Source: a virus
Taxonomy: Duplodnaviria > Caudoviricetes
Direction: 5' to 3' (one strand)
Length of the DNA stretch: 39,763 bases
Virus record (IMG/VR): IMGVR_UViG_3300032248_000908
Location: 1-39,763 of that record
In this document: positions 1 through 39,763 of the stretch, piece by piece
Position numbering within the stretch: position 1 is the first letter of the stretch
How the letters are laid out: every line of letters begins with the position of its first letter
The notes under the pieces: generated by a model
What the model was told of the DNA's origin: nothing
Database searches by the model: none
What the model saw: only the letters and a program-made list of their open reading frames with translations
Position numbers and translations under genes: made by a program

Positions 1-474
1 AAAGGTATTCAGAAATTGACAGGTAAAACCACCCCTACTCTAGCTGATATATCAGATCTGGTTAAACGTACGCTTAAGGAATTAAATATCACAAAAAACT
101 CTGTTATAACGCCAGATCATGTTAAAGAATTTAAATTTAAGCTCTGGGATTTTTACGGCGATATAGTTGGTGGTGCTCCTAAAGACGCAGACAGTTTAAT
201 GAAAATAGCGGCGTTACCTGATAATCAAAAATACCATCCTATAACGTATGCTTTTTCTGTAGCCTTAGCCATGAAGTTTAACACTGAGAATATATATCAC
301 AATATTCTAAACGAAGTAGCACAAAGTATTAAAGCTGAACAGATTTATGCAGAGTTTAAACAATCCGGTATCGAATTCAAAATAAAAAAATTCTCAGAAT
401 CTGAATTTAGCTTTAAAGCTGGTGCGTTTACTTATAAATCTGATAACGTGCGTATGAAAGTTGACATGAAGTAA
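1..474 (+). CDS. Hypothetical phage protein, 5'-truncated by window edge
   Basis: Frame is open from base 1 to TAA at 472-474; no recognisable motif. Confidence 0.6.
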   Translation, partial: KGIQKLTGKTTPTLADISDLVKRTLKELNITKNSVITPDHVKEFKFKLWDFYGDIVGGAPKDADSLMKIAALPDNQKYHPITYAFSVALAMKFNTENIYHNILNEVAQSIKAEQIYAEFKQSGIEFKIKKFSESEFSFKAGAFTYKSDNVRMKVDMK

Positions 475-480
475 ACCGTT

Positions 481-488
481 TATAAATA
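481..488 (+). promoter_or_regulatory. T4-type late promoter TATAAATA
   Basis: Exact gp55-dependent consensus in the intergenic gap, 28 nt before ATG 517. Confidence 0.8.
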
Positions 489-516
489 TATTGAAACGCA
501 CAACAAGGGTTGTAAA

Positions 517-1695
517 ATGATAACATTTAGTAAATTACGGTCAATGCTCACTGAAGAAGAAGAAGTCAACACTAAGGTGGGTGGTATATCTCATATAGAG
601 CATCCTTCAGATAGAACATTCGACGGGAAAGAAGCTGCACATCATGCGGTGGACACTCTACGTGGAGTGATTTCTGGTAGAACACCGATTACTAAAAAGA
701 TTGACGATAGAATGTCTTTCCAGGCAATCCGTCATCCTGATGGTAGAGTAGGTGTAAAGTACAAGGGCACAGGCTCGCATTACAATTACACCGACGACGA
801 TATCGATACTCAGCATGGCGATAAACCATACCTCGCAGGTCCTCTAAAGGCTCTTCGGGAACATATCGGTAAAGTGCTACCGCAGCGTGAGGGAGAATGG
901 CAAGGTGGCTTTCTAAGCACTCCTGAGCAACGAACCATAACCAAGGGTAGAATAAGCCATACTCCAAATACTCTACAGTATTCTGTTCCTACAGACACTC
1001 AGGAAGGTAAGAAGCTCAAGAATTCTAAAGTGAGTATGGTTATTCACAGCGAGCTACACGGTCCCGAAAGAACTGCTGCTCCTGTGTTAGATCGATCAGA
1101 GTTCAACGAACATCCTGATGTGCACGTAATGAATCACGTCGTTAGCAACGAAGAACATGCTAACATGGATCCCGTTTTAAAGAGACAGTCTGAATCTCAT
1201 TTAGACCAAGCTGAAAAATTGATGCAAGGACATGATTATGGGCATTTAGCCGGTCATGAGAAACATCTTAGAACCTATATCAACTCCACCGTGCGCTCAG
1301 GTGAGACGCCATCTGTCGATGGGTATATTGAACATTTGAAGGCTAAGCATCAAAAAGAAATTGACAAGGTTAAGCAAGAAAAAACCAAAGACGCTAAAGC
1401 TGCAGTAAGAGATGCTGATGTTGCACACATTAATGCAAATAGAAAAGCATTCGACAGAACCTTAAAGATACACGGCCATGTTCAACAAGCAACTAACCTA
1501 TTAGCTCGAGCATTAAGTAAATCAGCTCATGGCGGCTACGCTCATCATTTAGCTGATGGCACTGAAACAGATCCAGAAGGATTCGTCGGTGGTGGCCTTA
1601 AAGTTGTTAACAGAGGGGAAGGCGGGTTCAGTGCTGCAAATCTAGCACGAAGCGCCATCCTAAAGAATTCACCAACATTAGCTGCTAAGGTATAA
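517..1695 (+). CDS. Conserved T4-like protein (DUF6267-like) with degenerate ligase/nucleotidyltransferase-like motifs
   Basis: HIEHPSD, TKKIDD, WQGG, FTPNT-like HTPNT, PEGFV...KVVNR...FSAAN resemble the family that usually precedes the cytidylyltransferase-like gene in aquatic T4-like phages. Confidence 0.6.
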   Translation: MITFSKLRSMLTEEEEVNTKVGGISHIEHPSDRTFDGKEAAHHAVDTLRGVISGRTPITKKIDDRMSFQAIRHPDGRVGVKYKGTGSHYNYTDDDIDTQHGDKPYLAGPLKALREHIGKVLPQREGEWQGGFLSTPEQRTITKGRISHTPNTLQYSVPTDTQEGKKLKNSKVSMVIHSELHGPERTAAPVLDRSEFNEHPDVHVMNHVVSNEEHANMDPVLKRQSESHLDQAEKLMQGHDYGHLAGHEKHLRTYINSTVRSGETPSVDGYIEHLKAKHQKEIDKVKQEKTKDAKAAVRDADVAHINANRKAFDRTLKIHGHVQQATNLLARALSKSAHGGYAHHLADGTETDPEGFVGGGLKVVNRGEGGFSAANLARSAILKNSPTLAAKV

Positions 1696-1696
1696 C

Positions 1697-2482
1697 ATGA
1701 AAGATTTTTTCAAGAAAATATCAGATAGAATATCAGCTGCTAAAGGCAGAACCGTAGATGGCGGAGCGACGGTGACGGGAGAAAAATTAAATCCTGTCCT
1801 TATTAATCCGGATGTTATCTTAAGAAATGAATCTGTCAATCATAATCATGAACGTCATCATGTATTGTTTTGGGGGAGAGCCAATCCTCCAACAGCAGGA
1901 CATGAGCAAGCCTACGAAACAGTTAAGAGAGAAATGCGTAGAACGGGTGGAACGGGTAGCATGGGATTTTCTGCTACGCAAGATCACAAAAAGAATCCGC
2001 TGACACCTGAACAAAAAGCTAAACACGTGCAGCGTGCATTTCCTGATGTTAATACTTTCGTTGCTACATCATCTCACCCCAACATTTTCCATCAACTAGC
2101 CAAGCTTCATGAACAAGGTGTAACTCATCTTCATTTGGTGGCTGGTTCTGATCAGCTAGACAACTATAGGAACCTGATTGATCAATACAACGGCAAAGAA
2201 GCTTCTCACGGATACTACAACTTCAAAAAAATAAGCTATGTGTCTGCTGGAGAAAGAGATCCAGATGCCGAAGGAACAGAAGGTGTTTCTGCGACTAAGC
2301 AAAGACTTCATGCACAAAATGGTGATTATGAATCTTTTGCAAGAGGTGCGCCAAGTCATATGAAACCAGAACATGTAAAAGAGCTATATGACGATGTTCG
2401 TGCTGGGTTAACTCCGCCACCAAAAAAAGAAAGAGCTAAGAAGGTCGTAGAGTTTGTTGTACAACACGCGAGGAACATGTAA
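1697..2482 (+). CDS. Cytidylyltransferase-like (HIGH-superfamily) nucleotidyltransferase
   Basis: GRANPPTAGH (TxGH), KNPL, VAGSD, SAGERDPD, VSATKQR motifs. Confidence 0.8.
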   Translation: MKDFFKKISDRISAAKGRTVDGGATVTGEKLNPVLINPDVILRNESVNHNHERHHVLFWGRANPPTAGHEQAYETVKREMRRTGGTGSMGFSATQDHKKNPLTPEQKAKHVQRAFPDVNTFVATSSHPNIFHQLAKLHEQGVTHLHLVAGSDQLDNYRNLIDQYNGKEASHGYYNFKKISYVSAGERDPDAEGTEGVSATKQRLHAQNGDYESFARGAPSHMKPEHVKELYDDVRAGLTPPPKKERAKKVVEFVVQHARNM

Positions 2483-3153
2483 TGGATGGGACACTTAATC
2501 CTGCGGTAGAAGCAGCAAAAAAAGCAGCCAATCGCCAAGAACATTTGCGCAGGGAAATGGAAGCCAAGCGTAGAAGCGAAGAAAAGAAACGAGAAGAAGT
2601 TTCAGACAACAGTGCTGAACGAAAAGCTAAAAGCGCAACTGCTAAGTCAACCAGCCGTAATTACGCTCAACAATATAAATCAAAACCGATACATCAGCAA
2701 CCACCGTTGTATTCTAAAGACTATATGCGTACTGAAGAAACGTCACCCAAAAAGAAATACTCAAAGAAACAGATAATGGGGTTGAATGCAGAGTTCGCAC
2801 GAAAAAGAAAAGACGACGAGGATAACCCTGCTGCTATGGCAACAAATCCATATGAAGAAGTTGGCTATGATACAAATCTTGAGCCACAAGACATTAAAAA
2901 GCAACTCAAGCGCAGAAAAGCACTTAAGGTTGTAAGAGCATATGTAAAAGAAGCTGGTGTTTGGGGTAGTGGCTCAGGCGGATTCGCTGGATTACCTGCT
3001 GCTGGGACACAAAATACTTCACAAGCTGGTGGTATCGGAAATAAACTCGGACCAGATTCTCCAGATAAAAACTACATTTTAAAAAAGAAAAAATCTAGGA
3101 TCAGCGTGCCTGACTCTGCAGTAGGTGGAGCACGAGTAACACCAAACAGTTGA
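2482..3153 (+). CDS. Hypothetical K/E-rich low-complexity protein
   Basis: TAATG coupling to the upstream gene; 223 aa ORF. Confidence 0.65.
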   Translation: MDGTLNPAVEAAKKAANRQEHLRREMEAKRRSEEKKREEVSDNSAERKAKSATAKSTSRNYAQQYKSKPIHQQPPLYSKDYMRTEETSPKKKYSKKQIMGLNAEFARKRKDDEDNPAAMATNPYEEVGYDTNLEPQDIKKQLKRRKALKVVRAYVKEAGVWGSGSGGFAGLPAAGTQNTSQAGGIGNKLGPDSPDKNYILKKKKSRISVPDSAVGGARVTPNS

Positions 3154-3201
3154 TTTTATAATGAACGAAAAGGAACAGAAACTTCTAGTTGAGGCACTCT
3201 A

Positions 3202-3540
3202 ATGAAAAAATTTATCAAGTTTATTAAAGAAGATGCTCCAGCCCCAATAAAACCATTGGAAAATCCAAGCTTGATGTTTAATGATGCGAACGAAGCAATG
3301 GATGCTGCTAAGAAACAAGCAGCGTCTTTGACAGCTCCTCAAGATAGAATGTATATCATCAATTATAAATACTATAGAGAAAACAATGTAAAACCATATG
3401 TTGTTATCCATAACAAACAGCTTGTTGATAGCGAACCAAACTGGGAAGCTAAAGGATACAACATAACAGCATGGGTGTCCCCTATAGATGGGGTTGTAAC
3501 AAAAACACAAGACGGCACATTTGCAAAGGAACAACAATGA
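3202..3540 (+). CDS. Hypothetical protein with capsid-targeting-like N-terminus
   Basis: GAGG RBS; begins MKKFIKFIKE; ATGA overlap with dps. Confidence 0.7.
   Translation: MKKFIKFIKEDAPAPIKPLENPSLMFNDANEAMDAAKKQAASLTAPQDRMYIINYKYYRENNVKPYVVIHNKQLVDSEPNWEAKGYNITAWVSPIDGVVTKTQDGTFAKEQQ
3364..3371 (+). promoter_or_regulatory. Candidate late promoter TATAAATA upstream of dps
   Basis: Exact consensus, but intragenic. Confidence 0.45.
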
Positions 3541-3977
3541 GCGCACTAGGTGATTCGTTAAGAGTAGTATTAGCAGATACATTCGCTATGTATCTTAAGG
3601 CACATAACTACCACTGGAATGTAGAGGGTGCAGATTTCTATGAGTATCACATCTTTCTAGAAAAGCTTTATAACGAACTATGGGAAGCGGTAGATGATAT
3701 TGCAGAACACATTAGAGCGTTAAATGAGTATAGTCCAGGATCTTTTAGTAGATTTTCTGAACTAACTTCTATTCAAGACGCCACGACTGTTCCGATGGGC
3801 GTCAATATGTTCCAGATTCTATTAGATGATAACGATAAAGTACTCTCATCTTTAGAAAAAGCATATGCTCTAGCAGAAAAAGAGAAAGAAATAGGATTGA
3901 GTAACTTCTTACAAGATCGCACAGATACACACAAGAAACATGGGTGGATGCTTCGCGCCACTGTAAAAAACCGATAA
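3537..3977 (+). CDS. dps: Dps family ferritin-like DNA-protection protein
   Basis: KAHNYHWNVEG..F...H..LE.LY.E....D.IAEHIRAL and HKKHGWML; start at ATG 3537 (AAGGA RBS) rather than 3471. Confidence 0.93.
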   Translation: MSALGDSLRVVLADTFAMYLKAHNYHWNVEGADFYEYHIFLEKLYNELWEAVDDIAEHIRALNEYSPGSFSRFSELTSIQDATTVPMGVNMFQILLDDNDKVLSSLEKAYALAEKEKEIGLSNFLQDRTDTHKKHGWMLRATVKNR

Positions 3978-3978
3978 T

Positions 3979-3986
3979 AATAAATA
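3979..3986 (+). promoter_or_regulatory. Late promoter variant AATAAATA
   Basis: Intergenic, 30 nt before ATG 4016. Confidence 0.6.
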
Positions 3987-4015
3987 TAAAATATAACCAC
4001 TCACGGAGAATTAAG

Positions 4016-5797
4016 ATGGCCAATGAACTTCCAAAATACGTCTTTCACGAAGAATTCGGCGAAGGCGAAATCATTAATGGTATGCAAACAATCGACGAAT
4101 CAGGCGACGTAACTAACACAGACGTTATGTTCGAATACGGTATTATTCGTGACGTTCCTGTCGAAGAACTAATGGTTTTGGAAGGTCGTGGTCGTCCAAA
4201 GGGTAGCAAGAATAAACCCAAGGGTGGTGGAACCAAACCTACTATGCCTGCTACAAAGACGCCATCAAATAGCGAAGATGATGATAGCGACGGTCCTAGC
4301 GGTCCTGGTATCCATGGCGAACTACTTCGTCACCAAGACCTTGGCGATCTGAAGAATCATGAGATCGAATTCCATGACGGCAAGAAAGTTAAGGTTAGCC
4401 CAGAACACCGTAATAAAGCACTTGCTCACATCAAGTCACTAATGGGTCCTGGTAAGAATCCGGATACTCGTATGGCTGCTCTCCGTAAGCTTGGTTCAAA
4501 CCACGAAACCTTTAAGCAGATGATTGGCGAAGATGTTGAATTAGATGAGATTTCAGCATTCGTTGCTGGTAAAGTGCATGATATTAGATCGAATCAAGCC
4601 ATTCAAAAATATCTAAAAGGAAAAGAATATGGTAACCGTGATGGCGAGGATCTGATGAATAAAGCTGATAAAGCTGGCGCCTATGCAGTTAAGAAAATGA
4701 AAGGAATGAATCCTGATGAAATTTCAAGAACTAAAGATAGAGCTATGGCAGCAGCAAAACAACATCCTACATATAAAGAAGATGTCGATCTTGAAGAAGG
4801 AAATGCCGAAAACAAAGAAAAGAAAAATCGTCACTTTGATAAAATGGGAGCAAACTGGAAAAAATTAAATCCACAACACGACTTCACTCAGAATGATCGC
4901 AACTTAGGTCGCGGCATCAATACTTATGGAAATAAAAAGCAAGTAAAGGCTGCACAGCAAGCAGAAGATGTCGAACAAGTCGATGAAATTTCAAAAAAAG
5001 TAAAAAAACAGTATATAGACAAAGCCGTTGACAATCTTACCACACGTGCGTTATTTCATGGATTTAAAACTGCAGGAGCCGACAAGCCATGGCTTAAGCG
5101 AACCGATAGCGAAATCGCTGCCGCTGAACGTAAGATAAAAAATCGTCAAGATGGGATTCGGCGCGCAACTAAAGAAGATGTCGAACAAGTCGATGAGAAG
5201 CTAATCGGTAAGCAGAAGAATCTAGACAAAAATCGCAACGGTAAGCTAGATCGTCAAGACTTCGAGATGCTTCGTAAAGAGTCGGTCGAACCAAAGGTTA
5301 GTGTATATACTGAAGCTAATCGCTTCCGTAGCGTAGAAAATGCTGTTAAAGATATTATGCTGCAGAATCTAAATCTTCGTCAGATAGCTAAGGAAGAAGC
5401 ATTTATAAAAAATGCTTATGAAAATTTGAGTGAAGCTAATCATGAAGTAGGAAACCCAGTTAGATTGCATCTTCCAGGAACTCCTGCTCATGGAAAAGAA
5501 GGAAAAATTACTAAACTTCATCCTGATGGTAACGCTACTGTCAAGTTAGATGCGGGTGCGAGTACAACGGTTCCAAAAACAGCTCTAAAATCTCCCACCA
5601 AACAAAAATCAAATGAACCAGATGTTGTTAAGAAAATAAGACAAAAACACGGTGAGGGTAAAGTTATAAAGGCAAAGGATGGAATGGGCGGATGGACGCA
5701 CATAAGCAAAGGTGAGGAAGACGGAGCACCAGTAGAAATTCATCACCATTACGACAGTAATGGTAGACATGTGGGTACCATAACTGTAGACAGATAA
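4016..5797 (+). CDS. Modular putative internal head (prohead core-like) protein
   Basis: GGAG RBS before ATG 4016; AT-hook-like GRGRPKGSKNKPK, EF-hand-like DKNRNGKLDRQDF, repeated acidic linkers EDVE(L/QV)DE. Confidence 0.6.
   Translation: MANELPKYVFHEEFGEGEIINGMQTIDESGDVTNTDVMFEYGIIRDVPVEELMVLEGRGRPKGSKNKPKGGGTKPTMPATKTPSNSEDDDSDGPSGPGIHGELLRHQDLGDLKNHEIEFHDGKKVKVSPEHRNKALAHIKSLMGPGKNPDTRMAALRKLGSNHETFKQMIGEDVELDEISAFVAGKVHDIRSNQAIQKYLKGKEYGNRDGEDLMNKADKAGAYAVKKMKGMNPDEISRTKDRAMAAAKQHPTYKEDVDLEEGNAENKEKKNRHFDKMGANWKKLNPQHDFTQNDRNLGRGINTYGNKKQVKAAQQAEDVEQVDEISKKVKKQYIDKAVDNLTTRALFHGFKTAGADKPWLKRTDSEIAAAERKIKNRQDGIRRATKEDVEQVDEKLIGKQKNLDKNRNGKLDRQDFEMLRKESVEPKVSVYTEANRFRSVENAVKDIMLQNLNLRQIAKEEAFIKNAYENLSEANHEVGNPVRLHLPGTPAHGKEGKITKLHPDGNATVKLDAGASTTVPKTALKSPTKQKSNEPDVVKKIRQKHGEGKVIKAKDGMGGWTHISKGEEDGAPVEIHHHYDSNGRHVGTITVDR
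4963..5196 (+). repeat. Identical 24-nt direct repeat AGAAGATGTCGAACAAGTCGATGA at 4963-4986 and 5173-5196
   Basis: Read directly; encodes EDVEQVDE; degenerate copies start at 4529 and 4778. Confidence 0.9.
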
Positions 5798-5798
5798 A

Positions 5799-6170
5799 AT
5801 GCCTCTGTTCGCTAAAGAGATTGTTGTATTAAAAGATGGAGTACAGGCACCGTCGCCAGTGATTCAAAATCCGACGGTGCCTGTTTCCAAAATACAAGCG
5901 AAAGAATTTATTGTTCTAGGTACTGTACCAAAAAAAGAATTCGTAGAGCCAGAACCACAATATGAGAAGCTACAGGCGAAAGAGTTAGTAGTACTAGGTT
6001 CTCCGCCGAAGAAAGAATTTACTAAGCCAGAACCGCAATACGCTAAGATACAAGCAAAAGAATTTATCGTTCTTGATGATATAAATACTTTACCGAAAGT
6101 TGCTGCTGTTAGGCATCCTGATTTTATAGAGAAATCTTCAGATTACGTCTACCACATGTTTAAAGATTAA
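5799..6170 (+). CDS. Hypothetical protein with ~26-aa internal repeats
   Basis: KIQAKEFIVLG..PKKEF..PEPQY unit present about 2.5 times. Confidence 0.7.
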   Translation: MPLFAKEIVVLKDGVQAPSPVIQNPTVPVSKIQAKEFIVLGTVPKKEFVEPEPQYEKLQAKELVVLGSPPKKEFTKPEPQYAKIQAKEFIVLDDINTLPKVAAVRHPDFIEKSSDYVYHMFKD

Positions 6171-6176
6171 TAAATA
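6169..6176 (+). promoter_or_regulatory. Late promoter variant AATAAATA (an exact TATAAATA also lies at 6080-6087)
   Basis: Just upstream of AAGGAG RBS and ATG 6205. Confidence 0.6.
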
Positions 6177-6204
6177 AGAAAAAGAACTCTCAAGGAGAAA
6201 AAAA

Positions 6205-8232
6205 ATGCCTTTATGGAAAAGTCTAAATCAAGCCAATGCTGCACCAAAGTTTCTTGGTGTATTAGCTAAAGACAAGGCTTACGCACAAACAGCAGCAATT
6301 ACAACAACTGGTACATTTACTCTAAACAGTGCTAACATCACTGCCATGGCTACAACCACCGGTATTAACTTAAATCAGACGATTACTTCTAGCACAGTAG
6401 GCGCTAATCTTAATCCAGGAGCCACCGTAACTGCTATTATTAACAGTACAGCTGTTACAATGTCTTCTGTGTATCAAAAAGCTACAGCAGTAGGCGCTAC
6501 CATATCATTTCAAAATGGTGGTGTTCGCGGCGAAAACCTATACAACAACTCTACACCAAATGCATTTCAGAATGGGCAGTCTGTCGGTGTGTTTAACGTT
6601 CTAAACATTCCTAACTATGTTACAATTACTGCGAATACAATCGCTGGTAATAACTGGCTAACCAATCCGGTTGGAACATTCTCAAACGTGCAGACAGGTG
6701 CTGTTACTCAAGGTAATGCTCTAATTACCGGAATGACATCCACCGCGAACATCTCAATCGGTATGGCGATTTACTCCACTGCTGCCAATACAACAGGCGG
6801 ATCTCCAGTTTGGGCAAACAACCTTGCCGTTGCTAACGTTATTAATACCACTGCAGTATTGATGAACACTACATCAACACTAACAAACGCAGCCGCTGCA
6901 TTCTACTTCTCAAAGATTGCTCCAGGCACCGTGGCTTCTGGTAACGGTCTACCGGGATTAACCGTTGGTACGGCAGGTTCACCAACGACCTCAGTAACCA
7001 CAATTACAGGTACCATTTCAAACGGAACAATCGGTTCAAATGGTAACATTCTAAACGTTACTGCATTCAGCGGCCCTCCTCTAGCAGTTGGTCAAGAAAT
7101 CCTAGCTAACTCAACTCTAGCTATTGCTAACGGAACCTACGTTGTTTCTACTACTTCTAGAAACGGTATTGGTAGCTACGTCCTAAGCGCCAACTCAATC
7201 TCTAACGGTGCTGTGGGCGCTGCTGTAACGATGTCCACGATTGTTCCAGCCGTTGTGTCCGTCAACTCAACTGTTATCGTATTGTCTTCTAATGCATATG
7301 CCATTTCAAACAATACAGGCAACACGGTTAACTTCTCAACATACGAAAAGAGTGTGTTTGGTAGAGGCGTTGCTGCTGGGTGGATTGAAGTAAAATACGG
7401 CACGGGTCCTGTAAGCACATTTACTGTTAATTCAACATCTACTGCAGGATACTCCAACGGCGAAACAGTAATTATCTCCGGTGGTTCTGCTAATGGTCTT
7501 GGTATTATCACAACCAATACAGTAGCAGGAACAGCTGGCGCTAACATTGCTTCAGTTGCTGTATCTTACGGTGGATATGGATTTACTAACACAGCCGGTC
7601 TAACTTATACCTATCAACATCAGCTTCACGTTGCTAACGTAACAGCAACAGGAACTCCAACAAGCTATGTTGCTGGCGATAAGGTAACCGTATCTTGCAC
7701 GTTTGCTCTAGCTAGCTTCACGGGTGTTGTAAGAGCTAATGTTCTAACAGCTTCTTCTGTAACAGGAACGATTAGTATCGGTAACCTCATTACTGGTACT
7801 GGCGTTGCTGCTAACACTAAGGTTCTATCGCAGCTATCAGGAACTGCCGGTGGTGCGGGTACGTATGCAGTAAGCGGTAACGAGAACGTTGCAAGTGCTT
7901 CGATGACTTCAACTGGTCAGATTATTGCTGCCGTTGCTAACATTACAAGCACAAGCGTGTCCAACAGCACCATCACTGTAACCACCCCTGGATTGTTTAC
8001 CAGCGGTCTAACTGCTGCTAACCTAGTGTTCACTTACTCCAACTCAACAGGCGGAACAGGAACAGGGTCAGGCATCACATTCGCAGGATCTTTTGCTTCT
8101 GTTAGCTCTGGTGCTTCTGTCAATGCTACACTCGGTGGTAAGGCTGGTCGTATCTATACTGAGACACTCGTGCCTCTTACGACTACGACACAAGATAATG
8201 CTGACGATAATAGTGTGTTCCCCAATTCATAA
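6205..8232 (+). CDS. Putative virion structural/fibre or decoration protein, T/G/N/S/A-rich
   Basis: MPLW N-terminus, GWI and C-terminal GRIYTETLV motifs like T4-like virion proteins; beta-rich composition. Confidence 0.65.
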   Translation: MPLWKSLNQANAAPKFLGVLAKDKAYAQTAAITTTGTFTLNSANITAMATTTGINLNQTITSSTVGANLNPGATVTAIINSTAVTMSSVYQKATAVGATISFQNGGVRGENLYNNSTPNAFQNGQSVGVFNVLNIPNYVTITANTIAGNNWLTNPVGTFSNVQTGAVTQGNALITGMTSTANISIGMAIYSTAANTTGGSPVWANNLAVANVINTTAVLMNTTSTLTNAAAAFYFSKIAPGTVASGNGLPGLTVGTAGSPTTSVTTITGTISNGTIGSNGNILNVTAFSGPPLAVGQEILANSTLAIANGTYVVSTTSRNGIGSYVLSANSISNGAVGAAVTMSTIVPAVVSVNSTVIVLSSNAYAISNNTGNTVNFSTYEKSVFGRGVAAGWIEVKYGTGPVSTFTVNSTSTAGYSNGETVIISGGSANGLGIITTNTVAGTAGANIASVAVSYGGYGFTNTAGLTYTYQHQLHVANVTATGTPTSYVAGDKVTVSCTFALASFTGVVRANVLTASSVTGTISIGNLITGTGVAANTKVLSQLSGTAGGAGTYAVSGNENVASASMTSTGQIIAAVANITSTSVSNSTITVTTPGLFTSGLTAANLVFTYSNSTGGTGTGSGITFAGSFASVSSGASVNATLGGKAGRIYTETLVPLTTTTQDNADDNSVFPNS

Positions 8233-8251
8233 TCTAAGGTAAAGAGATAAT

Positions 8252-9313
8252 ATGGCTACTTCAATAAAGATATCTGCGTTACCTACACTTGCTACGGCAC
8301 CAACAGGGGACGATCTACTAGTAATAGTAGATGCCCCTGGATCTAACCCTGTAACAAAACAAATTAATGTTGCGACATTTTTTTCAAACGTTAATGTCGG
8401 TAAGATCGTTGCTAATGGAAGCGTAGGCACAGCTAATCAAGTTTTGCTTAGCAACGCAACAGGTACTTTTTGGAGTAGCGATTTAAATCTTGTCAGCGCG
8501 AATGTTGGTAGCGGTGCTTTTTATGTTAACAGTTCTAGTTTTAACGTAACAACAACTAACACTTACGTTACTTCTAATGTTACTATAACAGGCACCAATA
8601 CCAATATATCAGCAAACGTTTCTTTCACGGGGTCTAACACCTACGTACAAAATAAAATACAAGTCGGTAACGCTGCTGGTTATGATTTCGGTTCTTTGGC
8701 TTCAATTGAAATCGACGCTTCTCAAAATAGTTACGTACAAATCGTTATTCAAAATGCCAACACCGGAAATCAAAATTCTGGCGACCTTGTTATTACGACA
8801 GATAATGGTAATGACACATTCGGATACGTCGACTTAGGTATTAACGGGTCAAACTATTCTAATGCTACTTACGGGATTACTGGTGCTGGCGATGCTTATC
8901 TTTACTCAGCTAACAGCCAGCTTGTTATCGGTACTGCTACGGTAAAAGACGTTGTTATTCATGCTGGCGGCACTGCTGCTACTAACAGGATAATGACCGT
9001 AAATACGACTGGCGTAACAGTTGCTACTAATACCTTTACTCTCGGTACATCCACTTCTGCTGCTAATGGATATACTTTCCTTCCCAACGGATTGAAATTA
9101 AATTGGGGTTGGGTGTCTGCTAATTCAACAACAGCTGGTGCAGTAACATTTACGTCTGCGTTCACTACAAATGCATATATCGTAACTGCTACAAGCAACA
9201 GCGCAGTCACAACATACGGAGCAGCTGTAGTATCCTGGACTAAGACAGGCGCCAATGTTGTAACAGCTAACGTAACATCTACTAATGTGTTCTGGCAGGC
9301 AATAGGGTCGTAA
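8252..9313 (+). CDS. Tail fibre-like protein with C-terminal NGYTxLPNG..WG domain
   Basis: KISALP N-terminus; NGYTFLPNGLKLNWG...VTFTSAF...FWQAIG is a common fibre-tip domain. Confidence 0.7.
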   Translation: MATSIKISALPTLATAPTGDDLLVIVDAPGSNPVTKQINVATFFSNVNVGKIVANGSVGTANQVLLSNATGTFWSSDLNLVSANVGSGAFYVNSSSFNVTTTNTYVTSNVTITGTNTNISANVSFTGSNTYVQNKIQVGNAAGYDFGSLASIEIDASQNSYVQIVIQNANTGNQNSGDLVITTDNGNDTFGYVDLGINGSNYSNATYGITGAGDAYLYSANSQLVIGTATVKDVVIHAGGTAATNRIMTVNTTGVTVATNTFTLGTSTSAANGYTFLPNGLKLNWGWVSANSTTAGAVTFTSAFTTNAYIVTATSNSAVTTYGAAVVSWTKTGANVVTANVTSTNVFWQAIGS

Positions 9314-9325
9314 TATCTTTTCATA

Positions 9326-9718
9326 ATGTACGATCAACTTGATGAGACGAATTTTTTACTCTATGCCGCGAAACATTATGATAACCCGCAATGCTTTGAT
9401 ACATTAGAATTCTATGATGATCTAAAGCGATTCAAATACCTTAAGCGCCTGTTCAAATCTTACAAAGAAACAGGCGATCTTAAGGAGCAGCTAATCCTTA
9501 ACCACATTATTGTATTGTACAATCTGTTTGGGGTTAGGGCTACCACCAAGATGCTTTTCTTCAAACTTCTAGACTACAAACAAGAGCTCAAACCATTTCT
9601 AGAGTTCTTGCAATATATGCCTGATCAAATTATAAGTATTGGAATACAATCAATAACTATAAATAATAAAGATATCATTTCTGATAAACTAATAGAAGAA
9701 CGATTGAGGCAAATTTAA
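9326..9718 (+). CDS. Conserved T4-like hypothetical protein
   Basis: NFLLYAAKHYDNPQC...EFYDDLKRFKYLKRL...LILNHIIVLYNLFG, a family I recognise from aquatic T4-like phages. Confidence 0.8.
   Translation: MYDQLDETNFLLYAAKHYDNPQCFDTLEFYDDLKRFKYLKRLFKSYKETGDLKEQLILNHIIVLYNLFGVRATTKMLFFKLLDYKQELKPFLEFLQYMPDQIISIGIQSITINNKDIISDKLIEERLRQI
9658..9665 (+). promoter_or_regulatory. Late promoter TATAAATA
   Basis: Exact consensus ~50 nt before ATG 9718. Confidence 0.6.
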
Positions 9719-10023
9719 TGAAAAAGTTCTCTTCTTTAAAATGTCCAAAATGCGGCAAGAAACCTTGCGTATGTAAGTCTTGCTCAGAGTGCGGTAAAGA
9801 TCCTTGTCATTGTATGCAAGAAGGATATGTAACGGAAGCCGAAGATGCGTATCATATGGCTCGCAACGAACTGACTACTGCCATGCGTGGTATTGAGCGT
9901 CTTATGGATATATGTAAGGGAAAGGGCGATTTAGAGCCATGGGTGCAAGCTAAGCTAGCTAGAGCAACAGCAATGCTTGATGGAGTTGCTGACTACTTGG
10001 AGTCGGGAGGCGAAGACGCATGA
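9718..10023 (+). CDS. Small protein with two CxxCGKxPCxC motifs and a helical C-terminal domain
   Basis: CPKCGKKPCVC / CSECGKDPCHC, then MARNEL...LEPWVQAKL. Confidence 0.75.
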   Translation: MKKFSSLKCPKCGKKPCVCKSCSECGKDPCHCMQEGYVTEAEDAYHMARNELTTAMRGIERLMDICKGKGDLEPWVQAKLARATAMLDGVADYLESGGEDA

Positions 10024-10811
10024 AAACTTTTTCTGATCTTAGAGAAGAGTTAATGAAAGGAAAGGATCCTTGCTGGAAAGGTTATAAGATGCAAGGGACC
10101 AAGAAGAAAGCAGGGAAGGATGTACCTAACTGTATCCCTGAGCAAGGTTTCCTTGAACCATCAGGAGTTAGTGAGTATGGGACATCCACAGGTGCTGACG
10201 TTGGTTTAAGCACTCAAGGAATGCCAAGCTTTAAAAAGGTGCCAGAGCATCTTCCTTATAAAAAGAAAAAGGCGACCAACCGTGGCCCACACGGAAGCTC
10301 TTTAGACAACATCTACAAAGAAGATAAGAACAAACCTTCTAGTCGTGAATGGGGCACAAAGTCTTTAGCTAACATTTATAAGAAAGACACCCCTGGTCAA
10401 CAAGTAAAAGAAGAAATATGGGACACAAAGAATCCTGTTAAGAAACACAAAAAATTAACGTCAAATCAAAAAGCTAAAGCTAAAGCGAGAGCAAAAGCTG
10501 CGGGTCGTCCGTATCCCAATATGGTCGATAATATAGCTGTGGCAAAAGAAGAAGTAATAACTGAACGTGGAGCAGATTCTAAAGGTTACTATCGTTCAAC
10601 TGAGAGCGGCGCAGGACTTACGGCGAAAGGCGCAAAGCACTTCGGTATTCGTACTGCAGTAACAGGAAAAGTTGAACCTGGATCTAAAGCAGCCAAGCGT
10701 AGGAAGTCCTTCTGTGCACGTATGAGCGGCATGCCAGGACCAATGAAAGACAAACAAGGTAGAGATACAAGAAAAGCGGCTTCGCTAAAGAGATGGAGAT
10801 GCAGAACATGA
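10020..10811 (+). CDS. Basic modular putative internal head protein (DUF6321-like C-terminus)
   Basis: MKTFSDLREE N-terminus; PCWKGY..G.KKK.GK.VPNC; GAGLTAKG...RRKSFCARM...LKRWRC. Confidence 0.7.
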   Translation: MKTFSDLREELMKGKDPCWKGYKMQGTKKKAGKDVPNCIPEQGFLEPSGVSEYGTSTGADVGLSTQGMPSFKKVPEHLPYKKKKATNRGPHGSSLDNIYKEDKNKPSSREWGTKSLANIYKKDTPGQQVKEEIWDTKNPVKKHKKLTSNQKAKAKARAKAAGRPYPNMVDNIAVAKEEVITERGADSKGYYRSTESGAGLTAKGAKHFGIRTAVTGKVEPGSKAAKRRKSFCARMSGMPGPMKDKQGRDTRKAASLKRWRCRT

Positions 10812-11020
10812 AGTCGTTCAAGGATTTCGTCTCCGAGGATGGTGGAGGTGCCGCTGCTGCTGGTCCGGCTAACGTGACTGGTGGTATAGCTGGAGCACGC
10901 CCTGGAGACCTTCCTCCGGTGTCTCAAGGGCTGCAGAAAAAATATCAGAAGCGTGGCGCAGCGAGTGAAAAAGGATTAGCTAAATCGCTTAGAAAAGTTA
11001 CTGGAACAGTCCGTGTATAG
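10808..11020 (+). CDS. Small protein with capsid-targeting-like N-terminus
   Basis: GGAG RBS, ATGA overlap; MKSFKDFVSE then G/A-rich stretch. Confidence 0.7.
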   Translation: MKSFKDFVSEDGGGAAAAGPANVTGGIAGARPGDLPPVSQGLQKKYQKRGAASEKGLAKSLRKVTGTVRV

Positions 11021-11507
11021 CTTGCCGTATAAGCTTTCAGCTATAGCGGTATTGATAGCAAGCGCATTTACGATTGGATTCATTAAGGGTAATGCTCGAG
11101 CTGAAGTAGAGATTCAAAGAGCTGCTGCTGAAGCTGCAGAAAAGATTGCAGAATTAGAGAGAATTAATTCAGAAATAAGCAACAAGGTTGTAACCAAATA
11201 CGTCGAAAAGGTCAAGACAATAAAGCAGAAGGAATATGTGTATGTTGACAATGCCCAAAAGTTTGTTCCCTCTATTCATGACATGTCTGCTGGCTGGGTG
11301 TACCTCCACGACGTTAGTGCCCAAAATGGTGATGCCGACTCCTCCAAGTCTTCTGATGGAACCTCCTCAGGAGTTAAAGACAATCAAGCAATCGGAACAA
11401 TCGTCCAAAACTACTCCATCTGCCGACAAAACGCAGAGCAACTAATCCAGTTGCAGCAATGGATTATTGAAAATCAACAGTCTGTTGCTGAGTCGAACAA
11501 AAAATGA
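11013..11507 (+). CDS. Rz: Inner-membrane spanin (Rz-like)
   Basis: N-terminal TM, coiled coil, NY..C..NAEQL..LQ.W C-terminus; contains a lipoprotein ORF in another frame. Confidence 0.8.
   Translation: MYSLPYKLSAIAVLIASAFTIGFIKGNARAEVEIQRAAAEAAEKIAELERINSEISNKVVTKYVEKVKTIKQKEYVYVDNAQKFVPSIHDMSAGWVYLHDVSAQNGDADSSKSSDGTSSGVKDNQAIGTIVQNYSICRQNAEQLIQLQQWIIENQQSVAESNKK
11242..11445 (+). CDS. Rz1: Outer-membrane spanin lipoprotein (Rz1-like), embedded in Rz
   Basis: Lipobox LAGC, Pro-rich MPTPPSLLMEPPQEL; AAGGA RBS is best spaced to ATG 11242. Confidence 0.8.
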   Translation: MLTMPKSLFPLFMTCLLAGCTSTTLVPKMVMPTPPSLLMEPPQELKTIKQSEQSSKTTPSADKTQSN

Positions 11508-11977
11508 GCGGAGACATTGAGACTCGCGTAGCTCTTTTAGAAAGAGACGTGATACAAGTAAACAGTGTCTTCGCCAAGCTAGACACTACTATGGAGAAGT
11601 TAGCTGATGTATCTTCTTCAATCAAAGAATTACTTTCTGTCCACGAGCTGCGCATTAATCATCAAGAAGAATATCATGCGCACCTAAGCGAGCTGATTGA
11701 GAACAGAAGGATTCAATCAGAGTCTCAGCACCAAGTAATAAGCACAAAAATCGTGGAATCAGAAAAGGAGCTGAGGAAAGAGATGGACGAGTTTCAGAAA
11801 ACGGTTTTAAATGAAATGAAAGAAATTCGTAAAGAACTCCGCTCCTATCATGAAGATGCAATCAAGTCCGCTCAACACATCGATAAGTTAAAACTCTTCT
11901 TCACTGCTGGTGCTACACTCATTGTTTTCATTTTATATAAAATTGACATCATTCCGTTTTCATTTCTAAAAATTTAG
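11504..11977 (+). CDS. Coiled-coil protein with C-terminal membrane anchor (gp61.1-like position)
   Basis: Heptad-rich, one C-terminal hydrophobic segment, directly upstream of primase. Confidence 0.6.
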   Translation: MSGDIETRVALLERDVIQVNSVFAKLDTTMEKLADVSSSIKELLSVHELRINHQEEYHAHLSELIENRRIQSESQHQVISTKIVESEKELRKEMDEFQKTVLNEMKEIRKELRSYHEDAIKSAQHIDKLKLFFTAGATLIVFILYKIDIIPFSFLKI

Positions 11978-11978
11978 C

Positions 11979-12007
11979 TTTACTTTTTTTAGTTCGTGGG
12001 GTATAAT
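11979..12007 (+). promoter_or_regulatory. Sigma70-type promoter TTTACT-N17-TATAAT for the primase-thyX-nrd block
   Basis: Hexamers and 17-nt spacer counted directly. Confidence 0.75.
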
Positions 12008-12035
12008 CAGTATGTAGTTTTATATGGTATATATC

Positions 12036-13061
12036 ATGAACACATTGTGGATAGATCTCAAGTACGCAAATTTACTTTCCGGCAAGCTAGAATTCTTCAA
12101 GGTTAAGAAAAACAACCCGTATCTCGCTAACTGCCGCTGCCCATTCTGCGGCGACTCTCAGAAAAACAAATACAAAGCTCGCGGCTACGTATTCCAACAC
12201 AAGAACGAAATAGGATACAAGTGTCACAATTGCGGCATCGCGTATTCGTTCTCCACGTTTCTTAAGAACATCGACTTCATTATGTACGAAGAGTATACCA
12301 AAGAAGTTTATCTTTCTAAGAACAATATCGTAGAGAAACGAGAACCTGTCGCGGACATTACGAAGATTGTCACGCCTAAGTTTCTTAACGCTGGGTCGCC
12401 GCTGCGCAAGTTAAAAAGAATCTCTCAGCTACCGTGGGACCATCCTGCGAAACGATACGTTGACAAACGTAAGATACCGCCAGAGATGCATTATAAGCTG
12501 TTCTACTGTCCGAAGTTTTTTGATTGGACGAATAGTATTGTTCCGGATAAAATCACAGCAACCAAAGAAGAGCCAAGACTAATTATACCATTCCTGAAAG
12601 AAGATAGCAATATGTTCGGCTATCAGGGTAGGTCTTTCGACCCGAAGTCGAAGCTCAGGTACATAACAATAATGCTCGAAGACTATCCTAAGATATACGG
12701 TCTTGAGAGAGTGAACAAGAATCAGCCTGTATATGTATTTGAAGGACCGATTGATTCTATGTTCATCAAGAACTCTGTAGCGATGGCAGGCGCGGACATT
12801 ACGCTAGATAATACTTTCGTTAAACCTGTGTTTGTTTACGATAACGAGCCTAGGAACAAAGACATAGTCAAACGCATTGACTCTTGCATCGAAAAAGGTT
12901 ATAATGTGGTAGTGTGGGATGATACGTTCCCGCAAAAAGATATTAACGATATGATACTGGCTGGATACGATATCGAGCATATAAAGATTGTCATAGATAA
13001 ACGCACCTTCAGCGGATTAGAAGCGAAGGTTGAATTAATGAAGTGGAGGAAATGTGAGTAA
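12036..13061 (+). CDS. 61: DNA primase (T4 gp61-like)
   Basis: CRCPFCGDS...CHNCG Zn finger, EGPIDS and DNE TOPRIM motifs, KDINDM; alternative start 12024. Confidence 0.95.
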   Translation: MNTLWIDLKYANLLSGKLEFFKVKKNNPYLANCRCPFCGDSQKNKYKARGYVFQHKNEIGYKCHNCGIAYSFSTFLKNIDFIMYEEYTKEVYLSKNNIVEKREPVADITKIVTPKFLNAGSPLRKLKRISQLPWDHPAKRYVDKRKIPPEMHYKLFYCPKFFDWTNSIVPDKITATKEEPRLIIPFLKEDSNMFGYQGRSFDPKSKLRYITIMLEDYPKIYGLERVNKNQPVYVFEGPIDSMFIKNSVAMAGADITLDNTFVKPVFVYDNEPRNKDIVKRIDSCIEKGYNVVVWDDTFPQKDINDMILAGYDIEHIKIVIDKRTFSGLEAKVELMKWRKCE

Positions 13062-13716
13062 AGTAAGACTAATCGGTTTGACTAAACCAGTTGAAGAGAC
13101 CTCTATCGCGAAGAACGCTAACGACCTCGTTGCTTATGTAGCCAGAGTTTCTAATCCTGCGAATCAGAACAACCCACAGACCGCAGGGAAGTTGATTAGA
13201 TATTTAATCAAGAACCGACATTGGTCGCCGTTCGAGATGGTTCATATTGTGATGGAAATTAGCACCACCCGTGATATTTCTAGACAGATTCTACGACACC
13301 GTTCTTTTAGCTTCCAGGAATTTAGTCAGCGCTATGCTGCGGTCGGAGATACGTTCTACACAGACCGCGAAGCTCGTCTTCAGGATACGACTAATCGTCA
13401 AAACTCGATTGAAGTTGATGATGCCGAATTACACGACGAGTTTACTAAAAGACAAGCAGAAGTGGCAGATATCGCCAAAGCTGCATATCAGTGGGCGCTA
13501 GATAAAGGTATCGCCAAAGAACAGGCGCGAGTATTTTTACCAGAAGGATTGACAGAGACTAAGTTATACATGTCTGGGTCTCTTCGTTCCTGGATTCATT
13601 ACTGCGACCTTAGAATGAAGAACGGAACACAAAAAGAACACATGGAAATCGCTGAGGATTGCTGGAACATTATCTGCTATAACTTCCCGGACATTTCTGG
13701 AGCGTTAGGTGAATAA
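13054..13716 (+). CDS. thyX: FAD-dependent thymidylate synthase
   Basis: HWSPFE, RHRSFSFQEFSQRY, KEQAR..LP, TQKEH. Confidence 0.97.
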   Translation: MSKVRLIGLTKPVEETSIAKNANDLVAYVARVSNPANQNNPQTAGKLIRYLIKNRHWSPFEMVHIVMEISTTRDISRQILRHRSFSFQEFSQRYAAVGDTFYTDREARLQDTTNRQNSIEVDDAELHDEFTKRQAEVADIAKAAYQWALDKGIAKEQARVFLPEGLTETKLYMSGSLRSWIHYCDLRMKNGTQKEHMEIAEDCWNIICYNFPDISGALGE

Positions 13717-13867
13717 AGTATACACGGCAACAGTAGTAGAAGATTGTGATGAATTGTTTTTGCAGTTTCCAATAGAATTACTAGAAAATTTAGACTGGAA
13801 AGCAGGCGATACGTTAGTCTGGGTAGCCAATAAAGACGGCACCTTTACAATTAAAAAGAAAGAATAA
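13709..13867 (+). CDS. AbrB/MazE/SpoVT-like small protein (not in ORF track)
   Basis: GGAG RBS + GTG; MNKVYTATVVEDCDELFLQFPIELLENLDWKAGDTLVWVANKDGTFTIKKKE fits L.FP.ELL..L.W..GD.L; fills the thyX-nrdA gap. Confidence 0.75.
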   Translation: MNKVYTATVVEDCDELFLQFPIELLENLDWKAGDTLVWVANKDGTFTIKKKE

Positions 13868-13868
13868 T

Positions 13869-16145
13869 ATGCCAACGAATGTAATAAAAAGAGACGGCTC
13901 CAAAGAGTTGTTGAATCTAGAAAAGTTTCACAAGGTTATTTCTTGGGCTTGTGAATCAGTTAGTGGTGTTTCTGTATCTGAAGTTGCAATGAACTCACAT
14001 ATTCAGTTCTACGACAACATTAAAACGACGAATATTCAAGAGACTATCATCAAGGCTGCTGCCGACCTTATCTCAGAAGAAGCACCGAACTATCAGTATG
14101 TCGCAGGACGTTTGGTTAGCTATCATATTCGTAAGCAAGTGTACAACAGCTATAACCCGAATCATCTGATGGATCATTATCTTGTAATTCTAAAGAAAGG
14201 TTATTATGATTCAGAATTAGGTCGGCAGTATACAGCGTCAGAATGGGACGAACTCAACTCTCATATCGATCATGACCGAGATTTTATGATGACCTATGCT
14301 GCTATGGAACAATTCCGTGGCAAGTACCTTGTTAAGAATCGAGTAACCGGAGAGTTATACGAAACTCCCCAGATTGCTTATATGCTGATTGCGATGACGT
14401 TGTTTGCGAAGTATCCAGAAGAAACCCGACTTCAGTGGGTAAAAGATTACTACGACGCAATATCATTATTTTCTGTATCATTACCAACCCCAATCATGGC
14501 AGGTGTACGCACACCACAGCGTCAGTTTTCGTCATGTGTTCTTATAGAAACGGAGGATTCCCTTGATTCGATTAATGCAACTTCTTCAGCGATTGTTAAA
14601 TACGTTAGCCAAAAGGCTGGCATCGGCATTGGCGGGGGTCGTATACGGGCTGTTGGCAGTCCTATTCGCAGTGGTGATGCTTCTCATACTGGAGTTATTC
14701 CTTTTTACAAGCATTTTCAATCTGCTGTTAAATCCTGTTCCCAGGGTGGTGTACGAGGCGGTGCGGCGACTTTATACTACCCGATTTGGCACCTCGAAAT
14801 CGAAGATCTTCTGGTTCTAAAGAATAACAAAGGAACGGAAGATAATCGTGCTCGGCATATGGACTATGGTGTTCAGTTCAACAAGGTAATGTACGAACGT
14901 CTAATTCGAGGCGAAGACATAACTCTGTTCTCACCAAAAGATGTTCCGGAACTATATGAAACCTTCTTTACGAATGTAGATAAATTCCGAGAGATATATG
15001 AACAGGCGGAACGTAACAGTAAGCTGCGTAAAAAGGTAGTGAAGGCGACAGACTTATTTTCTTCTTTTATGCAGGAACGTAAGGACACGGGACGTATCTA
15101 CCTAATGAATGTTGACCATGCTAACGACCATGGTGCTTTCGTAAAAGAAAATGCGCCGATTCGTCAGAGCAATCTTTGCTGCGAAATCAATCTACCAACC
15201 AAACCTCTTAACGATATTAACGATGAAGAAGGAGAGATTGCTCTTTGCACATTGTCGGCTATCAACTGGGGTAAAATCAAATCACCAGAAGACTTCGCTG
15301 CGCCTTGTGAGTTAGCTGTAAGAGCATTAGATGCTTTGCTCGACTATCAAGGGTATCCCGTAAAAGCAGCAGAGACGTCTACAAGAAAGTATCGTCCGCT
15401 GGGGATTGGTATTATTAATCTTGCTTACTGGATGGCGATGAACAACATGACCTACAGCAACCCAGACCTTGCGCCGTTAAACAAGTACGCTGAAGCTTGG
15501 TCGTATTATCTTATCAAGGCTTCTGTAAATCTTGCTAAAGAAAAAGGTGCTCTTGGTTGCCCGGAAAATGTTAGATATACTTACGGTATTCTACCTATCG
15601 ACACTTATAAAAAAGAAGTTGACGAATTAGTAGACCCCGTTTATACTATGGACTGGGAAGGGCTGCGAGCAGACTTGTTGAAGTATGGTATTCGTAATGC
15701 GACGTTGATGGCGCTGATGCCTGCCGAGACGTCTGCGCTGATTAGTAATTCAACCAACGGTATTGAACCACCTCGTGCATTGATTAGCGTTAAGCAGTCT
15801 AAGGACGGTATCCTTAAGCAAGTGGTGCCCAACATCCGCAGACTTAAGAATAAATACGAACTACTGTGGGACATTAAATCGCCAGTAGGCTATTTATACA
15901 TTTGCGCAGTATTGCAGAAGTATATCGATCAAGGCATCTCTGTGAACACTACATATAACCCAAAGTTTTATGAAGGTGAGAAGATTCCTCTAAGTGAAAT
16001 GCTTAAGCACGTGTTAATGTTCTACAAGTATGGCGGGAAGCAGCTCTACTACTTCAATACTGCCGATGGTGCGGGAGAGGTAGAAGAAAAAGAATTAGCT
16101 ATCGGTGAAGCAGATTCGTCTAACTGCGATAGTTGCAAAATTTAG
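13869..16145 (+). CDS. nrdA: Class Ia ribonucleotide reductase alpha subunit
   Basis: ATP cone (VIKRDG), PTPIMAG, FSSC, SNLCCEI, LYY, C-terminal CDSC. Confidence 0.98.
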   Translation: MPTNVIKRDGSKELLNLEKFHKVISWACESVSGVSVSEVAMNSHIQFYDNIKTTNIQETIIKAAADLISEEAPNYQYVAGRLVSYHIRKQVYNSYNPNHLMDHYLVILKKGYYDSELGRQYTASEWDELNSHIDHDRDFMMTYAAMEQFRGKYLVKNRVTGELYETPQIAYMLIAMTLFAKYPEETRLQWVKDYYDAISLFSVSLPTPIMAGVRTPQRQFSSCVLIETEDSLDSINATSSAIVKYVSQKAGIGIGGGRIRAVGSPIRSGDASHTGVIPFYKHFQSAVKSCSQGGVRGGAATLYYPIWHLEIEDLLVLKNNKGTEDNRARHMDYGVQFNKVMYERLIRGEDITLFSPKDVPELYETFFTNVDKFREIYEQAERNSKLRKKVVKATDLFSSFMQERKDTGRIYLMNVDHANDHGAFVKENAPIRQSNLCCEINLPTKPLNDINDEEGEIALCTLSAINWGKIKSPEDFAAPCELAVRALDALLDYQGYPVKAAETSTRKYRPLGIGIINLAYWMAMNNMTYSNPDLAPLNKYAEAWSYYLIKASVNLAKEKGALGCPENVRYTYGILPIDTYKKEVDELVDPVYTMDWEGLRADLLKYGIRNATLMALMPAETSALISNSTNGIEPPRALISVKQSKDGILKQVVPNIRRLKNKYELLWDIKSPVGYLYICAVLQKYIDQGISVNTTYNPKFYEGEKIPLSEMLKHVLMFYKYGGKQLYYFNTADGAGEVEEKELAIGEADSSNCDSCKI

Positions 16146-16155
16146 GAGAAAATAG

Positions 16156-16539
16156 ATGGCGACCTTTGTTACAACTGGAGAAATAGAAACAGGCAATCAC
16201 CTGATACTAGAGCTTCACAGGATAAAAGCGGAGCACTTGAAAGACGAAGAATTTATTCGCAACTCTATGATTAAAGCTGCGCATGCTTCAAAGGCGACCA
16301 TACTACACACTTACTTCCATCATTTCGGTAATGAATACGGAGTCACCGGAATCATTGCTTTATCTGAATCTCATATGTCGATACACACGTGGCCAGAATA
16401 TAATTACGCAGCTGTAGATATATTTCTTTGTGGTTCAGCGGACGTCAACGCAGCAATGGAAAGTCTGTTGGCTTCGCTTAGTTGCACAAATTACAACAGC
16501 AATCCCTTAACAAGAAAAACATATCGAGTTAACACATGA
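16156..16539 (+). CDS. speD: S-adenosylmethionine decarboxylase proenzyme (class 1b)
   Basis: G.HLIL, GVTG...LSESHMSIHTWPE...AAVDIFLCG. Confidence 0.92.
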   Translation: MATFVTTGEIETGNHLILELHRIKAEHLKDEEFIRNSMIKAAHASKATILHTYFHHFGNEYGVTGIIALSESHMSIHTWPEYNYAAVDIFLCGSADVNAAMESLLASLSCTNYNSNPLTRKTYRVNT

Positions 16540-17579
16540 CCGTATTTCATAACATAAGTTCATACGACGGAAGAACGATGTTCTTCGATAAGGCGATGGG
16601 CGTTTCCCGTTACGATATACAGAAGTATCCTATCTTTGAGAAACTAACAGAAAAGCAAAATGGCTTCTTTTGGCAACCCACTGAAGTGGAATGTATGCGA
16701 GACGCTAAAGACTTCAAGACTTTAAATCGTCATGAACAACATATCTTCACCAGCAACCTTAAAAGACAAATCTTGTTGGACTCGGTGCAGGGTCGTGCAC
16801 CTATCGAGGCGCTGCTTCCTGTCTGTTCATTGCCTGAATTAGAGACCTGGATTACCACATGGTCTTACTTTGAGACTATTCATTCTCGTTCTTATACGCA
16901 TATCATTCGCAACATCTATAGCAATCCTTCTGAAGTATTCGACGGTATGCTAGACATCCCCGAGATAACAGATTGCGCTCGCGACATAAGCAGATACTAC
17001 GATAACCTGATTGCAAAGAAGTCGCCGTACAGCTTATGGCTCTGTCTTAACGCAATTAATGCGCTTGAAGGCATTCGGTTCTATGTAAGCTTTGCGTGTT
17101 CCTGGGCATTCGCCGAAGTAAAGAAAATGGAAGGTAATGCTAAGATTATCAAGTTTATTGCTCGAGACGAGAATATTCATCTAGCAGCGACGCAGCAGAT
17201 GCTCAAGCTTCTACCGAAAGACGACGCTATCTACGCTGATATTAAAAAAGAAGCCGAAGAAGAAGTAGTTTATATTTTCAATCAAGTCGTCGAACAAGAA
17301 AAGGCATGGGCTAAGTATTTATTCAGAACAGGCTCAATGATTGGTCTTAACGAACAATTACTGTGTGATTATGTAGAATGGATTGCGCACAAGCGCATGA
17401 CTTCTATCGGGCTTCCGTCGCCTTATAAAGGTGGGACGAATCCGTTGCCTTGGACACAGAAATGGATTAGCGGTTCTGAAGTCCAGGTTGCTCCACAAGA
17501 AACAGAAATAACCAGTTATCTTGTTGGTGGTGTAAACAAAGACGTTGACGAGAATACTTTCAAGGGGATGACTTTATGA
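16536..17579 (+). CDS. nrdB: Class Ia ribonucleotide reductase beta subunit
   Basis: FFWQPTEV, LLDSVQGR, ETIHSRSY, EGIRFY, RDENIH, VAPQETEITSY. Confidence 0.98.
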   Translation: MTVFHNISSYDGRTMFFDKAMGVSRYDIQKYPIFEKLTEKQNGFFWQPTEVECMRDAKDFKTLNRHEQHIFTSNLKRQILLDSVQGRAPIEALLPVCSLPELETWITTWSYFETIHSRSYTHIIRNIYSNPSEVFDGMLDIPEITDCARDISRYYDNLIAKKSPYSLWLCLNAINALEGIRFYVSFACSWAFAEVKKMEGNAKIIKFIARDENIHLAATQQMLKLLPKDDAIYADIKKEAEEEVVYIFNQVVEQEKAWAKYLFRTGSMIGLNEQLLCDYVEWIAHKRMTSIGLPSPYKGGTNPLPWTQKWISGSEVQVAPQETEITSYLVGGVNKDVDENTFKGMTL

Positions 17580-17746
17580 AGAGGTTTGTTATAAAAAGCA
17601 ATCGAGAAGATGAGCCAGTAGACTATGTTATCCCTGAGTATAAAGATGTCACCCAAATCCTAGAACACTTCACGTTATTCTTAAAAGCATGCGGTTACGT
17701 GTTTCACGGTTACTGCGACATAATCGATTACGACGACGGGAAATAA
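17576..17746 (+). CDS. Small hypothetical protein (56 aa, not in ORF track)
   Basis: ATGA overlap with nrdB stop; MKRFVIKSN...FTLFLKACGYVF; fills the gap exactly. Confidence 0.7.
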   Translation: MKRFVIKSNREDEPVDYVIPEYKDVTQILEHFTLFLKACGYVFHGYCDIIDYDDGK

Positions 17747-17747
17747 A

Positions 17748-17939
17748 ATGTTTGAACGATACAAAAAGAACGTTACTCCCGACCTCACAGAAAATTTAAA
17801 ATCTTTGACAGAAAGAGAAAAAATTTGCTGGGACATGGCTAGGGTGTTTCTAGAAAACAAAGATGCGCATGGCATCCACGACATGGGAGTTGAAATCCAG
17901 GCATTGCAAAGAGCAATCACTGAATTAAATAAATTATGA
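17748..17939 (+). CDS. Small hypothetical protein
   Basis: Tightly packed between neighbours; ATGA overlap downstream. Confidence 0.7.
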   Translation: MFERYKKNVTPDLTENLKSLTEREKICWDMARVFLENKDAHGIHDMGVEIQALQRAITELNKL

Positions 17940-18382
17940 AAGAACGAAAGTTCGTTGAGTATTACATGGGGATAGCTGAGTCCACCGCGAAGCTGTCTTA
18001 CGCGAAACGATTACAGGTTGGGTGTATAGTAGTAAGAGAAAACAGAATCCTTTCTATAGGATATAACGGAATGCCGGCAGGCTGGGACAACGTCTGTGAA
18101 GACGAAGAAGGTTCCACTAAGCCAGAAGTACTCCATGCCGAAACCAATGCTATAACCAAGCTCTCTTCTTCTACAGAATCCTCTGCTGGGTCTGTTGTTT
18201 TTGTAACCCATGCACCATGTATACACTGCGCCAAACTGATCTATCAATCTAACGTAGGCGTGGTGATTTATAAATATCCATATAGAGACACGGCAGGGAT
18301 TGCTTTCTTAGAGAAGTCCAACGTTGATGTTTGTATGTATGACGATTTAATCAAACTTATAGGAGAAGAGTATGGACAATAA
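17936..18382 (+). CDS. cd: dCMP deaminase
   Basis: VGC, GYNG.P.G, HAE, PCIHC Zn-deaminase motifs. Confidence 0.95.
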   Translation: MKERKFVEYYMGIAESTAKLSYAKRLQVGCIVVRENRILSIGYNGMPAGWDNVCEDEEGSTKPEVLHAETNAITKLSSSTESSAGSVVFVTHAPCIHCAKLIYQSNVGVVIYKYPYRDTAGIAFLEKSNVDVCMYDDLIKLIGEEYGQ

Positions 18383-18524
18383 CACCGTATGCGGTTCGTG
18401 TGAAACTGAATACACTTTAATCGCTGAAAAAGTTCAAACGTACTGCCCATTCTGCGGTGACAGTGTTCTAGAAGTAGACGAAGATCTAAATTACGAAGAA
18501 CTAGACTTCTTCGAAGAAGATTAA
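18372..18524 (+). CDS. Zinc-ribbon protein with acidic tail (50 aa, not in ORF track)
   Basis: AGGAG RBS; CGSC...CPFCG then D/E-rich tail; TATAAATA at 18269-18276 upstream. Confidence 0.75.
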   Translation: MDNNTVCGSCETEYTLIAEKVQTYCPFCGDSVLEVDEDLNYEELDFFEED

Positions 18525-18968
18525 ATGGAACCTTCCCAATGGCTATGGGAAGGAGAAGAATTTAAAGAAGAACACATTGAAGACTTCTTTGGGTTTGTGT
18601 ACTGCATAACAAACACCCAAACGAACAAGAAGTACATTGGTCGCAAATACTTTTATTCCACCAACCGCATAAAACAAAAAGGTAAGAAGAATCGCAAGGT
18701 TGTGCGTAAGCAGTCCGATTGGAAAGACTACTACGGCAGCTCTAAGAATCTTCTTGCTGATATCGAAGTTATCGGCAAGGAACATTTCCGCCGAGAAATC
18801 TTATCGCTACACGAAAGTCGAGGCGATGTCAACTACAATGAGATTCGTGAACAAGTCGTCCGGGATGTGTTAACTTCCGACGACTACTACAACGAAAATA
18901 TCCTCAGCCGCTACTTCCGCAAGTCCAAAACCTACCTCTCAAAATTCGCAAAAAATAATTCTCTCTAG
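18525..18968 (+). CDS. GIY-YIG endonuclease (short, SegE-like)
   Basis: GFVYCITN...KKYIGRK, W..YYGSS, F.REIL, YYN.NI. Confidence 0.88.
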   Translation: MEPSQWLWEGEEFKEEHIEDFFGFVYCITNTQTNKKYIGRKYFYSTNRIKQKGKKNRKVVRKQSDWKDYYGSSKNLLADIEVIGKEHFRREILSLHESRGDVNYNEIREQVVRDVLTSDDYYNENILSRYFRKSKTYLSKFAKNNSL

Positions 18969-18991
18969 TTTAAATTTTTTTAAAAAAGTCC

Positions 18992-19039
18992 TTTTATTTT
19001 TTTATTAATTGGTTTATACTATATTCATAGTTGAGCTAA
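18992..19039 (+). promoter_or_regulatory. Early promoter cassette 1 (degenerate -35 TTTTAT, N17, TATACT, shared leader)
   Basis: TATACT-ATATTCATAGTTGAGCTAA identical to cassettes 2 and 5. Confidence 0.75.
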
Positions 19040-19049
19040 GGCAAAAGAA

Positions 19050-19244
19050 ATGACTCTGAAAGAAATCAAGGCTGAAGTATACGCGCAAGGTTCTTGCGTC
19101 GTCCTACTGCCGAAGCGCACCGCCAAGCGCACGATTGCTGCTCTCCAGCGCGATGGCTACGGTCCTGACTTTATGTTTCGGGATTTGGATGGCAACGAAG
19201 GCTGGAGAGTTTACGGCGAGCCTGACCCGTATATCAACAAGTAA
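19050..19244 (+). CDS. Early hypothetical protein
   Basis: Follows cassette 1; AAGG RBS. Confidence 0.7.
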   Translation: MTLKEIKAEVYAQGSCVVLLPKRTAKRTIAALQRDGYGPDFMFRDLDGNEGWRVYGEPDPYINK

Positions 19245-19254
19245 GGAGAATACT

Positions 19255-19440
19255 ATGAACGACTACCTGTTTGAAGGCGTGCGGCAGCTCAAGGGCATCA
19301 TCGCCGCTTTTCAGAACGAACTCGCTGGACTCTTGTGGGTCAACACGCTTGAGGCACGTAAACGTGAACAGGTGTTGATAACGGCTATCTGCGCCCACAT
19401 GCAGGCGGTCGATAAACTCGAAGCCATGATGGCAGAGTAA
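19255..19440 (+). CDS. Early hypothetical helical protein
   Basis: TAAGGAG RBS places the start at 19255, not 19135. Confidence 0.75.
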   Translation: MNDYLFEGVRQLKGIIAAFQNELAGLLWVNTLEARKREQVLITAICAHMQAVDKLEAMMAE

Positions 19441-19462
19441 GATGTATCATTAAAAATATCGC

Positions 19463-19510
19463 TTGACTTTATTTTTTTATTTTATTATACTATATTCATA
19501 GTTGAGCTAA
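19463..19510 (+). promoter_or_regulatory. Early promoter cassette 2, TTGACT-N17-TATACT + leader
   Basis: Counted directly. Confidence 0.9.
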
Positions 19511-19523
19511 AGAGGAAATGACC

Positions 19524-19739
19524 ATGACCAACCTGACTCGCGAAGAACAAAAAGCCATTCTGCTGCGCCGCTTTCCTGAAGCCGACCGCATCGTCTTCGA
19601 CACTGAATTCAAACAGTGGAATGTAATTACTATCATCGGTGTGGAAGACGAGTACGGCGATATCGAAACCGATATCTTAGCCTACATCCCCGGCACTCGG
19701 AAGTTCAGCTTCGCCGGTCACATCTCTGTCGAAATCTAA
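19524..19739 (+). CDS. Early hypothetical acidic protein
   Basis: GAGGA RBS best spaced to the second ATG (19524). Confidence 0.75.
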   Translation: MTNLTREEQKAILLRRFPEADRIVFDTEFKQWNVITIIGVEDEYGDIETDILAYIPGTRKFSFAGHISVEI

Positions 19740-19749
19740 GGAGAATACT

Positions 19750-19827
19750 ATGGAATACGTGTCTGAATTGATGATTGGGGTTGCGATAGCCGTGTACTGT
19801 GCAGTCTACGTCTTCGGAAACCGATAG
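19750..19827 (+). CDS. 25-aa single-TM peptide (not in ORF track)
   Basis: TAAGGAG RBS; MEYVSELMIGVAIAVYCAVYVFGNR. Confidence 0.7.
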   Translation: MEYVSELMIGVAIAVYCAVYVFGNR

Positions 19828-19836
19828 GAGAACATC

Positions 19837-19956
19837 ATGAGCAAACCGAACATCGTCGCGAAAGACCTGCGCACCCCGAAGTACCGGCAGCGAGTCGTCC
19901 GCGACCGCACCAAATACTCTCGGAAGGGCAAGGGCAAAAAATCCCTTGACTTTTAA
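19837..19956 (+). CDS. 39-aa basic ArfA-like peptide (not in ORF track)
   Basis: AGGAG RBS; MSKPNIVAKDLRTPKYRQRVVRDRTKYSRKGKGKKSLDF. The ORF is well supported; the ArfA relationship is by recalled motif similarity. Confidence 0.6.
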   Translation: MSKPNIVAKDLRTPKYRQRVVRDRTKYSRKGKGKKSLDF

Positions 19957-19995
19957 TTAATATAAAATTATACTATACCTATAGTAACTGAGGAG
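19946..19995 (+). promoter_or_regulatory. Early promoter cassette 3, TTGACT-N17-TATACT
   Basis: Leader variant ATACCTATAGTAACTGAGGAG. Confidence 0.9.
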
Positions 19996-20001
19996 ATGAT
20001 C

Positions 20002-20205
20002 ATGGAAACCATCGCGTACGACTGCGTCGGCTTCAACCACAAGATGTCCCACGAAATGATGAACGATGTGTTCAGCAACCCTGAGAAGTATCTCTCGGTC
20101 GCCTTCTTGGCTATTGGGGCGCACACCGATTTGGTGCCGACCGTGGCTCTCGAGGCTCTCGTCTCGATGCTCCAGGTCGAGCTGCGCGAGCGCGACATCG
20201 CTTAA
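20002..20205 (+). CDS. Early hypothetical protein
   Basis: GAGGAG RBS best spaced to ATG 20002. Confidence 0.75.
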   Translation: METIAYDCVGFNHKMSHEMMNDVFSNPEKYLSVAFLAIGAHTDLVPTVALEALVSMLQVELRERDIA

Positions 20206-20212
20206 AAAGTCC

Positions 20213-20260
20213 TTGACTTTTAAATAATATAAAAGTATACTATACCTATAGTTGAGCTAA
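20213..20260 (+). promoter_or_regulatory. Early promoter cassette 4, TTGACT-N17-TATACT
   Basis: Leader ATACCTATAGTTGAGCTAA. Confidence 0.9.
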
Positions 20261-20272
20261 CGAGGAACTGTG

Positions 20273-20428
20273 ATGAAAAAAGTCTACTCTGTTGTGATTG
20301 ATGCTGACAGCTACTCTTGGACGGTTGGCGTGTTCGACGACCTCGACGAAGCCTACGCCGAGCGCGATGAGATGCAGTACTCGCAGCCCTGCCCAGTGTC
20401 TATCGTCGTTTCTTACGTTGAAGCTTAA
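20273..20428 (+). CDS. 51-aa acidic early protein (not in ORF track)
   Basis: GAGGA RBS; MKKVYSVVIDADSYSWTVGVFDDLDEAYAERDEMQYSQPCPVSIVVSYVEA. Confidence 0.75.
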   Translation: MKKVYSVVIDADSYSWTVGVFDDLDEAYAERDEMQYSQPCPVSIVVSYVEA

Positions 20429-20438
20429 GGAGAACATC

Positions 20439-20726
20439 ATGGAACAATTGTACGTTACAAATTACGTTCTCGAAATCAAACACGCTCTTGCCAACCGAGC
20501 TGCTGACGCCATGAACGTCAGTCGAGACAACCGGAGTGCTATGCAGTTCGTTAACGATGCTGCTGAGACGGTGATTTACGATTGGTTAGAATACCTCGAC
20601 TTCTCTAACCGCGAAGACTGTCTTGAAGTTGTCGCTCTAATCGAGAACGGGGCAACCCTCGGCGAAGACATGGTCGAGGCAGTAGAAAGTCAGATGTACT
20701 TCACCGGAACTATAAACCGTATTTAA
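20439..20726 (+). CDS. Acidic early hypothetical protein
   Basis: TAAGGAG RBS places the start at 20439, not 20298. Confidence 0.75.
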   Translation: MEQLYVTNYVLEIKHALANRAADAMNVSRDNRSAMQFVNDAAETVIYDWLEYLDFSNREDCLEVVALIENGATLGEDMVEAVESQMYFTGTINRI

Positions 20727-20733
20727 AAAATCC

Positions 20734-20781
20734 TTGACTTTATTTATTAAAAATAATATACTATATTCATAGTTGAGCTAA
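20734..20781 (+). promoter_or_regulatory. Early promoter cassette 5, TTGACT-N17-TATACT + leader
   Basis: Counted directly. Confidence 0.9.
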
Positions 20782-20792
20782 AGGAGAAGACC

Positions 20793-21044
20793 ATGAACTA
20801 CCGTAACGAAATCATCGACATGACCATCCGCTATGTCTCCCAGGAATACGATTTGCCAGCCGGTAGCCGCTTCCTGGCCAAGGCGGCTGAGGAAGTGACC
20901 GAGTACTGGTTCGAAGGCGACTTCGAGTTCGACTGCGGTATGGATGCGCAGGAAGCCGTGGGCGACTACGCTCTGGCCGAGCGAGTGATGTCGAAGTACT
21001 TTCAGCTCGAACACGAAGCCAACGTTCGCGGCGCAATGTTTTAA
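20793..21044 (+). CDS. Acidic early hypothetical protein
   Basis: AAGGAG RBS; D/E- and aromatic-rich. Confidence 0.8.
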   Translation: MNYRNEIIDMTIRYVSQEYDLPAGSRFLAKAAEEVTEYWFEGDFEFDCGMDAQEAVGDYALAERVMSKYFQLEHEANVRGAMF

Positions 21045-21054
21045 GGAGAACAAA

Positions 21055-21246
21055 ATGATTATCAAAGCCAAAATTGCAGGATTCCAGTTCGAGACCACTC
21101 TTGACTTGTTCTTTCTGGACAATCCCGGTCTTGACCGAGACAAAGACCTCTTAGCCGAAGAGCTGCGTCGGATGGGCGACGCTGTTCTTTATAACTTTAA
21201 CGACTCTTACGACGTCGCCTGCTTTCTTACTCTTATTGAGGAATAA
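21055..21246 (+). CDS. Acidic early hypothetical protein
   Basis: TAAGGAG RBS. Confidence 0.75.
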   Translation: MIIKAKIAGFQFETTLDLFFLDNPGLDRDKDLLAEELRRMGDAVLYNFNDSYDVACFLTLIEE

Positions 21247-21250
21247 TAAC

Positions 21251-21712
21251 ATGGGTCTTGATATGTACATGACTGGTCGCCGTTATCTTTCTGAGCATGA
21301 TAACAACGAAACCGTGCAAGCTGCGCGAACTGCTATCTCTAAAGCCATTCAGAAACTGGGCGCTCCGGCTGGCAGCAATGTGAGAACTGCCGACGTCGAA
21401 GTCGCCTACTGGCGCAAGGCAAATGCTGTGCACCGATGGATGGTTGAGAACATCCAGGATGGTCGAGATGATTGCGGAGAGTATTACTTCTCTACGACGA
21501 AGATGCAAGAACTTCTTGATGCTTGCTACGAGGTTCTTAGTGACTTCAACAAGGTAGAAGAAACGCTGCCGCCTACTAGCGGATTCTTCTTCGGCTCGAC
21601 TCAAGTCGATTACTTGTACTGGCAAGATATTGAGTACACTCGCGACCGTCTTATCGAATGTCTGAAGCCGGAGTACTCTAACTGGGAATTCTACTACCGA
21701 GCTTCCTGGTAG
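21251..21712 (+). CDS. Conserved phage protein (MGLDMY...YWRKAN family)
   Basis: GAGGA RBS; MGLDMY, YWRKANAVHRW, LPPTSGFFFGS, FYYRASW motifs. Confidence 0.8.
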   Translation: MGLDMYMTGRRYLSEHDNNETVQAARTAISKAIQKLGAPAGSNVRTADVEVAYWRKANAVHRWMVENIQDGRDDCGEYYFSTTKMQELLDACYEVLSDFNKVEETLPPTSGFFFGSTQVDYLYWQDIEYTRDRLIECLKPEYSNWEFYYRASW

Positions 21713-21741
21713 TTGACTTTTAAATAATAATAGATTATACT
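21713..21741 (+). promoter_or_regulatory. Early promoter 6, TTGACT-N17-TATACT (different leader)
   Basis: Counted directly; upstream of the DUF932 gene. Confidence 0.88.
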
Positions 21742-21777
21742 TTATTTGTAATTTGAAAAACACATTGGAGATATAAC

Positions 21778-22749
21778 ATGGCTCATATGGTTGAAGAAAT
21801 TAATGGTGTTGCTCAGATGGCTTATACCGGCGATGTGCCGTGGCATGGTCTGGGTAAACGTGTTAGCAACGACCTTTCCCCCGAACAGATGCTCGAAGCT
21901 GCTGGTCTTAACTGGGGTGTTGAGAAGGTTCCGCTCTTCGCCGATTATAACGGCAAGCAGATTCGAACTGGAGCTGAAGCTCTGGTCCGCGACCTTGATG
22001 ACAAGGTTCTTACCATTGTAACCGATACCTGGAATCCTTGCCAGAATCGCGATGCGTTCGAGTTCTTTAACGACTTTACCGCTGCTGGCGATATGGAAAT
22101 GCACACTGCTGGTTCGCTCAAAGGTGGTCAGCATGTCTGGGCTCTTGCTAAGATTAAAGAGTCATTCGAACTCTTTGGTGGAGACAAGGTGGACGGTTAC
22201 TTGCTGTTCTCTAATCCTCACCAGTTCGGTAAGAGCATTACCGTTCAGTTCACTCCTATTCGAGTAGTCTGCAACAACACTCTTACGCTGTCTCTCGGTA
22301 CCAAGACCGACAAGATGGTTAAGGTTAATCATCGTCGAGTGTTTGACGGAGACGACGTTAAAGAAACCCTCGGAGTGGCTAAGGACAAGCTTGCCAAGTA
22401 CAAGGAAATGTCTGCCTTCCTCGGTAAGAAGCTCTATACGCCTGCTACGCTTATCGAGTACTTCAATCAGGTCTTCCCCAAGACGTCTGATAAGAAGAAC
22501 GACAAGGACAAGATTGGTGTGCCTCAGTCTCGTGCGGCTGAACTCGCCATGGTTGCTGTTGATGCACAGCCTGGAGCGGAGTTCGCCAAGGGTAGCTGGT
22601 GGCAGGCATACAATGCTGTGACTTACCTGACTGACCATCAGCTCGGTCGTTCTACAGATACTCGTCTGTATAGCGCATGGTATGGCGTTAATCAGACTAA
22701 GAAAGTCCAGGCTCTTAACCTTGCTGTTCAGATGGCGGAGGCTGCATAG
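21778..22749 (+). CDS. DUF932 / TIGR03299 phage-plasmid-like protein
   Basis: MAH.VE, PWHGLG, QN..AF.FF, TAGSL.GG, TPIRVVCNNTL, W.AYNAVT. Confidence 0.9.
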   Translation: MAHMVEEINGVAQMAYTGDVPWHGLGKRVSNDLSPEQMLEAAGLNWGVEKVPLFADYNGKQIRTGAEALVRDLDDKVLTIVTDTWNPCQNRDAFEFFNDFTAAGDMEMHTAGSLKGGQHVWALAKIKESFELFGGDKVDGYLLFSNPHQFGKSITVQFTPIRVVCNNTLTLSLGTKTDKMVKVNHRRVFDGDDVKETLGVAKDKLAKYKEMSAFLGKKLYTPATLIEYFNQVFPKTSDKKNDKDKIGVPQSRAAELAMVAVDAQPGAEFAKGSWWQAYNAVTYLTDHQLGRSTDTRLYSAWYGVNQTKKVQALNLAVQMAEAA

Positions 22750-22787
22750 CCTCCCCTAATTATAACGCTGCAGAGCATAACAACAAC

Positions 22788-22833
22788 ACCCACGACGCCT
22801 CTCTATAGAAGCGCACCAGCGTGGGTTTCTTAA
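22788..22833 (+). promoter_or_regulatory. Bulged stem-loop with T-rich tail in the hps leader
   Basis: ACCCACG/CGTGGGT outer stem, CGCCTCT/AGAAGCG inner stem with one mismatch, CACCAG bulge; a second hairpin GGAGGCT/AGCCTCC at 22737-22754. Confidence 0.5.
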
Positions 22834-22851
22834 TCTTGAGGAAAGTAAATA

Positions 22852-23490
22852 ATGGCATTGATTCAAGCAGCACTCGATACTCTAGACTATGAACAAACAA
22901 TTCGTCTAGCACAGCGCATCTCACCCTATGTAGACATCATTGAACTCGGCACTCCCTGTGTCAAATATAATGGTATTCGTATCGTCGAAACAGTTCACAC
23001 GCTTACAGGTCCAAAGTGTTTAACACTTGCCGATCTTAAGACAATGGATGCTGGCTTATATGAAGCATCTCCATTCTACGAAGCCGGTGCTGATATTGTT
23101 ACCGTTCTTGGTGCAGCTGATGCTGGTACTATTAAGGGTGTAGTTGAAGCGTCTAAGACTACTAAAGCCCAAGCACAAGTTGATCTGATTAATGTAAAGA
23201 ATAAACTAGAAACTGTTGCTCTTGCGTATGAACTTGGCGCTCATATCATTGGTGTACATACTGGGCTAGATCAGCAGGCAAAAGGTCAGACTCCTTTTGA
23301 AGACCTAAAGAAAGTTCAGCAAATGAAAGTCGGTCTAAAGATCTCTGTTGCTGGTGGTATTAACAAAGATACCATTCGCCAAGCAATCGATGCTGGTGCT
23401 GATATTGTTGTAGTAGGTGCAGCAATCTATGGCGCCACTGATCCTGTTCGCGCTGCTGCTGAGATTTGGGAAGCTGTTCAACGTGGCTAA
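22852..23490 (+). CDS. hxlA: 3-hexulose-6-phosphate synthase (RuMP pathway)
   Basis: Q.ALD, ELGTP, DLKTMDAG.YEA, DLINV, GVHTGLDQQA.GQTPF.DL, SVAGGI, VVGAAIYGA.DP; methylotroph-type Hps signature. Confidence 0.95.
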   Translation: MALIQAALDTLDYEQTIRLAQRISPYVDIIELGTPCVKYNGIRIVETVHTLTGPKCLTLADLKTMDAGLYEASPFYEAGADIVTVLGAADAGTIKGVVEASKTTKAQAQVDLINVKNKLETVALAYELGAHIIGVHTGLDQQAKGQTPFEDLKKVQQMKVGLKISVAGGINKDTIRQAIDAGADIVVVGAAIYGATDPVRAAAEIWEAVQRG

Positions 23491-24049
23491 TTATTCTGAT
23501 GTTCTTGATATTTTAAGAGACGAACTGCTCTATACCGAAAAGGAAACATGTCAGCAGCTTATTGATGTACTCATTCATACGATAAGTCGGAAAGAACATT
23601 ATAATGGTGGAAGAGTGTTTATTGCTGCTGCTGGTAGATCTAAGATGGTTGCCAATATGTTTGCAATGCGAATGATGCATTGTGGGCTAAATGTGCAGGT
23701 AGTTGGAGAAACCACTACAACTCAGATAACAAGATTTGATTCGCTTCTTCTTGTTTCTGGTTCGGGTGAGACTAAGCAATTGATCAATTTTGCTGAGAAG
23801 GCAAAGTCGGTTCGTTCTGAAGTGTTATTAGTAACAGCAAATCCAACTTCTACTCTTAGGAATATGGCTGATAAGACTTTCCAGATTGGTCCATCAAGTA
23901 GAGTTCTATCTCCTAATAAAAATCTTCCTCTTGGTAGCAGGTTTGAACTCTCTACTATGATATTCTTTGAGACAGTCATTCTTAATTTTATGGAACAACT
24001 TCAATTAAATGAAGACAATTTAAGAAATTGTCATACTAATTTGGAATAA
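23483..24049 (+). CDS. hxlB: 6-phospho-3-hexuloisomerase (SIS domain)
   Basis: RVFIAAAGRS, FAMRMMH.G, VGETTT, SGSGET, PLGSRFE, terminal HTNLE (canonical HANLE); GTG start overlapping the hps end. Confidence 0.92.
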   Translation: MANYSDVLDILRDELLYTEKETCQQLIDVLIHTISRKEHYNGGRVFIAAAGRSKMVANMFAMRMMHCGLNVQVVGETTTTQITRFDSLLLVSGSGETKQLINFAEKAKSVRSEVLLVTANPTSTLRNMADKTFQIGPSSRVLSPNKNLPLGSRFELSTMIFFETVILNFMEQLQLNEDNLRNCHTNLE

Positions 24050-24056
24050 ATAAATA
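24045..24056 (+). promoter_or_regulatory. Overlapping late promoter variants AATAAATA upstream of tmRNA
   Basis: AATAAATAAATA immediately before the acceptor piece. Confidence 0.55.
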
Positions 24057-24061
24057 GTATT

Positions 24062-24430
24062 GTTGGTATGGTCGTATGAAGTAAAGGGAAGGTATTCTGG
24101 ACGGGAGTGCGATTCTCCCCACCTCCACCAAAAGCATATTGTAAATATGATGCTGTCGAAGCACACTGGTTCAGCAATCAATAAATGTTTCGTGAGTATG
24201 CTTTTGACGGGGGTGACTAGATTCGACAGGGTAAGATACTGATACAGACGACTCGGTAGGCGATGACCGTAAATCAAGCAAAAAAATATAAAAGCCAATG
24301 ATGACTTTTACGGAGATTATGCACTAGCTGCATAATTCTTCTGGGGTTTCGCCAGCTGTCCTTATTATCCAATCAGCTGGCACTTATTTACGGAGTTTGG
24401 CGGTAACTTCTCCGACACCAAAAACCGCAA
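24062..24430 (+). ncRNA. ssrA: Circularly permuted two-piece tmRNA
   Basis: T arm GGGAG-TGCGATT-CTCCC + CACCTCC-A-CCA ending 24130; 78-nt intervening segment; GGGGGTG-ACTAGATTCGAC from 24209 gives a 7-bp acceptor stem with G3:U70; tag GCC 24294-TAA 24335 = ANDDFYGDYALAA. Outer ends approximate. Confidence 0.93.
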
Positions 24431-24445
24431 CCTATAAGGAGCTAT

Positions 24446-24694
24446 ATGCGCATAGACCCACGGTATTCAATTCAGGCAGTGCAACCGACCTATACGGTTC
24501 CTAAAGTAGCAGAGACCAAAGTCGCCGAGATGCAGGTGCAGCATTTTGCAGCCATCATCAATCCTGACCTTTCCGTATCAATTAAGAATATCATTGATGA
24601 CTTCTATACGTATGATCATCTGAACGGCAAGATTGTAATGAAGAAGGTAATCTGCCGAATCAACTCCACCACATTCAAACCAATAGATGCGTAG
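24446..24694 (+). CDS. Hypothetical protein
   Basis: TAAGGAG RBS. Confidence 0.65.
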   Translation: MRIDPRYSIQAVQPTYTVPKVAETKVAEMQVQHFAAIINPDLSVSIKNIIDDFYTYDHLNGKIVMKKVICRINSTTFKPIDA

Positions 24695-24787
24695 GTGATT
24701 ATGAAATCATTTTTATCATTCCTAAGATTTATCCTAGAAGTTGTGAAGAATAAATACAAGAGTACATTCACTAACGGAGAAAACAAC

Positions 24788-25120
24788 ATGGCTGATACAG
24801 AAGCAACCAATCGCTTTGGTAATCTACTGCAAACGATGCAGGATAACCGCTGGAAAATTACGCTAATCAATCTAGGCACATTTGCTCTATTGATTCTTGG
24901 TATCCTATTGGCGATTGTAGTTCAAACACCAGTGGCTTCTGAGTGGAAAGAACTCTTGCTTCTTCTACTTGGTGCTTTTATTGGTAACTATAACAAGACA
25001 GCAGAATTCTGGTTCTCTAACGAAGACCGCGATAAGCTATTAGTCCAGAAGATGGACGAAGAAGACGATGCTCCAGGCACCGCAAAAGCAGAAGTTGATT
25101 TAAAATCTAAAGCAAAGTGA
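24788..25120 (+). CDS. Two-TM membrane protein (holin-like candidate)
   Basis: AATAAATA at 24749-24756 and GGAG RBS favour ATG 24788; two hydrophobic segments, charged tail. Confidence 0.65.
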   Translation: MADTEATNRFGNLLQTMQDNRWKITLINLGTFALLILGILLAIVVQTPVASEWKELLLLLLGAFIGNYNKTAEFWFSNEDRDKLLVQKMDEEDDAPGTAKAEVDLKSKAK

Positions 25121-25127
25121 GGATAAC

Positions 25128-25304
25128 ATGACTGATAAGAATTACAAAATGAACAAAGCGACTAAGATTATGCTAGCATCAATTCATGATGATGAGTATA
25201 GAGGCACGTTTAAAAATCTATTTAAAGACGCCGAAAGTCATTCCGCTCATGCCAGAAAGAAAATGGCAGTGAAGGGTATGCCGAAGGCGGAAACAGAAGA
25301 CTAA
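25128..25304 (+). CDS. 58-aa basic hypothetical protein (not in ORF track)
   Basis: GAGGA RBS; MTDKNYKMNKATKIMLAS... Confidence 0.7.
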   Translation: MTDKNYKMNKATKIMLASIHDDEYRGTFKNLFKDAESHSAHARKKMAVKGMPKAETED

Positions 25305-25468
25305 GGTCCGCTACCGCCTCCTCCACCGCCGGAGCTACCGCTCTTGCCTGGAGGATGGCTTTCTAACTTACCATTAGCCATACGAATCTTTACGTTCTTG
25401 ACGGTAATTAGCTTACCAAAACCGTCGCGTACACGAAGCTCTGATATTAGTTCTTTAAATGATTTCAT
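25301..25468 (-). CDS. 55-aa peptide with capsid-targeting-like N-terminus and Gly/Ser tail (not in ORF track)
   Basis: ATGA overlap with the HAD gene; MKSFKELISE...KIRMANGKLESHPPGKSGSSGGGGGSGP. Confidence 0.7.
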   Translation of the reverse strand: MKSFKELISELRVRDGFGKLITVKNVKIRMANGKLESHPPGKSGSSGGGGGGSGP

Positions 25469-26106
25469 TTGTATACCGTTGTTGTTATTTTGGCTTGCCC
25501 TGTATCATGGTCGTAGTCGACGTGATGAGCATGTAGTTCTACATCAGGATGATCTTCTTTTAAACTAGCGAAGGCAGCTAGATTGGCTTTAGAGTCATCG
25601 TAAAGATGTACTTTCTTGTAACCATGCTTTTTAATCAGTGCGCTCAATACTGCTCGCTTGGCTTCTGGTGGCGGCAATCCTAAGTTACCCGCTCTACGAA
25701 CGTGAATCTGATTAGCATCAATCCCATGCTTGCCGAGTTCATTCATAAAACCTTCTTTGTCGTCAAAGTCAGATCTTGCAGTAAGCACTTCAACGTTTTT
25801 ATTATTTTTATGAATGGCTTTAAGTTTACGGATGAGTGGATGAATAGGTGAAGCAGTCTGTCCGAACAACTTTGACGAACGAAACTCGCTGAAGTCGTAT
25901 TTGTGTCCAGGCTGAAGTTTATGGTTGTTAAACTCTTGGTTAGAAAGAGACTGAACCCTGTTCCCGTTTTCATCGTTCACGTGTATACGTAATTTTGATG
26001 GGTCATAGGTAAACAGGGTTTCGTCCATATCGAATGAGTGGAGTGTCTTAGACTTCGGGTCTTTACGCTCTTCCTCTTCGATAAGGTAGTCTCTAAATTT
26101 AAGCAT
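25465..26106 (-). CDS. HAD-superfamily phosphatase (RNA-repair-like HAD)
   Basis: FDMDETLF (DxD), VLTARS, K, LYDDS..NL motifs; MLKFRDYLIEE N-terminus. Confidence 0.82.
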   Translation of the reverse strand: MLKFRDYLIEEEERKDPKSKTLHSFDMDETLFTYDPSKLRIHVNDENGNRVQSLSNQEFNNHKLQPGHKYDFSEFRSSKLFGQTASPIHPLIRKLKAIHKNNKNVEVLTARSDFDDKEGFMNELGKHGIDANQIHVRRAGNLGLPPPEAKRAVLSALIKKHGYKKVHLYDDSKANLAAFASLKEDHPDVELHAHHVDYDHDTGQAKITTTVYK

Positions 26107-26284
26107 CGGTCGCCTTCTTTGTGGTCTTCTTTGCTGTTGTTTTCTTTGGGGCAGCTTTAGCTTTCTTCACAGGCACTTCAGGAACGGGTTCTGGAACTGG
26201 CTCTGGTGCTGGCGGAACTACGGGTTCTGGCTTATCGCAGAAGAGCTCTTTTATCTTAGAAACTAAATAATCTACCATGAACAT
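26099..26284 (-). CDS. Small Pro/Lys-rich protein
   Basis: AAGGAG RBS overlapping the pqqA stop; PEPV repeats and histone-H1-like K/A/T tail. Confidence 0.7.
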   Translation of the reverse strand: MFMVDYLVSKIKELFCDKPEPVVPPAPEPVPEPVPEVPVKKAKAAPKKTTAKKTTKKATDA

Positions 26285-26294
26285 AATATGCTCC

Positions 26295-26366
26295 TTAACG
26301 ATTGGCTATGTACATTGTGACTTCGAAACCAAATCTAACATCTTCAAATGCAGGTGTATTCCACAT
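26295..26366 (-). CDS. pqqA: PQQ precursor peptide PqqA (not in ORF track)
   Basis: Hand translation MWNTPAFEDVRFGFEVTMYIANR; W..P....R.GFEVTMY with the invariant ExxxY; AAGGGGG RBS. Confidence 0.95.
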   Translation of the reverse strand: MWNTPAFEDVRFGFEVTMYIANR

Positions 26367-26422
26367 AAATCCCCCTTAAATTCTTAGTTGTATGTGGTTG
26401 CTTTTTTAGGCAACTTGTAGTA

Positions 26423-26430
26423 TACTTATA
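26423..26430 (-). promoter_or_regulatory. Late promoter variant TATAAGTA upstream of pqqA
   Basis: One mismatch to consensus; the same variant precedes the gp48-like gene. Confidence 0.45.
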
Positions 26431-26530
26431 TAAACTTATTCGTTAGATATATCTAGCGGTGTTTCGCTCTGTTGCGAAAACCAATGGAAGCTTTGTCTTC
26501 CGTTGTCCAAACAAAAAGAGGAAATAACCT

Positions 26531-27169
26531 ATGGACAGCAATAAACAGGTAAAACTTACACTAGCCATAACTTGGATTTCTATGGCAATAATTCTCTTCG
26601 GAGCTGCAGAGGGTGCTAAAATAAAGCTTGATGCAATCCAGTTGACGGAATTAAAACAACAGCGTATAATAAAGAAAGCGCATGAAGCAAAGATTCCAGT
26701 AGAAGACCCTGCTGAATCTCTAGACGAAGTAGATTACAAAGAAATATCTTGTCTTGCTCAAAACATGTATTTTGAGGCTAGGAACCAATCTGATGAAGGA
26801 TTGCTAGCTGTTGGGTTCGTTACGATTAACAGAACCAAAGAAGACAAGTTTTCTAAGACAATCTGCGGTGTGATTCATGAAGCTGAATTCTATCCGAGGA
26901 AAAACAAGAAAGGTGTAGACGTTCCTATCAAAGGAAAATGCCAATTCTCTTGGTACTGTGATGGAAAGAAAGATGTCATCAATGATCAAGACACCTGGGA
27001 CCATGTATACAATCTTGCCTATCATCTATATCTATATCATGATATAATGGCAGACCTAACTGTAGGAGCAACGTACTATCATACCAAGGAGTCTAAAATA
27101 AAAGTGCACCGAGATGCGGTGAAGACAGTTTCCATTCAACGACACGTGTTTTTTAAAACAGAAGGATAA
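26531..27169 (+). CDS. SleB-like cell wall hydrolase (Hydrolase_2) with N-terminal TM/signal
   Basis: CLAQNMYFEARNQ, V..V.INR, TICGVI, CQFSWYCDGK, GATYYH, HVFFK. Confidence 0.92.
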   Translation: MDSNKQVKLTLAITWISMAIILFGAAEGAKIKLDAIQLTELKQQRIIKKAHEAKIPVEDPAESLDEVDYKEISCLAQNMYFEARNQSDEGLLAVGFVTINRTKEDKFSKTICGVIHEAEFYPRKNKKGVDVPIKGKCQFSWYCDGKKDVINDQDTWDHVYNLAYHLYLYHDIMADLTVGATYYHTKESKIKVHRDAVKTVSIQRHVFFKTEG

Positions 27170-27170
27170 T

Positions 27171-27404
27171 ATGGAAGAGTTAAATATAAAGTCGCCATTA
27201 GAGTTCGCAAAAGAAATTGAAGACCTTGTTTGGCAACATGACATTGAGTATATTGATGCTGTGGTTTTTTATTGTGAGAAAAACAATATTGAGATTGAAA
27301 CAGCAGCATCATTGATTAAGATGAATGACCACGTTAAGAGTAAAGTTCAATCAGAAGCAGAAGCATTACACTACCTACCTAAGATAGCGAGGCTCCCTCT
27401 ATGA
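27171..27404 (+). CDS. 33: Late transcription coactivator (gp33-like)
   Basis: FAKEIE...YIDAVV.YCE.N.IEIE.AA.LI...K.K...EA..L..L; synteny with 59 and 32. Confidence 0.9.
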   Translation: MEELNIKSPLEFAKEIEDLVWQHDIEYIDAVVFYCEKNNIEIETAASLIKMNDHVKSKVQSEAEALHYLPKIARLPL

Positions 27405-28000
27405 CTGGATACGACGCCTATGTTCTCTACTGTGCGATGAAGAATCATTTCTTTACAGAAAATTACGACTTCGTCAAGTACAACGGAAAAGTAAAGGTTA
27501 CTGTAGAGTCATATGAAAATCGTAAAGACAGATTCTATTTTGAAAAGTTAGCAAAGCGTAAAGATTGTAAAGAGTTTCTGATTGCCAACTTTGTGGCTAT
27601 GAACGGTCGCATGTGGGTTGGTGAGATGATTAACAATGAAGTGACTGAACGAGCCTACATGGACTGGAAGCGCAGGACTCAGGCGCTAGGATACAACTTT
27701 GAAGAAGACTTAAAAAAGTTGTTGACTAATTTAGACGAAAACCTTATAATTAACGAATCACAGCATCCTTACTTGCTGAAGATGTTCCTACGGAAGAAAA
27801 TCTCTATGGAGACGCTAGTGATACTAGAAGACCTGTTAGGATTTTTCGCTCAGTGGAATCGTAAGTTGAAGAACGATATCATCTGGAAGGAAATACATGA
27901 CATGTGTTTGAAGTATCGTTCGTTTCTATATTATGATAAACAACGAATGAAAGCTGTCGCGAGGAAAGTCTTTGACAGCGAACATTCAAATGCGGCATAA
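27401..28000 (+). CDS. 59: Helicase loader (gp59-like)
   Basis: Y.A.K.HF....YDF.KYNGK, RKDRFYFEKL, ISMETL. Confidence 0.92.
   Translation: MTGYDAYVLYCAMKNHFFTENYDFVKYNGKVKVTVESYENRKDRFYFEKLAKRKDCKEFLIANFVAMNGRMWVGEMINNEVTERAYMDWKRRTQALGYNFEEDLKKLLTNLDENLIINESQHPYLLKMFLRKKISMETLVILEDLLGFFAQWNRKLKNDIIWKEIHDMCLKYRSFLYYDKQRMKAVARKVFDSEHSNAA
27722..27750 (+). promoter_or_regulatory. Sigma70-type promoter TTGACT-N17-TATAAT inside gene 59, facing gene 32
   Basis: Near-perfect consensus with 17-nt spacer. Confidence 0.7.
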
Positions 28001-28020
28001 TAAATATAACGTTATTATGC
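27995..28020 (+). promoter_or_regulatory. Late promoter variant AATAAATA (27999-28006) within a 9-bp inverted repeat
   Basis: GCATAATAA...TTATTATGC. Confidence 0.55.
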
Positions 28021-28081
28021 TATTCGTGGACAATACAAATATACTACTATACAAACATACGAAAATATACGGAGAAATACT

Positions 28082-28984
28082 ATGGCAGATTTTGCATCAC
28101 TCAAGCGTTCGCGTCAAGAAAGCTTAACCAAACTAACCGACCAAGTTAAGAAGCTAACCTCTAACGAAACATCATCTTCTTCTGATGATCGTTTCTGGTA
28201 TCCTAACGTAGATAAAGTCGGCAATGGCTTTGCTGTTATTCGGTTCCTACCCGCCCCTGTTAATGAAGACGTTCCTTTCGTTCGTCTTTGGGAACATTCG
28301 TTCAAGGGACCGTCTGGTAAGTGGTACATTGAGAACAGTCTAACGACTATCAACAAGACCGACCCTGTTAGCGAGTATAACACTCAGCTATGGAACAGCA
28401 CCACCGATGATAACTCTCCTGCCCGTAAACAGGCTCGAGACCAGAAGCGTAAGTTGACCTACATCTCCAACGTCTATATCGTTAAAGACCCTGCTAACCC
28501 TGAGAACGAGGGTCGGGTTAAGCTTTTCCGATTCGGTAAGAAGTTGTTCGACAAACTCAACGAAGCGATGAATCCTCGTTTTGAAGACGAGAAGCCAATC
28601 AATCCTTTTGACTTCTGGGACGGCGCTAACTTCAAGATTAAGATTCGTCAGGTAGAAGGTTATCGCAACTACGACAAGTCTGAGTTTGCTGACTCTGAAC
28701 CGCTAATGAACGATGACGATGATCTAGAGGCGATTTGGAAGAAGGAATACTCTCTTCAGGAGTTCGTGAATCCCAGTAACTTCAAGGACTACGACACTCT
28801 TAAGAAGAAGCTAAACGCTGTTCTAGGACTCGGTACAACGGTCTCTGAGGACGTAGAAGAGCTTCCGGTAGTTGAAGCACCCAAGCCCAAGGCGAAGGTT
28901 GCTAAGATGGAAGAAGAGTCTTCTCCTTGGTCTAGCGAGGACGATGACGACCTTTCGTACTTCAAACGTCTAGCGGATGATTAG
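28082..28984 (+). CDS. 32: Single-stranded DNA-binding protein (gp32-like)
   Basis: DDRFW, GNGFAVIRFLP, WYIENSLTT, KRKL.Y..N, NPFDFWDGANFK.KI, acidic tail. Confidence 0.97.
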   Translation: MADFASLKRSRQESLTKLTDQVKKLTSNETSSSSDDRFWYPNVDKVGNGFAVIRFLPAPVNEDVPFVRLWEHSFKGPSGKWYIENSLTTINKTDPVSEYNTQLWNSTTDDNSPARKQARDQKRKLTYISNVYIVKDPANPENEGRVKLFRFGKKLFDKLNEAMNPRFEDEKPINPFDFWDGANFKIKIRQVEGYRNYDKSEFADSEPLMNDDDDLEAIWKKEYSLQEFVNPSNFKDYDTLKKKLNAVLGLGTTVSEDVEELPVVEAPKPKAKVAKMEEESSPWSSEDDDDLSYFKRLADD

Positions 28985-28994
28985 CCGCTAGTTT

Positions 28995-29020
28995 AGGGGA
29001 GCTTCGGCTCCCCTTTTTTT
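28995..29020 (+). terminator. Rho-independent terminator with UUCG tetraloop
   Basis: AGGGGAGC-TTCG-GCTCCCCT followed by a T run, at a convergent gene junction. Confidence 0.95.
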
Positions 29021-29237
29021 ATGGGCGAGAAGCAAACTTCTCTGCGCCAGAGAATCCCAATCCTGCTATAACGATATCTCTGATGGTTGTGTAGATAGGT
29101 TCATCTACTTTCATACCGTAAAATAAATTACAAAAAACGATAACGAAGAAGAACACCGTACATATCATTGTAACCACTCTCTTAGAAGAAGGGTTGCCGT
29201 CGACGTCGAGCAGCATCTTGTAGAAGAACTCTTTCAT
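29019..29237 (-). CDS. Small two-TM membrane protein (SSKR motif, holin-like candidate)
   Basis: GNPSSKRVVT then two hydrophobic segments; TAATG coupling. Confidence 0.7.
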   Translation of the reverse strand: MKEFFYKMLLDVDGNPSSKRVVTMICTVFFFVIVFCNLFYGMKVDEPIYTTIRDIVIAGLGFSGAEKFASRP

Positions 29238-31486
29238 TATGCAAAGCTCGGTATACCCATCTTATCGAAGATATTAAAGTATACAGCATACTCATCTTCT
29301 TGTGAATATGGGTGCGCTGGCGCTGGCGTTTCGAATTGTGTAGAAGGCGCAGCAGGTTGTTTCGCTGGAGTGTTCATCGCTATTACTGTTGGTGCTGTAG
29401 GAGCAGGCGTAGCGGGAGTTGCCGCTGGAGGAGCAGCTGGTGCCGGTGCTGTCGGTGTTGCCGGAGTGGCTGATGCTGGTGCTGTCGGATTTTTTTCTGC
29501 CAATGATGCTGCTGTCGGATTTTTTTCTGCCAATGATGCTGCTGTGTTTATTCTCAATTGTCTATGTTTACCTTTAGATCTTTCATAACTTTGATCAACT
29601 GTTGCAGCTGCGGTTAAAGCATCTTCCGTTTTCCTAATAGCATTTCCTGCTTTTTTCTCAGTGTTGTTTAACTCCCAATTAACGAACTCTAATTGTTCTT
29701 GTACGGTTGATTCTCTAATATCTTTACCATACTGTTTCTTGAAGTCAGCTTGTCTGTCTGGATGCCACTGGGCTATACCGTAAGCTTCTCCCTTATCGCC
29801 CAAAGCGTTAGCTGATAAATTACTTTCAATCATTAAATTGGCTACGATACCGGCAGCTTGTTCTTTAGACCATCCTTTATCTACAAAAAACTTAATGGCT
29901 TCATCGCTGGAAGCATTCCCAGGACGACCTTTTCCAGTAACAGTAGGTTTATCTGTAACCATTCCGCCCAGTTTTTTAGCGGTGGAAAGACTCTTTAATT
30001 GTTCTGCATTATATAGATTTTCGGGCACTTGTGTTCCGTTAATAGAAACAGGTATACCACCTTGAAATTTTGCTTCATATTTTTCACCTATATCTATCCC
30101 CATTTTTTTTGAAAATTCTTTTACTAACCTATCTTTACGTTCAATACTCGATTCATCTTCGTCTTTAACCTGCTCAACATCGGGCGATAGGGGTTCCTTT
30201 TCGTCTTTAACCTGCTCAACATCGGGCGATAGGGGTTCCTTTTTTATACCTAACAGGTTGTTTATAAATCCACCGATTCCGGCGATGTCTTCTGTTTTTT
30301 CTGCTTGTATTTTGGCATATTCTGCATCATCTCTAATAACGTCGCTACTTCTAGAAGTATGCAATTTTGCCCGTTCAACTAACGTTTCAATAAATTTCTT
30401 TTGGAATTCTTTGGTATGTCTTTCTAAAAATATCTTTTGTACTACTGGGTTGTTCCTATATTCTACAGGTAATCCTTCAACATTTGTACCAGAGATTACA
30501 GAATCTATTTTATTATTTTGAGTTTTTTCGTACGCTTTTGCTACTTCGGGAGTTAACTGTTCCCCTCGTGCGGTTTGCCATTCAGCTTGACTCATCTGAA
30601 GTTCAGATAACGTACCATTTTTAGCGAGTGTTTGACCAGCGTATTGTTTTGGACGAGTGTCTTTGCTCTTCCGGAATAACATGGCGGTCAATCCAGCAGC
30701 AAAGGTTTTCAAAAAATCCATTAATGCGTCTTTAGCGGTTCCTTTTATTCTTTCAACCGTAGCACTTTTTCTTTTTACTGGAGATATATTTCCGTCAGCG
30801 CCTTCTTCAGCTTTTGCGATCGCCATAGAATCATATATTTTTTGATTTAATTCTAACTGCTCTCTAGAGATATTCTTTACTTGCGTAATTTCTGTGAGCA
30901 ATTTAGATACTATAGAGTTAAGGATATCTAACTTCTTTATTATCACAGTAAACGGACTATCTTTTAGAGTAGATTCTACTTCGTCTCTTTTGACGGATTT
31001 ACCTTCTCTACCGAGCCACCAGCCTTGTGAAGTTATTCCTTCGGAGCGCAGTATAGACATCTCTAGTGGGTTGTATCCGGCAGCTCCGCGTGCTCTCTTG
31101 GCGGTCTCGCCTAATCCACCACCGCCACCACTACTCTCTGTTGCAGCTCCTCCTCCGCCTTCTCCTCCTCCTCCCATCATCTCACCTGCTCGATATGCTA
31201 TATCGAGCGCACCTGCTTTTTTTGCTAGTGAACCTACTTTTTTTGCCCCAGAGACAACTCTAGAAAGAGTTCCTAAACCACCTACGACTTCTGCACCTAC
31301 GCCTAAACCACCTGCGACTTCCGCTGCTGCGCCTACACCTGCGCCTACACCTAATAGCGGCAACCAAATCTCTGAAGTGGCTACGAGAGCAGTAGCAGCA
31401 GCAACGCCTACACCTATTGCTGCAAGTTTTTCTCCGGTAGACCAGCCTTCTTCTTGGGTGTTCTCTTCGTTGGTATCGTCAGCCAT
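29237..31486 (-). CDS. Tape-measure/hub-like protein with phage tail lysozyme domain
   Basis: Helical, N-terminal hydrophobic G/A stretch; GWSKEQAAGIVANLMIES...AYGIAQW...R (Phage_lysozyme2-like); position between gp51 and gp32. Confidence 0.75.
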   Translation of the reverse strand: MADDTNEENTQEEGWSTGEKLAAIGVGVAAATALVATSEIWLPLLGVGAGVGAAAEVAGGLGVGAEVVGGLGTLSRVVSGAKKVGSLAKKAGALDIAYRAGEMMGGGGEGGGGAATESSGGGGGLGETAKRARGAAGYNPLEMSILRSEGITSQGWWLGREGKSVKRDEVESTLKDSPFTVIIKKLDILNSIVSKLLTEITQVKNISREQLELNQKIYDSMAIAKAEEGADGNISPVKRKSATVERIKGTAKDALMDFLKTFAAGLTAMLFRKSKDTRPKQYAGQTLAKNGTLSELQMSQAEWQTARGEQLTPEVAKAYEKTQNNKIDSVISGTNVEGLPVEYRNNPVVQKIFLERHTKEFQKKFIETLVERAKLHTSRSSDVIRDDAEYAKIQAEKTEDIAGIGGFINNLLGIKKEPLSPDVEQVKDEKEPLSPDVEQVKDEDESSIERKDRLVKEFSKKMGIDIGEKYEAKFQGGIPVSINGTQVPENLYNAEQLKSLSTAKKLGGMVTDKPTVTGKGRPGNASSDEAIKFFVDKGWSKEQAAGIVANLMIESNLSANALGDKGEAYGIAQWHPDRQADFKKQYGKDIRESTVQEQLEFVNWELNNTEKKAGNAIRKTEDALTAAATVDQSYERSKGKHRQLRINTAASLAEKNPTAASLAEKNPTAPASATPATPTAPAPAAPPAATPATPAPTAPTVIAMNTPAKQPAAPSTQFETPAPAHPYSQEDEYAVYFNIFDKMGIPSFA
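29481..29540. repeat. Perfect 30-nt tandem duplication (in frame)
   Basis: GCTGTCGGATTTTTTTCTGCCAATGATGCT x2. Confidence 0.95.
30159..30242. repeat. Perfect 42-nt tandem duplication (in frame, KEPLSPDVEQVKDE x2)
   Basis: Read directly. Confidence 0.95.
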
Positions 31487-31658
31487 TTTGCTCTTTCTTA
31501 CTCTCTATGTAATCGTTTAACATTGACACGTATATATCTCTTTCGAATGGGATGAGGTTTTCTAAATCGTCAATTGAATAGTGATAATGTTGTGCCATAG
31601 AAAAGATTGTAGAATAATAATTGGACAAGCTGTTATGGTTTAGGCAAAGGAAAAAAAA
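31479..31658 (-). CDS. 51: gp51-like frame (baseplate hub assembly catalyst/chaperone); first ATG at 31598, frame open from 31658
   Basis: NHNSLSNYYSTIFSMAQHYHYSIDDLENLIPFERDIYVSML fits the gp51-like family; not in ORF track. Confidence 0.85.
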   Translation of the reverse strand, partial: FFFLCLNHNSLSNYYSTIFSMAQHYHYSIDDLENLIPFERDIYVSMLNDYIESKKEQNG

Positions 31659-32362
31659 TCATTTAACGTTGTCAGTTCGATTTCTCTCACTGTCCCCATC
31701 GAGTTAGTGTACTCTATTTTATGGTAAAGAGTTGGCATCGTTGCGAAAAACTTTTGAATCTCTTCAAACGGTTTAATGCTTAACGAATCGATAAACTCAT
31801 CTACTTCCTTTGGATCGCTTTCTTTGACTATGTAAACCTCATCAGCATCGTAGATCTTTTCCATACACTCTTTTATTAACGTATTGGTAACGTCTTCTTC
31901 ACCCATGGTATCGACGTTTAACTTACCCATAAGCTCTGCTGTAGGGTATTTCATTATCACGCCAATATCATCTGACACTTTAATCTTGTTAGTGTGTTCT
32001 GGGTTATACTTGATGTTTATCTCATTCAAGTCTATCTTGAACTCATAGTTCTTTTTGTCTTCATGGTCGATATATTTTAGAGTGACAATATTGTCGACCG
32101 ATTTAGCTCTAATCTTTACGAACAAGTATTCAATATCAAACGTAGTTAAAGCTGTTTCATCTATATCGCTTCCATCCTGATAGATGCAGCAATTATTGAT
32201 AACCTGTTTGAGCGCATTAATCATTTCTTTTCTACTGTTTCCCTGCTGCGCTATAAGAAGAATCTTTTCTTCTTTGACAAGGAATGGTCTGTATTTTATA
32301 GGTTTGTTGGTTGATGGTATAACTTCATCAAACAAAGGAACCGTCAGTTTCGGTAAAGGCAT
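31640..32362 (-). CDS. 26: Baseplate hub subunit/assembly protein (gp26-like)
   Basis: MPLPK, IPST...KYRPFLVKEEKILL.A, FDIEYLF..IRAKSV, MKYP, FF.TMP.L. Confidence 0.92.
   Translation of the reverse strand: MPLPKLTVPLFDEVIPSTNKPIKYRPFLVKEEKILLIAQQGNSRKEMINALKQVINNCCIYQDGSDIDETALTTFDIEYLFVKIRAKSVDNIVTLKYIDHEDKKNYEFKIDLNEINIKYNPEHTNKIKVSDDIGVIMKYPTAELMGKLNVDTMGEEDVTNTLIKECMEKIYDADEVYIVKESDPKEVDEFIDSLSIKPFEEIQKFFATMPTLYHKIEYTNSMGTVREIELTTLNDFFSFA
31651..31658 (-). other. Candidate -1 ribosomal frameshift slippery site (U8)
   Basis: GAT TTT TTT TCC at the 3' end of the gp26-like gene; the -1 frame opens right after a TGA at this site and runs into gp51. Confidence 0.65.
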
Positions 32363-32396
32363 TTATCTCTCCTTAAATTATGTTGTCAAATCGATG

Positions 32397-33041
32397 TTAT
32401 TCTTGTGCTGTGGGGGACGGATATTGTCCTCCAGGTAGATTTTCAGTATTGGTGTTAGTGTCTGTTCCTCTAGTCTCATCGTATTGAGATATACTATAAT
32501 CAGTATATGAGAATGTTACAGGGAGTCTAAGGAGTTGATCGTTAAGTCCCCATCCTAGTTGTATAGATCCTATCTGTTTAGCAAAACAATCTCTAAAATT
32601 GTACTCAGTTATTTGATCTTCTTTTTCATTGTATATTTTTACTTTTAAATCAAAAATATAATTTTTTTTATACTCAATTTCATAAGGATAAGCGCCAGTA
32701 AGTGTTTTGCCATTAATACTAGGATATCCCATAAAGTTAGCTATATTAGTCAGCTCACCGAGCATCGTTGTTAAAGAATTTGTATCGGTAGCTTCTACCA
32801 TAAAATCTATGCTTAACGATGTAAACACTGGACGGAAAACATATTGATCAGAAGGACCATAACCATATCTATGGATAGTCGAGGTTTCTAGCTCTATCGC
32901 GGGTAGTGTTACAGATTCTGTGTAAAACTTCAATGTCTGACTATCAAGTCTCTTAGGGGAAAAATAAACCTCATACAGATTACTCTTTACTAATCCGTTT
33001 TTTAATACTTGTCCTTTGAAATCGGCGATACTAAACGGCAT
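32397..33041 (-). CDS. Tail-tube-fold protein (gp54/gp19-like)
   Basis: G....N.YEV, ESVTLP, IQLGW, LPVTFSY; position next to gp2 and gp26. Confidence 0.7.
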   Translation of the reverse strand: MPFSIADFKGQVLKNGLVKSNLYEVYFSPKRLDSQTLKFYTESVTLPAIELETSTIHRYGYGPSDQYVFRPVFTSLSIDFMVEATDTNSLTTMLGELTNIANFMGYPSINGKTLTGAYPYEIEYKKNYIFDLKVKIYNEKEDQITEYNFRDCFAKQIGSIQLGWGLNDQLLRLPVTFSYTDYSISQYDETRGTDTNTNTENLPGGQYPSPTAQE

Positions 33042-33643
33042 TACCTTCTACCTTTGTTAACCATTCTTGTTGAGTCTCTCCAGACCTGAGTAGATGTTGC
33101 TTTCTGGAATCTCTGTACAGGTAAGAATAAAGCAATATCCCATTCTACAGGTACAATGGCTATAAACTTAGATCTAACATGATCAGAAAGATATCTCTTT
33201 ATACAAGGCGCGATATACTTATTGGTCGCAGCGTTATTCAATATGCTATACGATATCTTTAGTTTGGTGTTGTCATCAAGCTTTGGATCGCTAACATACG
33301 CATACAATAAGTCCATGAGCTTGGCTCTTAGTACATAAGGAAGATAATGAAGGTTTAACCCAAGAAACCCATCAGGGAGTTTTTTGATCGGAAAGATCAG
33401 AGGAAAGGTGTCATAGTAAGGTAGGTCTGCTTTGGTCTTCGGGTCATAGGAAAAGAGGAACATTTTCCCTACCTCTAACCTGTTTGTCAGGGCTTCTCTG
33501 GACTGTAGAAGCTTACCCTCGGTCACGCTACGTGTTTTCTTAGCGGTGTCTCTAAACCACTCTCTCGCCTCCTGCGTCCTTCCAGGAATCTGATTGCTTC
33601 TAACGCCATCGGCTAGAATCTTATCGAAGAGTGCAACTGCCAT
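33041..33643 (-). CDS. 2: DNA end protector protein (gp2-like)
   Basis: YDPKTK..LPYYD.FPL, GLNLHYLP, KRYL..HV.S. Confidence 0.95.
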   Translation of the reverse strand: MAVALFDKILADGVRSNQIPGRTQEAREWFRDTAKKTRSVTEGKLLQSREALTNRLEVGKMFLFSYDPKTKADLPYYDTFPLIFPIKKLPDGFLGLNLHYLPYVLRAKLMDLLYAYVSDPKLDDNTKLKISYSILNNAATNKYIAPCIKRYLSDHVRSKFIAIVPVEWDIALFLPVQRFQKATSTQVWRDSTRMVNKGRR

Positions 33644-34063
33644 TTATTTACCGTAAATCTCTTTTTCTGTTAGTATTTGAAACCTATACCCTCGATCCTT
33701 GCAGTATTCTTCAGCAGCTTTCCATTTAGCTTGGTTAACAGCGTAGGTTACAGCTTCGTTAATAAATGCTTTGGTCTTTTTCTTCGGAGCCACAGGTTGT
33801 AACGTTTGCTGGTAAGGTTTAACCTCTACTACAATGGTCTGATTCTGTTTATTTTTAATTACAAAATCCGGAAAGTATCTGTGTATTCTATTATCAACAG
33901 GAGACCGATAAGGTATAATGAGCTCTTCGCTCGCCCAACCAACAATCTCAGTATTCTTGTCAAAGTAGATCATCATGTCCAGTTCCCACTTCGACCTATA
34001 AATAATGTTGGTTGGGTTACCCAAATACTTCTGTGGATTTTTAGGTTGAAATTTACCCTTCAT
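33644..34063 (-). CDS. 4: Head completion nuclease (gp4-like)
   Basis: KGKF.PKNP.KY.G, YRS.WE, WASEE, HRYFPDF, EVKP, NQAKW.AA; start at ATG 34063. Confidence 0.95.
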   Translation of the reverse strand: MKGKFQPKNPQKYLGNPTNIIYRSKWELDMMIYFDKNTEIVGWASEELIIPYRSPVDNRIHRYFPDFVIKNKQNQTIVVEVKPYQQTLQPVAPKKKTKAFINEAVTYAVNQAKWKAAEEYCKDRGYRFQILTEKEIYGK

Positions 34064-34070
34064 AATTCTA

Positions 34071-34098
34071 TATAAGTATTGCAATAATCTTATTTATA
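34071..34098. promoter_or_regulatory. Face-to-face late promoters serving the divergent genes 4 and 48
   Basis: TATAAATA on minus strand at 34091-34098; TATAAGTA on plus strand at 34071-34078. Confidence 0.65.
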
Positions 34099-34107
34099 AG
34101 GAAAGGT

Positions 34108-35265
34108 ATGCCAGTCTCCTCTGACTCATTAAACGTTCAATTTACCTCTCTGTCAAATCAGACGGTGTCAAATCAACTAGCGCCATCACCTTTGGCGTCG
34201 GGTGGTTCTGTTTCTTCTTTCTTTAGTAACAACTTAACTTCTGCTGGTCTTGGCGCTAAGTCTATTGCTTCTGAAGTTGCGTCAAAGGTTGATAAGCTAT
34301 CTTCTGGGTCTCCGCTAGCGGCGTTTTTTAATTCTGATTCTCCTTCTAGAATATCTGATCAAGAATTAGCTAATCGTAATGTTTCCGAAAAACAAAATCC
34401 GGAAGACAAAACTTCTAATAGCCAAAATAAAACGAATGGTGGGTCAACATATTCTTATCCGCCCGAACAAGCTCCGTATTACATGCAACTGGAATTTTTT
34501 GAATACGCCAGACCAAACCCATTGTCTGAAACAAGCTATCATTCTCGAGGAAAAGTTATTCTACCGCTTCCTATGTCTGATGGGTTTATAGATAGCACCA
34601 CAGCGGGTTGGCAAAGTGTGTCTCTAGGATTAGCGGGAAATGTGTTAGACACCGCAAAACAATTTGGGACGCTAACAGATGCAATGGCGGCGGCGAGTGC
34701 TAAAGATATTGCTAAAGACGCTGCATTTACTGCTTTTCAAAAAGTGATAGGAAAATATGTCGGAGAAGGTGCAGAAGGCGCGATTTCTTCTGCCACTGGA
34801 TTGGCCAAAAACCCAAGTCTTAGCATGTTGTTTAACGGTGTTGAATTTAGAGAGTTTCAGTTATCTTGGAAATTGATTCCTAAAAATCCAGATGAAAGCG
34901 AAAGAATAAAAAACATCATTCGTTTTATTAAACAAAATCATCTTCCAACTTTTTCTGGGACGGGGTCTAGCTTTCTTTTCAATTACCCCTCGCTAGTGCA
35001 ACCTACCTTCGTGGGTGTTACCCGGGACTATATCACCCAATTCAAGAAATGTGCTATAGTGCAAGTGCAAGTAAATTATGCGGGAGAACAACATCCTTCT
35101 TTCTACAAAGGTTCCAGCGCACCCACAGTAATTAACTTGACTCTAACGTTAAAAGAAGTTGAATACGTGCTGTCAAAACATTACGGAGGAAACTACCGGG
35201 GAGATAGCGTCGGCACAGCTATATCGAAAGCAGCTAAAAATCTGAATATCACATTCGACGAGTAA
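34108..35265 (+). CDS. 48: Baseplate tail-tube cap (gp48-like)
   Basis: YP, LP.P, NP....LF.GV.FR.F...WKL.PKN..E, YP, L.LKEVE; synteny. Confidence 0.85.
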   Translation: MPVSSDSLNVQFTSLSNQTVSNQLAPSPLASGGSVSSFFSNNLTSAGLGAKSIASEVASKVDKLSSGSPLAAFFNSDSPSRISDQELANRNVSEKQNPEDKTSNSQNKTNGGSTYSYPPEQAPYYMQLEFFEYARPNPLSETSYHSRGKVILPLPMSDGFIDSTTAGWQSVSLGLAGNVLDTAKQFGTLTDAMAAASAKDIAKDAAFTAFQKVIGKYVGEGAEGAISSATGLAKNPSLSMLFNGVEFREFQLSWKLIPKNPDESERIKNIIRFIKQNHLPTFSGTGSSFLFNYPSLVQPTFVGVTRDYITQFKKCAIVQVQVNYAGEQHPSFYKGSSAPTVINLTLTLKEVEYVLSKHYGGNYRGDSVGTAISKAAKNLNITFDE

Positions 35266-35270
35266 CGTAT

Positions 35271-36188
35271 ATGTCACAATTCTTTAACAAGTTTCCTCCT
35301 GTAACGTATGCTAATGCCGTAGCAAAGAATCTGCTTTCACGGGTTAATATGTCGAAGTTAGCCTTTGACAGCGTACAATCTTTTTACACTTATACGCTTA
35401 AGGACGGTGAAAGACCAGATAACCTATCATACGATTACTATGACAATCCTGACTATGTTTGGCTTATCGGATTATCTAATCAGGTAATAGACCCGTATTA
35501 CGATATCGCCGTAAGCGACAATAATGTAGATACTCTGATTATAAAGAAATATGGCAGTATGCTAAATGCCCAGCATCGTATTCTTTTCTTTGAAAATAAT
35601 TACGAAACAGACGATTCTATAATCAGTCTCTCAGCATACAACGCATATCCTGATGCTAGAAAAAAATACTGGAATCCTCAGTATGGATACAATAACCAGA
35701 TTGTAGGGTATGTACGTAAGCAAGAAGAGTGGGTGGTTACCACAAATCAAACCAATCAAATTACACTTGCTTCTGTTACCGGAACTTTCCTTACCGATGA
35801 AAGACTGGTACAAGACGAAGAAATAATTGCAACTGTAGATTCTTTCTCTGGTACTGCGATGACCATAAAGCATGTAACCAATGTTGCGATTGCTAACGAT
35901 TACCTCAATACTGAAGATAACGCATATTCTTTGGCAACCGAAGACATGTTAAATCTTGTAGAAGAAAGTATGGTTGTAACGGGAGAAACTTCCGGAGCGT
36001 CTGCTTACATCATAACCAACAATATAACCTCCCAGAACATTCCCGCTGATGAACTAATTTACTGGAATGCTGTTACTGCTTATGAATATGAACACAGATT
36101 AAATCATCAGAAGAGAGAGATTAAACTTCTAGACAATCGATATTCAGTAGCAGCCACTAAACAACTCAAAACACTCTTAAGTACATGA
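35271..36188 (+). CDS. 53: Baseplate wedge protein (gp53-like) with insertion
   Basis: FF.KFP, GERPD.LS..YY..P.Y.WLI...N, KKYGS, YEYE...N..KR.IKLL. Confidence 0.88.
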   Translation: MSQFFNKFPPVTYANAVAKNLLSRVNMSKLAFDSVQSFYTYTLKDGERPDNLSYDYYDNPDYVWLIGLSNQVIDPYYDIAVSDNNVDTLIIKKYGSMLNAQHRILFFENNYETDDSIISLSAYNAYPDARKKYWNPQYGYNNQIVGYVRKQEEWVVTTNQTNQITLASVTGTFLTDERLVQDEEIIATVDSFSGTAMTIKHVTNVAIANDYLNTEDNAYSLATEDMLNLVEESMVVTGETSGASAYIITNNITSQNIPADELIYWNAVTAYEYEHRLNHQKREIKLLDNRYSVAATKQLKTLLST

Positions 36189-37435
36189 GTCAGACTTACA
36201 TTCGGTCAGATGCTGTTACGGTTAGTTCTTTAAGGTTAACCGCCAGCAACGGTAAAGCATTTAATATATCGGATCAAGTGGCTCAGTTTAGCATATACGA
36301 AGACGTCATGTTCCCTGTCATTAGAGCAGAGTTTGTGATATTCGATGGCGTGGATTATCTCAACACCATTCCGATTATTGGTGAAGAAGATTTAGAAGTT
36401 GAATTTTCAAACCCTGGATTCGAATCTACTCAATTCAAATTTAAAGTTAAATCGATTGAAAATACGATGATCATGCCGCAAGGCAAAATGAAGACCTACG
36501 TACTTCGTGCTGTTAGTGAAGAGATGTTTATAAACAACACTCGGTATATCACTAGGAAGTATACTACCGAAGCGTGGAATATCGTTATGGATATAATCAG
36601 TAACGACCTCGATACAAATAAACCTTTTGGCGTAGGCGACGAAACCAAAGGTGTACAAGATATCCTGATTAGTAGATTACGTCCGCTGCAAGCTATAGAC
36701 ATGATAAGAAGAAGATCTGTTTCCTTAGATAATCACTCGTCCTCGTATGTGTTTTTTGAAAACAAAAGAGGATTCAATTTTGCTTCTCTAGAGTTTCTTC
36801 TTACCAATCAAGAAAATGTCATTAAAGACAAAATCTTCTTTTATGATACAGCTGGAAATAGCGATGCGAGAAACTTAACCACAAGAAGTGTGCTTAGCTT
36901 ATATAACGTTTCTCAGGTTAATAACACAAAGAAAATGATTTACGGTGGGTTAAATAACATCGTAAAGAAATTCGATTTGTTTACTGGAGAAACTTCTGAA
37001 ACTCTATATGTAAATTCTCAGGATCAGCAAAAGTTTAAATTCGCATCGAAAAATCCACGTCCATTAAATACAAATAAATTCGAACAAGAATACGGACAGG
37101 CAGCTTCTCTATCTATGTTGGTCCCCTATTCAAGTCATCTACCAGAAACATATATCGCTGAATCTCTCGGATTAAAGAATTCGTTCGTCACTAAAATATC
37201 ACAGAACATATATCATGCTTATGTAAATGGTGATACTGTGCTAACTGCCGGAGACGTAATTACCGTGAAGGTTCCTACTATTGTTGGTACAGGAGAAGCT
37301 ACAGAGAATAGACTTTTGGCAGGGAATTACTTAATATCAAAATTGCGTCATATTGTAATCAATGCTTCTTCTGCACAAAAAACATATCATTGCTCGATGG
37401 AATTGATTAAAGGAACGTATGAGGATTATGCATAA
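36185..37435 (+). CDS. Baseplate hub protein (gp27-like position)
   Basis: IYED, PIIGEE, YVFFEN..GFNF.S, GD..L.AGDVI, G.YLI..LRH; between 53 and 5. Confidence 0.75.
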   Translation: MSQTYIRSDAVTVSSLRLTASNGKAFNISDQVAQFSIYEDVMFPVIRAEFVIFDGVDYLNTIPIIGEEDLEVEFSNPGFESTQFKFKVKSIENTMIMPQGKMKTYVLRAVSEEMFINNTRYITRKYTTEAWNIVMDIISNDLDTNKPFGVGDETKGVQDILISRLRPLQAIDMIRRRSVSLDNHSSSYVFFENKRGFNFASLEFLLTNQENVIKDKIFFYDTAGNSDARNLTTRSVLSLYNVSQVNNTKKMIYGGLNNIVKKFDLFTGETSETLYVNSQDQQKFKFASKNPRPLNTNKFEQEYGQAASLSMLVPYSSHLPETYIAESLGLKNSFVTKISQNIYHAYVNGDTVLTAGDVITVKVPTIVGTGEATENRLLAGNYLISKLRHIVINASSAQKTYHCSMELIKGTYEDYA

Positions 37436-38307
37436 TGACTACTAGAAAGATGGGTGAAGAAGGATTACGTTGGTTCGTAGCCATCGTTGAAGATATACAA
37501 GACCCTGAGAAATTGGGTCGTGTAAAGATTAGAGTTATCAACGAACACGACAATCCTTTAAAGCCATTGACCGTCGAAGAGCTTCCTTGGGCTACTCCTA
37601 TACTCCCTCCTACGTCCGCAGGGTTCCAACAGGTAGGTAGGTCCCCCACAGGCTTGTTAGTTGGCTCTCACGTCTTCGGGTTCTATCTAGACGGGAATGA
37701 AAAGAATCTTCCGTTAATATGGGGATCTTATGCTAAACTTCCCGGCAAAGATCAAGCTAAAAACGATGTACCAGCACTTGCTCGTGGGATAAACAGTATA
37801 ACGAAAACACCCGTAGGTCCGGAGCCTGACTCGGCATACAATGCACAATATCCGTATAACCATGTATGGCAAACCAAAGCTGGACATGTTATAGAGGTAG
37901 ACGATACTCCAAACCAAGAGCGTCTACACATCTATCATAATTCAGGCACGTACGTAGAGATTAACCATGACGGACGTCGTGCTACTAAGGTAATTGATGG
38001 TGATATTGAAGTTGTTATAAAAGATAAGACCGTTGCCGTAGGTGGTAATTGCGTTATCGAAGTAGCAGGCTCCTGCACCATATATGCTAAGAACGATGTT
38101 ACAGTAGCGTCTTCGAATAACATCGTTCTTACTTCTGGGGCAGACTCTGGTATACAGTTATCCGCTCCAGGTGGAATTAACATCACTAAGGGGAATGTTC
38201 TTGTTAATGATTCTTTGGGAACTATCCAGGGAGCTACAGGAACGTTTACTTCGTACACTGGTCAAATTATCACGGTTCAAGACGGAATCGTGACTAACAT
38301 TTTTTAA
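37435..38307 (+). CDS. 5: Baseplate central spike (gp5-like) without lysozyme domain
   Basis: WF...VED..DP...GRVKIR, LPWA, YPYNHV..T..GH..E.DDTP..ER....H.SGT; only 290 aa. Confidence 0.92.
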   Translation: MTTRKMGEEGLRWFVAIVEDIQDPEKLGRVKIRVINEHDNPLKPLTVEELPWATPILPPTSAGFQQVGRSPTGLLVGSHVFGFYLDGNEKNLPLIWGSYAKLPGKDQAKNDVPALARGINSITKTPVGPEPDSAYNAQYPYNHVWQTKAGHVIEVDDTPNQERLHIYHNSGTYVEINHDGRRATKVIDGDIEVVIKDKTVAVGGNCVIEVAGSCTIYAKNDVTVASSNNIVLTSGADSGIQLSAPGGINITKGNVLVNDSLGTIQGATGTFTSYTGQIITVQDGIVTNIF

Positions 38308-38316
38308 GGATATATC

Positions 38317-38949
38317 ATGAGCGTATCATCTGGAACATCTCCGATAAACACCGCATTTTTGGATAAATGGATTAACCAACTTCGTTATATGGAAAATGCG
38401 AATTGCGAACAGCTATTAATGATGATAGGTGAAATTGTTCCGTTGTTTGGAGACCTACTGAAAGCTATTTCGAAAGAAATGGCATCATTAACAAGTTTGA
38501 TTGCTTTGTTAGATATTCCTTTTCCTGACCCAGTTTCTATTGTTAAATGGTTAGTTAAATTGGTTTTGGGTAGCGTTGGTCCGCAAATTACAGCTTTGGT
38601 AAATTATGCAATTGCGCTTATTACTCTTGCTGCAAAGCTAGCAGAGCTTATTGTGTTGGTTGAAGAGCTAATCCCTAAGGTAGAACATTGCTTTACAGAG
38701 TTCCCTAATGCAATATTGAATACGCTAAAGGCAGATGTTGATGGTTTGATTTATAGCACTCTGAATAAGATAGATCATTTTCAAGCCGACTTAACCAAAT
38801 TGGATCCCACTCATTTTACCGCAGATATACTGATTGATACATCAAGCCCTACTAACTTTTTAGCAACTGCATCTTTGAATTCTCAATTACTATTAAATAA
38901 AGTGAACACCTATAACCCGCCTCCGAAAACGAAAAAAGATGAAGAGTAA
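38317..38949 (+). CDS. Hypothetical hydrophobic helical protein in the baseplate block
   Basis: AAGGA RBS; long L/I/V/A-rich central region. Confidence 0.7.
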   Translation: MSVSSGTSPINTAFLDKWINQLRYMENANCEQLLMMIGEIVPLFGDLLKAISKEMASLTSLIALLDIPFPDPVSIVKWLVKLVLGSVGPQITALVNYAIALITLAAKLAELIVLVEELIPKVEHCFTEFPNAILNTLKADVDGLIYSTLNKIDHFQADLTKLDPTHFTADILIDTSSPTNFLATASLNSQLLLNKVNTYNPPPKTKKDEE

Positions 38950-38954
38950 AGGTC

Positions 38955-39383
38955 ATGGCACAAATATACAATCAAGATAAGTTTACTCCACTTACTACAC
39001 AGACTCGAATCTATAGTGATTTCTTCACTAACTTCGACGTGCATCCGGATAACCATGACCTTGTTATAAAGAAAAACGAAGAAGCCGTAAAAACAGCTAT
39101 ACGTAATCTTATTCTAACCAATAAATATGAAAGACCATTTCAGCCTAATTTTGGTAGCAACATCAAAAAGTTTTTGTTTGATCCCATAACTCAAATAACA
39201 CAACAAAACATTAAAGATGAAATAACTCATACAATTGAAACGTATGAGCCTAGAGCTAACCTAATAGAAGTTAGAGTAACTCCTTACGTAGACGATAACG
39301 CATACCGTGTTACGATCGTTTTTTCAATAATAAATATAAACACACCGATTACTTTAAATACCTTCCTGTATAGGATCAGATAA
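38955..39383 (+). CDS. 25: Baseplate wedge subunit (gp25-like)
   Basis: YSD, AVK.AIRNLILT...ERPFQP.FGS, YEPRA. Confidence 0.95.
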   Translation: MAQIYNQDKFTPLTTQTRIYSDFFTNFDVHPDNHDLVIKKNEEAVKTAIRNLILTNKYERPFQPNFGSNIKKFLFDPITQITQQNIKDEITHTIETYEPRANLIEVRVTPYVDDNAYRVTIVFSIININTPITLNTFLYRIR

Positions 39384-39763
39384 TGGCAAATACCAGCATC
39401 AATTTAACCAGTCTAGATTTTAACGACTATAAAAATTCGCTTAAGACATACCTTAAGTCTCAAGCTACATTTCAAGACTATAACTTTGATGCTAGTAACA
39501 TAAGTGTTATCCTAGATCTGCTTTCTTATAACACTTATTTGAATGCATTTTATTTGAATATGATAGGGTCTGAAATGTTTTTGGACACTGCTGTTCTAAG
39601 AGACTCTGTGGTGTTAAAAGCGAAGGAATTGAATTACACACCACGTTCATTTAAATCTGCATATGCTAACGTAAACCTCGTTGTGGGTAATGTTAGCACA
39701 TCTGTTTCTTTGATCACTATTCCGAAAGGCACTTCGTTTACTGGGAAACTCGGATCAAATAAT
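39383..39763 (+). CDS. 6: Baseplate wedge subunit (gp6-like), 3'-truncated
   Basis: Hand translation MANTSINLTSLDFNDYKNSLKTYLKSQATFQDYNFDASNISVILDLLSYNTY...EMFLDTA..RDSVV..AKELNYTPRS. Confidence 0.93.
   Translation, partial: MANTSINLTSLDFNDYKNSLKTYLKSQATFQDYNFDASNISVILDLLSYNTYLNAFYLNMIGSEMFLDTAVLRDSVVLKAKELNYTPRSFKSAYANVNLVVGNVSTSVSLITIPKGTSFTGKLGSNN

Follow-up and report, generated by a model that had tools for sequence, protein, structure and literature searches.

An intact, mobile hps–phi and pqqA cassette of T4-like lake phages, likely to sustain C1 flux in a methane- or methanol-oxidising host

Among the AMGs of cyanophages, talC, zwf, gnd and cp12 are pentose-phosphate genes supplying pentose and NADPH. 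The phage described here resembles these T4-like phages in keeping host central-carbon genes for pentose and NADPH, but its Hps (3-hexulose-6-phosphate synthase) and Phi (6-phospho-3-hexuloisomerase) would bring in new carbon, whereas the cyanophage genes redirect stored carbon. Two Lake Baikal phages, VP_139 and VP_266 (Coutinho et al. 2020, PMC7678222), are likewise T4-like freshwater phages with pqqA, and the available text of that article proposes that this gene boosts methanol oxidation toward nucleotide synthesis. They carry a methanol dehydrogenase and were assigned to Methylophilaceae, whereas no such enzyme was found in our window (the whole stretch of DNA analysed, 39,763 nt) and its PqqA differs from the Methylophilaceae type; the window phage encodes instead the assimilation step, Hps/Phi, and the term ‘hexulose’ does not appear in the available text on the Baikal phages. 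The pmoC-phages (Chen et al. 2020, PMC7674155) are large freshwater phages with a gene for C1 oxidation, and pqqA (6 of 17) and a permuted tmRNA (6 of 10) occur among them, both of which are also present in the window phage. However, they act on methane oxidation, with a gene that is near the host copy; hps was absent from 80 viral pmoC loci, and ‘hexulose’, ‘hxl’ and ‘pqq’ from the available main text of PMC7674155.

Adjacent K08093 and K08094 (hxlA/hxlB) have been listed on one 150-kb vOTU from freshwater mesocosms (Nat Commun 2025, PMC12370912), and hxlB alone on two vOTUs in a cattle-gut preprint (10.1101/2025.05.24.655612). The mesocosm vOTU, known to us from its KO listing alone, may well belong to the phage group described here; that listing comes, in the available part of the paper, without host, phylogeny, pqqA, tmRNA or mobility. 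Phage-borne hps or phi are not mentioned in the available texts of PMC9875498, PMC8506154, PMC9004378, PMC7674155, PMC13518059 and PMC13748632, in the main text and five supplements of PMC10904782, or in the main text of 10.1101/2024.02.06.579183, whose AMG tables could list hxlAB. An earlier, sequence-only reading of this DNA knew of no phage with the three-gene set. This holds for the linked, mobile pqqA–hps–phi cassette, of which no description was found in the literature, but not for its components, phage pqqA (PMC7678222) and hxlA/hxlB (PMC12370912) being already published, so that the set is not wholly new.

In the window, hps and phi are intact, pqqA is nearby (table 1), and the neighbours found by profile search are T4-like: gp33, gp59, gp32, the baseplate genes gp53/gp5/gp25, nrdA/B and thyX. 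The last two lie 5–9 kb upstream of hps, with 9,136 bp from the end of thyX to the start of hps, close to the 9 kb given before. The start codon of phi is a GTG that overlaps the hps stop. By contrast, pqqA is encoded on the other strand at a distance of 2.2 kb, beyond the tmRNA and six small ORFs, and the three genes are therefore not a single transcription unit in this phage. The six ORFs, of which the 213-aa one is polynucleotide-kinase/HAD-like, fall outside C1 function as far as tested, and their order is kept in an independent IMG/VR contig, L011.

Table 1. Positions of the features discussed, in window coordinates.
Feature	Position	Strand	Basis or remark
hps (hxlA/rmpA), 3-hexulose-6-phosphate synthase, 212 aa	22852-23490	+	TIGR03128
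phi (hxlB/rmpB), 6-phospho-3-hexuloisomerase, 188 aa	23483-24049	+	TIGR03127
pqqA, PQQ precursor peptide, 23 aa	26295-26366	-	TIGR02107, PF08042
Hairpin RNA leader	22786-22826	+	conserved among hps leaders, covarying
Permuted (two-piece) tmRNA	24038-24426	+	ARAGORN, RF04321, RF01850
Six small ORFs	24446-26284	82, 141, 58 aa on +; 55, 213, 61 aa on -	
thyX, ordinary T4-like nucleotide gene (context only)	13054-13716	+	TIGR02170, 154 vs cut-off 87.9

The phage setting proposed for these genes is confirmed by the T4-like flanks and by contig L011, which repeats the layout phi–tmRNA–...–pqqA(-)–SleB–gp33–gp59–gp32 at 63–99% identity. A chimeric join with host DNA, raised earlier as a possible artefact, is thereby ruled out, as it is by assembly: two contigs of run X1, which may be the source sample, cover 21000–24283 and 24254–28500 with 0 differences at a depth of 11–12, and 24355–28500 lies on one contig from another sample, X2.

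The identities first assigned to the three genes were upheld, all products scoring above curated NCBIfam cut-offs. Hps reaches 229.4 bits with TIGR03128 (cut-off 200), and its AF2 model (pLDDT 93.5) best matches the HPS structures 3ajx, 3f4w and 9lj9 in Foldseek (TM 0.89–0.92). The Mg ligands, the D-x-K-x-x-D motif and the histidine of the OMPDC-superfamily barrel are kept (E31, D61, K63, D66, H136), and Hps is predicted from sequence and model to condense formaldehyde with ribulose-5-phosphate (Ru5P). Mis-annotation of a KGPDC or OMPDC enzyme is ruled out by the UlaD and SgbH models, which score 85–110 against cut-offs of 250–294, as well as by the active-site residues and the Foldseek matches. 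Residues D111, L139 and A167 are of HPS type when aligned at KGPDC positions 112/139/169, which we take to tell HPS-type from KGPDC-type residues. The title of PDB entry 1xbx names E112D/R139V/T169A with bound Ru5P; a literature search on these mutations found no paper. Phi is only just over its cut-off (TIGR03127, 163 versus 160), with YckF (1m3s), AF1796 and MJ1247 as best PDB matches, and it has the SIS-domain motifs GRS, VGE and SGSGET and the C-terminal H-x-N-L-E when aligned to 1m3s. Both genes are under purifying selection (dN/dS 0.059–0.221 for hps and 0.067–0.243 for phi, 15 pairs each).

PqqA scores 47.8 with TIGR02107 (cut-off 20) and 41.8 with PF08042 (21.1); it has the Glu-x3-Tyr core (E15, Y19), and its gene a purine-rich ribosome-binding site. 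In the window such a pattern is found a single time, and in 60 shuffles not at all. No pqqB–E was found among the 58 window ORFs scanned; pqqA is thus an orphan copy whose peptide must rely on host enzymes. Genomes of Methylophilaceae and Methylophaga mostly hold 2–9 pqqA copies, which is consistent with peptide dosage mattering.

The cellular RuMP genes hxlA–hxlB of Methylococcaceae, Methylophaga and Methylophilaceae (structures 3ajx, 1m3s) share fold, residues and gene order with the phage pair, which differs by its phage-only clade, overlapping genes and hairpin leader. Indeed, phage Hps is 57–62% identical to any cellular Hps, no cellular donor lying within 38% divergence, and phage Phi is 33–48% identical to its cellular counterparts; the closest cellular Hps belong to those same three groups in nearly every one of the 71 loci retained. 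In both trees, the phage sequences branch together as a separate clade in which no cellular donor is nested. This clade may group with Methylococcaceae and Methylophaga (69/54), in trees with a long-branch outgroup and with cellular rows that are some of the top Hps hits found in 31 of the 64 parts of the genome collection; the Methylophilaceae alternative is not rejected (p-AU 0.26). Cultured-phage records contain no member of the clade: the 12 retrieved with Hps (at most 41% identity; Staphylococcus, Salmonella, Escherichia, Enterococcus) resemble host contigs, and PHROG has no family for Hps.

Two RNA features absent from the earlier reading, a covarying hairpin before hps and the permuted tmRNA after phi, were also observed. 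The hairpin ends 25 nt before the hps start and is followed by a U-rich run; it was found in five of six IMG/VR hps leaders and in 44 IMG/VR stretches, and in all 27 distinct sequences pairing is kept at the two unconstrained stem positions, through eight pair combinations. It is abiF-like but under the Rfam cut-off (RF03085, 24.6 bits versus 37, E 0.024), no abiF gene adjoins it, and it was not found before any cellular hps examined. The tmRNA (RF04321, 142.2 bits versus a gathering score of 47; RF01850, 116 bits) scores as betaproteobacterial-type, has the tag ANDDFYGDYALAA, ending in LAA according to ARAGORN, directly follows phi and moves along with the cassette in most relatives. A sigma-70 scan returned 12 sites for 12.0 expected, hence no excess, and the T4 late TATAAATA was not found before hps.

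Other viral loci co-encode Hps, Phi and PqqA, usually as a single cassette, pqqA–hairpin–hps–phi–tmRNA. Directly upstream of hps–phi, pqqA was found in four of six IMG/VR loci (in the fifth it lies elsewhere on the contig, and from the sixth, a 13.9-kb fragment, it is absent) and in all eight phage-clade metagenome loci, several of which are near-copies; for comparison, pqqA stretches are estimated to number about 2,300 among 2.9 million viral contigs. The order pqqA–hps–phi and a spacing of about 90–170 bp persist across unrelated backbones and deeply different hps/phi alleles. Accordingly, the non-random linkage of the module proposed by the sequence-only reading stands, the window layout being a rearranged version of the usual cassette in which pqqA is decoupled from hps–phi.

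The cassette has been exchanged between phages. Indeed, Hps and Phi of the window are 94–96% identical to those of G001 and G005, whose core genes are distant (nrdA 22–23%, thyX 56–59%; gp32 of G005, 56%), but only 69–72% identical to those of G004, whose core genes are near (75–88%). The pair is also dispensable, as in relative G046 hps and the greater part of phi are gone, whereas pqqA, tmRNA and thyX remain. Taken together, these sequences appear to represent an old, selected, phage-specific Hps/Phi lineage spreading between lake phages. The other C1 or pentose genes that had been suggested did not turn up: none of pmoC, tal, tkt, zwf and gnd was seen in the window; tal, tkt, zwf and gnd were not seen among the ORFs scanned in relatives either, and pmoC and PQQ dehydrogenase were found in none of five relatives, all fragments, one of them 81% complete.

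The PqqA type and a PstS point to a Methylococcales-like methanotroph rather than Methylophilaceae as host. In all nine cassette phages, PqqA is closer by score to Methylococcaceae peptides than to those of Methylophilaceae, and that of G046 matches PqqA of a pmoC phage, G432, at 17 of 22 positions. PstS of cassette phage G003, a different and larger phage than that of the window, matches 13 of 13 Methylococcaceae-type and four of four Methylophaga-type genomes (60–71%), whereas it matches no Methylophilaceae (0 of 18) and, among other Burkholderiales, 1 of 23. Two further candidate host markers were rejected. Dps of the window matches none of 12 Methylococcaceae and, weakly, seven of 14 Methylophilaceae, and at 34–44% identity is too distant; permuted tmRNAs exceed the cut-off in 0 of 40 methylotroph genomes though in 6 of 10 pmoC phage records, so that the tmRNA says nothing on the host. 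A CRISPR/prophage search of positions 20001–39763 against 251 Methylophilaceae genomes, scoring two candidates per genome, was swamped by hps, to which all 150 matches listed belong (65–78%).

We consider it probable that hps–phi and pqqA constitute an intact, mobile cassette of T4-like lake phages, likely expressed, which sustains C1 flux in a methane- or methanol-oxidising, probably Methylococcales-like host. Gene identity, kept active-site residues, purifying selection, linkage and phage-to-phage transfer are established, and forward formaldehyde fixation during infection is, judging from the genes, the most likely role. Since host PqqB–E would consume one PqqA per PQQ, an extra pqqA copy would keep up the supply of PQQ to the host's methanol dehydrogenase, which would make the formaldehyde; Hps would then join it to Ru5P, and Phi convert the product to fructose-6-phosphate. 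Where the host uses the ribulose-monophosphate pathway, the entire net pentose supply of phage DNA would pass through this step, as would the NADPH that the dissimilatory cycle provides to ribonucleotide reductase and ThyX, and the step would clear a DNA- and protein-crosslinking aldehyde after shutdown of host gene expression. The earlier proposal that the phage boosts both the supply and the assimilation or detoxification of formaldehyde is thus still the best reading, albeit one inferred from sequence. Contigs 85–97% identical to phage hps/phi occur in both metatranscriptomes examined, a weak indication of expression as it comes from contigs only, with no DNA control; RNA cover is lacking over 25267–28278, which counts neither for nor against expression, since the backbones of relatives differ. 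In OM43 and Methylotenera, hps transcript levels are among the highest of all genes, according to the available texts of PMC5120137 and PMC3728764.

It is conceivable, though unlikely, that the host, with a PQQ dehydrogenase for methanol or another alcohol, has no Hps/Phi, and that formaldehyde assimilation is newly introduced by the phage, an energy-only C1 oxidiser becoming an assimilator while infected. Abundant lake betaproteobacteria would then burn methanol via PQQ dehydrogenase without assimilating formaldehyde, the cassette would impose methylotrophy, and the virus would add carbon fixation. Such a history would explain an Hps/Phi clade without cellular member or near donor, unlike pmoC, which in pmoC-phages is more than 90% identical to the host copy (PMC13518059, available text), or the PqqA of P19250A, identical to its host family type. 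Window PqqA is also best matched (18 of 22) by Burkholderiales outside the Methylophilaceae, a PQQ alcohol dehydrogenase being present in 21 of 24 of these and Hps in 0 of 24 (the search detected three of three methylotroph positive controls), and besides the betaproteobacterial score of the tmRNA, clearly permuted tmRNAs occur in 3 of 151 Burkholderiales genomes, none of the three with Hps. However, the 24 genomes were chosen by the phage-peptide pattern, which makes the PqqA match circular, and Methylococcaceae score 17 of 22 unselected. Moreover, pmoC-phages have permuted tmRNAs too, G003 PstS matches a single one of 23 such genomes, and net assimilation would also require tuned Ru5P regeneration.

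Detoxification only, Hps/Phi shielding replicating phage DNA from formaldehyde without meaningful carbon or NADPH, seems distinctly improbable. The hxlAB genes serve formaldehyde detoxification in Bacillus or Staphylococcus, and the phages carry just the two entry enzymes. Yet the tight linkage is to pqqA, which would raise formaldehyde rather than lower it, the closest cellular homologues are assimilatory methylotroph enzymes, and for a RuMP host a single reaction serves as both sink and assimilation. We give still less credence to pqqA and hps–phi being independent add-ons at an insertion hotspot beside the tmRNA, with no joint function: pqqA alone is very common in viral contigs, adjoins pmoC in 3 of 80 loci, is inverted and separated in the window and outlived hps–phi in G046, but the conserved order and spacing noted above argue against it, and even so both would mark a PQQ-using C1 host. 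Least credible is the earlier alternative of a reverse flux as in archaea, from fructose-6-phosphate to Ru5P and formaldehyde for ribose and the methylene-THF of ThyX: the reactions are reversible and thyX and nrdAB lie close upstream, but the equilibria lie far towards fixation as long as formaldehyde is not scavenged, fructose-6-phosphate in a C1-grown host itself comes via Hps, which would make the reverse net flux futile, and the linkage is to pqqA and not to thyX, a routine T4-like gene kept without hps in G046.

Phage C1 genes were known for methane (pmoC) and methanol (xoxF and pqqA), and the present cassette adds to them the entry step of carbon assimilation. The divergent phage Hps/Phi are a new pair to try in synthetic methylotrophy, and hps/phi can serve as sequence markers for phages that infect uncultured C1 bacteria. 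If the cassette is expressed, infection would shift the split of methane and methanol carbon in lakes between what is respired and what is fixed into viral particles.

The sequence-only reading had placed hps, phi and pqqA in this phage, and it located all three correctly, each gene scoring above the cut-off of its model (see table). A PqqA-type pattern occurs once in the window and in none of 60 shuffles. Here phi and pqqA lie 2.2 kb apart on opposite strands; a permuted tmRNA and an RNA hairpin are two elements absent from that reading. The T4-like genes of this 39,763-base virus contig are gp33, gp59, gp32, baseplate genes, nrdA/B and thyX.

Features of the window and model scores
Feature	Position	Strand	Remark
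Dps/ferritin-like gene	3471-3977		
S-adenosylmethionine decarboxylase gene	16156-16539		
RNA hairpin	22786-22826		before hps
hps	22852-23490	+	TIGR03128, 229.4 bits (cut-off 200)
phi	23483-24049	+	TIGR03127, 163 (cut-off 160); GTG start inside the end of hps, overlapping its stop
Permuted tmRNA	24038-24426		
pqqA	26295-26366	-	TIGR02107, 47.8 (cut-off 20)

An artefactual or chimeric join at this locus is ruled out by the gene order of another IMG/VR contig, L011 (phi, tmRNA, small ORFs, inverted pqqA, SleB, gp33, gp59, gp32), and by contigs of sequencing runs. In run X1, perhaps that from which the record was assembled, two overlapping contigs cover 21000-28500 with zero differences and even depth, and one contig from another sample of the same study spans 24355-28500. 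In lake-water runs X5 and X6 (two other studies), 29/30 and 28/30 window bins were covered.

The phage hps and phi genes are real, intact and under selection, with dN/dS across six phage copies (15 pairs per gene) of 0.059-0.221 for hps and 0.067-0.243 for phi. The best PDB sequence matches of Hps are the HPS entries 3ajx, 9lj9 and 3f4w (E 1e-40 to 1e-36), with KGPDC far behind, and its AlphaFold model (pLDDT 93.5) matches the same three at TM 0.89-0.92. The metal and catalytic residues E31, D61, K63, D66 and H136 are retained, and positions 111/139/167, which we take to set specificity, carry the D/L/A combination of HPS and of the KGPDC triple mutant 1xbx instead of E/R/T. Over its full length, Phi can be aligned with YckF of B. 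subtilis.

Scans with Hps and Phi showed that the linked set recurs in IMG/VR and metagenome phages. Two IMG/VR scans returned an identical set of six Hps loci, to which the Phi scan adds L011. pqqA precedes hps at approximately 90 bp in L001, L002, L003 and L006 (L002 and L003 being near-copies); it lies approximately 24 kb from hps in the relative G003, and was not found on the 13.9-kb contig of the relative G004. A metagenome scan of 25/64 parts of the collection kept 75 loci, eight of them at at least 70%, all eight with pqqA immediately upstream. Most IMG/VR and metagenome loci of sufficient length have a permuted tmRNA after phi. An S-adenosylmethionine decarboxylase gene immediately precedes pqqA in L006 and L331. 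In L328-L330 and L332, pqqA and hps are separated by an extra element that ARAGORN does not call; it is approximately 75 nt long and has a tRNA-like T-loop.

Judging from identity values, the cassette, and hps and phi separately, are swapped among phages, since window Hps and Phi are 94-96% identical to those of the relatives G001 and G005 (core genes 22-59%), whereas against G004 they reach 69-72% (core 75-88%), and since Hps is at 92% but Phi at 50% in the near-copies L328-L330, and Hps at 72% but Phi at 90% in L331. The hps-phi pair can also be lost, as the relative G046 (154,777 bp, 81% complete) retains pqqA, hairpin and tmRNA but, of phi, just the final 23 codons; a clean deletion (L309, 1531-1610) has removed hps and the bulk of phi, with the junction at a short shared AT-rich word.

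The set had been proposed to boost both supply and assimilation of formaldehyde. PqqA supplies the Glu and Tyr from which PQQ, used by methanol dehydrogenase, is built, and the RuMP cycle, entered via Hps, assimilates formaldehyde and also, when cycling through 6-phosphogluconate, oxidizes it for NAD(P)H (in part PMC7678222 and PMC5120137). For nrdAB and ThyX, a lytic T4-like phage would require pentose and NADPH, which in a RuMP host would be available solely via Hps/Phi, and formaldehyde production would continue once host transcription had stopped. A limiting supply of PqqA peptide fits the multi-copy state of pqqA (2-9 copies in most Methylophilaceae and Methylophaga, one in Methylococcaceae; 39/40 genomes match). 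The alternative, the reverse reaction in the archaeal direction, is unlikely because it would be futile during C1 growth and because the linkage is to pqqA rather than to thyX. As for expression of the pair, one river and one lake metatranscriptome contain contigs 85-97% identical to phage hps/phi, hps-phi junction included, although contigs alone do not prove transcription. These are phage-type, since cellular hps in 251 Methylophilaceae genomes reaches at most approximately 71% identity to phage over long stretches.

In the Hps tree, phage sequences form a single clade (98/93) with zero cellular members and no settled sister group, and phage Phi fall outside the 33 methylotroph rows of theirs. 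Approximately 59 clusters without organism name (64-95%) rank above the first named cellular Hps matches, Methylophilaceae at 60-62%; the closest cellular Hps (57-62%) come from each of the three groups Methylophilaceae, Methylococcaceae and Methylophaga. PqqA type tends to follow the host: phage P19250A carries the exact Methylophilaceae peptide, 107/120 sampled viral pqqA stretches are of this type (within three residues), and the pmoC phages G430 and G431 have Methylococcaceae-like PqqA. Best matches of nine cassette-phage PqqA, out of 22 residues, are 9-15 to Methylophilaceae, 12-17 to Methylococcaceae and 13-18 to other Burkholderiales, a set chosen by pattern; PqqA of G046 shares 17/22 residues with that of pmoC phage G432. 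PstS of G003 has matches in 19/60 genomes (Methylococcaceae-type 13/13, Methylophaga-type 4/4, one unplaced gammaproteobacterium, Methylophilaceae 0/18, other Burkholderiales 1/23). The window Dps matched 0/12 Methylococcaceae, which counts against a methanotroph, and neither pmoC nor PQQ dehydrogenase was found on the five relatives searched. We consider a Methylococcales-like host about an even bet, Methylophilaceae rather improbable, and a PQQ-dehydrogenase host lacking RuMP, or any other host, each slightly less probable still. The phage-like PqqA pattern occurs in 25/301 Burkholderiales and a permuted tmRNA above cut-off in 7/151, both counts including the unpublished genome G307, on which nothing else here depends.

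Several observations stand beside these. Permuted tmRNAs, common in freshwater C1 phages, occur in 6/10 pmoC phage records (L564-L569) versus 0/40 methylotroph genomes. G003, a large cassette-carrying phage, also encodes PstS, a phosphate porin, CsgG/CsgF, SOD, ClpS, an adenylate cyclase domain and a ubiquitin-family protein (L085 14577-16940, L086 15492-16847, L087 4000-4419). A Truepera (Deinococcota) MAG, L012, carries Methylophilaceae-type hps-phi, by transfer or bin contamination.

The hairpin lies upstream of hps in 5/6 IMG/VR loci and is absent from all cellular loci among 272 loci searched. It recurs, with a U-rich tail, in 44 viral stretches (L273-L316), mainly ahead of unrelated genes; its two free stem positions covary, being paired in 27/27 distinct sequences with eight combinations, a tally of sequences, not events. 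It resembles, below the Rfam cut-off, abiF RNA, reported from an antitoxin and a T4-like cyanophage. Rather than being specific to C1 genes, it is a phage leader of general occurrence and possibly an undescribed motif.

Unannotated pqqA is present in nine cultured Methylophilales phage records (P19250A, MEP301, Venkman, MEP401/402, Melnitz; KX815270.1, MW452941.1, MT375522.1, OP830906.1, OP830907.1, MZ577095-8; L562, L563), with open frame and ribosome-binding site confirmed for P19250A and Melnitz; PMC7678222 reports P19250A as lacking these AMGs. Such phages are culturable systems in which to test phage pqqA. IMG/VR holds approximately 2,300 viral stretches with the pqqA pattern, as estimated from 4/64 parts.

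Parts of the three-gene set have been reported from phages: PMC7678222 describes phage pqqA with methanol dehydrogenase, PMC12370912 lists hxlA/hxlB as KO-level AMGs in one 150-kb freshwater vOTU, and hxlB is likewise reported from two cattle-gut vOTUs; PMC13188868 appears to concern pqqA as an AMG. In the literature searched, with most subscription papers and bioRxiv supplements lying outside it, neither a linked pqqA-hps-phi cassette nor a phage-only clade of its enzymes nor its movement between phages is described. The cassette is a mobile set of C1 auxiliary genes that would extend this known kind to carbon assimilation.

Follow-up and report, generated by a model that had tools for sequence, protein, structure and literature searches.

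Viral genes annotated as hxlA and hxlB have been listed as auxiliary metabolic genes from freshwater mesocosms (PMC12370912); as a kind, therefore, they are already listed in print. For the T4-like Methylophilaceae phages VP_139 and VP_266, it was proposed that one-carbon auxiliary genes route methylotroph carbon to nucleotides (PMC7678222), and the T4-like methylophage Melnitz carries a permuted ssrA, a gene form reported to be common in aquatic phages (PMC9004378). Regarding RNAs, an abiF-motif RNA neutralises AbiF in trans in a manner that depends on its stem structure (PMC12373285), phage RNA antitoxin mimics act against ToxIN, and the cos hairpin of phage sk1 inhibits AbiF (both cited in PMC13064643). 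Hexulose terms were absent from the main text and five supplements of PMC7674155, and in PMC10904782 and PMC9875498 phage hps or hxl appeared in reference titles only.

Here we describe the hps-phi locus of a virus record that was analysed whole (39.8 kb; hereafter the window), in which a predicted formaldehyde-fixation gene pair is accompanied by a two-piece tmRNA gene and an abiF-type RNA hairpin.

Results

Genomic setting of hps and phi

The window carries T4-like genes for gp32, gp59, gp33, gp2, gp4, baseplate proteins, primase, NrdAB and ThyX, and its replication, neck and baseplate gene sets are of the T4-like type. The nucleotide-synthesis genes comprise nrdAB, thyX and a dCMP deaminase gene; speD scored above its cut-off, and a Dps-like ferritin gene was also found. 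The S-adenosylmethionine decarboxylase gene lies at 16156-16539, between nrdA and nrdB, and in the related loci L012, L013 and L024 speD is found directly 5' of pqqA-hps. The stretch 19000-21250 is GC-richer (47-49%) and contains short ORFs without a known family and repeated intergenic blocks, which are common to the related locus L011 in shuffled order; it is probably an early-gene region. Immediately upstream of the cassette, and outside it, a DUF932/TIGR03299 phage protein is encoded at 21778-22749 (plus strand). Contamination by host chromosome was ruled out, since T4-like genes flank hps-phi on both sides; this bears out an earlier note on this DNA, which had described the pair as bracketed by phage genes. 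The same note had seen no other host metabolic genes, a statement that fails in view of the permuted tmRNA gene after phi, pqqA at 26295-26366, and speD.

The hps-phi pair was also present in six distinct-locus matches of IMG/VR. None of 50,697 GenBank phage records provided an isolated phage with the cassette (best matches at most 41% identical), and neither Hps nor Phi matched a PHROG of its kind. Small shares of the window stretch were contained in 13 RNA runs, and in four RNA libraries contigs of relatives spanned parts of hps, phi and the tmRNA gene; these contigs, with neither a DNA nor a silent control, reveal neither transcription, strand nor level, and we left them out of the evidence. 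A promoter scan of the window yielded 10 sites versus 6.1 expected, with no convincing site ahead of the hairpin.

Identity of the encoded proteins

The hps gene (hxlA; 22852-23490, plus strand, ATG start) encodes a putative 3-hexulose-6-phosphate synthase of 212 residues, as indicated by TIGR03128, its residues and its fold. It is preceded by a Shine-Dalgarno-like element (22838-22845, plus strand), recognised from the sequence, similar in most relatives and paired in the predicted fold. Hps reached 229 bits on TIGR03128 (cut-off 200), versus 110 and 85 bits on two UlaD-type models (cut-offs 250 and 294), and the catalytic set D9, E31, D61, K63, D66 and H136 is present. The discriminating positions were taken from E112, R139 and T169 of KGPDC and from the PDB title of the E112D/R139V/T169A mutant; there, Hps has the HPS-type residues D111, L139 and A167, and two UlaD/SgbH proteins have E, R and T. 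The predicted model is a (beta/alpha)8 TIM barrel (pLDDT 91.8) whose best fold match was HPS 3ajx (TM 0.89), with 3f4w at TM 0.91; since this barrel is common to HPS and KGPDC, the match does not discriminate between them. By score and residues, the window protein is classified as an Hps rather than a UlaD/SgbH protein, with its catalysis predicted. Identity as UlaD/SgbH or another SIS isomerase was ruled out by model scores, residues and tree.

The phi gene (hxlB; 23483-24049, plus strand, GTG start) encodes a putative 6-phospho-3-hexuloisomerase of 188 residues, assigned by TIGR03127 and motifs. Its start overlaps the end of hps by 8 nt, and a junction with the same overlap was found in 14 of the 16 related loci examined, which suggests coupled translation of hps-phi. 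Phi passed TIGR03127 narrowly (163 bits, cut-off 160), and other SIS models gave at most 30 bits. The protein is a single SIS domain with GRS, SGSG and a terminal HxNLE, and its best solved relatives are YckF (1m3s) and MJ1247 (1jeo). At the third residue ahead of Arg-Ser in the GRS loop, Ala replaces the Gly of the cellular pattern; this position is Ala in 51 of 56 close homologues and Gly in all 52 cellular hits (52/52). The Gly-to-Ala change before GRS is a trait common to the phage Phi clade. The 8-nt overlap and all the Hps and Phi motifs quoted in the earlier note were thus found in place.

Ancestry, codon usage and selection

In a tree of 54 rows (48 of 142 rows plus six outgroups), phage Hps and some context-free metagenome proteins formed one clade (86.5/97). 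Its sister was the sampled proteobacterial methylotroph Hps (82.2/94), and both clades joined at 98.7/100 against Bacillota, Actinomycetota, Bacteroidota and UlaD outgroups. The 142-row tree, run in quick mode, gave the same split between phage and cellular sequences, and the Phi tree (53 rows) presented the same picture (96.6/97 and 98.2/97). Phage and metagenome Hps were 70-97% identical to that of the window, followed by a gap to the cellular enzymes; the identity to the sampled proteobacterial methylotroph enzymes was about 60% for Hps and about 45% (33-49%) for Phi. In a genome scan that covered 33 of 64 parts and used the best 80 of 615 matches, the 73 closest genome loci belonged almost entirely to named methylotroph or methanotroph lineages or to unclassified Pseudomonadota, with one labelled Truepera. 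The tree and the nearest named relatives thus agree with the earlier impression that Hps is nearer to proteobacterial methylotrophs than to Bacillus-type enzymes, and Hps does not group with UlaD/SgbH in the tree comparison that had been proposed. These sequence relationships point to an old capture of hps-phi from cells. The phage clades lie beside, not inside, a partly sampled cellular clade, and the trees therefore pick no donor or present host.

Codon usage was as A/T-ending as had been noted: GC3s was 0.26 in hps and 0.23 in phi, below the median of 0.36 for the 27 other window genes (range 0.23-0.51). The long residence that had been read from this does not follow, because cellular hps genes match such low values (73 genes, median 0.40, lowest 0.12; 0.27 in a small-genome Methylophilaceae), which renders codon usage uninformative on residence, and because the allele looks recently exchanged. 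The long history lies in the phage gene pool, and is not demonstrated for this phage lineage.

Across phage copies, the median dN/dS (Nei-Gojobori) was 0.118 for hps (range 0.04-0.25; 130 of 136 pairs usable) and 0.194 for phi (range 0.05-0.29; 75 of 78 pairs usable), figures that are descriptive because the pairs are non-independent through common history and the alleles look mosaic. No pair of either gene exceeded 0.30, so that the comparison proposed in the earlier note gave values far below 1 for both. Both hps and phi are intact in phages and, by these ratios, under purifying selection. Relaxed selection on Phi, which had been offered as an explanation for its divergence, is ruled out by the dN/dS values (at most 0.29 in 75 pairs), and the changes concerned are clade traits.

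A mobile cassette

Downstream of phi we found a circularly permuted (two-piece) tmRNA gene of the betaproteobacterial type (24070-24335, plus strand; ARAGORN and Rfam), with the tag ANDDFYGDYALAA. It scored 142 bits on RF04321 (gathering 47) and 116 bits on RF01850; the acceptor piece precedes the coding piece, and the tag ends in ALAA. The limits given by ARAGORN are 24038-24426, and the gene begins about 20 nt after phi. The spacer of this tmRNA gene (24133-24207, about 75 nt), whose ends are self-complementary, is almost unchanged in distant phages. The tRNA-like part of the tmRNA is 96% identical in L010, and the spacer may be another small RNA. The adjoining stretch 24446-24694 contains an ORF of 82 residues without a family match, which also lies next to the tmRNA gene in L007, L010 and L024. 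The gene for the 23-residue PQQ precursor peptide, pqqA (26295-26366, minus strand; PF08042, 41.8 bits against 21.1), is 2.2 kb from hps-phi, and we saw no further pqq gene in the window. An abiF-type RNA hairpin (22782-22833, plus strand; Rfam, fold and covariation) marks the 5' edge of the shared cassette.

The arrangement was compared in 19 related loci, six viral and 13 metagenomic, some of them near-duplicates, the metagenome loci L013-L025 being classed as phage by gene content and synteny only. In most relatives pqqA is directly 5' of the hairpin and hps: it lies within 300 nt 5' of hps in 16 of the 19, the hairpin likewise in 16 of the 19, and ARAGORN called a permuted tmRNA in 10. In L010 and L022, another conserved leader, which looks structured, replaces pqqA and the hairpin about 260 nt 5' of hps. 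Large nucleotide-sugar clusters, with an RfbH-like aminotransferase, a thiamine-dependent enzyme, epimerases and Gmd, lie just 5' of pqqA in L015, L017, L020, L023 and L300.

L012, L013, L016 and L017 match the window at 88-92% identity over the block 22782-24390 and differ in their flanks. The L012 phage shares 96% of Hps and Phi with the window, versus 60% of gp32, 48% of primase and 40% of gp59, and its NrdA is of another type. Conversely, the syntenic relative L011 is 85% identical in NrdA and 96% in DUF932, versus 72% in Hps and 69% in Phi, and its DNA identity drops from above 88% to 64-79% on entry into hps. A cassette that is alike in the distant L012 and unlike in the close L011 indicates that alleles were exchanged between phages. 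Hairpin, hps, phi and two-piece tmRNA gene, usually with pqqA, thus constitute a mobile cassette of large T4-like phages.

In L234 (155 kb, 81% complete), pqqA, the hairpin, the last 23 codons of phi and the tmRNA gene are found at 1421-1975, and hps is absent; in this deletion allele, which lacks hps and most of phi, the genes are dispensable. Such an allele, retaining its neighbours, is what would be expected if hps-phi were decaying passengers of the tmRNA gene or pqqA. We consider this explanation highly improbable and already largely refuted by dN/dS, which is far below 1 for both genes; moreover, the catalytic residues and the overlap have been kept.

Role of hps-phi during infection

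From RuMP chemistry, Hps would join formaldehyde and ribulose 5-phosphate into hexulose 6-phosphate, and Phi would convert the latter to fructose 6-phosphate. We think it likely (probability about 0.7) that these phages infect RuMP-pathway methylotrophs or methanotrophs and use both enzymes forward, keeping formaldehyde fixation running during infection. Since in RuMP hosts this step is the entry of cell carbon and a main formaldehyde sink, the phage copies could sustain the sugar-phosphate supply for nucleotide synthesis after host transcription declines. PqqA would support a PQQ methanol dehydrogenase upstream of formaldehyde fixation, and because pqqA adjoins hps-phi in most carriers, a methylotroph or methanotroph host is the simplest reading.

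Other markers gave no answer as to the host. The PqqA peptide gives no preference among Methylophilaceae, Methylococcaceae and Methylophaga. The permuted tmRNA type did not exceed the cut-off in two sets of methylotroph genomes (0/5 and 0/5, one genome common to both), and a further methylotroph genome check found a one-piece tmRNA gene. Neither pmoC, searched for without a positive control, nor methanol dehydrogenase was found in five related records, all incomplete.

The two enzymes could also run in reverse, converting fructose 6-phosphate to ribulose 5-phosphate and formaldehyde, a route used in many archaea; they would then provide pentose for nucleotide synthesis, and a methylotroph host would not be required. 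The wealth of nucleotide-synthesis genes in the window, the long divergence of the phage enzymes from the sampled cellular ones and the position of the clade-specific change in Phi, adjoining the GRS motif, are in line with this possibility. However, the nearest named relatives are formaldehyde-assimilating methylotrophs, the tight linkage of pqqA suits a forward reaction that is fed by methanol oxidation, and the reverse route releases formaldehyde, which is toxic; we therefore judge reverse operation to be quite improbable.

The phage carries just the two fixation genes, and we saw no gene for pentose regeneration in the window, as might be expected if the enzymes served for detoxification only, keeping formaldehyde low to shield phage DNA and proteins with no rise in carbon flux; the host could then be a methylotroph or a heterotroph that has a PQQ alcohol dehydrogenase. 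In the same direction, hxlAB occurs on plasmids of non-methylotrophs, once beside a mycothiol-dependent formaldehyde dehydrogenase. Nevertheless, the enzymes from these plasmids reach no more than 44% identity (among the matches listed, 30 of 223) and fall outside the phage-methylotroph clade, and in a RuMP methylotroph detoxification is the same reaction as assimilation. Detoxification alone thus seems unlikely, and we favour forward fixation that feeds phage nucleotide synthesis.

Structure and distribution of the abiF-type hairpin

The hairpin consists of a 7-bp outer stem, a single bulged A, a 3-bp inner stem, a 3' bulge and a U-rich tail. On the Rfam abiF model (RF03085), the window copy scored 24.6 bits, below the gathering value of 37; of 17 viral loci selected for scanning, 13 carried orphan copies that pass, at 38-55 bits. 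The exact inner motif was found in 82 viral stretches, and the stem, which lies outside the search pattern, closed with at least five pairs in 24 of 46 distinct contexts. With a looser pattern, 23 of 64 parts yielded 120 viral stretches, which puts the overall estimate at about 340; 90 of the 120 closed the stem with at least six pairs. In 20 chosen stem-forming copies, with an unfitted alignment, the outer stem was 89.6% paired with 24 double changes (0/500 shuffles); in 48 distinct phage and bacterial copies, in an alignment fitted to the model, 97.7% of the cells were paired, with 61 double changes (0/500 shuffles). The stem covaries strongly.

The Abi_2 profile detected a toxin gene near only 1 of 202 viral loci of both pattern sets, which partly overlap and include 40 loci with flanks of only about 300 nt. 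No Abi_2/AbiF toxin gene was found in the window or in 25 hps loci, and no Abi_2 gene in 30 whole viral records, four of them at least 90% complete. In the order to which Methylophilaceae belong, a model built from phage copies only had matches in 4 of 151 genomes. Intact Abi_2 genes directly follow two of these hairpins; two further copies, both in the same genome, stand before a broken Abi_2-like start, and the fifth hairpin precedes a DUF3800 gene. Three of these five bacterial hairpins reach the Rfam abiF cut-off. Searched by protein, Abi_2 loci were present in 1 of 151 Methylophilaceae genomes and 10 of 101 Methylococcaceae genomes, and the hairpin was located 5' of 6 of 12 Abi_2 loci in these families, one weakly; matching bacterial toxin-RNA pairs are found in L264, L265, L269 and L290. 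Exact-pattern matches numbered eight in 61 Methylophilaceae genomes, and the one inspected was inside an ORF and formed no stem. The DUF3800 case (L267, 482-1551) has an abiF hairpin of 38 bits, above the Rfam cut-off, in front of that gene and not of Abi_2, and DUF3800 may be another RNA-neutralised toxin.

Orphan hairpin loci (window 22782-22833, L316-L435 and L168-L249) belong to unrelated phages. The contexts include the hps leader, several unrelated ORFs, tRNA arrays and spacers inside permuted tmRNA genes; in L220 (1486-1540), and also in L169 and L198, the hairpin is the spacer between the two tmRNA pieces. An hps-specific riboswitch was ruled out, since the hairpin persists after deletion of hps and occurs in unrelated contexts, and the hps neighbourhoods of the cellular loci L026-L164 were without a match, one chance match apart.

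Candidate function of the hairpin

The hairpin is an independent element that likely acts as an RNA. The orphan abiF-type copies, the covarying stem and the stem-dependent neutralisation in trans by abiF RNA would together fit a decoy role, and we tentatively propose, as a candidate function, that the hairpin is an RNA decoy that binds and silences the AbiF nuclease of the host. On the same tentative footing, it could be a stand-alone mimic of the AbiF antitoxin in hundreds of unrelated phages, and so a widespread RNA counter-defence against AbiF, a Cas13 ancestor. The sites that it occupies (gene leaders, tRNA arrays and the excised spacer of two-piece tmRNA genes) would be strongly transcribed, and tRNA-type processing of a permuted tmRNA would free a spacer hairpin as a small RNA. 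The cassette would combine an anti-AbiF hairpin with a formaldehyde-fixation module that is phage-specific and diverged long ago, the two being traded together between phages.

The hairpin is often found 20-45 nt before a start codon and has a U-rich tail, features that would also suit a native phage cis-element (an operator, attenuator or processing signal) that a phage or host protein reads and that AbiF antitoxin RNAs imitate in order to sense infection. A precedent for such sensing is AbiD1, whose translation is switched on by an mRNA-binding phage protein (PMC13064643); in addition, one bacterial copy is 5' of DUF3800 and not of Abi_2. The rarity of Abi_2 in Methylophilaceae (1/151 genomes) agrees with a cis-element and counts against a benefit of the decoy in that host. 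On the other hand, the contexts are unrelated and include tmRNA spacers, where no gene is controlled, the hairpin is kept when hps-phi is deleted, 3 of the 19 loci carry hps without the hairpin, and abiF-motif RNA acts in trans on its toxin (PMC12373285). A cis-element is the main rival and seems to us only somewhat less probable than the decoy, the function that we put forward as a candidate. We did not find this interpretation of orphan phage abiF RNAs in the accessible literature that was searched, and it may be in print.

Discussion

If the enzymes are active, these phages possess the step at which carbon from methanol and methane enters assimilation; genes acting upstream of this step, those for methanol oxidation and pmoC, have already been described from phages. 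Synthetic methylotrophy is known to be limited by formaldehyde fixation, and the separate phage clades of both enzymes, as predicted here, might be candidates for that purpose. More surprising is the orphan abiF-type RNA, which would be a 50-nt candidate for a common phage counter-defence, directed at a type III toxin-antitoxin system about whose triggers and escapes little is known.

The closest listed viral genes resemble those of the window in that K08093 and K08094 are adjacent on one 150-kb freshwater viral contig (PMC12370912). In contrast to the present analysis, the text consulted lists them by automated annotation and contains neither a tree nor a test of selection, nor does it analyse a cassette or the host. 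The Lake Baikal phages VP_139 and VP_266 are, like the window, T4-like and provided with pqqA, but they carry methanol dehydrogenase, and hexulose, hxl and RuMP are absent from the main text of their description (PMC7678222). Cellular HxlA/HxlB from Methylophilaceae, Methylococcaceae and Methylophaga share with the window proteins the fold, catalytic residues, family scores and hps-phi order; the window pair differs by its separate clades, the 8-nt overlap and the Ala for Gly before GRS, and window-type Phi mostly ends in HTNLE, whereas cellular Phi has HANLE. The tmRNA of Melnitz is SAR11-related, whereas that of the window is of the betaproteobacterial type and linked to hps-phi (PMC9004378).

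The hairpin resembles the AbiF type III RNA (RF03085; RCd22, PMC12373285; AbiFr, PMC12737573) in its stem-bulge architecture and conserved letters, and differs from that system by its sub-cut-off Rfam score and the lack of an adjoining toxin gene. The sk1 cos hairpin is said, in the part of PMC13064643 consulted, not to resemble AbiF RNA. An abiF sRNA was annotated without a function in the lytic T4-like cyanophage S-CREM1 (PMC9964418, PMC12197685, as far as their text was available); unlike that sRNA and the mimics of ToxIN, the window-type hairpin recurs in many unrelated phages. Beyond the prior listing of viral hxlA/hxlB, the locus adds phage-specific clades, cassette exchange and, above all, an orphan abiF-type RNA.
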